Positions 1-64,000 of a stretch of 64,000 nt of DNA are shown one piece after another. The translations under genes were made by a program, and so were the position numbers. The stretch is from Lepidodermella squamata. Lineage: Eukaryota; Animalia; Gastrotricha. The notes below the pieces were generated by a model, which saw only the letters and a program-made list of their open reading frames with translations, did no database searches and was not told the DNA's origin. How positions within the stretch are numbered: the first letter of the stretch is position 1; each line of letters begins with the position of its first letter. The stretch covers positions 1,612,001 through 1,676,000 of the forward strand of contig JBLDXI010000017.1 in NCBI GenBank assembly GCA_047495785.1, read 5' to 3'.

Positions 1-898
1 CAACTGCATTTTGCTTTCAATTATCGGACCGATGAAAGGTCTTGCGCGATATATGGACAGCATGCCATTTGGCGCGGCTGGTTGCTATGTATCCCTTCTT
101 GGCGGGACGGTCATAATGTCGTCCTCCTTGATGATCCTGGCGCTCATCAGTGTCGAGAGGAGACTATGCACAACGACTAGCAACCGTACAGTTCGCGGGT
201 CTCGTTTGATTTGGTACGCCATTGCCGTAGTTGGAGTCACTGTGTTCAGTTTTCTTACATGGCTCGCTGTTTTCTATGGACTAGACGTCATAGAGCCGAT
301 GAATGTTTTGACGGTAAAGGGCCGGGTTACCGCATGTGTTGTCTTCACCAATCGCTTGTCAAGACTTGGCGCCGTCGAACTCATTTTCTTCATTTTAACT
401 TTCATTATACCCCTAGGAATAACTGTGGCAAACTATGGGTAAAATACTTATGCTAATTTGACAAGAACCAATAATGTTGTATCGTTTTTTCTTTTAAGGA
501 TGCTTTGGCGTTACGTCAGAGGCGCGCACACAGCTACAAACTACCCAAGCGAATCAAATGACGACTCGTCCTCAAAAGCGTCCCTAGCAACCAGAAGAAA
601 ATCGTCTAGCAGGGCAGTCAGTTTCAAACATCAAACTAAACGCGAAACTTTTCTCAGTCTCTTGATGGCGCTGTCAGTTGTAGAATATCTACTGCTTATA
701 ATGCCTTTAGAAATTGTTGTTGCAATTGTATGGCTTGATGAGCGTCAAGGACGCGTTTTGAATTCCAATCTGTCATTTGCTGGCTATGTGATGGTTATCA
801 TTGAAGCCTCCTTAAACCCGTTCTTACCAAGTTTCATCAGGCACAGAGCTAATGTGCGCCGGAGCCGTTCCAAAACGGACTCTGGCAGTGAGGCATAG
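1..898 (+). CDS. Class A (rhodopsin-like) GPCR, array member 1 (5' end outside window); intron 439-498
   Basis: TM3 'LISVERR', TM5 'IPLGITVANY', TM7 'LNPF'. The GT-AG intron 439-498 joins ORFs 11..442 and 458..898 in frame (NYG|MLWR). Confidence 0.85.
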
Positions 899-1556
899 AT
901 GAAGATTGATATTAAAATGACGATATTCTTACGAAGCATTTGAAATCTCTAATTGATACCCAGGTATTTTTTAGATGCGCTCCAGGCTATAATGTAGCAG
1001 ATGACCTTGCCAGTGTGAAAACACGCGACTATTTCCCACACCAGGTAGGATATTGTATGCAGTGCCCACTTGCCTGAGGAAGTATTTTTCTTCGCGGCCC
1101 GTAAGTGCATGAAGCCGTGCAAATTATTGGGTGAAGATGCGTATAATAGACCATAGCGTAGCAGTAAAAGAAAACACCCAAGTGCATGCATCGTGAAATA
1201 ATAAAGAGTGATTCTCGCGTACTTATATTCGTCGCGCTGGTGGCTACTATACCGGCTATAAAGTGCGAGCGAAAAAGCTACGAATATATTGAATTTCCAC
1301 TAATACATACGGCCACTGGGCAGCGTTTTTTGTATAGTTGACCATCATCCGGTCGGCAGGCATTCAGTGCTAACAGCCGCCGCCCATAACTACACACTGT
1401 TTTTCGCTCAAATTGTGACATAATAGCGCGCAGAACACGAGCCATTTAAAATATACGCAAACATCGCATATTATATATCAGTCCTCTAAAATAATCGACA
1501 CATTCCGCGATCAAATGACATGCATTGCAATTTTGAAAAATATTGATAGATAGAAG

Positions 1557-2678
1557 ATGGATTTGTTGAAGTGTTTTACATACCTCGAACCTGAGTCTTC
1601 AATTAACAAGTCTTGGCACTGTCGAACCAATGCCGTCAGCAACACTTCATCAGACTGCGGATTTCTCATCGACCAGCAATTCAATCGCCCACCCAATTGC
1701 GGATATTACGAGGCCGGTCTCATTATTTTCGTTAGCCTCATGGCGTTTCCATGTAATATGGTTGGATACTGGAACTTTTTGAACCGCCAACTGCATCCAG
1801 ATTTACTATTCCTGCTCGGAATTCAGTGTATCTGCAATGTAATGACAGCTTTTATTGGAATATTAAAAGGCTTGGCAAGATCTATGGATTCCTATCCTCT
1901 CGGCTCTCTTGGGTGTTACTTCGCGAATATCGGCGGAGCTTCCCTCTTAACGGCATCGCTTATGGTATTCGCTCTGATAAGCTTCGAACGGCGCCGTAGT
2001 ATTTCGCAGAAAGCTCGTCCAGCGCCTTCCCGAATGGGCGTTTACGCATTGATGGCTTTACTGCTGATAGTTTATAGTTTCTTGTCTTGGTTCTGTTTGA
2101 TGTTCGTTTTTGATGTTATCAAAGTTCACTCCGTCACGAATATCTACTCTATGACTGTTTGCGCCATTTACATCAACAGCCTTTCATCCCATGTTCCTGT
2201 TGAGCTGTTATTCGTCGCCTTGAACTTGGCTATTCCACTCTTAGTGATTCTAGTTAATTACAGGTATGTATCTTCAAAATGGATTAAGCGTTAAATACTT
2301 TTTCCGTTATGCAGAGCAATATGGGCTGAGCTCCGAAAATCGAGCGATGTAGCTCGGAAAGAGCTGTGGGGCTCGAAAAGCGCCTGGCTTGTCCTGATAT
2401 CTCTTGGGAATTCATCAACATCCCCGCAAGCTTCCAAATACCAACAGAAAAGAGAACGGTTCCTCGCTATACTGATGCTGGTATCTCTGTGTCATTTCTT
2501 GGTGTTTCTGATGCCGTTGGAGCTTGCGATCGCTTTAGTTTGGCTTGACGAAAGCAACGACAAGGTTCTCAATTCAAATCTCGTGTTCGTAGGTCATCTT
2601 TTAGTAATCGTCGAAGTAATGATGAACCCATTCCTGGTCAGTTTTGTTCACAAAAGAAGCTGCAATCGAAGCAGCTAA
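1557..2678 (+). CDS. Class A GPCR, member 2; intron 2264-2314
   Basis: N-terminal family motif (INKSWHC...CGFLIDQQFNR), SFERR, NPF. Spliced frame is open to TAA 2678. Confidence 0.88.
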
Positions 2679-2926
2679 AAAATCGCATGCCAAATACAGT
2701 ATGTATATGTGATGATGAACCATTTTTACTTAAGCTTCTTATTCTTATTGATTTTGGCGAGTGCAATCAAAATACAAGCATTATTTATGTGTCGAACAAT
2801 TTCGGGAGCCTCTTGAATAAAGCTTCGTCTATTTTTGTGATATTCTTCTCTTTGAACTCCTTTTGCATGACGTTCATGCGTACGAATAAATTACAACTTC
2901 CTGCTTAATAATATTACATCAACGGG

Positions 2927-3993
2927 ATGTCTCTATCTGACTGCTTCACGCTTTACGACCCAATTTCAACTCTGAACAAATCATGGCTCTGCTTCCCAAA
3001 ACCGCAGACTTTTTTCTATTCAACAGCCAACAAGTCAACTGTTTGCGGGTTCCTCTACTTCCAGCATTTCAAGCGGCCAACCGACTCGTGTGGTCTTCTT
3101 GAGGCTGCTATAATCATTTTTCTGAGTTTGATGGTGGTTCCATTCAATATCATGGGTTATTTCAATCTGGGCTGTCGGGGGATCAGAGAGGAGATGTTGC
3201 TGTTGCTGCGGATTTTCTGCTTCTTGAACTCAGGCTATTTACCAATTGGAATTTTATTCGCGCTGTCAAGGTTGATCGACACAATGCCGATGGGTAGCAT
3301 TGGCTGTGGAATCGTCTATTATTTAGGTGCTAGCTTTGCGACAACATCGTTGATGGTCTTGACTCTAATGAGTTTCGAGCGACGCTGGGCCGTAGTATGC
3401 CCAAGACGCAACGGCGAGCCTTCTCAAATCAAGAACTACGTCGTAGCACTAATCATTGTTTCATTTTACACCTTCTCAGCTTGTTTTGGCTACTTTTACG
3501 CTCTACCGGCACTTCAAACTATTACATTGATCCAGCATGAATTCCTCGACCCGGTTGCCGCTTGCGCTGTTATTGCAGACCCGTTTCCGCCGAACTTCCC
3601 AGGATGGGCTGTCCTTGCTGTATTAACCTTTACTGTTCCAATATTTTTGACGAGCTACAATTACGTGTATGATATTTCCAAACTTAATTAACCCCAGAGA
3701 ATATATTTCGTTACAGAGCAATAGCGATCTTCTTTTGGAGAATGCGAGGTGGAAATTGGAAGCCGGAAGAATCGCTTGAGCGTAATTTGGCGCTTGTATC
3801 GCTGCTTATCTTGGTCGAATTCGTATCACTCATGCTTCCCATGGTGGCCTCCGTTGTCCTGGTGTGGTTTGATCAAGACGATAGAAAACTGCATTCATCA
3901 ATTTCCTACTTTGGATTCACCTCTGCCTTACTTGGCGCCATTTTAAACCCGTTTCTACCAAGTCTCCTCACGACTTCCGCTTCTGCCGGGTGA
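2927..3993 (+). CDS. Class A GPCR, member 3; intron 3667-3716
   Basis: LNKSWLC motif, SFERR, LNPFLPS. A 50-nt intron after NY restores the frame. ICL3 is unusually short. Confidence 0.88.
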
Positions 3994-4172
3994 AATATAG
4001 TACTGGGTCGTTATCGATTGACAATCGGTTGGTGTTAAGCCCCTTGAAGACTTTTCTAATTTACTGATAGCAAATAGCATTGACAAAATCGATATGAATA
4101 CGCCTCATCTAAGCTGAATGATAAACGCCATGGTATAGAAGTAAAAAATAGGAAACCTAATGTGTGTATATT

Positions 4173-5260
4173 ATGGAGAATTCATCTTGCTTCGCGTTAT
4201 GGGATCCAATCACTTCTGTGAACAAATCTTGGCTATGCATCCGGCAAAATCGAAACGCCTCATGGGACTGCGGTTTCTTATTCGATCAACAATTTAACCG
4301 CCCGGAAGATTGTTATTTATACACTTACGTTGAAGCTGGACTTTTCTTTTTAATCAGCGCGCTATGCCCTCCATTTAACCTTATTGGCTTCCTGAATTTC
4401 AAACGCTGCCGCGTGAAACCAGAGCTGTTGCTGTTGATCGCTGCTCAATGTCTCTTAAATACGTTGTTGGCTGTTGTAGGTGTTTTCAAGGGCCTGGCCA
4501 AGATAATGCCGGGTATGCCACTTGGCTTTTTCGGCTGCTATATATCCTATCTCGGGATGGCAGTTCTAACAACAGCTTCTTCGTTGGTAATCGCTGTAAT
4601 CAGCGTCGAAAGAAGAATTTCTATAACACACTGCGCCATCTCACAGACACCGCGAATTGGGATCTACAGTGGGGTAGTTACAGCGATCATTATATACTGT
4701 AGCCTGTTTTGGCTCTTCGCTCTCAACATTTTCGGTATTTTGATGATTGTTGACGCTGATGGAGGCACAGCTTGTGCGGCCACTTTCAATTCTTTTCCAA
4801 CATATTTTCCCGGAGAAATTTTAATTGCAGGATCAGCTTGCTTTGTACCATTAGCTATCATTATTGTGAACTACGGGTATCGTTTAAACGCTGACTTTTG
4901 CTAATGTTTACGTTAACCATGCCGTTTTGAAGCATGATCATCTGCCACTTGCAAAAAGCTCATTCGTCGATGCAGTCTTCTTTGCTACAACAGACATCTT
5001 CATCATCATCTGTGATCAGAAACCAACAAAACCGTGAGAAGACCATAGCTTTTATAATGGCTATGTCTCTTCTAGAATTTCTCATTCTGATCCTTCCGGT
5101 TGAAATAACTATTGTTTTGGCCTGGCTCGACAGGGAAACGAAACAGCTGCAATCAAATCTTGCTTTCATCGCCTTTTTCTTGGGAATGGTCGAAGCAGCT
5201 ATCAATCCGTTTCTACCAAGTCTACAGCTGCTTTATCAAACGAGAAACAGAAGAGCTTGA
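4173..5260 (+). CDS. Class A GPCR, member 4; intron 4877-4932
   Basis: VNKSWLC...DQQFNR, SVERR, INPFLPS; in-frame splice NYG|MIIC. Confidence 0.88.
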
Positions 5261-5578
5261 CTGTTGATAAAATAAAAATTGCTAATAAATAAAAACGTTT
5301 TGTAAACGGTTCCCCAGTGATTTATGACTGAGGCCTTTTTATGCCCTTTATTGATCCAACTAATCGATGGAGGCTCATCGTTTTAAGTACAATGGTAACG
5401 TCTCTAGTTTGGCTACACAATAGAAGGTTCTCAAGCTAGTGCTTTAGCAAACATGAAGTGCTAATCGCATTATTGATTGCATTATTTAGCAATAGACTTT
5501 GCATACCCCCTGGCTAGTATTGCCACGCAATAGAAATAGGAGTCCACCAAATTTGTGGTTAAACTTGACCGGATTATC

Positions 5579-6747
5579 ATGGAATTTTTGCAATGCTTGG
5601 CGTTAGCTGATTCAGAAACATCAATTAATAAGTCGTGGATTTGTTTCCACGCAGTTAATTCGTCGATTGAGGAGTGCGGCTATTTCTATGACCAGCAGTT
5701 TAACCGAAATAACCCATTTTGTGGTTTATTCGAAGCTGGCCTTATGATATTGATAAGCCTGCTCTGCATCCCGTTCAATGTGATCGGCTTTTTGAACTTT
5801 AAACGACGGAAAATCAAAGCAGAGCTGCTGTTTCTCATCGCTGCTCACTGCGTCTTCAATTCACTGCTTACCGGCGCTGGATTAATCAAAGGTCTAGCGA
5901 GAGTCATGGATAGTATGCCTCTTGGCGACTACGGCTGTCAGATCACAGGGTTTATCAGCTCAGCGCTGTTGACAGCTTCCTTAATGGTCTATGCTATGAT
6001 TAGTTTTGAAAGGCGCATATGTCTTACTAGTATGGCTCCCAGCCAACAAGCACCACCAAGGATAAGAGCATACGCAGTCGCCTTGGCCTTCATGACGTTC
6101 TACAGCTTCGCATCATGGTTTGTGGTTATGAACGTCCTGGGAGTTGTTAGAGCTGTGAAATTCTCGCCTTTTTACTTGGAAACTCCAGTCGTGGCCTGTG
6201 CTGCCTTTTTTGACGTTTCACCTCACATCTTTCCGGCTGAAACTGTCGTTTTTACAACTGCTACGTTCGCTTTACCGCTTGCCATTATTTGTTCGAATTA
6301 TGGGTTAGTCGGTGGTTTTTAAATGCTAATATGATTGATTTATATTTGATTTTCTATCCCCGCAGAGTGATGCTTTTTACTGTTCAAAGAACACACAGAA
6401 ATTCATTGCAAAGCTCTTTCTTGCCGCGAATTGCTACTGCCAGCAGTCGTAATTCATGGCTCGGAAGTTTGCTTTCGTCCGGTCGAAGCGATACTGCGAT
6501 AATCAAACAACAACGAAAGCGCGAGCGAGTGTTATCGATGACCGTGATATGGTCCCTTGCTGAATTCATATTTTTTATTTCCCCCGTAGAGATAGCAGTA
6601 GTGCTCATCTGGCTTGACAAAAACGGAAGCAAAACTCTGCACTCGACTGTGTTTTTCTATGGTTATCTGCTTGGATTGATCGAAGCAGCGATTAATCCAT
6701 TCCTGCCCAGCTTTTTCTTCAAATCAAGGTTGAATAACAGAAACTAG
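5579..6747 (+). CDS. Class A GPCR, member 5; intron 6304-6365
   Basis: INKSWIC...DQQFNR, SFERR, INPFLPS; in-frame splice NYG|VMLF. Confidence 0.88.
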
Positions 6748-7042
6748 AAATTAATTACTGCGCATTTCCTTTTTCAGTGCAATTTTTATTAGTTCATGGC
6801 ATTGTAGCATAGAAGGTAATTTATGAGGTGAATAAAACAATGAGATTCAATATAGTGGCTGAATGCTGATTTTCTCTGCTGCGCAGGATTTATTCGCAAC
6901 TTTTACGTTGTTCTCACGTGGGAATTGCTGTGTGCTATCATTTTTTTAACGCAAAGTGATCGATATCTAGCAAAAAGTCTTTCATCAGATTTGCGGAGAT
7001 ATAACAGTACATGTCATTTGTCATTTGTTCGTAGTTTTTATT

Positions 7043-8460
7043 ATGCTTTCATCTTGTTTCTCGGTGATTGATGACAATTCCGCCGTTAACCAGTCCTGGG
7101 TCTGCTTAAAAGGTATCAACTTTCGGCAGTACGGTTTGGCCACGCGTGATGAACACGCCTGCTTCTTCCTCTACGACCAGCAATTCAATCGAGGCAAGGA
7201 GTGTGACTTTGCACCATATGTCGAAGCTGTTGTCCTGATTTTAATCAGTTTAACCGCTTTCCCAACAAACGTCCTCGCCATCCGCAACTTTTATCGAAAA
7301 CATGTCTCCAATGAATTCTTCCTGCTTATCAGCACTCAATCAATTTTTAATATGTTTATTGGTTTGATAGGAGTATTCCGAGGGCTAGCCAGGTAACTCA
7401 ACGCCCTTTTAACGTCTCCTTAATCAAATTTTACTTGTTATTTCAGAGCAATGCATGACTATCCTTTGGGCTACTTCGGGTGTAATTTGTCGCTTGGCTT
7501 AGGCGCATTCATGTCTTCATCGTCTATGATGACATCAGCGCTCACAAGTTTTGAGCGGCGTCACACCGTCTGTCATTTCGGCATCGATCAAGTACCTCGG
7601 CTAAAACAAATGATTGCTAGCCTTCTTGCGGTTGTTGTCGTTAATGCATTCCTTTGGCTTGTTCCGTTCAATATATCCAACGAGGTGCGAATTCTATCTG
7701 TCCCAATAATTCACGTTGAACATGACAATCAAACCGAATATGTCGAAGTTTGTGCAATCATGTCAGACAACTACAACATTTTCATGAACACTGCCTTCAT
7801 CTCTGTAACTTTCGTCATTCCATTTGTTGCAATCGCGGTCAATTACGCGTATGTTGCGATATCTTTCATGAAATTATATCCTCTGATTTGTCTAATTTTT
7901 TTAGATTGATTTGGAAATTTCTGTGGGAAACCCACTCCACCCACGCCTCAGCAAGTAACACATTATTAATGAACCAGCGGAGGCGAGAGGTATTTCTGAC
8001 AACCGTGACTGGTCTTTCGATCGTTGAATTTCTCTTCAGCTGCCTTCCGCTTCAAATAGCAATTATCCATGTTTTGTATGACCTGCATCACGAACATCAG
8101 CACATTCAGTCCTTCGCAGTGTACCTCGGTCACTGCTTTATGATTATTGATGCCGTAGTGAATCCATTTTGGACGAGCGTCGTGAAAATGAAGGCGGAGC
8201 GCAAAGCGGACCACGGGGATGGCACCTATCACGAGCTGTTAGGTCGCACTTCGTCGTTCCGCGACTCGTGCTTAACGACCAGACCGTCCGCAATTACCAT
8301 CAACTACGAGGGGTCTTACCAACGTATGTCGCCGATTTCGACTCATTCTTCATGCGCTCCGTCACCATCTGGTTCGACTTATGACTTCAGCGCCGCACTG
8401 AATGACAGACCTTCTGGCCATCAGTTTCTCTCTGTACAAAACAGTTACGGTTATCGATAG
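7043..8460 (+). CDS. Class A GPCR, member 6; introns 7393-7446 and 7849-7904; long Ser/Thr-rich C-tail
   Basis: VNQSWVC...DQQFNR, SFERR, VNPFWTS; both introns are GT-AG, phase 2. Confidence 0.88.
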
Positions 8461-9096
8461 CCCAAATATCTTATGCGAAGGCCTCATGGGAGGCAGTGAA
8501 AGCGTGAAAGTATAAAGATGATGCAATCACACTGAAACGTGTCTTTCGGCTGAATTGCTATCCGCAGTAATAGCACCCATCTATTGGGAAAACTTACCCA
8601 TTGATTGATACATTGCACCAAGTCGTATTAAAATGCATATAAAAACGGGTTAATTGCAAAAAACTGGGGGACGTTCCACTTTGAAGTAAAACTTATTAAA
8701 TTCAGCGATTGCTGCATTAAAAATTATGATCGCGATTTATTTCAAACAATTTCAATCTGTGAGTCTGTGACTAATCGCAGAATGTACTTGACTGACTTTC
8801 TTCGAAGGCGAAAGGACGAACGAATTAGTTATTCATCATAAACTAGATTTTCCCAGTTGACAAGAAAATAGCAAATTAAAGATGGCAGATATAGACTTTT
8901 AGTCCAGGCACTGTTATTATAAGGATAAGTTGTATAGCGAAATCGGAACAAAAACACAACAGTTATGATTCATTTCATTAGCAAATGGATTACCTGCGGC
9001 TTGGATTATGCTTTTGACACTGATTATATTATGATACACGAGTAAGTCATGAAAAGAGATTGCGAAAAGTGTCCATTTTTGTGAAAGCATGAAAAT

Positions 9097-10355
9097 ATGG
9101 AAACTTGTATCGACTTTACGGACCCGATTTCCGCCATCAACAAATCGTGGGTCTGCATCCCACGTTGGCAAGTCGATGGAAATTTGGTGCCTAGAAACGA
9201 AACGATATGCATGTTCATGTATGAACAGCAGTTTCATCGACCTCACCAGTACTGCAGTTACGTGGAAACGGCAGTTTTAATTTTTGTTAGTTTTTGGATC
9301 TATCCCGCGAATTATCAAGCCTTTATCAATTTTCGCAAACGTGGCGTTAAGCGTGAATTCCTACTTCTCGTCGCGATGTTGGGATTCTACAACGCCATCT
9401 GTGGTTTCTTCTTAGTGCTCAAAGCTCTTGGCAGGTAGGATAATGTTCAATTCAATAGTTATATACAGAATTAAAACTTTCCCGAAGGATGCAAGATGAT
9501 TGGCCCTTTGGAAGGTTCGGGTGTCTGTTGTCAATTGGACTTGCTACTATTGTCAGAATGGCAACTTTGCTCGTCATGGCTCTGATGAGTTTCGAACGGA
9601 GATTTTGTGTTGTTAGCATGCATTCTGCTTCAACAGCGAAATCTCGAATGCCATTCGTTGCAACTAGCATTGTTGTTATAAATTTAATATGCTTCGTGTT
9701 TTGGGCTGTGCCAATTATTGAATACAAAGTCATCGACATGCTACCCGTGATACTCGACGAAAGGACTGTTCAGGCGTGTTTTATCTTCCAACATCGAATC
9801 GGCTCCGGTACCTTTCTGGCAATGTTTATCTGTGCTACCTTTGCCCTTCCGCTTTCCGTGATCTGCTTTAATTACACGTGAGAGAATCTCCCTTGCTTTA
9901 TTCGACTTGCCTCAGCACGTTGCCTTTTATATTCCAGATATATTTGGATTTTCGTCCGCAAGAAAAACGCTGAAAGCTCAATCCAAGCCGAAAGCGTAGC
10001 AGTACTTGCCAATTCAAGCGAGCATGTCACCGACCCAGAAGTGCACAAGAGACACAAATTGCTGAAACGTCAACGTAGAAGCGAGGTGTTCCTTTCAATT
10101 CTAATGGGCGGCTCCTTGGTGCAATTCGTTATTTGCGCGATTCCTCTCCAAATAGCGGGCCTGTATATCAACTATGACCGAATGGTGACAAAAGAACACC
10201 GGTCACAAAGTTTCTTGATTTATATCGGAACGTTAATGGTCGCTGTCGACTGTGTTCTGAATCCATTCTGGTACAGCATATTACGATATAAAGCCCATTC
10301 TCATAGCCACATCAGTGGTGCGGCTCATGAGCATGAGCTGACGCCAACAACATGA
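9097..10355 (+). CDS. Class A GPCR, member 7; introns 9435-9487 and 9878-9937
   Basis: INKSWVC...EQQFHR, WPFG-x2-GC in ECL1/TM3, SFERR, NPFWY. Confidence 0.9.
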
Positions 10356-10658
10356 AAATAATCGAGGCTTTTTAGTGTGTTCCGTTTTTTAATCACCTTT
10401 TGAGTCTATTGCCCAACTTCCGTAGTAGTATGAGCGCTTAAATAAAATATCGACGACGGACACATAAGAGGAAAGGGATTTCCGAATTTCGGAGGCGGCA
10501 CGATTGCTCGCCTAACTGAACATCAAGTGCTCTTGGCCAGGCTTATTACCGCAAGACCTATAAAAAAGTGATGCTCGCATTCTTAATACGAGAGGCCGGA
10601 TATTTATGAGGTTATCCGTTCAAATGTCCTTTTATAGGATTTAGTCTTTTTTGAGTAA

Positions 10659-11921
10659 ATGGGTAGCTGTTTCGACTTTACTGACGATGAAACTTCTGTC
10701 AACAAATCTTGGATTTGCGTTCCGGCCAGCCGCCTCCCGGGCACTGAAAATGCATCCGTAGAAATATGTCTTTTTCTGTACCATCAACAACTGCAACGGC
10801 CGAGTGTGTGGTGTGGACGAATCGAAGCAATTGTGATGTTTAGTCTTGCTACTCTGGCGCTTCCTTCAAACGTGTGGGCTGTGATTAACTTTCATAGGAG
10901 GGCTGTTAGCCGAGAATTCCTTCTGCTTATTTCGGCATTAGCTGTCTACAATTGTCTAATAGCAGCAATTGAAATGTTGGCCGCTTACGCAAGGTGATAG
11001 ATTCCTTAAATGTTTAGCCTACCATTTTAAGTTACGATGCATTTGCAGGCTCCAAGATGAGTGGATGCTTGGCCATTTAGGCTGCGTTATATGTGAAGGA
11101 ATCTCGGTTGTCATTTTCACTGCATCAATGCTGTCGATGGCTCTCATCAGTGTCGAAAGGCGCTGCTGCGTTACAACCGTTTCCGCAGTGCAGCCATCTA
11201 GATTTCCGCAATTTGTCATAGCATTGATTGCAATAATCGTTTTCTCGGCTGTTTTCTGGGCATACCCGATATTCTACCAAGAAGTTTATGATACCTTGAC
11301 GCTGCAAATCGATGGCGTCAAAAACGGAACGGTGCCAATTGAATTATGTACCGTTTTCGATTACAAGATGAACAAGGCGATGGTATTTGCCTCATTTGGT
11401 TTGGTCACTTTTTTCGGACCTCTAATTTTAACAGCCTACAACTACACGTTAGTTGATCGATGACTTCTCCAATTACGAATTAAAGCTATTTCCTTTTCAG
11501 ATACATCTGGTACTTTGTTCGAAGGGTGCACAGGACGGAAAGGCAAATTAGATCCCACGTAATGTCTTTGGCAGCTCTTGGCGGTATGGACATTGTTAAA
11601 ACGGTCATGTCGAAGCGCAATTTTCGCCATCAAAGACGTCGGGAAATTTACCTCTCGACTTTGATGGGAATATCCTTGCTACAGTTTATCATCTGCCTGA
11701 TGCCATTGCAAGTGGCGGGATCGTCACTGGTTCATGATCGCATAACCGGCCGATATCAGACGCAATCCTTCTCGTTTTACGTCAGCAACTTGATGGTAGT
11801 GTTGAACGCTGTCATCAATCCCTTTTGGTACAGCCTTGTGCGATACAAGCCTAAATCCACCAAGTTCCTAGCGACGCCTAAAGATTCATCTTTACAAACT
11901 CATGATGAGACACAATCTTAG
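10659..11921 (+). CDS. Class A GPCR, member 8; introns 10994-11048 and 11448-11500
   Basis: VNKSWIC motif, SVERR, NPFWY; spliced frame intact. Confidence 0.9.
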
Positions 11922-12385
11922 GGGCATTGATGTTTCCACAGATTTTGTGATGATATCTTTTTTGTATGAAATTTGAGTTATTAGACACAAATCGTAGGTT
12001 CTTTGATGTTTAATCTCAGGTATTGAGTACGAGATTTCCGAATTGCCTTCCTTTCTTCAAGGGCTTTGCGGGAAGGATAAACTCGCTCGATTTTAACCCT
12101 TTTCCAATCGATTATGCATCTAAATTGTTCCATCGACGGTGGGCTGGATAACAGATATCATGAAAAGGATTATCATGAGAACTCGGACGTCTAGATTTCT
12201 AGAATAAGAGACACGATTTCTGATTTGCAGACACTGTTTTCGCAAAAAACCCTGACTTCTGTTCGTCTTAAATTTGCTTTGCACCTGTCTAAAAGGGCTT
12301 ATGTCGCAGCCGGTGGTCTAGAAAGAGGATGAGTTCGGCAATTCATACTGTTAGCTGAATCGGCGAAGCAGGTCATCTCAAAATC

Positions 12386-13618
12386 ATGGAAGCATGCTAC
12401 GATATTTTCGCAGCTGACACAGCAATCAACAAATCGTGGGTATGTGTGCCGAATTGGCGCATCGACGATACCTTGAATAAAAGTGCAGAGGGCTCGGAAG
12501 AATTCTGCTTGTTCCTTTTCGAACAACAGTTCAATAGAAGCCACTGGTATTGCGGCTACATTGAGGCAGCGATAATGCTGTTTGGTTGCTGCTGCGCCAT
12601 TCCGACAAACTTGCTATCTCTGAGGAACTTTTCGAAGAGAGGGGTCAGTAAGGAATTCATGCTACTTTTGGGATTCCTAATCTCCTATAACTTTATCCTG
12701 ATTCTGCTGAAGGTTATGAAAGCTTTCGCTCGGTAATTGAAGAGCATAGGTTTAATTAATAGTTGATATAAATACTTTTACAGAGTTTTGCCTGACTGGC
12801 CTCTAGGACAATTCGGCTGCTTCATGGGACTTGGATTTGGCTGCTTCATTCTTACAGCCTCAATGCTAACTATGACATTGATCAGCTTCGAGCGACGATT
12901 TTCCGTCACATCGATGTGCCCAAACCAGAACTCACGATTTCGCAGTTTACTGTTCGTCCAAGTTTTCGGGCTGATTTTCTCAGGAATTCTATGGTCCTAT
13001 CCTTTCATCTACCACCAAATCATGCAAATTATTCCTGTTTACATTGCCGGTGTGAAAAACGGGACAGAGCCGGTCAATGCGTGCTTTGCTTTGGAAACTA
13101 GGCTAGGTGCTCCGGCCACTTTTCTCATCATGTTCTCTACAGTGACATTTTTCATTCCACTTGCTTTAACAACTTTTAATTACACGTACATGTGGCACTT
13201 CGTTCGCAATGTTAGAAGAAGAGAAAGATCTGTAAAACTGATTGGCGATGTTCTGCTCGTCACCAGGACTTCAAGTAATCAAGATGAGCCCCTATCCTCA
13301 TCGCAATCAAGCAGTTTTAGCAACAGGCGGCGTCGTGAGGTTTTCCTAACGGTCCTCATGGTTGTTTCCCAAATCGAATTCGTTGTCAGCATGATGCCAA
13401 TGCAACTTGCTGGAGCTTACATTGCCTATGAAACGCATGTCGCGAAACGCTTTATAGCCCAGTCATTCCCAATCTACATTTGTGATTTGATGATTCTCTT
13501 TGATGTGGTCGTAAATCCTTTCTGGTACAGCCTCGTCCGTTATAAACGACGCCGCGCTAGTTCGGCAGCTAGCAATACGCTGTCACTGGACCGAATCTGT
13601 GGATCCGGCAGTAAATGA
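12386..13618 (+). CDS. Class A GPCR, member 9; single intron 12733-12783
   Basis: INKSWVC...EQQFNR, SFERR, NPFWY. Reads through NYTYMW with no post-TM5 intron. Confidence 0.9.
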
Positions 13619-13737
13619 CTTTTCCTATTAATCCGTAATCAATCGCATGCGGACTTCGCCTAAGCTTCTGTCAATCGAATGTCAGTTTATAAGTCGATTT
13701 TGGAATGAATAAACTGTATCCTATAATTCATCTAAAA

Positions 13738-15396
13738 ATGGCTATTAAGAGAGTGATATTTTCTTTAATGTGGATATCGTTTGGCTGCATTCGCCTGTCC
13801 CTGTGCAGGCGGCCTTGGAATGCTCAAACCGCTGGTAGTACGGTGAAATCCCACGCATCCCTTATTCATCCGTACAACGCCCGCCGCGAACGCGAACAAT
13901 CCTATCTCAGCCATCAAGCCAAAGATATAAGTGGTCTTCCTTACACTGATCAAGAAGCTGTCGAGTCTTACCTTGGTACATAAATCAATGAGCACTTGCG
14001 TTCTATGACGACCCTTATTTCACAGATTCGATCGAAGATTATGCTATCAGGAAGAAGAATACGACGCCGCAAGACATTCCTGAGGAAAGCATGCTCAAAT
14101 CCTTCTTAATTTTTAACGACATCTACGACAAGACAAGTCGGCCTGTTCTTGACGACCTTTCTGTTGTGAGTGTCAAAGTCGGCATTTCTCTCTACCACAT
14201 TTTGGACATCGATAAAAAGCAACAGCTGATGTCCTGCGTAATCGGAGTTCGAATGTCCTGGTACGACGAGTATCTGAAATGGAACACGAGAGAGTACAGC
14301 AATATCACAAAAATCCTTCTACCGTCAAGCGTTGTTTGGTTGCCGACAGATGTAGCGATTTATAACAACGCTGAAATCCAGCTCATCCATCCTGAAACGA
14401 ATGTAATTGTTTCTAATACAGGATTTGTCCTATGGATGTTTCCAAGCCTGGTTCGATCGATCTGCCTATTAGACTTCAGTTGGTTTCCGGTATTACTGAA
14501 CTTCAGCAGAAAATCCCTGTGAAATTGTTGAAACTGTTTAGTTCGATGAGCAAACCTGTGACATCATTTTATCGCCTCTGAGCTTCGATGTGAACAAGCT
14601 AAATTTAACGACATGCCATGGTTGCAACGTCAGTTATTACGACGAGCAGGGACAGGAGTGGGCCGTTAGTTCGAATCCTTGCAACTTTTACCATCTATAT
14701 TGTTGCTTTTAGCTGTCATCCATCGAGCCATCGAGGCTCGAAGTGCTCGAGTCTTTTCATCCAAACAGAGTCGTATCCCGAATTTACTTTCGCTTTACCC
14801 TGAAACGCAAGCCTCTATTTTACCTATACACTTCAATTTTTCCCTGCCTACTCATCTACGGTGTTACCCTCCTTAGTTTCATGGTACCAGGTAAATTCGC
14901 TTAACAGTTTATACCTATTGTTCTAATTCGGCAATTTGCAGTTGAGAATCGCGGAGGAAAAATCGAGTTGCCTCTCACTTGCCTGTTATCTGTGGTTGTA
15001 CTAATGATGACACTTGCGGATACTTTGGCAGCTACAGACAAAATTCCATTGATATCAAAACTCTACGCTCTCACCATGACTCAATGCTGCCTGAGTTTAG
15101 TTTTCAGTGTTACCGTCACAACTCTGGCACAAATGGGGTCCAAGTATGCAATTCCGAAGAGCCTACTATTACTGACGTATCCGTTAAAAGTTATCCAAGG
15201 AGACAGATTAAGGCGAGAGGCCCAGAAACTGGAACAACTGGAAACAATCAATTTACAGCCAAACCTTCATCATCGATATGAACATGTTGCATCACGGCAA
15301 GATTGGGAGAGATTAGCCGGTCGGCTGAATTTGATTTTTATGATGCTTTTTTTAGTACTAACTGTCGTTGGCTATTTTCTCTGCGTACCTTATTGA
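13738..15396 (+). CDS. Cys-loop ligand-gated ion channel, divergent non-alpha nAChR-like subunit; introns 13976-14025, 14490-14541, 14665-14712, 14891-14941
   Basis: Signal peptide, 'YDKTSRPV', 'WYDEYLKWN', Cys-loop 'CLLDFSWFP|FDEQTC', pre-M1 'LKRKPLFY' and four TM segments after splicing. An alternative in-frame ATG lies at 13705. Confidence 0.9.
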
Positions 15397-15920
15397 GAAA
15401 GCTATATTTAGTTGGTGCGGTACTTGAAGCATTTTCGAAAGCGTTTTATCCATCGCTTAATAAAATCATTCAGGTAAAACTGTATATAAAGTTGCATGAA
15501 GGCGATGAAGAAAGGATCTAGTTAGTTTCATCTCGCGGATAATACACTGTGTGATTAAATGAAGCGTGAGTTAGACATAAGAAAAAAGCGGAAGTAATAT
15601 CTTAGCCGCCGCTCAGAGGATCATAAGAACAATTTCTCGATCGATACATCCTATATTCGAAATTGAGCCGAGATCCCCTTGCGCTCTATTGTTCTCACTT
15701 ATGGTGAATCATAAGACACTGGTTGTCTCAAAATAAGGAGGTGAAAGTCGCCATTTCAACTTTTTGTATTTCATTGACGCGCTGTCCACTCGATAAGTCA
15801 GAAAACAACCTGTGGCGACAAGCAACAATTTTATTGCGCACGAATATCTTGAGGCATTCTTATAATTAGCGCATTTCGATGAGGTAGACTCTTCATCACA
15901 AAACCTGTATAGTGACGGTC

Positions 15921-17179
15921 ATGATTGGTGCTTACGACGGCATACCTACGAGTGAGTACGACGCGAGCAGTTCATGTCCGGGGCTATCATTGCTGTCTTT
16001 CGATGCCTTACCCGAAAATACCTCACATCTGACCAATTGCAAAGGAGATCGTGCTCAACTTCGCGGGGATTTGTTTGAACGGCATTTCTTTTCAGACTGC
16101 AGCCTTTACATCGACGCGGTTATCATTGCTACACTCGGCCTTGGATGCCTCTGCTGCAACATTATAGCCTTCAAACAGCTGGGGATGAACAAAAACTTAA
16201 ACTTGAGGTACTGCGCTTTGGTCAAGTCCACAGCTGTCCTAAACATCTTAATAACCGCTGTGATAGTCGGCAGAAGTTTCACTAGGTATGGCTCAGTTAT
16301 ATGCTAAACGCTTTGCACAACATAAATTGAACTTTACAGGCCTATAACGTTTTATCCTTTCGGCATTGTTGGATGCATTACTTTCATCAACGTTTGTCCA
16401 GCAGTCAAGACATTCGCCTATTTAATCCATGCTATAATATCATACGAACGCCGCCGAGCCGTTCTTTTAACACAGACAGTGCATCGAAGCAAAACCGAAA
16501 CTGGAGCGAAAAGTGTCACTATCCCGATCGCGGTCTCCGTTTTCCTGACGACGACGGTGTGGTGTTACATAAGCGTGACATTCATTGACATACAATCGAT
16601 ATGCTTCGGTAGCTCAACTGCGCCTGTTGATGTTTGCGTGATCTCCACGTCGAGATTGCCCCGACGGCAGTCATTCGGCATCCTCTGGTTATTCATGCTA
16701 ACTTTCATTATGCCACTTGTATTCGCAATTCTCAACTACTCGTAAGGAAATTAAATTGTTTAACAATTTAATATTTAAGGCTTTAAAATAGGGCTGTTTG
16801 GCGTTCCTATGCAAAATTCAAACATTTGATAAAGGATTCCGTGATTGGCCTTTACCTGTTCGTGCCTCCCGTCAAGTCAACGATTCTTGACATCTGCCGC
16901 AAGAAAAAGGCGCTGCAAATGCGATTCCGGATGAAACAAGAATTGGTTCTATCAGTCATCGCCGGCTTATCGACCATTCAATTCATCTTATGTTCGATAC
17001 CGTTGCAAGTTGTGTTTTCCCTGGCTCTGTACAGCGCCGTCACCCTTCAACCAGCTTCACTCAATACTGTGAAGTTCATCTCAGACTGTGTCCTTCTAAT
17101 TGACGGCGCAACAAATCCGCTATGGGTAACCTTGTTAGCAAACCGTCTAATTAAAAAGCCACCTCACTTCATTATGTGA
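15921..17179 (+). CDS. Class A GPCR, member 10 (most diverged N-terminus); introns 16286-16339 and 16742-16791
   Basis: Spliced: FYPFGIVGC...ISYERRR, MPLVFAILNY, CSIPLQ, TNPLW. Same two intron positions as members 6-8. Confidence 0.82.
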
Positions 17180-17535
17180 CGATAAATTAGGCGAATAAAC
17201 GCTGAGAAGCGAGTAAACATAGGGACAAGGAAATGAAACGCAAAGCTCGATAAATTTACCTTTCGTTGTTGAAGCAAACATTGGCTCACTTTACACCGGT
17301 ACAGCCGCACTTTGCGGATAACAAAATATTTGATTGATACTTACATGCAGGAAGCTTTTTCGGCGTGCAGTTGTATCGGAAGTGGGAGGAGTGAAAAGCG
17401 CCTTGAGGTCTATCTCTAATTCTTGACTGGAGCCTGGATGCGCGTGAAATGCGCAGCGATAATCGTGCGAGACGCATTAATACAGCGATTTTCAGTCTTA
17501 AAATGTTGACCGTCTGAACAACGCTACGTTCAAAC

Positions 17536-18984
17536 ATGCTTAGCTGTGCTAAAGACGCTGGCTACAACACATCATGGCTGTGCATGTCGATACCATCCCG
17601 TGGCTGGCCGAATTCACAACAGTGGTTTCTCTATCTTCAGCAATTCAATCGGGATGTCGCAGCTTTTGGATATGTTGAATCATCAATCATCATTCTGCTA
17701 TGCGTCGCAAGCTACGCAACCAACGCTTTTTCAATCGTGAGATTTTACCGACGCCAAGTTACTGCCGAGTTTTTCTACCTACTGACGACGTTGTGCATCT
17801 GCAACACAGTACTCACGTCCCTTGGTCTCATGCTTGGCGTCACACGGTTCAGCGGTAGCTGGCATTTCGGCAGTATCGGTTGCGGGGCTTACTTTGGCGG
17901 AAGCTTAGCGGTCATCACGCTGACGATATGGATTCTGGCCCTGGTCAGTGTTGAACGGAGACAGGCGTTGACTAAAAATCGCAAAAACCTGGCTGATATG
18001 TACCAACTCACCCAGGGTCGAGTCACGACGATACTAGGAGTTCTGATCATCACAATCGTTGGGCTATGGGGTTATATCTATGCCTGGCTTCAATCTGCGG
18101 TTGCTATAGAAGCTAACGTACCTGGTTACGAAGAACCAATGACAGTCTGCTCGATATTCCCCCAACGATTGCCGCAGAACGTCTACCTCCACACCCCGCT
18201 AATCTTAACTGCGGCTAGTTTGATCCCGTTCGGAATCACTCTTGCAAACTACACGTAAGTTGGCAGAATTCATTTAGCAGGTTGAATTTGCCCTTTTTGC
18301 AGGAGTATTTTGATGGCGATTCGGAGAATGTCGCAAAGGATGGCCAACTATGAGCAAAAGGCCTCGGAGTATGAAGCTAAAAGGGCATCGGAATGCGGTC
18401 GAAGGGCGATGCTGACATTTGACCGCAACGTATTGCTCTTAGCATCGCGATCAATACATTCAGTGCGAAAACGCCAACGCGAATTGCTGCTCGCGAAGCT
18501 AATGGCTGGTTCGCTTCTTGTCTTTGTAATCTCGCACCTGCCGTTCTTCATCATCATGTTCTACGTGAATACGCCACGCGCCGGAAATGCCGGCTTCGAA
18601 TCGTCGTACTTCACATGGAGCGTCGCGTTGCTCTACGCCAACGCCGCTGCTAATCCTTTCCTTTTCTATTGCTTCGAACCGGACTGGTGGCACCCACGCG
18701 CCAGCATCAAAGTGTTGATTGCGTCCTGGAACCGTCCATTGCCGCGCCTCGACGAGTGTAGGGCCCCGTCCTTCGCCCTCACTGAAGCTGGGTCAGTTAC
18801 AGGCTTCGATCTTAACCAACTGGTTATGAGCGAATCGCCCGTTTTGGCGCGCAAAAACTCGTCACGATCTTGCGAACGTGTACTACGCGTTTCGACGTTT
18901 TCCGATAATGCACCAAATCCAACTGTATTTTACCAATCGCCCCGATCACAAAAGAGCGTTATCAAACGACAAAGTCTAGTTTAA
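17536..18984 (+). CDS. Class A GPCR, member 11; intron 18255-18302; long C-tail ending -QSLV
   Basis: YNTSWLC...FLYLQQFNR, WHFG-x2-GC, SVERR, FVISHLPFF, ANAAANPFLFY. Confidence 0.9.
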
Positions 18985-19065
18985 ATTTTATTCACAACAA
19001 TAATATTATAACAATTAAGGTGATAATACATGTCGTAGTCTAGTTCGTGAAAAAATATTATAAGT

Positions 19066-22000
19066 CTATTGTGATCTTTTCCTAGCTTCAATGATCATGT
19101 CGTAGAAGTTAGCTGCCAAGGTTTCAGTATTGAAAAACTGCCGGCCATCTTTAGCCTGATTGCTGAGAGTTGACGCGCGGCATGCAACTTTGAATGAGCG
19201 TCGGCTTGCCGGGTCACTGGTCACGCTTGAAACCATACGGCCACATGATATCGTGTCTAGGTAGAATTGGTGATTGTTCGCGGCCACGTTGCCAAGTGCG
19301 AAAACTTCGTCGTTCGCAGCGTCGGATGTTGAAGATTCGTCTGAGGTGAATGCCCAGAGAATTTGGAGTGGGCGATTGGCTGGACATGTCACAACATTAC
19401 AGGTGAACATGCAGCCACGAGCTGATACATTAACTGAAAAGAAATTTGGTTTAATTTGAAGTATGAGGCCTTTTATGGTCAACCTTTGATTGACAAAATT
19501 ATCGGCCCGTAGTGAAAGCTGAAGTTCATATAAGCTCGTCCCTGGTGATGCCCGGGAATTGCTGAGGCCACTGGGTTCACTGAAGTGGAGCAGATTCCGG
19601 CTTCGGCTAGTTGCCGTTTCGAAAAAGCGTACTTGTACAGCTTTTTATTACCTTGCTCCAAGCTAAAAGATAAATCAATGAAAATCACCCTAAATTGGAC
19701 AAAATGTCTACCTGGTTGTATTTCTGGAGAAGATTCCAGAATGCTGAACATCCCATTCAGGGACAACAAATGAAAATGTAGGTAATGGCGCAATTATCTG
19801 AGCCATCGTTGAAATATTGAAAAATTCGCCGCAATCGACCGAAAACGTGATGGACGCATTTTCTGATTTACTCAAATCTACCGGACCGAGTGGCGCGAAC
19901 GAATCAACTGTCGATCCATACTCATCGTAGGACGTCGAGAGGTGGCTCGCGTTCTCCGAAATTTTTTGCCCGTCCAGAATTAGAGTGGCCCCTGTTATCC
20001 GAGGATTCCCAACATTCAACTCGGCAACTGGATCATCTTCTGCTAACATCAATCGATCAATTATATGGATCACCCCATTAGCGCATCCTATATTGCTGAA
20101 GAGAATCTTTCGGGAGAAAAAAACATTGTAGAGGGGTAAGCCGAAAAAAAGTTGGCATACCTTGTAACTCTCATCTCCATTCAAAAGTTGGTAATTGTTC
20201 CGACCATTTTCTACAACGGCTATTTCTTTGTTAAATTCCTCACGATTGCCTAGAAGTTCGTTGATCGCCGATAAATTGCTCGGTCTAATGAAACCAGCGT
20301 CGTAAGTCATAACCGCCGGCGTTTGGCCTTCCCTTTCCATGACAACAGGTACATCCGTGTAGAAAATATGCCGATCCCAAACTCGCTGCATGGCCATACG
20401 ATTTCGTAAGAGGGCGTTCGCGCCTTTCTTCGTGCGAAGGCCTGGCCAAGAACTTTCGATAGGAACAAACATGATCCACCATTTTTTGACCGATTTGACC
20501 CCATTCGCGGATTTGGTCGAAGTTCCTGAGACACCCTGGTCTGAGAAACCCAACTGCCGTAGAGAGGCCGCAGTTGAACTAAAGAAATTTGTTCAATATC
20601 TTGAAATTTGAGGAAAAGTGATTCCTTACTTCAAATTAGATCCAAAGGAGTTGATGGTGTCAAAAACTCCCCGGTTTGGCCGGCCAACGAAAGAGTCGAT
20701 ATAATGAACAATGTCATTCGCAGCGGCTATATCGCTGTAGCCACGGATTATTTTCGCCATGCTAAAACCGTCACTTATAAATAAATCTGATGAAAACACA
20801 AAAATAATGGTTTTTGAACTTTTCGATTAAATCTGTACCCACCGTTATGAATTTTAACGATATTCAGCCTCGTTCCGGATAAAGTTGTCAGGAAAGAAGC
20901 GAACGGCAGCACCATCTCGTCGACTGAAACGAGCTGTTTAAGGTTGCTAGTCGCAAATTGGCCGCGAACTACGAGCCCTTTCAGTAAGGATTCGATCTTG
21001 TCAACGTTTTCACTTCGAAAACGAGCAACATCGCCGACAGCCGAGTCGATCGGCGCGAAAACCGTGTATCTCGTCGTAGTTATAAGTTGCTCGCGAACTG
21101 CGGCGGCCGATGAGATCAGGGACGCGAATTTAGACAGATTTTCAAGTTTCCCCAGCGCTGTCGCCAAGTCGTCATTCGGTGGGGTCAAAACGGAGTCAAT
21201 GAGATGAACAACGCCATTGGATAGAGTGATATCGGCCTGGTTAAGCCTAATTCGAGCGCCGTTGTAGGTGACAAAGTTCGAATCACTGTTCGTATCTTGA
21301 ACACCCTGAACTACAGAATATTCCATTGGGTATAGCGTGCCTGGTTTCATTTTTCCGGTAAAATAAGCTGCGCTGAAGCTAAAATGAGCTAACAAGGTCT
21401 GCAAGAAATGAAATTTAAAATAAAATTGATTTTTTTCTAAGTTTTACCTTTCTTGCATCTGCTGGACTGGACTTGATTTTATCAAACAACCCTGGCTCCA
21501 TTTTGGCGAAAGCTTCATCAGTCGGCAAAAACGCAGTGCCGAGGCGTAGCTCTTTCAATGTCGACAAAATTGTTGCATCACTTGCAGCAACAGCATCGAC
21601 CAGATCATTGAACATCGACAGGCTTTGTGAAAAATTGAGATAATTTTAATTTTAATTATTTTTCTCAAAATTTACCTATTTTCGGTAGATTGTAAGAACC
21701 CGTAGAGAGTTTGAGGTTTTCCAAGTGGTAGCAAAACTCGATTTAAGGCGTAAACATAGCAAGCCGATGAATTTGTAAAACTGTCAACAACCCGAGCTCC
21801 ATTCACGTAGTGCGCAGTCTTAAATAATTACAAAAAATATAATTGAATTTTTTAATAATTGAAAATATACCGTCTCGTATTGCTCGGTCGGATCTGATTC
21901 CGCAGCCTGGCTTGCGAACACTGGAACGCTGAGTAGAGTTTGATCGATATCTCGCCAATAAAAGTCGGCCAGTTCGATCCGATTCGACAAGTCGATGCCA

Positions 22001-22347
22001 CCTCCATCTGCAAAGAATAATTATTCATATTTCATATTATTATCGGAAATTCTAATTCGAAACTTACAAATGTGGTATTTGATGGTATCAGACAGGCTGA
22101 GCTGTTCTTCTTGCCCTTCGCCGATCGCGTTGACATATGCCTCGTTAGTGTAGGCAAAAATTGTGTATTTAAACTCGCTGAGCTGCAACTTCCGTTGAAC
22201 CGACGGCGCTGATAGGGTTATGCGACTAACGAATTGCCGGATGCTGGGTATTGTCGACATGAAGTCCCAACATGAGGCATTATTTTCGACCCCATTTACC
22301 GTAGCGAGGGCGTATAACAACAGCCCCAACGTCGGAAAGCTAAACAT
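19066..22347 (-). CDS. Secreted multi-fasciclin (FAS1) domain protein with a long C-terminal extension; about 10 exons
   Basis: Signal peptide, repeated FAS1 H1/H2 motifs (YTIFAYTNEAY, AFLPTDEAF, NGVVHLIDSVL, YTVFAPIDSA, NGVIHIIDRLM). The short GT-AG introns I checked link the ORF pieces in frame down to the stop at 19066. Confidence 0.82.
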
Positions 22348-23005
22348 CGCCTAAAAATATAGTTAAAATGCACTGAATTTTTCAACAATTTTAAGGTGGA
22401 CACAATTCGCTCTTTTCTTTGTGCTTTACGCGAACTTTCCCACGGCTCGTTTACGCTATATATGCGCAGAAATGTTCTATTTATTTTATAGCCAAAAATG
22501 ATGTTATATTTTTCTCCCTTATATTTAATATGTTTGGCACAAATTCTTTTCGTGGCAATAAATTATCTCTTTTTCAACGTCTTGAGCCTGAATTTTTGTC
22601 ACATTATTTTTATATTATTTGCAGTCGAGCCGAGAGACACTTGTATAGCTGAGTCGCATTATCAAATTACGCAAGATGTATAATATAGCCAAACAACAAC
22701 AAAAAGTGTCGGCTATTTTGTAAATAACAGCAAACAAACAAGTCGCATCCTTATGCTCAAATCGTCTAACGAGGCGTAACTCGCCTGTTTTTGTTTTTCA
22801 CCAAATCGATATTGTCGCCGCTTATATTTCGAAATCTTAGGATATAGATTATCGAAAATTGAGTTTGTTGTCGCGCTGTGAAAAAGCTGCCGTTGGCGCA
22901 TAACATGTGCTGCGTCGTGCACATGTGTCGCCATGCATCAAGTTTACACTTGAAATAAGCTCAAACTTTTGATGGTACCATAACCAGAAATAATTTTCCG
23001 CCGCT

Positions 23006-24391
23006 ATGAAATTTCTTCTTAATTCTATTATCAGGCACAATAGCTTGAAAAACATAGCAATCTGCTTAATTGTTTGCTTGTTGTTTACCCTGTATTATTA
23101 TGGCGTCGAAAAAATCTCGTCCGATAGCGGCAACCGCGTGAATTTATCGACGACACCCGCTGATGATGGGTACGAGTCTCATAAATCGGCGGCTTTGAAG
23201 CGGAAAAAAGCTTTCGATTGCCTTGATGGCAACGCATTATTATCATCCAGCAAACAAAACCGACGCCGGCAAATCAGTAATTCCGCTTTAATAGACCCTA
23301 TCGTTTTAGACGATTTCAAGCACTGGTTGCGGTACCGATATTTCACCGCTGTTCGGGAGAGTTATGGCGATAAGTGTAATGCAAGTTTTCTGACCTATGG
23401 AGCTTGTTCCTACAACTCGGCTAGCCACCACTGCCTCGGATGGGGCGACCGTCTTCGAGGCATTGTTGCCGCCTTCTACCTTGCCGCTGTTTCCAGGCGT
23501 ATTTTCTACATCGAACCCGCGCATCGAATCGCGAAAATGTTCGAAATAAATCACGAGCTCTACGCAGTTCCGAAGCCGTTTTTCGAACTTGAACATGAAA
23601 ATGAGGCCGAGTTCAATTTTATAGACTCGCCTAAAGAGATGCAAAAATTTTTGGGCGACGCGAATTTTATGGAAAATTACCGGAATGAGCGGCATCTAGT
23701 GATAAGCGCCAACCCGAATTACGGAATTTTATTCGAAAATTCGAGTATGTTCGATAATCCAGATTTTTCTGATCAAATCGACGAATATTTTTGGACGTTC
23801 CCTCAGGCTGAAAAGCTGAGTCGTAAACTGATTGAATCCGCGGCGATTCGGCTGATTTTCGGCCGAGCTAAAGCGCCACTTTATCGCGCTTTTGAAGCTA
23901 TTTTGAATGCGACAGTCGGCTTGCAAACGTGGCTATCGGCTTCGCGGAAAATCGGCGTTCATATTAAGCTGGATCGGCGGCGGGAGAAATTGACTAGAAG
24001 CTATTTGGCTCGGTGCTTCTCTCAAGAAATCCGACGACTGATACTGATGGATAATGCAACAACTATTGTCTACCTGTCTACTCGCGATTTATCTCTGGCG
24101 TCAATCGTGCGGTCGAATTTGTCAGATCTTAAGGTGGATATTATCAGCCTAGCAGACTGGCTTCATATCAGACGAAATTCTTCAGCGGATCAAGCAGAAC
24201 GCTTCGATGTGAGTTCTTATCTGGATTGGTACTTACTATCGCTTATGGATCGAATTATTGCTAGTGATAGCGGGTTGGCGCATAGCGCGGCGCTGAAAGC
24301 CGCAGTTCCGACTCGAATATTCAATCATGCTCACCAAGACTTTCAAGCTAAAACTTGTTTCTTCCATGATTTTTTAATTGTTCAAAGGTAG
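23006..24391 (+). CDS. Intronless type II membrane fucosyltransferase-like protein (FUT8/NodZ/GT37-type GT-B fold)
   Basis: N-terminal TM anchor; motifs GWGDRLRG, IGVHIK, VYLST, DWYLLS..DRIIASDSG. Confidence 0.72.
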   Translation: MKFLLNSIIRHNSLKNIAICLIVCLLFTLYYYGVEKISSDSGNRVNLSTTPADDGYESHKSAALKRKKAFDCLDGNALLSSSKQNRRRQISNSALIDPIVLDDFKHWLRYRYFTAVRESYGDKCNASFLTYGACSYNSASHHCLGWGDRLRGIVAAFYLAAVSRRIFYIEPAHRIAKMFEINHELYAVPKPFFELEHENEAEFNFIDSPKEMQKFLGDANFMENYRNERHLVISANPNYGILFENSSMFDNPDFSDQIDEYFWTFPQAEKLSRKLIESAAIRLIFGRAKAPLYRAFEAILNATVGLQTWLSASRKIGVHIKLDRRREKLTRSYLARCFSQEIRRLILMDNATTIVYLSTRDLSLASIVRSNLSDLKVDIISLADWLHIRRNSSADQAERFDVSSYLDWYLLSLMDRIIASDSGLAHSAALKAAVPTRIFNHAHQDFQAKTCFFHDFLIVQR

Positions 24392-24716
24392 AAATAAAAA
24401 ATGCGAATTCTGTCAAAATTTGAAATTAATCTCAACCCCGAAAATTATTTAAAAAAATGGCGAAAAAAACGTTACTCAGTTTTATTTCATCATAAAATCA
24501 CTTGATCACATCTCCGATATAAAAAATCAAGTGTAATCGTCATTGATGCGAGAAAGAGCGCGGACAAATACATTAATAGCAGCATCTTCGTCAGAAAAAA
24601 ACGATGATCAATAAAATTGTTGCTAAATTGCTAAGCTGCTTGAAACAGCCATAAATTAAAAAAAATCGAAACACAATAAAGAGTTTTGAAAGAACTACTA
24701 ATGTCAATGTGGCAAA

Positions 24717-27700
24717 TCACGCGTCGCCAGTCAACGCTGTAACGTCTTGCGCGTCGCGGCAGCTGCAAAACGGGAACGGGCCGCCGCAACACGGCTGCAG
24801 CCAAGGTCGCCACATTTGGTAGTACCAATCGAACTGGCTCGGAATATTCGGATCAATGGTCTTCTCCTGCTCTTCGACTGCCTTTTCAATCATAGCTCGA
24901 AGGTCCTTGTACAATTTCGACGACGGATCGATTGGTTTTCGCTCGATTTCGTCGTCATCCGCTAAATCGTAGAGGATAGGCGGGTTTTGGCGATGAGCGG
25001 ACCCGCAGCGGCACAAGAAATAGCACTCCTCAGTGCCTTCGATGTAGTCAGGCATATAGAAATGTAGCTTGTATATATGATTCGAACCGGCCGGAATATA
25101 CCTATAATAACGAAAATCAATCAAAATTGATATGAAATTGAAATTAGTTTTCAATTTTTGGAAACTTATCGACGAATAAATTGGAAATTATCGAAACCCA
25201 AATTAAACCTTCTATGCTAAATATCGAAATATCGAACAATATAAACTCTCGTCTCCCCTCTAAACAAGCTTAGTCGATTAAAATCTCATCGAATCGATAA
25301 GTTTTGTCGAATTGAACTGTGACTGTCGCCTCCCGCCTCGGACGCGTTGCCTACCAAAACACGCTGGAATGTATTGCGGTGCACGAAGTCACGTGCGTGA
25401 CGCCCTACGAGCTCGTTTTTGTTACCCGGCTCGACGCTGGCCTCGGCGCTGGCCTCGACGCGCCCTGGCAGGACGCAGGATGCAAATTTCAGATACCGCG
25501 GACCTCACACGAACTTACTATTCAAAGCTCTAGGTGCCCTGAAGGATTCTAATGCGGAATGTTGTCAGTAGACGCAATAGCCATTTCGTCAGGGCTGGAA
25601 ATTATCGACAAGGGGAATACTATTGTTGGAATGTCACTTGAAAAACCCGGCGAGCCACCAAAGCAGTACTCCTCTTTCGGCCTGAATTTTCCGGGAACGA
25701 TACAGTTGTAAACATAGCCAACTATCCTATGTGTGACTTTCCCGATTCTTTCGTCGCAAAGTTCTTAAAAAAATGCCATTAAGCGTCTATACGAAACAGA
25801 AACCACGATAACTGCTATCGCTGCCACTTGAGACACCACTTGGGAAAATCGCGTTGGTAAATGACGAACAAAATTTCGCCATTTTAGATTTTTTGAGAAA
25901 TCAAAATAAATCAACTTTCAACGTCAAGATATCTCTCTATAGACTTCGAGACAAATTCGAGCCCAAGCCGTATAAGGTAACGGCTTGGTTCCATATGCTC
26001 CTGACGAAAAGATGATGAGGTACATGAAAAATCAACGCGGCGACGTAGTCCTTCGCCACCACGAAATCGTTCGCAATATTTCCAAACCCGGCGCCAATGA
26101 AGCCGATCTTGTTCGGCCGCCAGTTCTGAGCGATGGTTCGTCGATGGAACTTTCAAATGTGTCCCCGCTATATTCTTTCAGTAGTTAGCTTTTCAGTCTC
26201 TGGTCGAACAGAAGTTTGCAGTGCATAGTGGCTTTGTTTTGATGACTAATAAAACATCGGAACTGATCATGGCTGTTTTCAAATACCTTCGAAGTGAAAT
26301 GGAGAGGCTTTGTCAGATTGCTGTCACTCAGGCAACTTGCGGATCCGAAATAGCTACTCTGCTGGAACCTAATTAAAATGTTACGAAAGCCCTCCCATGT
26401 TTTCTCATAGACGAAAATATCAAAAAAATTAGAAAATTAGAAGAAATATTTGACTGTAATTCTGTAACGAAAAGATCAAAACTTTACGAAGTTACCATCT
26501 AACTCTCATTATTGATCTTTGAAGACGACAACAAATTCATTTTTTCAATTTCTCATTTTCAAAATCATTTTTCCTAAATAAGTTATTTTTCCTTTGGTAC
26601 CGAAACAATAAATGTATTCCTCTAAAAATAAATTTGCTTACCTGACGGCGTGAACCGTATCACCGCAGTAATGGAAGAAGATATTGTGTAGCTCAGGCGC
26701 CGATGGACTGGGCGATTTCAACAGCGGCAGCAAGTCCTTGCCATCAACAATGCGGTCATTCTTCAAATTCGCCGGCTGTTTCACCAAATTAGCAATAGTC
26801 GCATAGATATCCATATTGGTCGTAACCTGCCGCACCTCTTTACCACCGGCTGGTATCACGCCGCGATAACGAATCAGCCCAGGGATTCGAACAGCCCCTT
26901 CAAGGCCGCTGTGAAATTTACCGCCGCGTAGCTTGCCGTTATAGCCGCCATGGCGACTGCCATCAATACCAGTCTCCTCGACATGAGCCGCGTTATCACT
27001 GCCGAAATACACGAACGTATTGTCTCCGACGCCGAGTTCGTCGAGAATGTCCAACATTTTGCCAACCGACCAGTCCAATTCTTCTACGGCATCACCGTAC
27101 GGCCCGAATTTCGTCCGATTTTTGAACTGAGGCATTGTTATCAAGGCAGTGTGAACTTGAATCCAACTCATAACGACGAGAAATGGCTTATTTTCCTGCA
27201 CTGATTTTTCGATGAATTTAACACCCTCGTTGACGAGACGCGGGCTGAGATCGGTTAGGACAATTGGTTGTTCGACGACGTCGTATTCTCGCAATAGCAC
27301 GCTGTTAAGGAGGCGCAGGTTGTCGAAAAGCAGATAAACCGTGCCGGGAATGAAGGAAAACAAGATAAAGAATAGTAAGACGGCAAGAGGGTGAAAGCGC
27401 CAGTAGATGAGTAGAATTGTGGCAAAAATTCCGAGGATCGCGCCGTTGCCAAGAGCCATGGCGACATGAGGCTGGTTTCGCCAGAGAACAGCTAGACCAT
27501 CGTCGCCAAAGTCGTGTAAATTGGTTAGCGGAAGACCGTAGTAGTAATCGAAGCCCAATTTCATTGGGTGGTGACACCAGTCGTCGTAGGTTTCACAAAA
27601 CAAACCCAAATGCCATTTACCTGAAAAATTCAAAAAAATCCATCTTAAAAAATTTAATTTCGAAATTTCAAATTTTTTAATTTGAATAATGAATAAAGGT

Positions 27701-28264
27701 TAAATTATTATACTTATTTATTTACATTTCAGTCTCGGTTGTCCGGGAGTACGTGAATGAATGTTTTCCCGAAATTAAAAAAATTTCGCAATTTCAAATT
27801 TTTAATCGATTAAATTGACGAAAATTTTAGTAAGAAATTTTAGGAATTTTTCAATTTTCGAAATTATTTCGCTTTGTTTTACCGATCAAGGCTGTGTTGT
27901 AGCCGGCGCGTTGGGCAAGATGAGCAAACGTAGTCTCGTTATTCGGAATTCCACCGGTTCCGCCGAGAAAAATGTTCACCGATAATATACCAGTCGGCAC
28001 CATTCCGAACCGTTTCGGGTATCTGCCCGTGAAAAAAGCGGCCCGGTTTGGTGTACAAACAGAATCAGCCGTCACGTGTTGCGTCATGATAATGCCTTCT
28101 TTCGCTATGCTGTCAATCCTTTTCGTCTTCAGTGTATCGTTTCCATAGCAACCAAGATCAGCCGCTCCGAGATCATCAGCTAACAGCACCAATATATTAG
28201 GCAGCTTTTGCGCCGAAAACAACAAAGGTAAAAACGTCAAAATAAATACAGAATAACGTAACAT
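24717..28264 (-). CDS. Steroid sulfatase / arylsulfatase (STS-ARSD/E-like); exons 28264-27883, 27620-26642, 25101-24717
   Basis: PNILVLLADDLG, CxPxR motif CTPNRAAFFTGRY, GKWHLG across a splice, twin hydrophobic helices typical of STS, C-terminal 'WLQPCCG..PFCSC'. Confidence 0.92.
26040..26365 (+). mobile_element. Degenerate Mutator (MULE) transposase fragment in sulfatase intron 2
   Basis: Manual translation: RWFVDGTFKCVPAIFFQ*LAF...GFVLMTNKTSELIMAVFKYL...CGSEIATL. This matches the MULE DGTF..P..F.QL / LM..K / DFE.A pattern, with an in-frame TAG at 26182-26184. Confidence 0.75.
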
Positions 28265-28353
28265 TTTCTGCGTCCTAAAAAATTTGAAAATTTTATAGAA
28301 AATTCATAAATTTATGAAAAAAATTGCAAATTGACATTCACATAAATAGCACG

Positions 28354-28980
28354 CTAGTTTTGCTGATTCATTTTTTTGAGACGCTCCATCAACACGTCTT
28401 TCCAGTCGCCCTCCTGGATTTCACTAGCCCACGCTGGTATGTTTTCAGCCGGTAATTGGAATGACCCGATGCACTGCTTTATCTCTTCGCATTTTTCATT
28501 TTGCAGCGATAAATTTTGCGGAGGATTTGAAGATGAAGGTCCAGGTTCTGTCCAGATGGTTGCGAATTCCTGTTTTGAATGCCTTTCAAAGTTGCTATTT
28601 TCCGGTTTGTGAGATTCGTCGATTTGAGGCTCAGCCTCGTCATCGTTCCACTCAAAATTCATTTGAACAGCAGACATGGGACCGGAAATTTCTTCACTAT
28701 TGTCAATATTTCCGCCGGCGAAATCCGAATCTGAATCGGTTGAGGCTTCGAAATCCGATGAATCGTCATTGTCGTTGATGTTATGAGCTAGCGGCAGGTT
28801 GTTTTGCGCGAGAAGTTGATAACCAACAGGCGGAAGCGCATCGATTTGCTGCACTTCGATGATTTCCGCGTCAACAAGCCCGTTGCCGCCCATCACAACA
28901 TCTTCGCTGCCCGACGACAAGCCGCCGTCGACACTTTTAGACGTTTCTTTTTTCAATTGCGCGTCATCGGGCAGTGTCAT
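28354..28980 (-). CDS. MEA1: Male-enhanced antigen 1 homolog (intronless)
   Basis: Acidic protein with 'GYQLL' and C-terminal 'IKQCIGSFQLPAENIPAWASEIQEGDWKDVL', matching the MEA1 family signature. Confidence 0.8.
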   Translation of the reverse strand: MTLPDDAQLKKETSKSVDGGLSSGSEDVVMGGNGLVDAEIIEVQQIDALPPVGYQLLAQNNLPLAHNINDNDDSSDFEASTDSDSDFAGGNIDNSEEISGPMSAVQMNFEWNDDEAEPQIDESHKPENSNFERHSKQEFATIWTEPGPSSSNPPQNLSLQNEKCEEIKQCIGSFQLPAENIPAWASEIQEGDWKDVLMERLKKMNQQN

Positions 28981-31220
28981 TTTCACAGCTTTAATTCGCC
29001 TAATTTCAAAACATTTCATCACTATATTATAGTAAAAAGACGCACGACTCTAGAACACTTTTTTATTTATTATTTTAGAACACCTTCTCAAACGCACAAA
29101 TCTTCTGTTGTTGTAAATAGAAATCATTCATTCATTCATAATATACGTATAATATATTTTTATATCGAGCCGGAATTTATTGGGCCTCGACTTGTATCGG
29201 CAATACGCGCGCGATGGATCGAAAAATTCCACCTCAATATTTCCGATAAAGAATTATTATTACAATAATAAACAGCGAGTTCATGAAAAGTTTTGTGGTT
29301 TCGTTTTTTCCGTTTTTACCAATCCATCATCTTCATCTTGAAGAGAGCGAAAGAGAGAGAAGACAAGCACACACGCACACGAAACGACGAGAGAGCAGAG
29401 GCGTTATAAAACTTTGGTGTCTCCGCTTCTTCTAGATATGCAACGCCTAAAACTAGGTAGTTACAAATTGCGCGGAACATGGATATTTGATAAAAATAAT
29501 TCCGACGCTATTTCAAAGGATTGAATCTTCCAACTAGAATAATTCCGATATCAATTTCATAACAAGAACAAGATTAAGTGAAATAACGTCGAGAACAATA
29601 AGTTGAAATACTAGTTTCAAGAAATTTTCGGACTGAGAAATTTATAACGCAAATTTGAGAGCAGGAAACACGAGAAACGCGAGAAGTCACTAACTCGTTA
29701 TCTCAAGACCACGCCACCATCATGTTATCTTATAAATGGGCACTGAAGCTGAAGTAAATTCATCATTAATCATACAGTACATAACAGGCAAGCTTTTCAT
29801 GTTCAAGTGGAGCAGTGTTAATTTACGTTTACTAAACGGTCAAAAAACATTCATGCCAACAATATCTATAAGATTTTTTTTAACAATTTCCGCGAGCTGA
29901 ATTCCACATCTCCACGCGTTTTGGAATTTTCGCGAAAAACCAGACACGAGAGCAAGCATTCAAAGAATCTTTACCAACGTTACAACATCTAAAAGAAGCT
30001 AAAAACGACCCTGGTATGATTTGGTTAGGTCTTTCGTGGAAAGAGCAATATGTTGTCTACATGATCCGAATTTGAAACGTCGGCAATACAATAAAACAGC
30101 CTCGAATAAATGAAACTATTCGAATAATTAGAGCTATTTCGAAAATGTAGAAATTCTCGACTTCGGAGCAGAATTTTGGGCAACATTTAACGGCTACATG
30201 AATGCGATTAAAAATGGCATTTTCACTTCTTGGAATAGCGGTTCTCGCGTATGTGTGCGTGGGGCGTGAAAGCGGTTTGTGAGCCTAGGTAGTCGTAAAT
30301 TAATGCGTATATCATCAATTAATAAGTATAACAATACAAATAAGAATATAGACGAATGAATTGATCGGAAAAAAGAAAGATATACCGCCTCTGCAGTGAA
30401 GGCGTTTCCGCCTTAACGTATTTTTCGAGAGAAGAAACATCAAACTAATGGTATACCGCGGCTGACTATATTTCATCATCATGACTATTGTAGAGCAATA
30501 GGGCGCGCGTTATCGATCAGAAAAGTAGGTGTAATTTGTACAATTTTCTGTCTAAATAAGTGAGTGAAACAAAGTAAGAAATTTGAGGACAGACCGGGAT
30601 TAAATGTATACGTGATTTTCGGGTTTTGTTTCTCTCTCTTTAGGCTAAATAACTTGATTTGAACAGCGCAAATTGTAGTAATATAATAATAATTATTCTT
30701 CTGGCATCGATAACAAGATAATATAACACCAGCATCACAAGAAGTCAATTGTGCTTTTTTTCATGTGTAGTAAAGTAATTTTTACCTTCATTCTACAGCT
30801 GGTACAAATCATCTCAAAATATCATTAGTTCAACTGCAGGAAGCGAGACTCGGCAGCCTCGAGGAAATAACATACAAATCGGGTCAGTTTTGTTTTAAAC
30901 AAAGTGATAATTATATTAGGTGAAGGATGATATCAGCAAGCCACCTGAAAAATGGCACGCACGAAGAAAATGAAGGTACGTGATGTTTAGATTTTTCTAT
31001 ACAAGAAGAATTTTTGAATGGTGAGAAGAAAGGCGAGCGTTGCTTTCCTCGGAACTTTGCTTTCGAAAAAACTTCAATAAATAATAAGCAAAAAAATTAA
31101 TTCAAGGGACTGCGAATTTGCGTAATAACACGGTTACGACACATAAAGTGGCAATGGGATTTTAGTTGTTTATATACGCGTGTTTCTTAATGTTTAGAAT
31201 TATCATCGAAGATATTATAA

Positions 31221-34200
31221 TCACTGCGCATCGGGATACGCCGTTTTCAGAAAGTCGTCGGGTCGCTTGTGCTGCTCGATGGCGCGCACCGTGGCGAAAT
31301 CGTGCGGCAGCTCAGACTTCCGACGAAGCAGCGTTTTTTCCTTCTGCTTGTCTTTTGTCTTGTTAATCTCTTCCGCCTCGGCCTTCAGCTTTTGAAGTTC
31401 TTCGGCGGTCACGCCAGTTTCGGGCGCAACCGAGGCTGTCGGCGCGGCCGCTGCAGGCGTGTTCGAGGCGAGGGTCGGCTCTGAAAGAGCACGGTCGAGT
31501 ACGCTGAACGCGTACGGCGAGAAGGGATCGGGTGTGTTTCGCGGGGCAAGACGCTGTTGAGCGATCAGTTGTTGGTACTAAACAAAATTCAATTTATGAA
31601 AAATCCACCATAAAAAAATAGTCATCAACATTTCTTATGAAAACGACGACGACGCATTATTTTCTTGATAAATAATTTCGAAGATAATGATTTTCTCTTT
31701 GGTTTCAAACATTTATTTGAATCGCATCGAACTAAAAATACCAAATTTAAACAATAAATTGAAATTTGTAACCTCAAAATTCTGGGTTTTTTACTGTTTG
31801 CTATTTAATGATTGAAAGGCACTCACATTAGGATTCTTCTTGGCCAAATCATCGAGTTTACGCCACCTTTCGGCACGTTGAACCAACCGTTCGCGTTCGC
31901 TGTAAATGGGAAAGCGGAAACAATTAGAAATCGTGTCGAAAAATGAACCGGAAATCTTGTGACTGCGTCAACAGGAAATGAGATGCAAATTCATCAGGTG
32001 CTTACCGTTCTCGTTGAAGCTTTTGCTGCTGCGATAATTCGTCGAACAGTTTTTGATTCATGTCCATGAATAATTTCAAGGCGTTGTAAATCAAGCCGTG
32101 AATCGTCTTGTTCCAATGATTCTTAGTGCGGTACAATGCAGGGAAAACAATTGGCAAAATCTCCTGGACGTTATCCGCCATTAAATGCACAATATATTCG
32201 TTGTTCCAGTAGTATAAGACCCGTTCAGCCACCTTAAGTAAAAATATTATTGTTATTTTTCACTCTTTTTCATATTTTTTCGTCAATCATGCCTGGAAAT
32301 GGGGGCTGGATATACATCGAGAAAGTTGAACAAACAAAGGCTTCATGACTTTTTTGAACTCTTGTGGCTCCATCACGTCGAGAATCTCCTCTAGCTCGTT
32401 CAGGAACATGACCTCCTTGGGGCTATGCACTTTCGGCCAGTATCTGAGCAAACCTTTGACGACCTGTAAGTAGGACACATTAATAAAAATTATGCCATAT
32501 TATATCGAACTAGTTCGGATCATTCAGCGCTCGCGTCAAGTGAAAGCGGGCGCCTCCTCTCAAGCACATGACTCGACGAACAATGCAGCAGATTTCAATT
32601 AAGATTGGCATTCAGGGTCAGTTTCAATGCCTGCGTCGTTATATCCATACGTGCGCGCTGGCAAATAATCAATTGCCGTGGCGTAAAAGAATCACGCCTA
32701 TGCAGTACATCGCTAGGCAGATGAAAAATAAACGCACTAATACATAGTACTGTTGCATAATAATTATTATTATTCGCATAGCGGAGCACCCGTATAATCC
32801 GTCGCTGCTGCGAGTAAAATAAAAAACGTATAAAAATGACGAAATATTTAGGTCCTAGCTCGAGGTACTTTGGTTACTCTTAGCGCGATAGAAAAAACGC
32901 CGAGTATATGCTGGAGTGGAGACTATGCCACGCCACATGAGGCACAAAAATTGTAGCATATATATTCGCACACATACTTATGTATCGACAACAATGCGCT
33001 AATTTGATGATGCATGAAGAGTTTTGCTCGTGTTTGCTTGAAAAGGCCCTGTACTATATATTCAATTTTAGCGACCCAGCTATTTGACAAAGATGCGCAT
33101 TTCAGACTCGAGTAGTGGTAATATTGATATAAGCCAAAGGGCGCCGGGGACTGCGATTTCGTTCGGTCAAAAAGGAACAGAAAAAATCGATTGCGCGCTC
33201 GCAGTCCAGACTATGTTTGTCGTAAACTTCGTAAGTGTCTATAAAACTTAAATGGAGAGAGAGACTGAGGGAAAAGCCGCCTACTGCATAATAAAATGAA
33301 TCCAACTTAAAAAATCTAACAAACCGGTTCAGTAAGGGCTGGGTCCTTTTCGAGGAACTGCACAACACAGTAAGCGAGTTGAGGGTGATAAACGGATAGC
33401 GATTTGACTTTGTGCAACGGAATGAGAACTCGCTTGAGAAATTCTTTGTGCTCCTCCTTAAGCGGAAGAGCGAAACCGTTGATGATAGAACCAAGAATTT
33501 CGAGTAACTCGGCAACACCATTGTGATGCTCGGTCTCGTAAATGAACCGGAAGAATGCGTTGTTGATTTGCTTGCGAATATACGCTCGGAGGCCGAGGAA
33601 TTTCCCGTAAATGCGATGGAGGATAGTTTTTAGATAGTCGCGTTCACGAGGATCCTCCGAGTCGAATAGCTCAAGTAGCTGCAGCACAAACCGTTGGTCG
33701 ATATAACGTTTGGCAATATTCGGCTGGAAATCTGGAGACTCGACAAATCGAAGGAAAAATTCATACACCAGTTGCAGATGAGGCCAACTGGCTTCTAAAG
33801 TAGGCTCGTCTTCCTCTGGATCGAATTCGGCACCGGTCGGATTCGACATTGGAGGCAACGCGCGGAATACATTGCCAGAAAACTATGGAAATAATCGGCT
33901 TGATTAAGCTTTAATTACAAATGGCAAGACTTACCATATTTATTGCTTCTGGATAGATGGGTTCTGTGATAACACCTTTAGATCCCTGTACATACTCGAT
34001 CAGCTCGTTGAGAGTAGATCTCTTTACTTCCTTCCATTTCAAATCAGACAGGGGATCTTGGATGAAATCAAACATCACGCAACACTGCCGTATTTTCTGA
34101 ATGAATAAGTCCTCCCGTTCTGCCGCTGGAGCATCTACGAACCAAACGATATCGTAGAAACATTGCTATTATTTGCGGCTAAAATACATACCTTTCAGAA

Positions 34201-34677
34201 GTGTCAGCTTTTGCAATTCCCGATTTTGCGAAACATTAAATCGCGAGGAACCTTGCCGCTTTTCCTTCCTGGCGCCGAGAGGATTGATCCGATCCATTGC
34301 ACCCTTAATAAGGGGTACTGGGGGAGGATGTGACGCTTGGCCGTGTGGCCGCTTCTATTACAAAGAAAACATTTAAAATCGTTTGTGAAGAGTATCATCA
34401 GAGTGCTCCTTACGTCGCCGTCAGCACCAGAAGCCGAGGCAGATGTGGAACCGGTAGATTGAGCAGAGGCAGGGGTAGTGTTCGCCGATGGCGGTGAACC
34501 AGAATTTCCAGCAGTTTTAGAGCTAGCAGAGTTACTTGCGGGAGTGGCAGATGGAGCTGTGGGTTTGGCGGCACTGCTTTTGGCATCTGCTTTCGCATCT
34601 TTAGAATCCTTTTCTTTTTCCTTCTCCTTGCCCTTGCCCTTTCCCAAGGAGGGCATTTTCAAACCCAAGCTCGACAT
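31221..34677 (-). CDS. PP2A regulatory subunit B56, gamma/delta class (PPP2R5C/D, wrd-like); about 8 coding exons
   Basis: [50 protein letters not shown]|VAER, C-terminal LRRKSELP. Confidence 0.95.
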
Positions 34678-35754
34678 CAAAATAGCCTTTTGATGTTTCC
34701 TTCAATCAGCTTATATTTCTAGAAAAAAAGATTCTGTAATATAACAGCCCTCGATAGCACTCGTAGCTTTCGAGATCCACAGCGGATAACAAAATCACAC
34801 AACTTGCCACAGCTCCTCAATTAACAACGCAAATTTCGATATGAATCTAAAACCTCACAATTGCAACAACTGTTCGACGGCTCATTCAAAACTAAATCCA
34901 ATCCTAAATCCAAATAATGCATACTGGCAACGAAACCATAAAAAAAGCATGAAAAAGCAGTGCCAGCTGAAGTAAAAATTATCACCTAGTTGCCAATATT
35001 CTCGACATGTAGAAATATGGCCCAAGCAGACAATAATAAAATGGTCCTCATTCCTTTTCCCACATTACACAGAGTACAGTCCACAGTTCACAGTTCACAG
35101 GTGAATAGTGTGGGCGAAAATAGCCGCACCAGCACACAGCACCCTACTGCCAGCAGCTTTCGGGAGTTGACCATTTTAGGGGTGCGCGATTTTTCTTCGA
35201 AACCATAAAAACGACATATAAAATTATAAAATTTGCAAGTGATTATTAAAAATGAATTTTAAGCATTTGCCATTTTTGTATTTTGATGTTTAAATTTGGC
35301 GCGCGCTAAAAGTGCCCGGAGCAGCCGCGCAAGTTTTAGCCCTTGCTTCCCGATGGGTCCCGCCAGCCTTCGTGAGGAATAACTTTTGGCTATTCATAGC
35401 TCGTGGCTAGATGAAGTTCATCGTTCTCTATACTCTATAGCGTACTTTACTTCAAGCAGGGTCAAGTTTGTTCTGCGAAAAATCTGTAAAAGGCGATTTT
35501 CTCCATGTTTGCGTTCTGCAGTTGACAAACTAACTGTCTTTTGTCTTTTTCCTGTTCTAAGTAACCACCTACCACCTCTACTCAGCCAAAAGCAGCAAGG
35601 CTTTGCCAATTTACGAGTGCGCGTTATTATTCTCTTTATCAAGTTGAAGCAAGCCTGGACCTTAAAGCTCTTATTTCCTACATCCAATATCCAATTCATA
35701 TTTGCAATATGCTTTCTAGATTAGAGATGGTTTATACCTGTTGAGAAGTCTTTG

Positions 35755-38577
35755 ATGGCGAATAGCGTCGAACTAACCATTATCGACGACCACCCTTCGA
35801 CATCTGCCCGTCGACACCCTTCGTCAAATTCAGTGCATACTGCTTTCTCTATTGCGGAGAATGACACCTTCACAAGTCACCATAGAACTAGCGGTGAAAA
35901 ATCTGTCTCATCTAGGTCATCCGATGATATAACTGTCGTTCTGCCCGATGTCGTCCGTCCTTCCATGCCTCCTGATGTAATATCTTCATTAAGACATCGT
36001 AGAGCAGCTGTCACAGAGCTGGATGATAGTCGCATCGAGCAAGGTGGCGCCTTCATAGAAGATGCAATATACGATCGCTTAACGTATCACAAGTGCGATA
36101 AAGAGTTTTTGAAAGTGTACAGATTTCACGGCGGATGGCCCTGTCAAGCAGCAATCGGAGTTGTCATATTCACCATTCTTATTTTGATATTCTTCGAAGA
36201 ACCATCCTCTTTATCATGGACATCAGATCTTAGGTCAAATCGTCATCAGACCATAGTAGTGCCGTATCCTATCCTCGCTGTGATAGAAGGCATTTGCTTA
36301 TTATTACTAGCCCTAGATTGCACCGTGAAAATTTATGGCTTTGGTATTCAGAACATGCGGTCTTACCGTTGGAATTTGCTGTACGCGTTGGCTTTGGCCT
36401 TGTCATTTGCCGAATGGGTTATTGTGATGTGTTATTACGATCAGTCTTGCGGAGTTTGGTGTAAATTCCGGTGCTACTTACGACCAATATTTTTACTACA
36501 ACACTCATCTTTTATGAAGAAGGCTTTTCATTGCTTGGTGAAGGCTGTTCCGTCTATTTTCAGTGTTTACTTGTTGTTCTTGGTTCTCATCACTCTATTT
36601 AGCTTGATAGGACTAGTCGTATTTCCTTATGATAAAGGTCCAGCTCAAGCTGGCCGTCCTGGGCAATATCGACTCCACTTCGGCGGCAATTCAGTCGAAT
36701 CAATTATGAATATGCTAACATTTTTAACCACCTCAAATAGCCCTGATATTATGCTAAGAGCTTACAGTGATAACCGGTTTTATGCGATTTTTTTCATGAT
36801 TTACGGGGCCATCGGTCTACATACTCTTCTTCCTATACTCTTCGCTGTGATTTTTCAAAAATTTCGCGATCATTTTCGAGAAAGCATGCGTCATTCGATT
36901 TTACGTCGGAAAGCAGCGCTGGTCGCTGCATTCGAAGTGCTTTCTGATCACGATGAGATTTCACTTGAACGTTTTATTCCTGTTAAACGGTTTGAAGCTG
37001 TGTTGAAATCTTTATCTGTGAAATCAGAATTCATGGAAGAGTTGACGAATCGCTCTAAAAGTGTTATCGAAGATGGCACCGGAATAACATGGCCAGTATT
37101 TTTCAATGATATTTTCTTGAATGTTACTATCCAACGGAAAAAGCGTCGTGAAAAATTTGCCGATCGTTCGGTGCGCGAATTCGACCCATTACGTGCCCAT
37201 CGGCAAGCCATGTCTGATGCGAAAGTTGATATTTCAGCACAATCTCTTGATTCTAGTCCTCGAACTTGCTGGCAAAAATTGCGACCTTATTTAAAATTCG
37301 CTTTCGCACACCCGATGTTTATTCACTTCGGCAGTCTAGTTACCTTGGTCAATGTATTATTAATACTCGGTCAGCCTAATCCTGATATTCATACAGAATT
37401 TATTGAGATTGAAACACTTTTCTTTGTTGTTTTTGCGGCATGTGAACAAAGCGCTATTGCCTGGGCAATAGGTTGGGATACTTATAAGAAACACCCATTG
37501 CACCGCCTTGATCTAATAACCACTATTCCTTCTTGTATTGCGATGATTATTTTCATTGTGATTTTCCACACTCTTCACGGTATACCTTCCGCTGACGAAA
37601 TTTCAGCCCTCTTAGCTCTGGGTGGTTTCATTCATATAATGCTCGGTTTTCGATTGCTGCGTGTGATCTTGTCGATGAAACTCCCGAATTTGATTTTTAA
37701 AACCATGGCTGACTTGCTTGTAAACATGACCCCCTTCGTCGGCGTTCTCGCTTGTCTTTACTACATGTATGCAGTTTTGGGCATGATGATTTTCTCGAAA
37801 ACGATTACTTATAGTCCTGAAATGGATGGCTGTTGGCGCTGGGAGGGCAATGATTCGAGCATTGCTGATTCTCCGAAAGCCGGCACTCAGTGCCCTTATG
37901 GCGGAGGCTATCACCAGCGCGATTACTGGACCGAAAACTTTGACGATTTTGCGTCCTCCTTAATTGTGTTGTGGCATCTGATGGTCGTCAATAATTGGGA
38001 TATTTTATCGAAAGCTTTTACTCTGCCGACAAATCCTTGGTCTCAACTGTATTTTGTTATTTGGTACATACTCAGTTTTTCGATTACTATGTCTTTGATA
38101 ACTGCGGTAATTGTCGAAAACTTTCTAATGAGATGGTCGATTTTCACTAAATATGAAAAAACTCGCAAGTTTCAACGCTTAGCCGAGAAAATTATGACGG
38201 AAAGGCACGTTGCGCAAGACGTTGTTGATGAACTAACTGGAGTTTCGACTACTCAACCTCCTAAGCCCATTACCAGGTGGAAAAAGTGGAAGCGATTGCG
38301 GAAAGAGCGATCGCGTATCGGGCTTCACGGTGTTAGTACAACGGCAGAATCAGTTAATAGCCCGTCAATGGTGCGGCCAACTCAATCCCAGCCGCTAAGT
38401 TTGATGCAAGTATTAGACGTTAAAATACCGGGAATGGAAGAAATTCGTCAACACTTGGCCCTTAGCCCATACTCACCAACTGCCTTCGCTCACAATGTGC
38501 ACACATTTGGTTCCACTTACGATTTGAGACAATCGCAAAATTACGAACAACCAGCAGATGACGATGACGAGGCTTGA
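35755..38577 (+). CDS. TPCN2: Two-pore channel 2 homolog (intronless)
   Basis: Two 6-TM repeats, filters TTSNSPD and VVNNW, TPC2-like 'EEPSSLSWTSDLR' and 'YWTENFDDFASSLIVLW'. Confidence 0.9.
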   Translation: MANSVELTIIDDHPSTSARRHPSSNSVHTAFSIAENDTFTSHHRTSGEKSVSSRSSDDITVVLPDVVRPSMPPDVISSLRHRRAAVTELDDSRIEQGGAFIEDAIYDRLTYHKCDKEFLKVYRFHGGWPCQAAIGVVIFTILILIFFEEPSSLSWTSDLRSNRHQTIVVPYPILAVIEGICLLLLALDCTVKIYGFGIQNMRSYRWNLLYALALALSFAEWVIVMCYYDQSCGVWCKFRCYLRPIFLLQHSSFMKKAFHCLVKAVPSIFSVYLLFLVLITLFSLIGLVVFPYDKGPAQAGRPGQYRLHFGGNSVESIMNMLTFLTTSNSPDIMLRAYSDNRFYAIFFMIYGAIGLHTLLPILFAVIFQKFRDHFRESMRHSILRRKAALVAAFEVLSDHDEISLERFIPVKRFEAVLKSLSVKSEFMEELTNRSKSVIEDGTGITWPVFFNDIFLNVTIQRKKRREKFADRSVREFDPLRAHRQAMSDAKVDISAQSLDSSPRTCWQKLRPYLKFAFAHPMFIHFGSLVTLVNVLLILGQPNPDIHTEFIEIETLFFVVFAACEQSAIAWAIGWDTYKKHPLHRLDLITTIPSCIAMIIFIVIFHTLHGIPSADEISALLALGGFIHIMLGFRLLRVILSMKLPNLIFKTMADLLVNMTPFVGVLACLYYMYAVLGMMIFSKTITYSPEMDGCWRWEGNDSSIADSPKAGTQCPYGGGYHQRDYWTENFDDFASSLIVLWHLMVVNNWDILSKAFTLPTNPWSQLYFVIWYILSFSITMSLITAVIVENFLMRWSIFTKYEKTRKFQRLAEKIMTERHVAQDVVDELTGVSTTQPPKPITRWKKWKRLRKERSRIGLHGVSTTAESVNSPSMVRPTQSQPLSLMQVLDVKIPGMEEIRQHLALSPYSPTAFAHNVHTFGSTYDLRQSQNYEQPADDDDEA

Positions 38578-38708
38578 AAGTATTGCGTGTCAAACTCGCA
38601 TTTTATCGGGAAGCTTGCGCCATCTTTTGATTTATTATTGATTATTTTTCTACGAATAATTTATTAATTTAGATTTTTTTGTGAATTTAAATAAATCCGT
38701 CTGGTCGC

Positions 38709-41464
38709 ATGTTTCCGCCAGCGGCCGGCGGCCAATTTCCGCCGCGGGGCTACCCGCCACCGCCTTTCAACTCAAATCTTCCTCCGCCGGGCTTCGCGCC
38801 GCCGAACGCCGGGCCGCCTGCCAATCTACCTCCACGTTTGCAGCTGCAAATGCTGCTTCAGATTCCACTGACTCAACAGCAACAGCAGCAACAACGACCA
38901 CCTCAGCAGGGTTTCCCAAACCTGCCTCCTCTACTTGACCGACAGCCGTTTAACCCGCCCTATCAGCAACAACCCCCTCCCCAGTTTTCGGGTTTCAACC
39001 AATCGCAGGGCTACGGCTTTCAAAGTTTGCTGTCAGGCGGCGGGAATTCGTCAATTCCTGGCCTGGGTGATACGCAAGATCTCGAGAGACTGCGCGCCCT
39101 AGAAACCGCCTTAAAAGAAGCAAGTCGAGGCACGTGGCAACCACCGGGTGTCGCCCCGCCTCCTATGATGCCTCAGCAGTCGGCGATGCAGCAGCAGTCC
39201 GACGCTAGGGAGGCGATGGTAGCTCGCCAGGCGGAAGCTTTTATCCGCGAATTGCAGACTCGGGGTCAGATGTTTGACTACAAACATCGGATGGAGGATA
39301 ACGCGCGACGACGGCGTCGTTCTTCCTCGTCCAGCTCGAGTGGTAGCGAGGACGGTTTCGGCCGGAAAAAGCGGCGTGATGGCGGGGGGAGTGATCTGGA
39401 GGAAGGTGAAGTCGAGGAAGAAGCGCCTGATACCCGCTTTATGCATCACCATCACCAAGGCAACAACAACCTACCCCCGCCACTTTTCGGGTCTAGCTCT
39501 GGCCAGCCTCAGCAGCAGCAATATATAGCTCCGTTATTCGACGAGGCAGAAATGGCTAGAAACCGAGAGAGGGAGCGTGAAAGAGAGCGGGATCGAAATC
39601 GGAATCGGAGGAATAAAAATTATCGCGACCTCGACGCCCAGGAGGGGGTGGACGGGTCTAGCCAGGCTGGTTCGTCCGGGGCCGGGGCGAGTACCGGTGA
39701 GAAAATTGGTGCTAAAAACTCGTTTGACAGCTTATTCTCGGCATATCTGAGCCACAAAGCCAAGACTAATAAGGACGATGGGCCGGCCCAGGCGCAATCG
39801 CCCCCACCCCAGCCTCCTAGTTTCTTCCAGCCACAGCCGACCGCTCCAGTCGAAAATTTGCTGAAAAATTTGGGGCCATCTATTCAACAAGCATTGAATG
39901 CTGTTGGAATTCAGGTATTATATTTCTTAAAGGCTTGAATCGAATTTTTTTTATGGTGGATCGCACAGTGGTTAATCTCATTAGGAACGCTATTTTCCGT
40001 CGCACCGAATTTTCTCATAAAAACTGGAAAAATTTGGGGGGAATTTTTGCTCAATTTCCTGTGCAAGCTCTATTTTTCGCCTATAGCCCTAACATGTCTA
40101 TAAAAATGAGAATTATGGTTTATATCCTTCTCGATATGATGTAAAACCTTGATGAAAATTTATTCCACCTTAATCTGAAATTTGATAATTTTAGGGGAAA
40201 TAAATGTTAGATTTTCGCTGTTTTTCCCGAAATGAAAAATCACAAACGCGAGCTTTGATAATATTTTTTCCAGGTGCCGATCTCTCTCGGCCAGCAAGCT
40301 CAAATGCCACAACAAAGTGTCCCGCTCAGCACCGCCCCATCGCTTTCTTACGCCCTGTCAGCCTTCGACCGCGATATCGCTCAATTAGGTAGTACGGTGC
40401 CACAAGTGCCACAAGTTGAAGAAGCGCCGCGGCCCCTCGGCGCCGGTCTACCGTCTAATGTTAGGGTAGAAGTGGCTGCTGAGTCGTCCGAGTGGGCGGC
40501 GGCGGCCGAGGAGATAACCTCGCAGCTGGACAAGCCCGGTGACCAAATATTTGCGAATTCGCACTTGCCGCGCGAAATCTATCGCAACCACGACAACAGG
40601 GCGACGGTAGCAGCTGTTCAGAAGATGATCCCACTCATCCCGATGATTGAGCGCGAAAACGTGGCGCAACGCGCGGCGGAGGGGCCCGACTTTGACGCGA
40701 CGCCCATGCTATTGCCGGTGAAAATCGTCGAAGAAAACGTCTTCCCACCTCTCAAAGAGTCGAAAAAGGATCAGAGGCGACGGCAGAATGCGGCGCAGCA
40801 TCGAGACCAATCAGCTGCGCCGGGTTGGTCGCGGTTCGAGCTGTTTGACAAGATCAAACAGGCCCGAGAAAGGGTGAATCACCTTAAAATCGAACAGGCG
40901 ATGGTTGAGGAGCGGCTCGGAGTTATGGGTGAAGAACTACTGAAACTTCACCGGTATTTCGATACGAATTACGGGGTTAAACTGGTTCGAGCGTCGGATT
41001 TAGAAGATCCGCCTGAATTAACTGCTCTAAGGAAGCGGCGGTTGGAAGACGCGAAACGGCGCCAGGAAAGGGCGGCTCTTATCGCTGATGAAGATTCGAA
41101 ATCAAGCGCAATTGTCGCTTTCGGTCCTGAGCCAAATAACGCGGAAGAGCCGGACGAAAACGGGCCTCAAGACGGCGACGGGTTTGACGTAGTTGAAACC
41201 GATGATGGGGCGATCAAACAGGAAGAAGGTTTGGTCGATGCGACTGTTCGTTTGCTCAAGGATAAACGCGAAATGAATCGGCGGGTTCGGGAGAATAAAC
41301 GAGCCCGCAGGTCAGGGGCTCAAAAACCGCGGCCTAACATGCACAACCGCATCGATGTGCCGAATAATGGCGGCGGCGGTGGTGCTTCTAACCAACGAGG
41401 TGGTCATCGAAAGGGCGGCGGAGGCCCTCCCCGCGGGAATTCAACCCGTGGTCGTCGTAACTAG
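38709..41464 (+). CDS. Unrecognised low-complexity (Pro/Gln, RS/RE, Gly/Arg) probable nuclear protein with a coiled coil; intron 39915-40273
   Basis: Two long GC-rich ORFs joined by a phase-0 GT-AG intron. Basic NLS-like clusters. No recognisable folded domain. Confidence 0.75.
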
Positions 41465-41883
41465 CTGTTGAAATTGAAAAAATGATTATAAAAAAATGTT
41501 ATATTGCACATCTATGTTCCTGAATTCAAATTTTGTCTCTGTTTTTACTGCAATACTGTGCGCTGATGACGAAAAAGAAAGCGATCGTTTCGGAGTTGTT
41601 ATTTTAGTCACTATATAACGCCAATATACCTGTAAAACCACCGTTGAAAGTGAAAAAAACCCAGTCCTGAGTTGTAACGGAATTCTCGGTGATCCGCTAT
41701 AAGAGGAATATGTGAGAAATATTAAAGTGAAAGAAGATTGCTATAACAAGCCATAATATTGATATTGTCGTAACATTCGATTCGATGAAGCTGAATAATA
41801 AAAAACACTTGTACAATTTTTAAACTAATCCATTTCCCATATTTTTTTTTAGCTTTTTTATACATTATGTGACTCTGAAATCC

Positions 41884-43722
41884 ATGGCTTCTAATTCTCC
41901 CACCTCGGCGACGTCCGTGCTACAGCTTTCTGGGCTTTCAACCAAAGACAAGCGGACTGTCATTCTAGTTGCGGCTGGTGGGGCAGCCTGGATTGGCTGT
42001 TGTGTGGCGGCTTATGTGACATGGCGGCGTTACAACAGGAGACGTGACTCATTTTCGAATGGAACATCCGCTTTTGGCGCTGTAAAATCGCAAAAATCAC
42101 AATTTGTGATCAACGAACTAAGAAAAGTCAATGAAGAGGTAATTTAATAACAAAAACCCATCTTAATTTGAAAAATGGCCTAAAAAACATTGAATCATGG
42201 TCCAATTTTGAGCGGGTTAATCCATGCGCTGTAGACCTAGAAAAATTGTTGTTGCGGTTATTCTAATTTTTATAGTACCCATTCAGCGAATTTTGGTCCT
42301 AATTATAACTGAGCCAAAATTTTCCAGAATGGAACCATTCGCCCTAAACTTTTCTTTTATGAATTTTCTGGAGTTTCACTATTGAAAACTAAAAAGAAAT
42401 TCAAAACACGTGTTGAAAAATGCGAAAATTGGAAATTTTTCTTTCTTCTGGAAAATGTTTAGTTGTCCATACTGCATTTTGATTACATGAGGCTGCATTG
42501 CTAATAATTCAATTTTCTTAAAAGCGATTTGTATTGATTTTTTCCGACGTAATTTTCTAGATGGCTGCGCTGAGGCAAGACGTAAACGGGGTCAAAATTT
42601 TGGTTAAACAATTGCGTCGTGATATAGCTGAATTGCGGTGTCTCGAGCGAAACGGCGTTATGAGCTTTAGCGCTGGTAGTTTCCTACAACAGCCGAACAA
42701 CACCGGCGACTTTCAACCCGTTGAATCGAGCAACTTCATCGAGCTCGACGGCTACAACGAAGACGACGAAAGCGAACTCGAATTTCGGTCGGCGAAAAGC
42801 GAAAATTTCGACATTGCCTCTCGCTGCAAGTAAGTTTGAGAGTTGGTGATTTTTTACTGATTTTTATCGAATTTTTTTCAGGTCGCCCGTGAGATTTGCG
42901 CCTATTAACCGTCAATACACCTCGCCCACTGCTTCTGAGTACCACTCAGCTCGAGATTTGGCCTCGCCTCTTTCAATATCAGCTAGCGACTCAGATTTCA
43001 GACGTCTTCGGGCGAAACGAACCTCGTCCGCTGAAACCATTACCTCTGAAATGCTGTCCGATATCGACGCTGTGCTAGATTTAACCGATAATTTGCAGAA
43101 ACGTGACACTTTACGCCGACTTGAAGAGCTGCATTCTCGGCATAGGAATAACCCAGAGATCAGTTGGCGACTTGGCCGGGCGTTATACTACGAATCGGAA
43201 TTAATTCGGCCTGATACGTCGAAAGCTTCTCAACGGCAGGAAATGGCGTACCGTGCGAAAAGTCTGTGTTTTGATGCGATGGAGCGAATGAACGACCCGT
43301 CAGCCGCTGTCTACAAATGGGCGGCACTTACCCTGGGCAACTTGCAAGAATACGAGTCTATATCGAATAAAATCAAACAAGGCTATGAATTTCGAAGTTT
43401 GATCGAAAAGGCGATCGAACTCGATCCGAATGACGCGTTATCGCACTACTTGCTCGGCCGTTGGTTTTTCGGATGCTATCAATTGACGTGGTACGAGCGT
43501 AAAATTGCGTCGACGCTGTTCGCAACTCCACCCTCGGCAACCGTCGACGAAGCTCTTGCCGAATTTTTGAAGTGTGACCAGTTGCTGACGAGTGCTGGCT
43601 TGCCGCAGTGGAAAGAAAACTGCTTGTACATCGCCAAATGTTACATTGAAAAGCGCGATACAACTGGCGAGACGCAGCGGTGGCTCAAATGCGGCCAATA
43701 CTTGCCTGACATCGATGAAGAA
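41884..43722 (+). CDS. Regulator of microtubule dynamics (RMDN/FAM82, RMDN2/3-type); exons 41884-42138, 42561-42829, 42882-43722; last exon uncertain
   Basis: N-terminal TM, coiled coil, FFAT-like motifs (EFRSAKSE, EYHSARD), TPR region with 'YLLGRW..LTWYERKIASTLFATPPSATVDEAL..FLK'. Confidence 0.88.
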
Positions 43723-44118
43723 GTTCGTAAAAAATAATCCTAATATGAATTTTTGGCAATAATGAAATTTTCAAGAATTTTTCTAAAATTGATATTGTTA
43801 AATCTAGTGATTAAATTATTCATCAAAATCCACCTTAAAATATAAGAAATCTATTTATAAATTCTGGAATAATTTTGCGCTTTGCAGTGATTATTGCGCT
43901 GAAATGTGAAAAGACGTTAATCTTTAAGGTGACTAATATTTCAGAATTTTAAGTTCATTTTTTCCGAAATCACCTAATATCGTAATTTTATTTTATTTTG
44001 TGATCTCTTACTCCTTCGAATTGAAGTTTATTTGTCGTCCCCCGTTCCATGGTTGCGGAACTCGTTGTCGTTTTGCTAATGTGTCTGCTTTGTATTCCAA
44101 TAGGCCCGGCTGGCTGGT

Positions 44119-44523
44119 CTAGAAATCGAGAAATTGCTTGCCCAGTACGGTTGACGGGTGGTGTTGTGTTACCTCAATCGATGCATGCAACCGCCCTCCT
44201 GCCTTACTACTTCCCCGCTTTGATTTCCAGCTGGCACGACCGCGTCGAAATGTCTTCTCGGGATTGTTGCACTTGTGATGATTAATAGCGACGATTTCAG
44301 CTTTTCTTCTTCTTCTGCACAGCTGCCTGGTTCTTTCAAATTCTTAAAAATAGAGAAAGAAAAATTTATTTTACGACAATTGTTGTTGTATCGAATCTAC
44401 CATACATATTTACTCGGTCGCTGTTGGGCTTGAATAAAATGTGAGCTTTTGGTATTTTTCGCTGGCTTTGAACCTGATTATAATCTCTAGCGGACTGTAA
44501 TTATGGGAGATCAAAAAAATCAT
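44119..44523 (-). CDS. Possible small basic two-exon orphan gene (intron about 44400-44343)
   Basis: ATG at 44523 opens a frame that splices in phase 1 into EFERTRQLCRRRRK...LDF*. No homology recognised. Confidence 0.25.
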
Positions 44524-44840
44524 CGAAACTTTTGATATTCAAATGTTATTTTTCAAGAGACTAGATTGAGAGAAATGTTGTGTCCGCTTGATAGACAGAT
44601 TTTTGTGTGATTGTGGCATTCTCACAGGAAGATGAATACAGAAAAAAAATGAACGATAATTTCTAGCTGATCTTGTAATACTAAAATACTACCTGCGAAA
44701 TACACGATGCAAAGCTATAAAGATTTTGATAAAATATCAAATAATGATTGTTGTTGTTGAATTTGCTACTAAGAAGAACGCTGTAAATGCGATTTATTCT
44801 GTATATTGGACTGTTGAATTTATTGGAATAAAACGAATTG

Positions 44841-45426
44841 TCATGGCTTGATCGGTTCGACCTCCAGTATCATCTGTTCACTTTCGCTGGGTGGTTTTGT
44901 TTTCAGCTTGGCTCGTTCAAACTGCCGACGTGCCATATTTCTGGAGAATATAAATTTTTAAAAGCCGATATATACGGGCGAATATTTACTTGGCTGTATC
45001 AGGGTCAAGTCGAAGCGCCCATTTTCGTAAGGGGAAAACATTTTTAGGTGCCATAGCAATGCGGCCTTTCGGGTTCCCGATTTGCGGCTTGGAGATGTCC
45101 TGAAGAAATGTACTGTGCAGTAAAACTCCGCAAGTTACACGGTTTTGGCGACGTTGCCGCTCGAAAGTGTCCATGCTATCCTCGGACAAATGACGTTGTC
45201 GCATAATTCGATCTTCGCGCAACTCGGTTTGCAGGCCTTTCTTCGTCAACGAAAGCGCCTCAAGCGAGCGCTTTAGTTCAAGGTCAATCAGCGCTTGTCG
45301 ACGTGCATTTTGAAATGCCAATATCTTACACAAGTTATCCGCAATGCGCTGGCGAGGAAACCACTTCGAAGCCCGCCAGCGATGTCGGTTCCATTTCGCA
45401 TTAAAACGTTTTAAATCTTCAAACAT
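44841..45426 (-). CDS. Small basic coiled-coil orphan protein, two exons (intron about 44989-44941)
   Basis: 146-aa ORF plus an in-frame second exon NMARRQFERAKL...EPIKP*. Confidence 0.55.
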
Positions 45427-45482
45427 TTTTTTTCAAAAAAATTCAAAATCAACAATATTTTTTTCCGGCAAATAAGTACGAC

Positions 45483-45496
45483 GTAGCCGTAGCAAC
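45483..45496. promoter_or_regulatory. RFX X-box-like motif GTAGCCGTAGCAAC
   Basis: Fits GTNRCC-N2-RGYAAC and lies 57 nt upstream of the ATG at 45426. Confidence 0.5.
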
Positions 45497-46758
45497 GCGG
45501 GTTATATTGCGTGACCTGTTTGAAATTATTGATTTTTTCATGTCATAATTAAATAGTTAATGGTGTCCGAATACGTTTATTTCTTTGGCACGCGAGGCAG
45601 TTGCACCAAAAAATTAAGGTAAACTGCGAGACGTAAATTTTTATAGAAACGGGTAGGCCACATTGTTGCCTTAACAACTTGAACGAGGCCGCCGTACCCT
45701 TGTTTGTATCACATCAGAATGTTGTATCGCCTCGGTAAATATTTTTCAGCGTGGCTCACGCGCAGAGCTCACCTGAAAAAAACCTGTGCGATAACGCGCC
45801 AAAAATACGCTCATCTTCAGGTCAGTCATATGCGTTTGCTCATGCGCGAAGCGTAAAAAGTGTTATATTATTAAATGGGTATATAATTCATAATATGTAG
45901 CCTGCGTGTTGATGTGTGTATTAAAAAATAACGAAACAATTAAATGGCGCGGCAAAGCTGGGTGCTAGAAAGTTATCAAAACATATGCCCGCGTGTGTGA
46001 ATAAGCTTTGACTGGCGTGATGTGTTGCTGGCCGCGCTGACGGCAATACCAACTAAACACGACAATTTCGCCACTGGATAGCCCTACATGTCTTTTACGC
46101 GCACCTTTAGCTTTACACCGTATCAACATATCACTTCTTTTTAAATTTAGATTTCGTCAATATCATTAAAACAGGAGTTTTTTTACTGCTTTATCATGTT
46201 TCTGATTCTTCACCTGAGTGAATGAGTGTGTGCCATTGTTTTACAACTTCATATAAAAAAATTAAGCAGGTGAAAAATAGACCTGTCTTACTCTTGAGCC
46301 CATTTAATCCTTGGATTTTTTATGATTCCGGATTAACAACCCTTACCCATATATATTTAGCGAATATTCAAATTTAGTGCATAGTTTTAGAAATTATTTG
46401 AAATGACTTGGAACTTTCTTCTAATGAGGTTTTATTGCTATCTTCGTGTTTGCGTGTTTGAAGTCATTAAGTCGACTGGCCTTTTTGATGATACCGCATA
46501 TCTACCTGGTTGCTCACTGTCATCTACTCACCATCTACTTATTTTTTTTTTACGACTTCTCATTTCAAACTTAGTGACTTTTTAAGCCGCTTAACACGTC
46601 ACGCGCACTTCAACTCCAGTTTCAAGTTTCTCCCACACCACAAACGCGCATCATATTATAGGCACCATATTTAATCCGAAAAAATTATCAAAATTTTGCT
46701 TCCAACAAACAATAGTGAGATTTTGAAATGGCAAGGCCGGCTTGATTCGTTATCGATC

Positions 46759-49297
46759 ATGAATTCAATACTCAGCTGGCCGATTTTCGCCAACGTCCCG
46801 CCGGCGTTGCGCGATCGCATCGCTTCGGTTTACGTTTTCGGCAAAAATGGCGATAAGCTGCTGTTTTTTACCAACCCCCCAACATCGCGCCAGACTCCGC
46901 TGTCAACGCCAGTGCCGAATAACAGCCCTTCGCCGGTTAGCATGAGTACCAGTAGCGTTGAGATTAACAACGCGGCGGAACAAAGTGCAGCCAGTTCAAA
47001 TCCGAATCCGACAAATGGCGATGTAGTCGCGAACCTCGCATCACCAATTAACACCAACAATTTACCACAAGTTGTCAATAATAATCCGGATATAGTTGCT
47101 GGCATTGAGATTAACGAGACAATTACCAACTCTAGCCATGACGTCGAAATTGAACAGAAAAATGAGCCTGAAGCCTATGTCTTAGGCAAGAACACGGCCT
47201 GCTGCCTCGCATCGAATGAAAATGAACTCACAATCGAGCCATGTAAAAGAATCGATGCCTTATGCGGTCGGAAGGTGGTTGATATTGTGTCCGGGGAACG
47301 GCTGCATGTTGTCGCGTTGATGGATGACGGCCACGTGCTGGCGTGGGGCGAAAATCGCAACGGCCAGGTCGGCAGTGGGTCATTCGATGACAGGGTCGCG
47401 TCGCCTTCAATCATTTTCGAACCTGAATTTTTTCATGTTCGTAAAATTCAAATTAAATTATTGTATTTAAATTTTATTCAAATTTAATTAATCATCTTAA
47501 TTTAATTTGTTGCAGGGTGAAACCGTGGTTCAAATCGCAGTTGGCTTCAATCATTCCGTTTGTTTGACAAGTTCCGGTAAAGTTTACACTTGGGGGACAA
47601 ACGACTACGGCCAACTTGGCGACGGTTCAAAAATCAACAAAGCCAACCCTGTTCTCGTCGAGGGCGTCATTGAAAACGCTCATATTAAACAAATCGCTTG
47701 CTGCCAGCGAACGACTTTGGCCCTGGACCGAAACGGCCGCGTCTATCAGTGGGGCAATAATTGGAACGACAATGGCCTTGTCGCGATTGGCCAGCCTGTT
47801 ATCCGACCTCAAGATATCAACGCAACCTATCCGAGCTTTCAAAATGTTAGAATAACGAAACTAGCCTGCGGGGCTAATCACGTGTTGGCTTTAGCTGAGT
47901 CTGGGTCTGTCTACGCCTGGGGTCGAAACGACGTCGGCCAACTTGGACTAGGGTTCTACGGCGACTACGGCAGTAAAAGTCGAGAAGCTGCGGTTCTGAC
48001 TCCGACGAAAATTTCAGATTTCAGCAACTACCGACTAAGGATAAAATCGATTTTAGCCCACAACCAGATGAATATTTCATTGGCTCAGTCTTTCAGTGGA
48101 ACGGTTTTTGTTTGGGGTCGACAGTCGGCAACTGGGTCCATCTCCAGCCGCCCGGTTGCCAGTCAATTTAAAACTATTGAAACGGCATTTTTCGGCGCCT
48201 GTAATAAGCCTATTACCGCTACGCTGCAACGCGTCGACCACGATCAGTTAGGAACTGCGATTTTCGGCTCGCCGAACTGGCTGAGACAAATGTTCGATCA
48301 TCGCCCTAGCTCTGATTTAGAAATCGTGGTCGAAGGCCGTTCAATCTACGTTCATCGGACTGTATTGAAATGGGGCTCACAGGTAACTTTTCCTTAACCT
48401 TCAGCCTCCCTAAAAAAATGATAAATTGTTAAAGCATTTTCGTGCAATGCTGGATGCGGATAACGGATGGAAAGAGTCTAAAGCGCCCGTTATTAAAATT
48501 GACAAAGTTCCATACGCGGCTTATCGTGCTTATCTGTTCTATTTGTATGCGGATGAACTAGTTTTGCCGGCTGATGTCACTCAGGAAGATGTAGTCAGCC
48601 TGATGGATCTAGCCAGTGCCTATCTGGAGGAGGATCTCAAGCTCAAAGCGTGAGTTTCTATTACAGCGTGTCCTATAAGTGACGCAAGCAAAGAAAATTC
48701 ACTGAAAAGGGTTCAGAAACTCTAAAATGAGAGATCTCATGGCCAGAAAATTTTTAGAAATTTTCGCAAAAAATCACGAGAATATAGTAATCAAGTATGT
48801 CACTTGTTAAATGGGATTAAAAAATTCCGGAGGAATTTGGTCCAACCGGGTAAAATACCGAAAATTACCGAACCAGTTACCATCGGGGTTTTCCGGGTTT
48901 TCTCCGGTAAATTTTTCAATTCTTCGAAGATGGAATAATTTTGTTGGTAGGATTAATTTAATAAAATTAGTTGAATTTCCTGCAAAAAGTTGCCGAATAA
49001 AAAAAAATAGTTGCGCAACTTTTGGGACACGCTGTAATTGAAGGATTTTTTTTATTTTACCTTTGTATCTATAGGGTGGATTTTTTCGCCGCAAAATGGC
49101 TCGATATAGAAAATGCGGCTGCAATTTATACGCTCGCCGTTGATCATCTGCTGGACGAGCTCGCGGCTGTGGCGATGGAGTACATTTTCGAAAATCTAAC
49201 CTCCGTTGTAACATCGCATTCGTTCAGTCAAATCGACGCCCAGCATGCTAAAACTATTTTCGTAAAAGCTGCCAGCCGCCGCTTGTTCGCTATTTAA
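46759..49297 (+). CDS. RCC1 and BTB domain-containing protein (RCBTB1/2-like); introns 47437-47515, 48383-48434, 48650-49073
   Basis: N-terminal 'WPIF', RCC1 repeats (WGxNxxGQLG), BTB 'SDLEIVVEGRSIYVHRTVLK', BACK-like tail. Confidence 0.9.
48664..49034. mobile_element. Tc1/mariner-type MITE (371 bp) in the last RCBTB intron
   Basis: Imperfect TIRs of about 25 bp (CAGCGTGTCCtataagtgacgcaa / ttgcgcaacttttgGGACACGCTG), each flanked by TA. Confidence 0.8.
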
Positions 49298-49745
49298 AAA
49301 AACACTCCGGATGCGTTGTGATGACAAGCTCCTAGAAATATATGCAACTTTATTTCGCTATCTTTTTTTTTAGTTTCGAATACTGCTCTGAAAAAAATTG
49401 AAATTGTCATAAAATAAATAGCAATATTAGTCGCTTTTATACTCTAAGCATTTAGCTGATATTTATTATTTGTTTTATATCTCTCTGAAATGCTTTTGAG
49501 AATCCAGACTGAAAAGTAAAAATGAAATTTTGTCAGCTGAAGTTTTACAGACATCATTGTTTGTGTCTGAGATGTGAGATGAAACTGCCAAGAGAAGCGC
49601 CGTGAGACAATGGCGATGAGACAGGTCAAGGTGTTTCATTCAAGGTCACGAGAAATGGACGCGTCAACATTGCATCCAGCGGCGGAAACACTCCGAGTTT
49701 ATTTAAGACATTTTCCAAAATTACTTAAAAATTTTAAGGTTGATA

Positions 49746-50315
49746 ATGATTACGTCCAAGTTCGACCGAAACGCTGATCGCTGTTTACTAGCGATTTCAT
49801 CGACTTTTCAGGCTGTCCTTCTAGGAACAGTGGCTACTCTGGTTTTGTTCGGATACATCGCCAATAGTATTCAAAAAGTTTAATTTCAACAATTCTCAAC
49901 TCATTGATTTATTTTTTTAAGGCAAGGGAGATTTACTTGACGTTGCCATTTGCACGATTTTCGGTGTTGCTTGGGTTACGTTTTCGATCATCCTATTAGC
50001 GAATCTTTGCCGCAAAATTTCCAGCCCGAAATGGTAACTTTTTTGAAACTATTTTTATTCTTGGTTTGAATCTCAATTTACAGTGGAACTGAGCTTTTCG
50101 ACGACAAGCTCGGACTGTTTTTCCCGCATATCACGCTAATGCTAGCGGCTATTTTAGTCTTTGTCAGCCGAGCTGTGATTTGGCTGGGTGGATCTCTCGG
50201 CGGTATCAATTTGGACCTGTTTTCAGTGGGCAGCACAATCGCCTACATCGCGGCGTTTGTCTTCTTTGTTTTCGCCATGCTAACGCGATCGGTCATGAAC
50301 CAAATAAAAATATGA
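49746..50315 (+). CDS. Small 4-TM protein family, member A (154 aa); introns 49867-49921, 50034-50083
   Basis: Spliced ORF MITSKFDRNADRCLL...RSVMNQIKI with four hydrophobic segments; clear paralogy to B-E. Confidence 0.82.
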
Positions 50316-50806
50316 ATAAAGGCCGATTCGCTTGGCTGAACAAAAATCTATCATGTACAAGTACAACCAATCTTGAATTTATAATATTAAATTTGCAAGA
50401 GTAAAAAAATAGATCGATGGAATTCGAGGTATTTGCGCGATTTATTTAAAAGGATAAAATGCGACTAGAATGGCTATTACCTTTCAATGCATGGTCAACT
50501 TGATGGTTAAATGACGATAAAACGCTGCACTCCGGGCAGTCTAATTCCATCCCCTAGGAAGAGAGTATGGGTCTTAGACCTAATCAATAGGAATCGCCCC
50601 AGTGGCAGCCGAAGGTTTTTAGTTTTGTATCCTTATAACGTTTTTTATATGTCGGCCAAAAAAATTACCTGCGGCTTGAAACCTGTCTGGTTTCAGGACA
50701 CGAACTCGTTTGTTTTTTTATGTTTTCGGTAAAAGACAAACAATTGTTTTTTCGGTGTGACTTCCGCGCATTATCATCCAAATTAGTATTCAGGTTTCGA
50801 TTATAG

Positions 50807-50858
50807 CCAATGAGTGAGTTGTCCATTACCGGGTTAGGTTGAAAGCGAGCCTATAAAA
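50807..50858 (+). promoter_or_regulatory. CCAAT box plus TATA box upstream of the secreted protein gene
   Basis: agCCAATga near 50807 and TATAAAA at 50852-50858, about 75 nt before ATG 50930. Confidence 0.55.
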
Positions 50859-50929
50859 TGGGCCGTGCAGAGCGGCATTATTGGTTACCTTAATTCACTT
50901 TCAATTTACTGATTATTTTTCACTTTAGA

Positions 50930-51754
50930 ATGGCGCTTAGCAAAGCTATTCTAATCACGTTGGTCGTCCTCACCGTCGCTTGCTACTTCACGTACGCTTG
51001 CAGCTGGGGTTCATCTGGTAGCTCGACTGGTCGGCATGGCTCCAAATCCGAAGATGACAACGGTAACAGCGGAGAGGATCGCAACAAGTCTGGCGAGAGA
51101 AAGAGCAAGAAGCACGGTGGCGATCACGAGCGAAAGGGGAAGGATCACGACAAGAACAAAGGCAAGGATCACGATTCCAACAAGGGCAAAGATCACGAAG
51201 GTAAAATAACCAAAAATTTTGCATAGCCGTTACATTACCGTTCTGATTTCAGGCAAGAATAAGAAGCATGGCGAAGGTGTGTCCCTTTAAAACAGAATTA
51301 ATAACATATTTTATTATTATTTCATTCTCTCAGGTCGTAAAAACAAGCACGGCAACGCCAATGCTACTGCTTTGGTGAGTTTTAAATTTGAATATTATAA
51401 AATCGCAATTAAAATTAATTTTTTTCAGAGCTGTAACGATCCCGAAGATAACTATTGCTCGTGCATGCCGTTGTCGGAAGACAGCAAGAAGTGTAGCTTC
51501 AAGCTGTCGTCGAAGAAGCACGACATGGAGACGTGCAATGCGTTTTGTGGCGACAAGACCCAACAATGCTACGTGCCGAATACACCCGGTGCCTGTCAGT
51601 GTATCGACGCCAGCGAAAGCTGTTCGATGACGGTATATTCTTACGATTTTTTTGAATTCCCTTTCTTTTATATAATCCATTTTATATTCACGCACAGAGT
51701 GCTTCACATTCAACTTCAGCCCAATGCGCTGATGCGTGTCGCCAGGTCCAGTAG
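50930..51754 (+). CDS. Secreted protein: K/D/H/G-rich repeats plus two 6-Cys modules; exons 50930-51200, 51253-51276, 51334-51374, 51429-51632, 51698-51754
   Basis: Signal peptide, KGKDHD repeats, four GT-AG introns including a 24-nt microexon, open frame to TAG 51754. Confidence 0.78.
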
Positions 51755-51899
51755 AAACGTCACCCGCCGAAAGATAGACAATATGATCACCTGTTAAAAT
51801 TTTTGCAGATTCTCTTGATTATTATTTTTTTTTAATAAAACGTGGATTTCTGGTAATTATGAAAAATTACAACGATATTTTTAGTATTTCGATTGAAGC

Positions 51900-52310
51900 A
51901 GAAATGCCTTCTGCCACCGCAAATTTGGACTTTCTGCCTTTAATTTTGGGTTTTCTGTAACCAAATATGATGCCTAGTTCAAAAATTGCCATTAAAATGA
52001 GGTTTCTTGGAACCAATCGATGGTCAGGGCGATCTTACTTGAGGGGCAAATGCTAATTTACCTTTTTTATTATATCGAAAAATCTTTGAAATAAAAAATT
52101 TCTTATACTTTCGTTCCACCATGGAAACCCCAAATTGGTGGAAAAAATCTCAACCTGTTGGCAAGAAATGCCATTCCAATCTTGATTTGGGGGAAGAAAC
52201 CTCAATTTGATGGTAAGCCTTGTTTTGGTGGCAAGAAACCTTAATTTGATAATTTTTTGATGTTCATATTTGCTGACAGAAAATCCTAATCTGCTGGCAA
52301 GGCACTCCCA
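51900..52310. repeat. Degenerate foldback-like element built from short subrepeats in opposite orientations
   Basis: 'caagaaacctcaatttgatgg'-like units repeat at about 52110-52310, with reverse-complement copies at about 51900-52020. Confidence 0.5.
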
Positions 52311-52340
52311 AAAATACTTCATGGATCGCTAACATCTGAC

Positions 52341-52690
52341 CTGTGATGTTTCTGGATGGATCTCTCGGCGGTATCGATCTGGACCTGTTTTCAGTCGGCA
52401 TCAGCGCAATCAGCGCCTTTGTTTTCGCCGTGCTAAAACGCGATCGGTCATTAAACAAAATATAAACAAAGGCACAATCGCTCGGCTGAACAAACCTCTC
52501 GAGTACATGAAGACTCAATCTTGATTTTATTGACTATAAATTAATGAGTAAAAACAAGCGATCGCCGTACGCTACAAATTTCAGGTATTGGCGTTATTTT
52601 TGTCAAGATGAGTGACCAGAATGGCTATTACCTCTCAACACACGTGTCACCATGATGGCCAAATGGCGACACCGCTGTCTACGCTGCATT
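52341..52690 (+). pseudogene. Truncated duplicate of 4-TM gene A last exon and 3' flank (copy of about 50173-50530)
   Basis: Shared blocks ggatctctcggcggtatc, ggacctgttttcagt, cgcgatcggtcat, gaatggctattacct; has a deletion and a frameshift and no upstream exons. Confidence 0.82.
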
Positions 52691-52729
52691 TCAGAAATTG
52701 AAAAATAAACATTTTTCTAAAAGCTGAAA

Positions 52730-53206
52730 ATGAGAGGAATTTTACACCCAATTTTAGCTGCAATACTAGTTAACAGTTTCTTCTCGGAATGTGGCGCGTT
52801 TTTCGCCAGTCACCCGTCGTTCATGCCGAACATGCCCCATACGTACTCGCGGTGTAATTTTCCGAGCGACTGCCTCCACGGCGACATTTGCACCGGAAAT
52901 CGCTGCCACAGCCGCTTTCCTGTTTCAAAGTACGGCCGCTGCACGTTCAACTCGGACTGCTTCCTGGGCGATAAATGCATTCATCGAACGTGTTACAGCC
53001 AACAGTTTGTTCGGCCTTACGCTAGCTGTACGTTCTTGTCCGACTGTTTCTCCGGCGATAAGTGCATCGATCGCGAGTGTTATAGCAAAAACAGCCACAG
53101 ACAGCCGCAGCAGGCGACAAACTGGATGCGATGCAGCTTCGCGACTCAATGCCCGACTGGCCAACGTTGTAATAGCGATGGATATTGTACCTCGAATTTT
53201 TTCTAA
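52730..53206 (+). CDS. Intronless secreted protein with four C-x5-C-x5-C-x4/5-C repeats
   Basis: Signal peptide; repeats such as RCTFNSDCFLGDKCIHRTC. Confidence 0.85.
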   Translation: MRGILHPILAAILVNSFFSECGAFFASHPSFMPNMPHTYSRCNFPSDCLHGDICTGNRCHSRFPVSKYGRCTFNSDCFLGDKCIHRTCYSQQFVRPYASCTFLSDCFSGDKCIDRECYSKNSHRQPQQATNWMRCSFATQCPTGQRCNSDGYCTSNFF

Positions 53207-53537
53207 AAAAATTGATGATTTATGACCTGATAAAAGTCGATGTCGAGATAGCATCTTTATTGCATTTTTGTTTACGAGCGAATAAATAACATTAAAACAT
53301 GTTCGTTAATAATATCATGATTATAATTTCTTAATATCAGGTGTGCGATATGATTTATTATACACCCTCGAAGCAGTAGTGACGCGGTGATATCTGATAA
53401 CCCGAAAAGCATATCTGATTCTCACAGAAACACAACAACAACAACAACAAACATGCCTCCGGTTTTGTGCGGTAAAATAAAAGCATTTCAACACCTGCGA
53501 AGAAGTTGAATTTTTCCGCCTTAATAATAACAAGACC

Positions 53538-54140
53538 ATGATAACTTGCGTAATTGGAAGAGAAGCCGATCGCTGTCTTTTGGCAATCAATTCAGCTGCA
53601 CAGGTATAAAATATTTTCACTCAATAAAAAGCTCTGTTCATATAGCTTTGCACAGGCTGTGATCTGGGTTTTAGTCGGTGGACTTGTCGGTTTTCGTTAT
53701 TTTAATGACAGTAAGTAGTCCATATTACAGCGCTGAATGAAAATTACCGATTTATTTTTTTAAGATGTTGGGAATTTTCTGGACGTCTGGATTTGCGTTA
53801 TTTTCGGAATTTTCTGGCTGATTTTCGGAATAATCGCTTTTGTTGGGCTTTGCTGCAGAAATCACAATCCGAGATGGTAAGAAAAATTGCTCTCGAATTA
53901 TCAATTTTTTTAAATATTTCAAATAGTGGAACCGATCTGTTTAGAGACGTCACATCATTCCTGTGCCACATTGTCCTCCTTGGCGCTGGAATTCTCGTTT
54001 TTATCAGCCGATTTTGGCACTGGCAGGTCGGTTCGGCGTTTGGCGTCAATTCTGGCCGTTTCATCGAAGGCAGCCTCATCGCTTACCTGGGCGTTGGCGT
54101 CTCTTTCATATTTTTTATGCTGGCCAGAGCCGTTCTCTGA
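53538..54140 (+). CDS. 4-TM family member B; introns 53604-53655, 53711-53764, 53877-53926
   Basis: MITCVIGREADRCLL...LDVWIC..FG..W...C|GTDLF; spliced frame intact (148 aa). Confidence 0.82.
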
Positions 54141-54673
54141 ATATTAATTTGCAACAATTATTCGTTTCGCTTTTTCTTTTTATGCGCCACATTATTTGAA
54201 CAAATAAAACAGCAAAAAATAATTATTTCCTATAAATGCCTGGTATAAATTTGCACCGTTTGGTCAATAAAAACGTGATAAAATATATTACGGAAAATTG
54301 TTTAAACGAACTGAAATTAGGTTCAATTCATTTTTTTCTGTAAAAAGTTAAATTTTCCCCTAATTTTTTGAGATTTCAGCAAACTGCGCGATGAGTCGTC
54401 CACAGTCTGAAGAATATTCTTCGGGCACGCGATCGCCTGTTTTGCGGTCAAAAAAACACGCCGCGAGCCGTGTAAAAAGGCATGTGATTCTTCAAATCGC
54501 CTCGTAGTGTATCGTAAAAATCACAAAGAAAAGCACATCATCATTATCATCATCTATCTATATAGCGATCGACTGCTCTGTTGTAAAATATTATTGCAGT
54601 TGCCAGTGGGTAAATCATTGCTAATTGATTTTTGTTTATTCAACGAGAATCGGTGGAGCAGAGACTTGATATC

Positions 54674-55466
54674 ATGATCGTTCTTCGACTTGACCACGCT
54701 AGTGATTTGTTTTTACTAGCTATCAGCTCTTTTTTCCAGGTAAACAACTACTTACCTACTCAATTTTTGCTGTGTTTACCGGTCAGTAAAAAAAATTCCA
54801 GTCCGTTCTATGGAGCTTCACTGCTGCCAACTATTGGCTGAGAAGGGTCAGTTCAGGCCGCCTTAAAGAAGTTACCGGTATAAGATCATTCAATATAGCA
54901 ATCGGCCTGAACTACTTGATAACTGAATTATACAGATGCGCTTGACCTATGGATTTGTACGTTTTTGGCTATATCGTGGACAGTTGGATTTTGTGTCCTA
55001 TTAATCATAATTATGAGGCACGGGTTTACAGGATGGTAAAATTTAACTCAAAATTTGTAAAATTATTAAAAAATTCCGAAATTCCAGCAAAAGAATGCTC
55101 GATAACTGCAGTATGGTGTTGACTTGCTTGCTAATTTTTGTAAGCACCCTGGTCGCTACCGGCAGCCGTATAGTCCTTCTGCTTAGCGACGCGTCAAACG
55201 TAGCCGATTTAGTACCGATCTACGTCTTCTGCATTGGCTCGATGCTATTCTATTTCACCTTGATGGCGACCAGCTTCTGGATGAGCCTCGCCAAAGCTAT
55301 AACTTCAGATCACGGACAAGTAAGACTGGACGAAACTAACGACTTTACGGCTTCATCAATCGAAGAGCAGCCTTCGACTTCAAAACTCGTCGATCCTTAC
55401 GACCTGAGCCACATTACGCCAAACAGCAAATCGCGTCGATTTTTGAAAGCAAAAAATTTCTCCTAA
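54674..55466 (+). CDS. 4-TM family member C (4 exons)
   Basis: MIVLRLDHASDLFLL..FQ|..LDLWICT..W..C|..FCIGSMLFY; same intron positions and phases as B and E. Confidence 0.78.
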
Positions 55467-55517
55467 ATTCCAGTTAAAACGTTTCGTTATTTTTTTTAGG
55501 TTTTTTCGTATTGAAAA

Positions 55518-56376
55518 ATGAAAAAACCTGCAGATGTCTTGTTGATGTTGGGCACATCGCTCATACAAGCCTTTTGTTGGGTCAGTGTCGCTTTCATTTA
55601 CTGGAAAGATCTCATCTTCTATCAATATTGGCTTGATCACATCAGTAACAATTTTTTCTCATTTCGATTTTCTCCATTTTTATTGCAATTTTTTTAGTAA
55701 ACTATGATCTGCTGCTTTGCACAATGCTGGCCGTTGCCTGGTTAACGTTTTATCTCGTGACTTTGATGGTGCTAATTACGAATACCCAATGCTTCTCGGA
55801 GCCTTACGAAAATGGGCCTAGGTAATTCATATTTTTTGAGCCATGGCAAGCGATTTCACACTTTTTTTATGAAAAATAATGGGTGTTGCGCAACAATGCG
55901 TGTGCATCATCTGGAGAAATGACACAGAAAGGATCCAAATCGCTCGTCACGTCTCATTTTTCTCAATTTTTGATATATTAATATGAAAATATATTTATTT
56001 TAGCCAATGTGATTGCCGTGGTTTGCCGTTATTATTCACGACATCGCTGACTTCAAACGTTACCGCAATTATAGCCGCGTCGATACGACTCGTCAAAGTT
56101 TCATTGATGTACCAAAGAACGGATCATGTGGATTTGCGACCGAAGCAAAATGTGCCAATATTTATCACAACCGACAAGCCAATTGTTGTAGAACTTCTCA
56201 GCGAAGCTAGCACAGACCCGTTTTGCGTCGGTTCTATGCTCGTGTATTTGACCATGTTTATTGCCACCTGTTTTACCTACATAGCCGTTGCACAGCGAAA
56301 TCGCACCAATTTTAACGAATCGATCAATGCCCAACAGCAGAACGAAAGTGCCGATGAGAGCTCTGTACTGGCGTGA
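55518..56376 (+). CDS. 4-TM family member D (3 exons, expanded TM3-TM4 loop)
   Basis: MKKPADVLLM..Q..W..|YDLLLCT..AW..|..IRL..FCVGSMLVY; splices at positions homologous to the other members. Confidence 0.72.
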
Positions 56377-56970
56377 ATTTGAAACCTCCCATACTAGTTG
56401 ACCAAATCTTGTTGTTTGAGGTTCATTGTTATTTTTTTCAAGAATAAATTCCTAGCTATGACTATGTCTATTTTTCAAGAAAACCGTTCGGAGTGGACCA
56501 TCGTAAGAGATTAATGGGTACCATGTGTAAAACAAATAAACCGGGCTTTACGCGTTAGCGGCAACGATACTAATGTTTTATGCGCGCGCGAGTGTGCGCG
56601 AGCTGTTGGCAGCGCATGAGCGTATTCGCACAGGCTGGGATCTATCCATATCTTTCAGCGAGACAACGATAAACAAAGCAATATCTGATGCTGTATGAAA
56701 CGGACTTTCCCATGAAAAGGCTAGCCATCGGCGTCAATTGGCTTGACTGCTGTAGTAGCATGCTGTTAGGTCAGGAAATGTCTGGGCGCCGGGCAATTAC
56801 TATGGTTTTTATTACAAAGCTCGTAGCCAAATCGCGAGCAGAAATATTTTTTGCTTTTCCTTATAAGAGCTCGATTATTTATTGATTTGTGGCGCCTTGT
56901 TATCTATTTGCCTAGTGTTTCAAACAAATTATATCAATAAACACTTTCCTCGCTTCAATCGATAACTAAT

Positions 56971-57621
56971 ATGATTAGCGCTAAAGTCAAGCATCCCAGC
57001 GATCGGTGCCTCTTGAGTGTAACTTGCATTTTACAGGTAAATATCCTAATCTTTAACTATTCAAACAATAAATTTAATTTTATCAGGTTTTGTTTTGGAT
57101 TCTTGCTGCAGTTGCTGTTTTTCTGCAGTTTGCCAATTCCTCAACTCCAGGTCAGAAATAAATTAGAAATAGAAAATGACTATATAATTATTCTATTTTA
57201 GGTGCGAGTAAAAATTTGCTCGAAGTTGGCGTTTGTATCAGTTTCGCCATAGCTTGGCTCGGCTTTTCGATCGTCGTCATTATCAGCCTGTTCAAGGCCG
57301 GTGGCCCGAAATGGTAACCTTAATCCACCTTAACAAAAATATATTAAAAGAATCTCTTCTCATTTCAGCGGCAAAGTCTTCTGCGTCATGTTTTTCGCCT
57401 CCAACTTGAAGGCCGCAATTCCGATGCTTCTGTTGATCCTAGCCGGAGGTTTTGTAGCTGTCGCACAGGTGCTACGCTGGCAGAAGGCTGCTAGCCCCGG
57501 CGGCTTTGACCTTGACAATCTCTGCGCTGGCGCTATTATCGGCTATATCGTGGTTTTCCAGCTTTTCGTCTTCGCTCTGTTGGGACGCGCTACTCTGAAA
57601 CACACCAAAACGCCTGTTTGA
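56971..57621 (+). CDS. 4-TM family member E (4 exons)
   Basis: MISAKVKHPSDRCLL..LQ|..LLEVGVC..AW..PKC|..GGFDLD.LCAG.IIGY. Confidence 0.82.
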
Positions 57622-58409
57622 AACGTTCATTAAGGCGGACTGAATGAAATTTGTTGCTCAATATATCTGCTGTGAGGAATTAATAAAAAGAACTGCAGTG
57701 AATATTTCCGTTTTTTATTTTCTTCGTCATTTCACTCGACCGATTCATGACAACGTTACTATTAAGGCGTATAGAATTATAATAATAGAAAGCTATTACA
57801 CTTTTGCATATCCTTCATCTCACGAATTTTTTCATTGCTAAATAATTTTTTTACACAGCAGTATGCCACCGTTGCGACTAAATAATAGTTTGGAAGCGCG
57901 CTTCTCGAAGAATTTTTCGATCGACGAAAACGAAAGCAAAAAATATGAATGACGGTTACTTGTGACAAATAATAGTAAATGCGAAGAAACACGAGTGTAA
58001 TTATAATCATGTAGCAACTTCATTAGGCGGCGATACAAAAATCAATCACTGGCTTGTTTCATTTGTACAAAGTTTTAATTACAATAATAGTAGGAATTTC
58101 ATGCGCGTTTTTATCAAGGCAGCAGTGCTTCATGAAGTGTTTCATTTATAGCTGAAAGCTGCAGGTGTATTGCCACTTTGTAGTTTTATTCAATTAAATT
58201 CAAGCCATGGAGGAGTAATCAACGGTGGTTGGAAATAGCAAAAGCAACGACTACATTTATTTATACGGAGACTTTTTCGCTTAACAAGCGCAACTAAAAG
58301 ACGAAAAATCAACACAGTTTTTTTTACGAATAATTCGTTATTAATAATATAATAATTATAATAATTTCGATGATAAAAATTTATTAATTTTTTCTGTCGG
58401 CGTCCGGAC

Positions 58410-60668
58410 TCATTGTGCACCCTGGGCGAAAAAACTCGCGCCCGACGGCTTTTTCGGGATCGTCGGCTTCGGGCCGATGGTAGGCGGTCCTCCGGCCGTG
58501 CTCTGCCCACCGGTTGACGAGAAGTAGCGACCGCTGATCGTTTTCCGCTCGCGATTTTTCGGCTCTGGCCTCGCGCGGTTGAGGATTTTCAAGAAGTCAT
58601 TGGTCTTTGTTCGCATTCGTTGATGAATGTAAGCCTGAAATAGGAAAAAATTACATTAAAAATGAGCAATAAATTCAATCTAAGCACATTATTAATCAAT
58701 TAAACATTAGTTCTCGTCTTCCCAGAACCAAATTTTGGAATTTTTAATGGAACTTTCAATGGTGGTATGGTCGACCAACATAATTTTAAATAAGTAGTCA
58801 TTAAATTTAGCGTAAAATTCTGCGTAAGACGCAGTGTTCACTTCCGAATTAATGCTTAGGCTGAAATTCCTAAAATTATTCGAAAAGTGACTCTATGCAT
58901 ATTTCGTGTTTGGTTCCGCTCACCTTACATTTGGTTCCGATAAAGGATATTTTGATTAAAAAATTATACAATTTCGAATGACAATTCGATCGATCTCTTT
59001 TTGAGCTATCGTATTTACAGGGGATCCAATATTTTTCATTTCAATTCAATAAAAAATTATTAGGTAAATATCTTTTATCGGAACCAAATTTACGGTGAGC
59101 GGAACCTAACTTGCATTTTGCGGAACCAAAACCAAAGTCGAAATATGCCAAGAGTCATTTTTTTGAATAATTCTACGAATTTTAGGCAAAGCATCAGTTC
59201 TGAATTGAACACTCTGTGTTATAGAGAATGTTACGCTGAATTTACTTGTGATTTCTTTAGAATTATTGTGGTCAATCTTGATACCCAAGAAATCTTCGAA
59301 AAGTGACTTTAGGCCTCTACAAAATTCAAAAATTTGGGTCCGGTATATTTCCGGTTATTCAGTTAATCTTCCTCTGAATTTTCCGATTTTTTTACCAACT
59401 GAAGTAAAATTGATAAAAAAAGAGGAAGTTTCCTATCAGTTGAATGCGCCAATTTCCACAAATTATGTTAGCTGTAAACGGTTTTCGATGTTTCCTACTG
59501 TTTTGTAAGTGCCCGATGCAATTGCTCATTTTAGGGCCGAGGCGAGCCACGTGGAAATGATAAACAAATCCCGGTTAAATCAAATCGCTACCGTGTAAAA
59601 GTCATTATCCCCATTCATTAGTTGCACATTTGTTTACATGCGAGATTCAACTAGCCACTCGACTATACGGTACTATAACAACACTACGCTATTATGCATC
59701 CAGACCAGCTATTTGCAACATGGTACTGCAGCTTAGCTTTTACAAATTACCATGGCAGAAATGCGAAAAAAATGACGAACCTTGGAACATTTGATGTGGT
59801 AATGAATGTAGTTTCGTAGTGTTAGCACCAAATTGGCTGAATTTTCCGCCGCCGGGCCGGCCTTGATGTGATGAGGGAATAGAATGAAGGTGATGTATGA
59901 CAACTCGTTGCCCTCCGCCGTCGTCACCCGCAGCCCGGGCACGTTCGCCAGCTCGGCCGGCGGTTCGCGCGAGCTGTAGAGCACCTGCGGCGCCTGGGCC
60001 AGTTTACGCTTCGCCTCCTTAAATTCCTGCAGAAACACCTTACTGATGACGATATCATCCGCATCGGAGAAAACAGTGCCGAAAACAACGGTAACTCGGT
60101 CGTACTGGGCTGATACGAAGAGCACCTCATCAGACCGGTAGTGGATAACAGCCGGGGCGGGCGGCTGCGATAGCGGCGCTGTTGATTTGTTAGCTTTTTG
60201 CGCGGCAACTTCCGCCGCTAGAGCGTAATGCGCCTTAAAATATTTCTCCATAACGGCGGCGAAGCACTTCGCGCGTAAAAACGACGCCTTTTTAGCTAGA
60301 GCAGCATGATCGGCGGGCAGACTTGCCAGATCGAAAAGTAACGAAACATTGAATCCAGGCTCGGCAGGTTCGACGTAATACGACCCGTAATGCGCTTTTA
60401 GCACGTCTAAAATGCCGTGCGGTTCTAGTTCGGCGAAACATTTAATAGAAACACTGACGACGACTTTCGATTTGTCGACACTTGCCGATTCAGTGCCGTC
60501 TTCATTCGTCACAGCGGCTTGAGGGTTCGAAATGTGGAAGACAACGCCGTCGAAATCGCAGAAGCGAACGTCGATTTTTTCGAGTTTTTTCTCCTTACTA
60601 ACAGCGGTCGCAAACAGCTGAGTCAACAGCTCTTCCACACATCGATTGTGAATATCGATGAGAATCAT
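58410..60668 (-). CDS. ARPC2: Arp2/3 complex subunit 2 (p34); exons 60668-59781 and 58634-58410
   Basis: DFDGVVFHISN, DRVTVVF, KVFLQEF, APQVL, RNYIHYHIKCSK|AYIHQRMR..FLKILNRARPE. Confidence 0.96.
58721..59344. mobile_element. Long-arm inverted-repeat (foldback/MITE) element in the ARPC2 intron
   Basis: Left arm about 58721-58952 is reverse-complementary to right arm about 59066-59344 (e.g. ggttccgctcacc / ggtgagcggaacc; tttggttccgataaa / tttatcggaaccaaa). Confidence 0.8.
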
Positions 60669-61089
60669 TATTTGAATATAAAAAACCTAAAAAAATTACA
60701 ACAAAATATATTAAAAATCGTTTATTCATAGAAAAATTCCGCTAAATTCTACAGAAAAATCAGCAGGAAATATGATATCGGCACCAAGGAGATCTAGTTT
60801 TAAAGGCACAAGGGCAAAATAGCTATATCTAGCAAATTGAGCGAAATACAGGTCTAATCGCTAGAGGAGAAAAGCGACGGCCGGTATGCAGGCAACCGTC
60901 GGTGTAAATATTCGGATTTTTTTAATAATCAAAAATTCCACCATAATATCAGGAAAAAATATTTTCCGATCATCTTGCCGCAAAAACAACATGTAAATTG
61001 AGTATAGCTAGTAATAATGAGTGAAAAAATGTTGAAGCAATCACACTTGGCACGGAGTATGAAGAGAACCCTGGGAAAAATTGTCATGA

Positions 61090-63828
61090 CTAGATGAGAC
61101 GAGGCGGCTTTTCAAGCCAACGCAACAGCAGTTCGTGTAAGAAGCAGTACTCATCCACTGAAACTACGCTACTCGGCAGCAAACGCCGCATCGACGCAAC
61201 AGTATCAAATATCGATTTCGTCGTGACTGAGCTAGAGCTCGATTGCTGACTGCTCAATTGGCGGAAATTTCGCAGCAAAACGTGGCTGACAATGTAGAGA
61301 CTACATAACTGAACAGCACCATTTGTTGCAGCCACGGCGATGGTAGAAATCGAATTCATGACAGTGCAACTGACATCAGTTGCGACGATTTCATCGACAA
61401 ACGCTCCGAAATCTAACACTTTCGACGTGAAATCGCCAAGCCAGCAGAACAGCCAAACAGTTTTACTCAAGTGATGCGATGTTTGATTCGCAAATTTAAC
61501 GTGAACACCAAACGTTATGCAAGATTCAGACCGGCTGGCTGAAAATAGCGACAGAAATAGCTCTTTGCCAACAGCCACCGATTCGCCATGCACAAAATCT
61601 GATTTCAGCAGAGACAAAACCGGTTTGTTTTTCGGTGATTCATTCGATAGAAATTCAACGTTGAGTAAAATCAAGATATTCGCAGCATTTGTCCAAAAAT
61701 CTTCGCTCTCTAAATCGGCCTCGGATAGGCTTGGGCAGACTAAGAACCGGACAGGCAAGCCAAGATCTACAGTCAAGTTCGTTTTTAGGGCGGATTTCTC
61801 CAAAGAAGGTAGCGCACTGAATTCCAGCTCAAGCTCAGGGCGATTATGGAGTTTTTGAACCAATTCAAGGCAGTAAATTCTCGCAGCTTGCGACGCTCGA
61901 CGCTTGAAATTCGCAGGCAATGTTTTAGCTTGGAAATAATTTGATTTACTAGGCAGTGCCGTTAAATCGTCAGCGCTTTCAGATAAATCGCAATTTTGAG
62001 ACGGTGAACTCGCTGTTTTCTTGTCCAAGTGGCACTCAGATCGGAATCTATCGATGTAGGACGGATCAGAGGAAATTTCCGACGAAACGCTTCTCGGAAA
62101 TACGAGAGATGAACAACGATCTGTTTCGAGTAACTGATGGCTGGTCGGCTCTGACGGGGCGGTGGGAGATAGAAATTTAGCCGCCGCGTCGGAAGAATGT
62201 CTCAGCAAGTGCGGCTGACTCAACGCTAGATTTGGTCTCGAAATCGCCGGGACGGTCCATTCACTCCGGTTGATGCTGTGTTGACTGCTGAAATAGCACG
62301 TGGTCGATTGTTCCATGGCGGCCGGGGTTGAAATCAACGGCCTAGACGCTGCGAGTCGCTTCTTATGCGGCAAATTCATCGCACTTACGCAATTCGTTCG
62401 AGATATTGGTTGCATTGCCGTTGGTTGACGCAAGACCGGCGTCGATTGGGCCAGAATTGACCCGTAAATCAGTGGGAACGTCGATTCTTCACCGCTGGAT
62501 CTCAAACTGAATGCATCTATATCTGGATTAGTCATCGTGCCGTCGAGTCTCGCGAAAATATTTGCCTCTGATGCGAATGGAAAGTATGGGTTAATACTAC
62601 CCTGCATTGCGCTATTTATGTCTCGTCGCATCCCAGGGGACCGAACGCGACTCAAGTCCTCAGACGATCGGGCAAATAAATCGCTTATCGCCTCAGATAA
62701 TTTAGCACTCTCGCCGTCGAATTGCAACAACGAGCGAGGGACGTGTACTAAAGGCTGAAATTTTAAGGAGGACCTCTGCCAGTGTTTCCCGTGATTCCGC
62801 TGCGAAAGAGCCGATTCACAGGCTCGAGTTGCACCTTCCGGAGAACTAAGCGCTAACAACAACGTGCGTCTTTTCACATTTGGATGGAATTCGATTTGCA
62901 ACAATTCTGCTTTAGAAGCAATTTTCGTGACCATGTTCCATTCAATGATATGATTCGAGGAAATTTTCGAGCGTTCTACTATAACGCCTGAGCAAGAGAA
63001 ACTGACTAGGTAGGGCAGTTGGCTGGTCAGTGAGGTACCGGCGAATCTCTCAACTCCGTAACGAGGAAGCAATTGGCATTGTTGGATAAATCGGAGTTTG
63101 GTCTGATCAACGGTTAGACTGGAAATAACTTTGAGCGCAATTTGGACATATGGAACCAGGACTTTGACAGAAATGACTTGTTTCGGAAGGACGGCGGCCA
63201 GTTTTCTCTCAAATTCAATGCCCGGCATGGCATGGGATATTAAAGTCAAAGAACCAACTAATTGAAAATGCGTCGTTACTAGGAATTTTCAATAATTGAA
63301 AAAATTTACCGTGTAATAGATATGAAGACAGTGAAACGACCTCAGCAGCAGAACGAGTCAATTTTCCCTCGGTGAAATCGCATTTCAACTGGTAGTACAT
63401 GAAATTGCGGAATACGTCATGGTCAAGCAGGGCGTCAGGAGCACCATAAAATCTTATTCTCAGCAGAATAGTAAAAAGACGCTTTTCGCCAGGTCGCTTG
63501 GACGGGGCCGTTGTGGCACTCAGTTGCTCGTAAATGCTTCTTCGGTCATCTATCCAACATCTCTCGCCGAATAACTCGTATTGGAGTCCAAAATATATAA
63601 TCTAAAGGTTACGAAGTGAAAACAATCGGCGAAACTATCTGGAAAGCCTACCGCTTCATCTGGAATTCCCATACTGCGCAACGCTTGCCTGATGCATTGA
63701 TTACCGGTAGTTTCAGCGCTTATTTTGAATTCGAAGCCACCGCGGTAAAGAGAACGGATTCGAATAATGCAGTCATTTTTCCTAGTGCATAGGCACTTGT
63801 CTTTCGGGCAGCCAGTCGAACAAGGCAT
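61090..63828 (-). CDS. FERM plus degenerate PTP-domain protein, PTPN14/PTPN21 (Pez)-like; introns 63651-63602, 63309-63258; may extend 5'
   Basis: FERM motifs (TTGNQC, YFGLQY..W, LRIRFY, YYQLKCD, LPRYGVERF); PTP-like tail 'VASMRR..VVSVDEYCFLH' ending -RLI as in PTPN14/21. Confidence 0.75.
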
Positions 63829-64000
63829 GTTGCTAAACCACTTGAGCTTCAAATTGTTCTCACTACATTTTTTAAATGCGACCTAAAAAAAGCAAAGCAA
63901 TTCATATCAACGTTTAACTTCTTGAAGCAAATCGAGATCAAGCACTTTTTCGTAAAAATATTAATAAAACTGAGATGGCATTCCAACAATAAATCTCTGA

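Follow-up and report, generated by a model that had tools for sequence, protein, structure and literature searches.

Results

Eleven GPCR genes and one channel gene in tandem

The first 18,984 nucleotides (1-18984) of the window, the 64-kb stretch of Lepidodermella squamata DNA analysed here, hold eleven class A GPCR genes, all on the plus strand, with a Cys-loop channel gene between the ninth and the tenth (Table 1). Gene models were built from window coordinates, with splice sites inferred from sequence only; searches and folds were run exon by exon, and joined models served in frame checks, alignments and trees. Ten GPCR genes are complete (338-466 aa) and G1 is cut at the window's 5' edge, beyond which the array runs on. 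No further family members were found elsewhere in the 64 kb.

Table 1. Genes of the array, in window coordinates.
Gene	Span	Exons	Strand	Remarks
G1, FFAR4-like GPCR	1..898	<1-438, 499-898	+	5' part outside window; open spliced frame 278 aa
G2	1557..2678	1557-2263, 2315-2678	+	356 aa; 7tm_1 E 4e-6
G3	2927..3993	2927-3666, 3717-3993	+	338 aa; 7tm_1 E 1.7e-7
G4	4173..5260	4173-4876, 4933-5260	+	343 aa; Lys at 2.64
G5	5579..6747	5579-6303, 6366-6747	+	368 aa; exon-1 model pLDDT 91.7
G6	7043..8460	7043-7392, 7447-7848, 7905-8460	+	435 aa
G7	9097..10355	9097-9434, 9488-9877, 9938-10355	+	381 aa
G8	10659..11921	10659-10993, 11049-11447, 11501-11921	+	384 aa
G9	12386..13618	12386-12732, 12784-13618	+	393 aa; no TM5 intron; 7tm_1 E 5e-18
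Cys-loop subunit, nAChR-type, non-alpha	13705..15396	to 13975, 14026-14489, 14542-14664, 14713-14890, 14942-15396	+	between G9 and G10; five exons, four introns (incl. 14665-14712); Neur_chan_LBD E 9e-32
G10	15921..17179	15921-16285, 16340-16741, 16792-17179	+	384 aa
G11	17536..18984	17536-18254, 18303-18984	+	466 aa; least derived member

The spliced frames of all eleven GPCR genes and of the channel gene are open, with no internal stops, which rules out artefactual or broken receptor genes, and the array contains no pseudogenes. All 15 GPCR introns are GT-AG, 48-62 nt long and in phase 2, and they occupy only two homologous sites, after a TM5 Asn-Tyr (10 of 11 genes) and after a TM2 Arg (G6-G10); this sharing of sites and phase excludes chance splicing as their source. 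Single exons match Pfam 7tm_1 with E values from 5e-18 to 9e-6. Paralogues are 17-44% identical (mean 28%), and their fourfold-degenerate sites are saturated (20-31% identity), yet the frames are intact, which argues for long purifying selection. The most divergent member is G10 (17-20% identity to the others), whose N-terminal motif is eroded, and the probable orthologue of G11 is P0131 of a related animal (tree support 100/99). An earlier, sequence-only reading had described eleven same-strand, strongly diverged 7-TM genes, the complete ones intact, with a pLGIC subunit between members 9 and 10, and both descriptions stand.

Affinity to FFAR4/GPR120

N1.50, C3.25, R3.50, P5.50, P6.50 and NP7.50 are invariant in all eleven receptors, as fits the class A 7tm_1 fold, and P0125, a relative of full length, forms seven helices in its AF2 model (pLDDT 87.6). 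For an exon profile of the N-terminal half, the best solved-structure match is FFAR4 (56 bits; next receptor 37). Against 1.84 billion proteins, the same profile retrieves metagenome relatives first, followed by proteins named FFAR4-like from amphioxus, molluscs and a nemertean and by mammalian FFAR4; in the PDB, the matched invertebrate proteins in turn score highest with FFAR4 (226 vs 198 bits). In an IQ-TREE LG+C20 tree, the window family (100/100) is sister to the FFAR4-like clade, not inside it (98/85), and the grouping recurs when the N-terminus is omitted and in both unconstrained trees computed for the AU tests. G1-G10 form a group of their own (86/84), separate from the relatives' copies.

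Three further comparisons point in the same direction. An HMM of the N-terminus, built from invertebrate FFAR4-like proteins only, assigns 6.3-12.7 bits to nine of the ten complete window N-termini (G10 fails), with 24 other GPCRs reaching 5.3 bits at most and nearly all shuffles likewise falling below the window N-termini. Conversely, a TM6-7 HMM of the window genes gives FFAR4-like proteins a median of 29.9 bits, vs 4.7 for others. In Foldseek, the G5 exon-1 model, folded from a family-only alignment, has FFAR4 at ranks 1-7, and P0125 has it at ranks 1-2.

Other results are less specific. In the PDB, the C-half profile matches somatostatin and cannabinoid receptors best, and FFAR4 is not among its best 60 matches; G11 exon 1 alone ranks FFAR4 at about the 24th place; VIA-align puts FFAR4 level with many peptide receptors; and FFAR4 is itself nested among peptide-receptor-like sequences. 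The stem branch of the family is long (0.87), and AU tests, run with heuristic fast LG+F+G4 searches, left most rival placements unrejected (p 0.06-0.30), the sole exception being a somatostatin-like placement, rejected at p 0.04 when the N-terminus was omitted. A word-index homologue search with G9 exon 2 gave no match, and the ESM Atlas offered just generic 7tm_1 and LBD clusters for the window proteins. Nematode Srw/Srx-type chemoreceptors were dropped for want of a Pfam match, as was an amine receptor, D3.32 being absent.

On these grounds the window receptors very probably derive from FFAR4 in a many-to-one relationship. The sequence-only reading, which could match them to no named family, is not borne out in this respect: profiles, tree, N-terminal HMM and Foldseek indicate that they very probably branched off from the FFAR4/GPR120 lineage of lipid receptors. 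It had named one-to-one orthology with known peptide or lipid receptors as evidence against a sensory cluster; kinship with a lipid receptor was found, but since it is many-to-one, that orthology is approached without being reached.

A conserved lid over a variable pocket

In human FFA4, the N-terminus folds inwards over a hydrophobic pocket and is clamped there by R99, D30, E43 and F304 (PMC10473637). Much of this lid has counterparts in the window family: E1.35 (E43) is present in 9 of 10 genes (Asp in G10), R2.64 (R99) in 10 of 11 (Lys in G4) and an aromatic residue at 7.36, the F304 position, in 10 of 11, and the lid aromatics (F25, F27/F28 region) are kept, with Gln at the D30 position. 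The FFA4 contacts to DHA and TUG-891 (F88, F115, W198, W207, W277, F303) are mostly replaced and vary among paralogues, which is why we file the genes as an FFAR4-derived family and not as FFA4; with F88, W198, W207 and W277 mostly not kept, we only infer lipid ligands. Pocket columns are 18% identical among the paralogues, against a background of 30% (p 0.02), whereas among invertebrate FFAR4-like proteins they reach 48% against 40%; the two sets differ at p 0.0024 (matched control p 0.0006). This hypervariability, together with a tree order of paralogues that parallels gene order along the array, supports the earlier proposal of a lineage-specific tandem expansion evolving in the manner of chemoreceptors.

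The sodium site (D2.50) and the switch residue (W6.48) are altered as well. Asn replaces D2.50 in 11/11 window genes and 19/19 relatives, an acid occupies 7.45 in 8/11 receptors, W6.48 is missing in 11/11, W4.50 is also lost, and E/R/R replaces D/E-R-Y. Kept are R3.50, P5.50, Y5.58, F6.44, P6.50 and NP7.50, and a predicted beta-hairpin in the N-terminus carries additional cysteines.

A Cys-loop subunit lacking the acetylcholine site

The channel gene starts at ATG 13705 or 13738, encoding 496 aa from the first ATG and a signal-peptide-like N-terminus from the second. Its product has an intact Cys-loop, four TM helices and an MA-like segment, and M2 carries Gly -1', Glu 2', Leu 9' and Asp 20'. 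It lacks the anion-type PAR motif, fits the cationic nAChR-like branch and probably conducts cations. The loop B Trp, the loop C vicinal Cys/Tyr and the loop D Trp are absent, the loop A Tyr alone being kept. Human alpha4, alpha2, alpha9 and alpha7 lead the PDB matches of the LBD exon, and CRT1 is not among the best 60 of 153; a word-index search with this exon gave no match, and a related-locus search with a channel exon returned AT-rich, unrelated loci only.

The earlier analogy with cephalopod chemotactile receptors holds in part. CRT1 and CRB1, like the window channel, are nAChR-derived and lack the aromatic cage for acetylcholine, but the window channel is a single gene outside their clade, and vertebrate nAChRs match it better, so it is no closer to the cephalopod receptors than other nAChR-like subunits are. 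It also resembles the non-alpha nAChR-like subunits that have expanded in bivalves and other lophotrochozoans; these keep the Cys-loop and have lost the vicinal Cys and principal binding residues, only 13 of 132 oyster nAChRs retaining the full site (PMC6896357). Unlike these, it is a single gene with introns, set within an array of GPCR genes, with Gly -1' and Glu 2' in M2.

Discussion

What might this array be for? We favour, with a probability of about one half, an old and stepwise tandem expansion of FFAR4/GPR120-like receptors that became tuned to different hydrophobic ligands and probably serve a sensory function. An FFAR4/GPR120-like gene in a small-genome invertebrate would have been duplicated step by step into the eleven paralogues, each of which may bind a different hydrophobic small molecule, such as a fatty acid, an oxylipin or another amphiphile that originates from food bacteria, algae or biofilm. 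The N-terminal lid would cover the ligand, with new disulfides perhaps stapling it further, and the kept motif residues are compatible with G-protein signalling in sensory or gut cells. Judged separately, a chemosensory role, external or in the gut lumen, seems reasonably likely, and lipid-like ligands a shade less so. The FFAR4 relationship and the reshaped pockets together make these genes promising candidates for receptors that detect fatty molecules by taste or smell. The channel may have entered the array through genomic rearrangement, as an acetylcholine-insensitive, nAChR-like subunit and not as an obligatory partner of the GPCRs.

Could the locus instead be an integrated one, with GPCRs and channel co-regulated in the same sensory cells and the channel either sensing hydrophobic cues ionotropically or serving as a depolarising effector? 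Both gene types share a strand, the channel has lost its acetylcholine site, and its start lies 86-119 bp past the G9 stop, the shortest spacer of the array (others 179-658 bp). Moreover, at one relative locus (L024) an orphan Cys-loop gene sits 535 bp upstream of a GPCR family member, a second and independent adjacency. That gene, however, is intronless with a large N-terminal extension, is 25% identical to the window channel over 107 aa and gives no significant match to its LBD exon; being a different channel type, it rules out an orthologous linkage at L024. A channel gene is absent from four of the five relative loci whose flanks could be used, and one relative's own array (5-6 copies, same TM5 intron) is interrupted by a Sushi-domain gene instead. 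A G9-channel operon is disfavoured, since no trans-splice-like acceptor was found before the channel and a TATA-like box lies ahead of it at 13686-13693; a promoter motif common to the array was dropped, no upstream k-mer or motif being shared between channel and GPCRs. The integrated locus is thus improbable, as is any functional coupling of the channel to the receptors, and the tie between channel and cluster drawn by the sequence-only reading found no backing in orthologous linkage, upstream motif or operon signal.

The two remaining alternatives concern the ligands and where they are met. Mammalian FFA4 acts in gut, fat and macrophages, and the window receptors might similarly respond to endogenous lipids or microbial metabolites in metabolic, endocrine or immune control, without being external chemoreceptors. 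Their FFAR4 ancestry would suit such a role, as would the age and stability of the copies, which, unlike fast birth-and-death odorant arrays, include no pseudogenes; in mammals, the oral detection of fat does not strictly depend on GPR120 (PMC9678415). Yet eleven copies with a pocket more variable than background follow the pattern of a diversifying repertoire, and relatives have independent arrays, so that we consider internal lipid receptors unlikely. Slightly less likely still is that the FFAR4 link is merely ancestral or a long-branch artefact and that the ligands are peptides, amines or other small molecules. The long stem, the unrejected rival trees, the preference of the C-half profile for peptide receptors, the replaced pocket residues and the nesting of FFAR4 among peptide-receptor-like sequences would all accord with this. 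Against it, the N-terminal motif, the pair E1.35/R2.64, the TM6-7 profile and the structure search, four lines that are largely independent of one another, all lead to FFAR4, and the lid that is kept occludes a peptide-sized entrance.

If the expansion of FFAR4-like receptors is the right reading, how does it compare with known systems? Nearest in trees, profiles and Foldseek are FFA4 (FFAR4/GPR120) and the invertebrate FFAR4-like clade, with members in Branchiostoma, molluscs, Lineus, Owenia, Strigamia and bryozoans. Shared with that clade are the class A fold, the N-terminal aromatic lid motif, the E1.35-R2.64 pair, the ECL2 Cys and the TM5 Pro/Tyr. The window family differs from it in having many paralogues, not one or few, in N2.50, E/R/R and the extra N-terminal Cys, and in the loss of W6.48, W4.50, W198 and most DHA contacts; from FFA4 proper it is set apart by the many-to-one relationship and by the absence of D2.50 and W6.48. 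The lineage-specific class A expansions of lophotrochozoans described by Nath et al. 2025 (PMC11886862) and chemoreceptors descended from other receptors, among them the TAARs (PMC11526382), are likewise tandem and lineage-restricted with a diversified pocket, and G1-G10 have no one-to-one orthologues. Unlike those, the window family very probably comes from the FFAR4 branch. The lophotrochozoan survey (PMC11886862) mentions neither FFAR nor GPR120, and a search of mainly open-access literature turned up no account of FFAR4 expansions in invertebrates or of chemoreceptors in gastrotrichs.

For most GPCR expansions restricted to one invertebrate lineage, no ligand class can be assigned, which blocks their deorphanisation. 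Here, a very probable ancestor, FFAR4, is identifiable, its pocket is solved, the lid is kept and the walls are variable, which makes a directed lipid screen possible. Should the receptors prove to be lipid chemosensors, the line of the vertebrate fat-sensing receptor would have been turned independently into a sensory repertoire, with a bearing on which ligand FFAR4 ancestrally had in bilaterians, and the array would supply natural examples of the D2.50N/acid-7.45 swap. Tentatively, and at somewhat under even odds, we suggest an undescribed gastrotrich chemoreceptor family derived from FFAR4, a lid-capped lipid 'taste' repertoire with a rewired sodium pocket; that it would include the embedded channel as a co-expressed partner is very doubtful. 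If true, chemoreceptors would have arisen anew here, much as TAARs did out of amine receptors, and Gastrotricha would gain its first molecular candidates for chemosensation.

Probable affinity to FFAR4

What kind of receptors does the array encode? In the predicted models, eleven GPCR genes (G1–G11, in order; the 5′ end of G1 precedes the window start) lie on the forward strand, with one Cys-loop subunit gene between the ninth and tenth by coordinate. Spliced frames are open in all 12 predicted genes, in agreement with the sequence-only reading of eleven diverged, same-strand GPCRs interrupted by a pLGIC. That reading could assign the receptors to no named family, a view we revise here: profile searches and an LG+C20 tree point to the FFAR4-like clade, and we put the probability of FFAR4 ancestry at about 0.9.

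Database searches were run exon by exon, joined spliced models being confined to local analyses. Against solved structures, the profile of the N-half exons matched human FFAR4 (FFA4, GPR120; a long-chain fatty acid receptor) best, at 56 bits vs 37 for the next receptor; neither the C-half profile nor single exons singled out FFAR4 in the PDB. Among 1.84 billion proteins, the N-half profile retrieved some 40 metagenome proteins first (those traced came from ENA assemblies), followed by FFAR4-like proteins of amphioxus, Gigantopelta, Argonauta and Lineus, and it also found guinea pig and sperm whale FFAR4. When the invertebrate FFAR4-like proteins are themselves compared with the PDB, FFAR4 comes out first (226 vs 198 bits), and both halves of the window family align with them in HHalign (99.6% and 99.3%). 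In the tree, whose outgroups were GPCRs retrieved by the family profile itself rather than a full repertoire, a single clade unites the window genes with their metagenome relatives (100/100); its sister group is the FFAR4-like clade (98/85). This grouping persists in trees without the N-terminus, but AU tests rejected almost no rival placement. With an N-terminal HMM whose training set held no window sequence, nine of the ten window N-termini outscored each of the 24 other GPCRs. A second HMM, built from TM6-7 of the window genes, gave FFAR4-like proteins a median of 29.9 bits vs 4.7 for others; as the compared sequences are not independent, the p-value of this contrast is a rough indication. 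Among predicted structures, Foldseek placed FFAR4 at ranks 1–7 for G5 exon 1, folded from a family-only alignment, and at ranks 1–2 for the full-length relative P0125; a pure geometry aligner tied FFAR4 with peptide receptors.

An old array

The eleven proteins share 17–44% pairwise identity (mean 28%). Their 15 predicted introns are GT-AG, 48–62 nt long and in phase 2 throughout, at two homologous sites. Fourfold sites are saturated and the tree mirrors gene order (G1-5, G6, G7-9, then G10 and G11), a pattern expected if the copies arose long ago by stepwise tandem duplication and have been under purifying selection. G11 is paired with the gene of a relative (100/99), while G1–G10 form a separate group (86/84). 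The flank of G11 is not conserved, as its probable orthologue (locus L005) has homeodomain and ADA2 neighbours in place of the converging fasciclin-domain gene. Several relatives' members (L004, L007, L008, L009; two in tandem in L004) are intronless, which suggests that this lineage lost introns or gained copies by retroposition.

Window GC content is 42.7%. The window ARPC2 is 73% identical to that of a metagenome animal in which the gene order is the same, and 42–49% to those of named animals. Within the syntenic housekeeping block, a 9-kb stretch is another lineage-specific insertion.

Features of the window and of related loci
Feature	Location	Strand	Remarks
GPCR array	1-18984	+	G1–G11
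Cys-loop channel gene	13705/13738-15396	+	between G9 and G10
G9–channel junction	13686-13740		TATA-like box; downstream, likely G9 polyadenylation signal (13708) overlaps first in-frame channel ATG (13705)
Fasciclin-domain gene	19700-21600	-	converges on G11
Two-pore-channel-like gene	35752-38577	+	two Ion_trans stretches, single 2.8-kb open frame
Housekeeping block	40.5-63.8 kb		RMD1, RCC1/BTB, ARPC2, FERM-PTP; syntenic with relative locus L001
Insertion	49300-58500		small Cys-rich and four-TM genes; 2.7 kb in its place at L001:11004-13708
Cys-loop gene, L024	L024:225-3310		intronless, signal peptide; family member P0139 lies shortly downstream; in-frame TAG at 1416-1418 (error, pseudogene or read-through)
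Cys-loop gene pair, L014	L014:7915-9561 and 10622-11917		

The embedded channel

The best PDB matches of the channel's ligand-binding exon are human alpha4, alpha2, alpha9 and alpha7 (E about 1e-23); unlike these nAChR alphas, the octopus chemotactile receptor CRT1 is absent from the best 60 of 153 matches. The Cys-loop is intact. The loop D Trp is replaced by Gly, the loop B Trp is missing and loop C has neither vicinal cysteines nor tyrosines, so the subunit could supply neither face of an acetylcholine site, bearing out the earlier proposal that this site is lost. Such ACh-insensitive-type subunits are common in lophotrochozoans (PMC6896357). Aligned with alpha7, M2 carries Gly -1′, Glu 2′, Leu 9′ and Asp 20′, residues that suggest a cation pore. 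Searches for homologues and related loci with the channel exon returned no orthologue.

Does the channel belong to the GPCR system? It starts only 86–119 bp past the G9 stop, but it is preceded by a TATA-like box and lacks a good splice acceptor upstream, and the array's upstream regions share no k-mer beyond shuffles. From the layout of this junction, the G9 3′ UTR probably overlaps the channel's promoter or 5′ UTR. In one of five relative loci, L024, a family member is preceded by a Cys-loop gene on the same strand, 535 bp away, which keeps the idea of a coupled locus alive. That gene differs in type, however: it has no introns, bears a large N-terminal extension and does not match the window's ligand-binding exon significantly, making the adjacency non-orthologous. 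In L003, a relative has five to six members in an array, with the TM5 intron seen in the window, and here the interrupting gene is a Sushi-domain gene instead; the available flanks of L005, L007 and L009 hold no channel. One adjacency in five is compatible with chance in orphan-channel-rich genomes, or with both families gathering in the same labile regions. We regard coupling as improbable.

In the L024 gene, the ligand-binding domain is preceded by ~600 aa of additional N-terminal domains and a Thr/Glu-rich stalk, and the M3-M4 loop is very short. Separately, marine metagenome contigs (L010–L020; 21–25% GC, up to 104 kb) encode nAChR-like Cys-loop subunits in genes that lack introns and frequently come as two per locus; these subunits have a signal peptide, a Trp in loop B and the vicinal cysteines of loop C. 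In gene-dense, intronless L014, neighbours include metacaspase, GARS-AIRS, a kinase and a DegP protease. These contigs look like candidate giant-virus DNA encoding nicotinic-like channels.

Conserved lid, diversified pocket

The human FFA4 pocket is shielded by the N-terminus, which is folded into the bundle, and hydrophobic contacts drive binding; R99(2.64) makes no ligand contact and holds D30, E43(1.35) and F304(7.36), and it thereby steadies an aromatic lid (PMC10473637). The window GPCRs keep aromatics at F25 (9/10) and F27 (9/10) and the clamp residues E1.35 (9/10), R2.64 (10/11) and aromatic 7.36 (10/11). Four additional cysteines in the N-terminus of G2–G9 surround a beta-hairpin that is predicted with confidence. 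Fifteen ligand-contact positions are 18% identical among the paralogues, vs 30% for the bundle, whereas in invertebrate FFAR4-like proteins across phyla the same positions reach 48%, vs 40% (p 0.0024 for the contrast; p 0.0006 when just the columns conserved in these FFAR4-like proteins are used). A lid that is kept while the walls vary suggests that the array may provide a repertoire for different hydrophobic ligands.

In the activation core, R3.50, P5.50, Y5.58, F6.44 and P6.50 are retained, and G-protein coupling is likely on this basis. Position 2.50 is N in all window GPCRs (11/11) and relatives (19/19), 7.45 is Glu or Asp in 8/11, W6.48 is absent throughout and Y7.53 is confined to G7–G9; sodium allostery is probably altered, judging from such residues. 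Because the contact residues and switches of FFA4 do not hold up in these receptors, we class them as a family derived from FFAR4 rather than as FFA4 itself.

Tandem class A expansions and ACh-insensitive nAChR-like subunits are already known kinds; for an FFAR4-branch expansion with a diversified pocket, we found no description in the literature searched. Mammalian GPR120 contributes to fat taste without being required for it (PMC9678415), and tandem chemoreceptor families derived from other receptors are a known pattern (PMC11526382, PMC11886862). By analogy, a sensory role of the array is plausible, and we lean towards it.

Follow-up and report, generated by a model that had tools for sequence, protein, structure and literature searches.

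A conserved cysteine-bearing N-terminal module in a tandem array of divergent class A receptors from Lepidodermella squamata

Short N-termini in G protein-coupled receptors (GPCRs) of class A tend to be viewed as disordered and fast-evolving. A tandem class A GPCR array in Lepidodermella squamata raises the question of what a receptor N-terminus might do when its cysteines, a glycosylation sequon, and a QQFNR-like box recur from gene to gene. The window analyzed here is the whole 64,000-nucleotide stretch of contig JBLDXI010000017.1 (positions 1,612,001 to 1,676,000), and the positions below count from its first letter. Searches and alignments were made exon by exon, and the full-length fold is that of the metagenomic relative P0004.

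Layout of the N-terminal module

Members 2 to 9 of the array (m2-m9) each open with a module of 53 to 62 residues on the forward strand. Its order is Met, C1, N-x-S-W-x-C2, a linker that varies, C3-x-F-L-Y-x-Q-Q-F-N-R, C4, and a Glu atop TM1, and the four cysteines, the N-x-S followed by Trp, and the QQFNR-like box before TM1 all lie where the initial annotation had placed them. In m2, the module runs from the Met to E-A atop TM1 (1557..1715; 53 aa, four Cys, profile match E 1e-21). Its C1 (Cys6, alignment A2) is at 1572..1574, followed by N17-K-S19-W20-H-C22, which combines the sequon, the invariant Ser-Trp, and C2 (1605..1622; predicted strand 1, residues 20-24). The hypervariable linker, the predicted hairpin tip, holds a second N-x-S/T sequon (1623..1655) and leads into the box C3 (Cys34)-G-F-L-I-D-Q-Q-F-N-R (1656..1688; predicted strand 2, residues 32-37). 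C4 (Cys48) and the invariant Glu52 mark the extracellular end of the TM1 helix (1698..1712; model helix 46-76, with N1.50 at Asn67).

The other four-cysteine modules, each supported by alignment and profile match, are those of m3 (2927..3106, 60 aa), m4 (4173..4337, 55 aa), m5 (5579..5737, 53 aa), m6 (7043..7228, 62 aa, with N-Q-S-W), m7 (9097..9270, 58 aa), m8 (10659..10829, 57 aa), and m9 (12386..12568, 61 aa). All eight start with an ATG, and the fourth cysteine of m4 and m6 is shifted 2 to 3 residues earlier. The module also occurs in m1 (L017), with the N-terminus of that member just upstream of the window. Alignment A2, of nine sequences, shows C6, N17, S19, W20, C22, Q40, R44, and E52 as invariant; every one of m2-m9 and m11 has the sequon, which a minority of members across the family have lost.

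As had been noted from the sequence, m11 keeps the module in part and m10 only as a vestige. The m11 module (17536..17682, forward strand) is a two-Cys variant that retains C1, N-T-S-W-x-C2, and QQFNR, with C3 replaced by Trp, C4 lost, and an S-R-G-W insert; the same pattern recurs in its cross-species relative P0015. The N-terminus of m10 (15921..16118, forward strand) lacks N-x-S-W, has three Cys, and carries FERHF as a remnant of the QQFNR box. It gave no match to the module profile in the own-genome search, and the TM6-7 exon of m10 was recovered by the profile for that exon. Members 6 to 10 share an intron after TM2, which in m6 is a 54-nucleotide, phase 2, GT-AG intron (7393..7446, forward strand) with forward-strand equivalents at 9435-9487 in m7, 10994-11048 in m8, 12733-12783 in m9, and 16286-16339 in m10. 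No intron is present at this site in m2-m5 or m11.

The N-termini lack a signal peptide, as first noted: among their first 25 residues no hydrophobic run is longer than 5, and hydropathy over 9 residues peaks at 1.1 (median), compared with 2.9 in TM1. The tail is short (median 45 aa) and net negative, and the module begins at the Met.

Family extent and protein-level constraint

The module is the hallmark of a genome-wide family of about 40 genes and is not peculiar to one array. Its profile matched 43 places on eight contigs of the L. squamata genome, essentially one per family member, and the TM6-7 exon profile matched 46 places in the same clusters. Own-genome module matches ranged from E 7e-26 to 2e-4, with the next at E 0.69, a gap that excludes chance. 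Among 1.8 billion proteins, only 38 relatives were found, all on metagenome contigs save one bryozoan cluster; none of the relatives in the profile search was a flatworm protein. One metagenomic relative shares its scaffold with a ubiquitin E1 that is 54-58% identical to the L. squamata copies, and its source is thus a distant animal. We rejected a conserved linkage with a Cys-loop channel, as the channel gene next to the metagenomic relative shows no specific similarity to that of the array. A word-index protein search with m2 exon 1 returned zero matches, and an Rfam search of the entire window found nothing.

The N-terminus had been described as the best-conserved part of these receptors, a statement that stands for two blocks and fails for the segment between them. 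In pairwise comparisons of m2-m9, residues 1-22 have an identity of 0.46 and residues 34-49 one of 0.50, and both blocks exceed every TM helix (TM1 0.37, TM2 0.36, TM3 0.41, TM4 0.18, TM5 0.34, TM6 0.33, TM7 0.36). The first 50 to 65 residues are not uniformly conserved, however: the C2-C3 linker (residues 23-33) is hypervariable and the least conserved part, and its identity of 0.12 brings the entire N-terminus down to 0.40, against 0.41 for TM3, so that the excess inside the array is modest.

At the protein level, the module is more tightly constrained than the helices it leads into. Across 38 paralogues, the proportion of non-synonymous differences (pN) was 0.37 in the blocks and 0.47 in TM1-TM2, and the blocks had the lower value in 90% of 703 pairs; this proportion was used instead of dN/dS, with dS saturated in all but three pairs. 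Nearest pairs between species, seven in all, had identities of 0.61 and 0.55 in the two blocks, compared with 0.34 in TM1 and 0.42 in ICL1 plus TM2. We rejected an origin of the N-terminal similarity in gene conversion or recent duplication, given the saturated dS, the spread over eight contigs, and the occurrence of the module in other species.

From the near-invariant sequon it follows that the module has to enter the ER lumen and arrive at the cell surface, which raises the question of whether biogenesis could be its whole purpose. The glycan and disulfides would then be there only for folding and quality control in the ER, or for N-tail translocation and delivery to the surface or cilia, and would contribute nothing to ligand binding or gating. 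The invariance of the sequon in the array members that carry it, the frequent second sequon in the linker, and a short acidic tail without a signal peptide, as unassisted N-tail translocation requires, would all fit such an element, as would equal conservation of the module among paralogues with very different ECL2 and TM4. We nevertheless regard this explanation as unlikely. Ser19 and Trp20 are better conserved than Asn17, several members have D/G/R/S-x-S-W, and Thr never takes the place of the Ser, which makes the motif more than a plain sequon; in addition, the link of QQFNR and Glu to TM1 and the confidently predicted hairpin suggest a fixed structure on the mature receptor.

Cysteine pairing, predicted fold, and a candidate role

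Disulfide bonding of the module, part of the original proposal, is well supported indirectly by sequence patterns and models. An even number of Cys (4, 2, or 0) is the rule with few exceptions: four occur in 35 of 56 N-termini and two in 16 of 56, and an odd count, beyond an extra Cys adjoining C4, occurs in three. By position, the patterns are CCCC (38), -CC- (12), CC-- (6), ---- (7), and -CCC (1). C1 and C4 were lost together in at least three lineages (minimum events on a poorly resolved tree of 106 columns), and sign tests of co-loss were underpowered (p at least 0.25). The ECL2 Cys is paired with C3.25, leaving no free loop partner, and the ECL3 alignment of m1-m11 contains no conserved Cys. 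The CC-- variants (m11, L040, P0001, and P0015) do not fit a simple C1-C4/C2-C3 scheme and would need C1-C2 pairing. A metal-binding Cys4 site was rejected as unlikely, the module being extracellular or luminal and having stable two-Cys and zero-Cys variants.

Predicted structures point to a beta-hairpin. The AlphaFold2 model of m2 exon 1 (mean pLDDT 93; 74-90 in N-terminal ten-residue blocks) has strands at 20-24 and 32-37, and an independent model of full-length P0004 has strands at 23-28 and 33-41 with pLDDT 86-89. With 7-residue loops, both models place C2 opposite C3 on facing strands. Structure prediction had been proposed as a check on whether the module caps the pocket; it supplied the hairpin with confidence, and capping itself is suggested by topology and analogy.

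We found no known domain that accounts for this module, in keeping with the suggestion that it was undescribed. Pfam returned no family for the module alone (best E 0.19-0.27), and its profile matched no PDB sequence (best E 0.49). In the ESM Atlas, the module alone gave no usable match and no named cluster, and exon 1 gave only generic GPCR clusters. No N-terminus of a solved GPCR covers the module in the fold search, and our literature search found no paper that describes it. The CHCH (twin CX9C) helical hairpin, to which one member matched weakly in Pfam at E 0.27, was rejected: the spacings here are CX15C and CX13C, and the m2 model has strands, not helices.

Judged by sequence, the array receptors themselves are divergent members of class A, not non-members. 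Exon 2 of m9 matches 7tm_1 (PF00001) with 65.9 bits (E 5e-18; cut-off 30.5 bits), and the remaining exons give partial matches of E 1e-7 to 1e-4. The receptors retain N1.50, R3.50 (as E-R-R), P6.50, and the N-P of 7.49-7.50, have Asn at 2.50, and lack the NPxxY Tyr (N-P-F-L/W-x-S). All members have the TM3-ECL2 disulfide cysteines, in a G-C atop TM3 (C3.25) and in the ECL2 hairpin. The P0004 model is a 7TM bundle with NPFF2, OX2R, CCKAR, and NTSR1 as nearest structures (Z about 27), and with its long ECL2 beta-hairpin and standard TM3-ECL2 disulfide the modeled core looks like that of a peptide receptor.

Taken with this core, the module is probably a folded, glycosylated, disulfide-stapled extracellular cap before TM1 of a peptide-receptor-like orphan class A family. 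In the arrangement we propose, S-W-x-C2 and C3-x-F-L-Y would form the two strands of the hairpin, stapled by a C2-C3 disulfide, with the hypervariable and often glycosylated loop at its tip. A C1-C4 disulfide would tie the first residues back to the first turn of TM1, and the Q-Q-F-N-R box with the invariant Glu (about 1.35) would make a rigid connection between hairpin and helix. The cap, pre-formed beside ECL2, could then shape or gate the entrance to the binding pocket and assist receptor folding, and the tip loop might contribute to ligand choice. Such a role, as a putative lid, is the most likely one given the peptide-receptor-like core with its ECL2 hairpin.

The same hairpin could alternatively be a primary docking site, where a peptide or protein ligand, or else an accessory protein, makes first contact, with specificity in the tip; two-site binding is known from chemokine and angiotensin-type receptors. 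A long ECL2 hairpin on a peptide-receptor-like core would suit this reading, as would a linker of 6-23 aa across the family, with 0.12 identity in the array, on a constant scaffold, and there is a partial superposition of residues 16-45 with the AT1R and P2Y1R N-termini. We think docking doubtful as the main function: a linker sequon is present in about half of the family, glycans more often shield a surface than bind a ligand, and the idea overlaps largely with the cap, differing in emphasis only.

The module had also been suggested to be a tethered ligand, a conserved N-terminal part such as the QQFNR box sitting in the orthosteric pocket and setting basal activity. Built-in agonists have precedents in the ECL2 of GPR52 and the tethered peptide of PARs, an extracellular segment held constant across differing pockets could act on conserved activation machinery, and the structural alignment to PAR1 extends into the N-terminus, covering model residues 19-237 (Z 14.5), a place that PAR1 shares with many other receptors. 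Nothing specific supports this reading, which we consider very improbable. The N-terminus, at 45-60 aa, has no GAIN or further Pfam domain and no evident protease site or other unmasking device; the QQFNR box is modeled 4-8 residues from the TM1 helix, with C4 on that helix, which would leave little freedom to enter the pocket; and the family-wide changes in the sodium pocket and DRY region need no tethered ligand. A structured cap beside the ECL2 hairpin is the best fit.

A broader version of the cap is a tentative possibility. The module may be a new autonomous class A mini-domain in which a constant stapled hairpin would hold a glycosylated tip of hypervariable sequence above the entrance to the pocket, so that ligand selectivity among the roughly 40 genes would be partly N-terminal. 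An older spiralian cap that functions without staples in bryozoans would then have gained, swapped, or lost them (C2-C3, C1-C4, and C1-C2) time and again.

Relation to known receptors

The finding opens no long-standing question, and the receptors of the family are orphans. What sets it apart is that the N-terminus is the slowest-evolving part of the whole receptor family and folds confidently in prediction. The natural series of zero, two, or four stapling Cys across species and paralogues offers a ready-made test of cap stabilization and gating in GPCRs. In addition, the compact signature N-x-S-W-x-C ... C-x-F-x-Y-x-Q-Q-F-N-R ... E can pick out the orphan family in metagenomes and in spiralian genomes with sparse sampling, where automatic annotation labels such members "NPY receptor-like" or "SSTR2."

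Flatworms are often placed beside gastrotrichs. Their PROF1 receptors are rhodopsin-like orphans that form a large, lineage-restricted, divergent group predicted to respond to peptides (PMC3261222), and in this they resemble the array family, itself a big lineage-restricted expansion of divergent class A orphans. PROF1 motifs are D-R/K-C/M in TM3 and N/S-F/G-x-x-Y/F, without Pro, in TM7 (PMC3261222, Table 3), and some subgroups, in a further likeness, have His or Asn at 2.50 (PMC3261222). The array family has F-E-R-R and N-P-F, and we therefore rejected PROF1 membership; PMC3261222 makes no mention of an N-terminal cysteine in PROF1.

Among well-studied receptors, those of the AT1R, chemokine, P2Y, and PAR types have a disulfide-tethered N-terminal segment fixed atop the bundle beside the ECL2 hairpin, as proposed here. 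In a few alignments the model overlaps these N-termini, with AT1R (4yay) over model residues 21-237 (Z 15.3, rmsd 3.5, 191 aligned) and with P2Y1R (7xxh) over model residues 16-237 (Z 15.2). The N-termini of these four types have no sequence similarity to the module. In the AT1R, CXCR4, and P2Y class, one N-terminal Cys is bonded to ECL3. The array ECL3, in contrast, has no conserved Cys, and the putative bonds must be internal to the module or link it with the first part of TM1 at its top.

Bovine rhodopsin has a cap formed by a short N-glycosylated beta-hairpin without a signal peptide, which packs on the ECL2 hairpin and is needed for folding and pocket closure. The module would likewise be a short N-glycosylated hairpin before TM1 with an ECL2 hairpin present; the rhodopsin cap differs in lacking disulfides and does not resemble the module in sequence. 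The best structural neighbors include no opsin other than a jumping-spider rhodopsin at Foldseek rank 31.

The relatives of named origin are bryozoan: Watersipora subatra XP_067950502.1 and XP_067946732.1 ("neuropeptide Y receptor type 1-like") and Bugula neritina EB796_024225 ("SSTR2," A0A7J7IUF9). Their names are automatic, and our search found no publication on their N-terminus. Unlike the array receptors, they keep the canonical DRY and mostly have no module Cys, with Trp at C2; of the near-identical pair P0057 and P0059, one has C1 and C2 and the other neither. From these sequences, the cysteines are evidently dispensable for the module as such. Like the array receptors, they have a short N-terminus without a signal peptide, and in BLASTP P0057 is homologous to m11 exon 1 from residue 1 (E 5e-13), the two sharing M-x-S-C, N-x-S-Y/W-x-C, G-W, an aromatic strand, F-x-R-x-D, and Y-x-E.

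The receptor array and its N-terminal module

Eleven tandem rhodopsin-type GPCR genes (m1 to m11; Pfam 7tm_1) occupy window positions 1-19000 on the + strand. The initial annotation described a four-cysteine N-terminal module on m2 to m9, and we found the pattern in all eight, beginning at Met. The first conserved cysteine (C1) lies 3-5 residues in, an N-(K/Q)-S-W-x-C2 motif follows about 9 residues after C1, and a linker then leads to C3-x-F-(L/M)-(Y/F)-x-Q-(Q/H)-(F/L)-x-R. C4 is placed 3-5 residues past that box, with E-(A/T) a further 2-5 residues beyond. Counting m2 Asn67 as N1.50, the conserved Glu falls at approximately position 1.35; therefore, C4 and this Glu are on the first turn of TM1. 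The module, from Met to Glu, is 53-62 residues long. It is also present in full in m1, whose start is 120-270 bases upstream of the window. As the initial annotation proposed, m11 is partial, retaining C1, N-T-S-W-x-C2, and QQFNR with both C3 and C4 gone, and the m10 N terminus is vestigial. The absence of a signal peptide was likewise borne out, as no hydrophobic stretch of that kind was detected in the N-terminal tail, which is acidic (median net charge, -2). Across family N termini, Ser19 and Trp20 are conserved above Asn17 and Thr never replaces Ser, so the motif is structural besides being a glycosylation site.

Each array gene is interrupted by one or two very short GT-AG introns. Where present, the first intron is 51-55 nt, in phase 2, and invariably sits after the Arg that ends TM2; it is found in m6 to m10 (7393-7446, 9435-9487, 10994-11048, 12733-12783, and 16286-16339, all +) and is missing from m1 to m5 and m11. 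Only m9 (12788-13615) lacks the intron after TM5. In a relative from the Logan assemblies, P0002, the protein ends precisely at the Arg of the exon-1 boundary, suggesting that another species shares the intron position. Across m1 to m11, residue 2.50 is Asn instead of Asp (e.g., m2 residue 94), E-R-R stands in place of D-R-Y in TM3 (e.g., m2 residues 144-146), and TM7 has N-P-F-L/W-x-S without the NPxxY Tyr (C-terminal exons, e.g., 2316-2675). Bryozoan relatives retain D-R-Y.

A Cys-loop ligand-gated channel gene with exons resembling a ligand-binding domain lies between m9 and m10 (13992-15400, +), and a Neur_chan_LBD gene is also found 2.4 kb downstream of the metagenomic relative P0003 (L042:7125-8264). 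A conserved GPCR-channel linkage was unsupported, with no specific similarity between these two channel proteins. Elsewhere in the window, we noted by eye only an uninterrupted 941-aa open reading frame resembling a two-pore or voltage-gated-like cation channel (35752-38577, +) and, near it, B56 (PP2A regulatory subunit; 33316-33858, -), ARPC2 (59733-60668, -), and arylsulfatase-like and fasciclin-like reading frames.

Distribution in the genome and in other animals

A 57-position module profile searched against the 121.2-Mb assembly (151 contigs, ~43% G+C) matched 43 places with E values of 7e-26 to 2e-4; the next match was at 0.69. The matches lie mostly in tandem clusters on contigs C17, C7, C13, C2, C21, C16, C26, and C25, and every one is followed by an in-frame TM1-TM2 of the same GPCR family. 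A profile of the TM6-TM7 exon matched 46 places in the same clusters; thus, nearly every family member has the module. By these profile matches, the module is a hallmark of the family and not peculiar to the window's array.

Several family loci differ from the common form. L038 (L038:523-1692:-) and L037 (L037:406-1647:-), in the G000:C17:195-196x kb cluster, are intronless full-length members of 390 and 414 aa, respectively. L038 has four cysteines, with R-E-S-W replacing the sequon and a long insert separating C1 and C2; L037 has lost C1 alone, making it the single clear odd-cysteine case in the genome. Two nearly identical members on different contigs, L026 (G000:C16:976691-979834) and L032 (G000:C7:1573524-1576667), differ by 1-2 residues in the module and have identical TM6-7 exon E values; they are either very recent duplicates or an uncollapsed haplotype. 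Among three decayed copies, L041 (G000:C7:1081201-1081352), L029, and L039, one module is broken by a frameshift with TGA, another ends early after QQFGR, and the third carries an in-frame TAA, with C1 and C4 gone.

We searched 1.84 billion protein cluster representatives with an N-terminus-to-TM2 profile built from 38 paralogues. Only 38 proteins were found at E values up to 1e-3, of which ~20 cover the module; a word-index protein search with m2 exon 1 gave no match. The relatives looked up all come from ENA or Logan metagenome or run assemblies, save one bryozoan cluster. Several metagenomic proteins pair across species with individual paralogues and have their cysteine pattern unchanged: P0001 corresponds to L040 (52% identity, C1 and C2), P0015 to m11 (37%, C1 and C2), and P0004 to L033 (40%, four cysteines). 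The ubiquitin E1 on the P0003 scaffold is only 54-58% identical to the L. squamata genome copies, and therefore at least some of the source organisms are distant animals.

The bryozoan cluster comprises two Watersipora subatra RefSeq proteins named "neuropeptide Y receptor type 1-like," to which a word search from the cluster added Bugula neritina proteins. Their N termini read N-R-S-Y-x-W-x-W-D-D-x-x-G-W-N-Y-T-x-x-F-S-F-F-N-D-F-x-R-x-D-x-x-M-x-Y-x-E, and one of them, P0057, aligns to m11 from residue 1 (E value, 5e-13). The bryozoan N terminus is the same module, devoid of cysteines. Among the bryozoan versions, C1 and C2 occur only in P0057 and neither is found in P0059, likewise a W. subatra protein and 98% identical to it, giving a natural paired presence and absence of C1 and C2. 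P0059 has Trp at the C2 position and a shorter start than P0057. The module thus occurs in at least the L. squamata genome, bryozoans, and metagenomic animals.

Conservation relative to the transmembrane helices

The initial annotation held the first 50-65 residues to be the best-conserved part of m2 to m9, in excess of the TM segments. By mean pairwise identity within m2 to m9, this was true of two blocks, residues 1-22 (0.46) and 34-49 (0.50), but not of the linker between them (23-33), which is the worst-conserved segment at 0.12. The comparable values are 0.37 for TM1, 0.36 for TM2, 0.41 for TM3, 0.18 for TM4, 0.34 for TM5, 0.33 for TM6, 0.36 for TM7, and 0.19 for ECL2. Taken as one unit, the N terminus (0.40) is merely level with TM3. 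The excess in the blocks is clearer once more sequences are included. Across the 38 paralogues, the proportion of non-synonymous differences is 0.37 in the blocks versus 0.47 in TM1-TM2, with the blocks lower in 90% of 703 pairs; in seven nearest cross-species pairs, block identities are 0.61 and 0.55 versus 0.34 for TM1 and 0.42 for ICL1 plus TM2. Recent copying or conversion as the source of the N-terminal similarity was excluded, as synonymous sites are saturated in nearly all paralogue pairs; the similarity therefore reflects protein-level selection. The module is genuine, an extracellular N-terminal domain that defines the family and is strongly constrained.

Predicted structure and comparison with known receptors

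An AlphaFold2 model of m2 exon 1 (residues 1-237, 61-row alignment) had a mean pLDDT of 93.3, with 74, 82, 84, 90, and 89 in the first five ten-residue blocks. It has strands at 20-24 and 32-37, a TM1 helix from residue 46, and an ECL2 hairpin at 188-194/198-204. The full-length model of P0004 has strands at 23-28 and 33-41 (pLDDT, 86-89), together with a long hairpin in ECL2. Judging from the strand limits, C2 and C3 are predicted to lie directly opposite each other in both models, with a seven-residue loop.

Among 56 N termini, 35 have four cysteines and 16 have two; the remainder comprise two with an extra cysteine beside C4, one whose spurious upstream extension contains two cysteines, and two that have three. 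Scored by presence of C1 to C4, the patterns are CCCC (38), -CC- (12), CC-- (6), ---- (7), and -CCC (1), with minimum changes on well-supported branches of at least three for -CC- and at least two for CC--. ECL3 has no conserved cysteine, and the cysteines of TM3 and ECL2 form their usual bond with one another, so the N-terminal cysteines must pair among themselves. The simplest scheme would be a C2-C3 disulfide across the hairpin and a C1-C4 disulfide anchoring the start of the chain to TM1. The main loose end is the CC-- subgroup, with Trp at the C3 position and an (E/S)-R-G-W insert in the loop, which needs a C1-C2 bond under this scheme.

We view the module, with fair confidence, as a glycosylated beta-hairpin with an even number of stapling cysteines, fixed to the top of TM1. 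With less confidence, it may form a cap next to the ECL2 hairpin on a peptide-receptor-like core and serve both to stabilize folding and to shape the entrance to the pocket, and the hypervariable tip loop is, also with less confidence, a possible selectivity element. A pure biogenesis role, a docking site, and a tethered agonist are less likely alternatives, the last having the least support.

The module was proposed to be undescribed, and the searches, run exon by exon with P0004 as the intact full-length fold, agree. Pfam searches of the exons and of the isolated module gave only 7tm_1, beyond residue 60-75; a PDB profile search with the module gave a best E value of 0.49, and ESM Atlas gave no usable match. 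The module is also absent from the papers found on the gastrotrich genome (PMC11660948), gastrotrichs and GPCRs, and the PROF1 family of flatworms. Thus, nothing in the domain libraries and solved structures that we searched matches it, and none of those papers describes it.

The receptor core resembles known peptide receptors. P0057 matched PrRP-R (9e-16), somatostatin, NPY, and opioid receptors among PDB sequences, in alignments beginning at residue 42 or later, bar a few at 25-36 (CCR7, chemerin-like receptor 2, FFAR4, and CysLT2). Fold comparison of the two receptor models, module and TM together, returned ordinary class A neighbors: FFAR4 (Z score, 16.6), AT1R (15.3), and P2Y1R (15.2) for the TM1-5 model and NPFF2, OX2R, CCKAR, and NTSR1 (Z scores of about 27) for the full-length model. 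Most of these alignments begin at model residue 33-54, and only a few enter the N terminus (AT1R, AT2R, P2Y, PAR1, and APJR). The motifs of the flatworm PROF1 family differ from those of the L. squamata family.

Follow-up and report, generated by a model that had tools for sequence, protein, structure and literature searches.

A tandem cluster of genes for small, putatively four-helix membrane proteins in the gastrotrich Lepidodermella squamata

Gene models and layout of the cluster

Within the window, the whole 64,000-nt stretch of L. squamata DNA that we analysed, five genes on the + strand (A to E) could be rebuilt from the sequence, each encoding 148-207 aa in three or four exons. One further, dead fragment lies among them. 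The cluster occupies C17:1661746-1669621 in contig coordinates; positions below are those of the window.

49746-49866, 49922-50033, 50084-50315, + strand: gene A, 154 aa, 3 exons; CDS 465 nt; introns of 55 and 50 nt, GT-AG, phases 1 and 2
52338-52669, + strand: dead fragment, a copy of the 3' part of the last exon of A with its 3' flank
53538-53603, 53656-53710, 53765-53876, 53927-54140, + strand: gene B, 148 aa, 4 exons; introns of 52, 54 and 50 nt, GT-AG, phases 0/1/2
54674-54739, 54802-54877, 54936-55035, 55088-55466, + strand: gene C, 206 aa, 4 exons; introns of 62, 58 and 52 nt, GT-AG, phases 0/1/2
55518-55644, 55698-55821, 56004-56376, + strand: gene D, 207 aa, 3 exons; introns of 53 and 182 nt, GT-AG, phases 1 and 2
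56971-57036, 57087-57150, 57202-57313, 57369-57621, + strand: gene E, 164 aa, 4 exons; introns of 50, 51 and 55 nt, GT-AG, phases 0/1/2

The coding sequence is divisible by three in all five genes. Every one of the 13 introns is of the GT-AG type, and 12 of them measure 50-62 nt, the exception being the 182-nt intron of D; exons other than the last are 55-127 nt long. Intron phases follow the order 0, 1, 2 identically across the genes, and intron 1 is absent from A and D, the 121-nt first exon of A being equal in length to the first two exons of B together (66 + 55 nt). The codon split by the last junction is for Ser in D and for Cys in the other four genes. A preliminary description of this locus had proposed five split genes of about 150-210 aa with short exons, common intron positions and phases, no intron 1 in A and D, and a Cys at the last junction in four genes, and the rebuilt models agree with it on each of these points. 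It had also called the genes invisible to ORF calling, which is correct for the short upstream exons but not for the last exons, which are seen as ORFs of 58-123 aa.

An AATAAA signal overlaps the stop codon of A and follows the stop by about 64 nt in B, 68 nt in D and 62 nt in E. No poly(A) signal was found for C upstream of the ATG of D, which lies 51 nt downstream of C. An acceptor site 18 nt ahead of that ATG makes D a possible candidate for trans-splicing. The last 60 or so residues of C form a hydrophilic tail, and inspection of the sequence turned up a donor-like site, GTAAGA, near 55321; splicing at this site could take out most of the tail. A reading of A to E as modules of one long gene was set aside: every one starts at a conserved Met and has a separate stop, and poly(A) signals are present at four of them.

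A sixth paralog and a dead copy

Profile searches of the whole genome (121 Mb, E<=10) returned six family loci only. Beyond the cluster, these include a sixth paralog, F, on contig C3 (3992600-3993100), which has the four-exon plan and the motifs of the clustered genes. The family in this genome thus amounts to six genes and one fragment.

The fragment, which the preliminary description had also listed beside the five genes, is 83% identical to positions 50170-50517 of A in an alignment of 317 columns that is broken by many indels. It spans the final 146 nt or so of the coding sequence of A and then about 200 nt of 3' flank, and the upstream exons are absent from it. Its coding part has, among other indels, lost 15 nt at one point and gained 2 nt at another.

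Age of the duplicates and coding status

In pairwise phmmer comparisons, two independent exons each match among all paralogs (A-B, 2.9e-15 and 2.2e-11), and judged from these matches the similarity is not due to chance. A is nearest to B and E, and D is the most divergent member. Between paralogs, pS is 0.72-0.85, which is saturated, while pN is 0.33-0.48, so that replacement differences run at about half the frequency of silent differences; by codon position, differences follow the order 3 > 1 >= 2. Saturated silent sites together with unsaturated replacement sites point to old, constrained coding genes, and the pattern fits old duplicates under purifying selection. It does not sustain the earlier view of a rapidly diversifying family, which numbers only six genes and one fragment in this genome: with saturated pS and pN at about half of it, the comparison cannot reveal fast or adaptive divergence.

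Might these instead be pseudogenes in decay, or frames that happen to be open in duplicated DNA? One copy (52338-52669) is clearly dead, C has no poly(A) signal and a long tail that is possibly part intron, and a collection that takes in assemblies of public sequencing runs yielded no family protein. The Arp2/3 subunit encoded in the same window was likewise not returned from that collection, and the absence could reflect low expression or simply the non-inclusion of this organism's proteins. On the other side, open frames, GT-AG sites and intron phases are kept in all six full copies despite silent saturation, replacement changes are as scarce relative to silent ones as just described, the codon-position bias is that of coding DNA, and invariant residues are kept in all four helices. 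Actual decay at this locus looks quite different, as the fragment has accumulated frame-breaking indels at 83% identity. We therefore consider the pseudogene explanation very improbable, and regard it as very likely that the genes form a real coding family.

Conserved residues, helices and topology

Hydropathy profiles show four hydrophobic segments in each gene, in line with the initial suggestion of a small four-TM family. The motifs that had been noted by eye, MI-x8-D-x2-LL-x6-Q, L-D/E-x3-C-x6-W and G-S/A-x3-Y, were all recovered in the rebuilt models, except that D does not have the 'MI' seen in A, B, C and E. In the first exon M1, D11, L14 and Q22 are invariant; in the TM2 exon the C and W of the x6 spacing are invariant, after L-D/E; and in TM4 the G and Y of G-S/A-x3-Y are invariant. 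Ser-Arg is frequent late in TM3. Nearly all of the invariant residues lie within helices or at helix ends, the Asp preceding TM1 and the Gln falling in the middle of it, and the conserved TM1 positions (11, 14/15, 18/19 and 22) share one helix face. An acidic dileucine sorting signal was considered for the first exon and rejected, as the Asp stands at -3 from LL, not -4, and LL is the start of TM1.

The loop between TM1 and TM2 is 8-17 aa long. TM3 and TM4 are connected by about 8-12 aa in A, B, E and F, and by about 45 in D. Most of the Lys and Arg residues, along with the juxtamembrane Cys, sit on the two termini and the TM2-TM3 loop. From this charge distribution we infer that the N-terminus, the C-terminus and the TM2-TM3 loop are cytosolic, C and F being ambiguous on account of a basic first loop; the juxtamembrane Cys are candidates for palmitoylation. 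A structure predicted for the last exon alone is a pair of long helices with an 8-residue loop between them (mean pLDDT 71), and a Foldseek search of the PDB with this last-exon fold returned unspecific helical hairpins (E>=0.9).

Comparison with known tetraspan families

Exon-wise comparison with the models for MARVEL, MS4A/CD20 and claudin, which had been proposed as a check, gave no match, and neither did that with the tetraspanin model. The closest analogy is with the MARVEL proteins (MAL, plasmolipin, CMTM and the physins), which like the family have about 150-200 aa, four helices and short loops; their termini lie on the same, cytosolic side, as is predicted for those of the family. The label "MARVEL-like" given to the family at the outset stands as an analogy of size and topology, but not as a statement about sequence. 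No exon matches MARVEL (PF01284) by hmmscan at E<=10. A six-frame search of the genome with the MARVEL model gave 13 matches, five over the cut-off, which are five true MARVEL genes; none fell on C17:1661746-1669621 or C3:3992600-3993100. Alignment of the family with one of the MARVEL genes of this genome by hhalign gave a probability of 0.2%, and to our knowledge D-x2-LL-x6-Q, D/E-x3-C-x6-W and G-S/A-x3-Y are not MARVEL signatures.

The MS4A/CD20/TMEM176 proteins resemble the family in their four helices and short first outer loop, and also in their cytosolic ends, if the predicted topology of the family is right; they are often encoded in tandem arrays. Their TM1 contains a conserved Gln, and their second outer loop is variable; in our family the second outer loop is longer in D. 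The spacing in TM2 of CD20 differs from the C-x6-W of the family. No exon matched CD20 (PF04103) by hmmscan, and the six matches of this model in the genome are sub-threshold and lie elsewhere, with none at the family loci.

The claudin/PMP22/LHFPL proteins are likewise small and four-TM, some with palmitoylated juxtamembrane cysteines, but claudins have a first loop of about 50 aa with W-GLW-C-C, whereas the TM1-TM2 loop of the family has neither the motif nor an ectodomain of a size for a beta-sheet. Claudin_2 (PF13903) matched 13 places elsewhere in the genome, six genes being over the cut-off, and nothing at the family loci; PF00822, applied by exon-wise hmmscan only, gave no match. Tetraspanins (PF00335), which carry CCG and further cysteines in a large second extracellular loop, differ in that respect from the family, which has no CCG even in the long TM3-TM4 loop of D, and the tetraspanin model matched no exon. 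By inspection, then, the earlier remark that tetraspanin CCG and claudin GLW patterns are lacking is correct, and a long first loop is lacking as well.

Searches for relatives outside the genome

Searches of protein and DNA collections were made exon by exon, with queries of 36-125 hydrophobic residues that have little power against 10^9 proteins. Single exons gave scattered sub-threshold Pfam matches, each to one member only (DUF4389, DUF7027, 7tm_3, DUF4064 and others); DUF7027 was followed up across the whole genome, where it never touches the family loci. A HMMER profile of the last exon found no relative among 1.84 billion representative proteins, the single match, P0001, being a 640-aa tandem-repeat translation that we dismissed as an artefact. 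Word-indexed protein searches with the last exon of D and with the six-sequence alignment gave no matches at E<=10, and PDB sequences gave none against the last-exon profile at the same threshold, CD20 included. In the ESM Atlas the last exon of A returned nothing usable, and that of C returned only unnamed clusters that come from unrelated protists, the recognition score being too low to be useful. In JGI metagenome DNA, two scans produced pattern matches, none of which was confirmed by tblastn. Within the reach of exon-by-exon searches, then, the proposal that the family is lineage-specific holds up, no relative having been found outside this genome, and as far as such searches extend the family probably has no close known relative.

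It could nevertheless be a very divergent branch of a described superfamily (MARVEL/MAL/physin, MS4A/CD20/TMEM176 or claudin/PMP22/LHFPL) that has drifted past detection at the level of single exons. The present proteins resemble those families in size (148-207 aa), in their four helices and short loops, and in their juxtamembrane cysteines and probably cytosolic termini, the low power of short hydrophobic queries would favour such an oversight, and the L. squamata genome paper describes the taxon as long-branched (PMC11660948). Yet at E<=10 no exon of the six genes matches any of these Pfam models, MARVEL and Claudin_2 recover genuine members of their own elsewhere in the genome when applied exon by exon but miss the family loci, the hhalign comparison with a MARVEL gene of this genome is negative, and the tetraspanin CCG, the claudin W-GLW-C-C loop and the long first loop are all absent. 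On balance we find descent from one of these superfamilies unlikely, though it deserves serious consideration.

Proposed role of the family

The reading that we favour, with a probability of roughly one half, is of a lineage-restricted family of small four-helix membrane proteins, comprising five tandem genes, F elsewhere and one dead copy, with a scaffold or partner role in the bilayer. The proteins would work inside the bilayer as compact four-helix bundles, each held together by a network of polar contacts between helices, and would act through lateral contacts, either by self-association or by partnering, trafficking or organising other membrane proteins. Outer loops of about 8-17 residues (about 45 in D) are too short for a ligand-binding ectodomain, and such loops, together with invariant residues in or at the helices, would place the function in lateral contacts within the bilayer; we think that the proteins are neither enzymes nor receptors. 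MARVEL domain proteins act via lateral association in membranes, and more generally MARVEL/MAL and MS4A-type tetraspans work through lateral membrane contacts. The scaffold-type mechanism itself, for which topology and residue placement are the basis, is put forward tentatively, as plausible but somewhat short of probable.

Some MS4A proteins are chemoreceptors, and four-TM proteins of the Orai type form channels. One might accordingly suppose that the family consists of subunits that conduct or sense ions or small molecules, the conserved Gln, Asp/Glu, Arg, Ser, Tyr and Trp lining a pore or pocket in an oligomer, and the occurrence of conserved polar and aromatic residues within the helices, on one face in TM1, is what such an arrangement would produce. 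Plain helix packing, however, also requires the one or two conserved polar residues that each helix has; there is no acidic ring and no recognisable selectivity motif, and Pfam, HMMER and PDB searches gave no homology to channel families, so that we judge a conducting or sensing role distinctly unlikely. More speculative still, and improbable in our estimation, is an undescribed tetraspan family, possibly a new class at the level of the fold and confined to gastrotrichs, that serves as a lineage-specific sensory or transport component and not as a passive scaffold, its conserved intramembrane polar cluster (Gln of TM1, Asp/Glu-Cys-Trp of TM2, Arg of TM3 and Ser-Tyr of TM4) forming a pocket or a conduction path.

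Gastrotrichs are a barely sampled, long-branched phylum, and an orphan membrane family would, if validated, enlarge the known set of taxon-restricted genes. It would also be useful for testing annotation methods, since the initial two or three exons of each gene are so short as to be easily missed. Families of this sort are nevertheless common where animals have been poorly sampled, and the practical value of this one is modest for now.

As to the surroundings of the cluster, its neighbour is an Arp2/3 p34 gene, for which a protein of 73% identity, P0002, is present in ENA on a 24-kb contig.

Gene models of the cluster

Window 49600-57700 was read and its frames translated, and the placing of exon borders gave five paralogous genes on the + strand, which we call A-E. 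The window has a G+C content of about 42% and contains short GT-AG introns, and ORF calling in the cluster region returned no long prokaryote-style ORFs around the genes.

Genes for small four-TM proteins (window coordinates)
A, 49746-50315, + strand: 154 aa, 3 exons, introns of 55 and 50 nt
B, 53538-54140, + strand: 148 aa, 4 exons, introns of 52, 54 and 50 nt
C, 54674-55466, + strand: 206 aa, 4 exons, introns of 62, 58 and 52 nt
D, 55518-56376, + strand: 207 aa, 3 exons, introns of 53 and 182 nt
E, 56971-57621, + strand: 164 aa, 4 exons, introns of 50, 51 and 55 nt

All 13 introns begin with GT and end with AG, and phases 0, 1 and 2 recur at homologous sites throughout. The preliminary description of five spliced genes with common intron positions, A and D lacking intron 1, is confirmed by the rebuilt models. 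Exons 1 and 2 are fused in A and D, the 121 nt of A corresponding to the 66 + 55 nt of B. The last intron interrupts a Cys codon in four of the genes (A, B, C and E) and a Ser codon in D. The motifs proposed earlier are all present: M1, D11, L14 and Q22 do not vary in the first exon, nor do the Cys and Trp spaced x6 after L-D/E in the second helix or the Gly and Tyr of G-S/A-x3-Y in the fourth. Hydropathy gave four hydrophobic stretches in each gene.

AATAAA occurs within about 70 nt past the stop codon in A, B, D and E. Only 51 nt (55467-55517) separate the stop of C from the ATG of D, with no poly(A) signal in that interval, and a strong T-rich acceptor (a T-run, then AG) lies 18 nt upstream of D's ATG; an AG is also found 3-12 nt upstream of the ATG in A, B and C. 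This spacing and these acceptor-like AGs would be compatible with a spliced-leader or operon organisation. The last exon of C carries a consensus-like donor, CAA|GTAAGA, right after TM4 (within 55318-55500). Were it spliced to an acceptor at about 55499, the 49-residue hydrophilic tail could be lost and the protein would end four codons later.

Family size, age and a dead copy

Six-frame searches of the whole genome (121.2 Mb, 151 contigs) with last-exon and TM2-exon profiles matched the five window genes and one further locus, F (contig C3, about 3992600-3993100, minus strand); relaxing the threshold to E<=10 across the whole genome added no member. F is organised in the same way, as four exons separated by introns of 55, 56 and 62 nt (phases 0/1/2). 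All family motifs are present, and its N-terminus reads ML-x8-D-x2-LL-x6-Q. Pairwise phmmer with two exons run separately linked all paralog pairs, and the similarities suggest three subgroups, with D on its own and the others falling into A-B-E and C-F.

Differences between paralogs amount to 0.61-0.75 at third codon positions, compared with 0.24-0.60 at the first and second. Synonymous divergence has reached saturation (pS 0.72-0.85) and non-synonymous divergence is lower (pN 0.33-0.48), from which it follows that the duplicates are old and that their protein has been maintained. With these values, and six loci genome-wide, we find no support for the earlier view of a rapidly diversifying family. 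By contrast, the single gene fragment described previously (52338-52669) is already frame-broken at only 17% divergence: it matches A 50170-50517 at 83% identity with many indels, and of A it retains no more than the final part of the last exon and some 200 nt of 3' flank. We regard it as a partial duplicate of A that is dead. Immediately upstream (52181-52248) is a short imperfect tandem repeat of 3.4 copies of an 18-21 nt unit, which may mark the duplication breakpoint.

Search for known relatives

Databases were queried exon by exon. No recurrent Pfam family emerged from exon-by-exon scans at E<=10; DUF7027, the one Pfam hit that merited a look, was rejected after a genome-wide search placed no match at the family loci. 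As a positive control, three Pfam models were run exon-wise against the whole genome: MARVEL found 13 places (five over the cut-off), Claudin_2 found 13 (six over the cut-off) and CD20 weak places only, none of them at family loci. Aligning the last-exon profile with a single-exon MARVEL gene of the same genome (hhalign) gave a null result, PDB sequences, the ESM Atlas and Foldseek with a hairpin model yielded no specific match, and two metagenome DNA scans contained no relatives. A lineage-specific four-TM family, as first proposed, is supported within the scope of exon-wise searching; that the proteins are very distant members of a known tetraspan superfamily is possible but less likely. Orphan small membrane families are to be expected in an unsampled, long-branched phylum.

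Three MARVEL-profile matches (L011, L012 and L014) lie within 5 kb on contig C13, at about 2732158-2737054; that cluster is unrelated to the A-F family.

The protein collections searched returned neither a family member nor the window's own Arp2/3 subunit, and the family's absence there therefore says little about its expression.

Predicted structure and proposed mode of action

Lys/Arg and juxtamembrane Cys residues fall mostly at the two termini and in the TM2-TM3 loop, a distribution that favours a cytosolic position for these three parts, although C and F also have a basic first loop. On the outer side the loops are very short, D excepted. Modelled with the six-sequence alignment, the last exon folds as a pair of long helices with an 8-residue loop between them (mean pLDDT 71). 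From charge, loops and invariant residues we suggest, with a probability of roughly 0.4, that the proteins would form a compact four-helix bundle acting through contacts within the membrane, a likeness in anatomy and proposed action to MARVEL/MAL and MS4A-type proteins. The invariant residues sit within helices or at helix ends, and on one face of TM1; that conserved polar residues instead form a pore or pocket, the main functional rival to such a bundle, appears quite improbable.

Neighbouring genes

Ordinary animal genes flank the cluster: an RCC1-repeat gene, RMD1-3 and the Arp2/3 complex p34 subunit gene (59733-60668, - strand). The best database relative of the last, P0002 (an ENA protein from a 24-kb contig), is only 73% identical, which implies that a related but different animal is represented in public assemblies. 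Between A and the fragment lies a multi-exon gene (50930-51760) that matches no Pfam family. It specifies a signal peptide, a stretch rich in His, Lys and Asp where a 24-nt repeat (TRF, 51140-51198) yields KGKDHD-like units, and, in the C-terminal exon, a Cys-rich segment. A single-exon ORF of 158 aa (52730-53206) has a hydrophobic N-terminus resembling a signal peptide, followed by four copies of a Cys-rich module of about 30 residues (C-x-F-x-SDC-x2-GD-x-C...), and scores 24.3 bits against DUF7107, slightly below the Pfam cut-off of 24.6.
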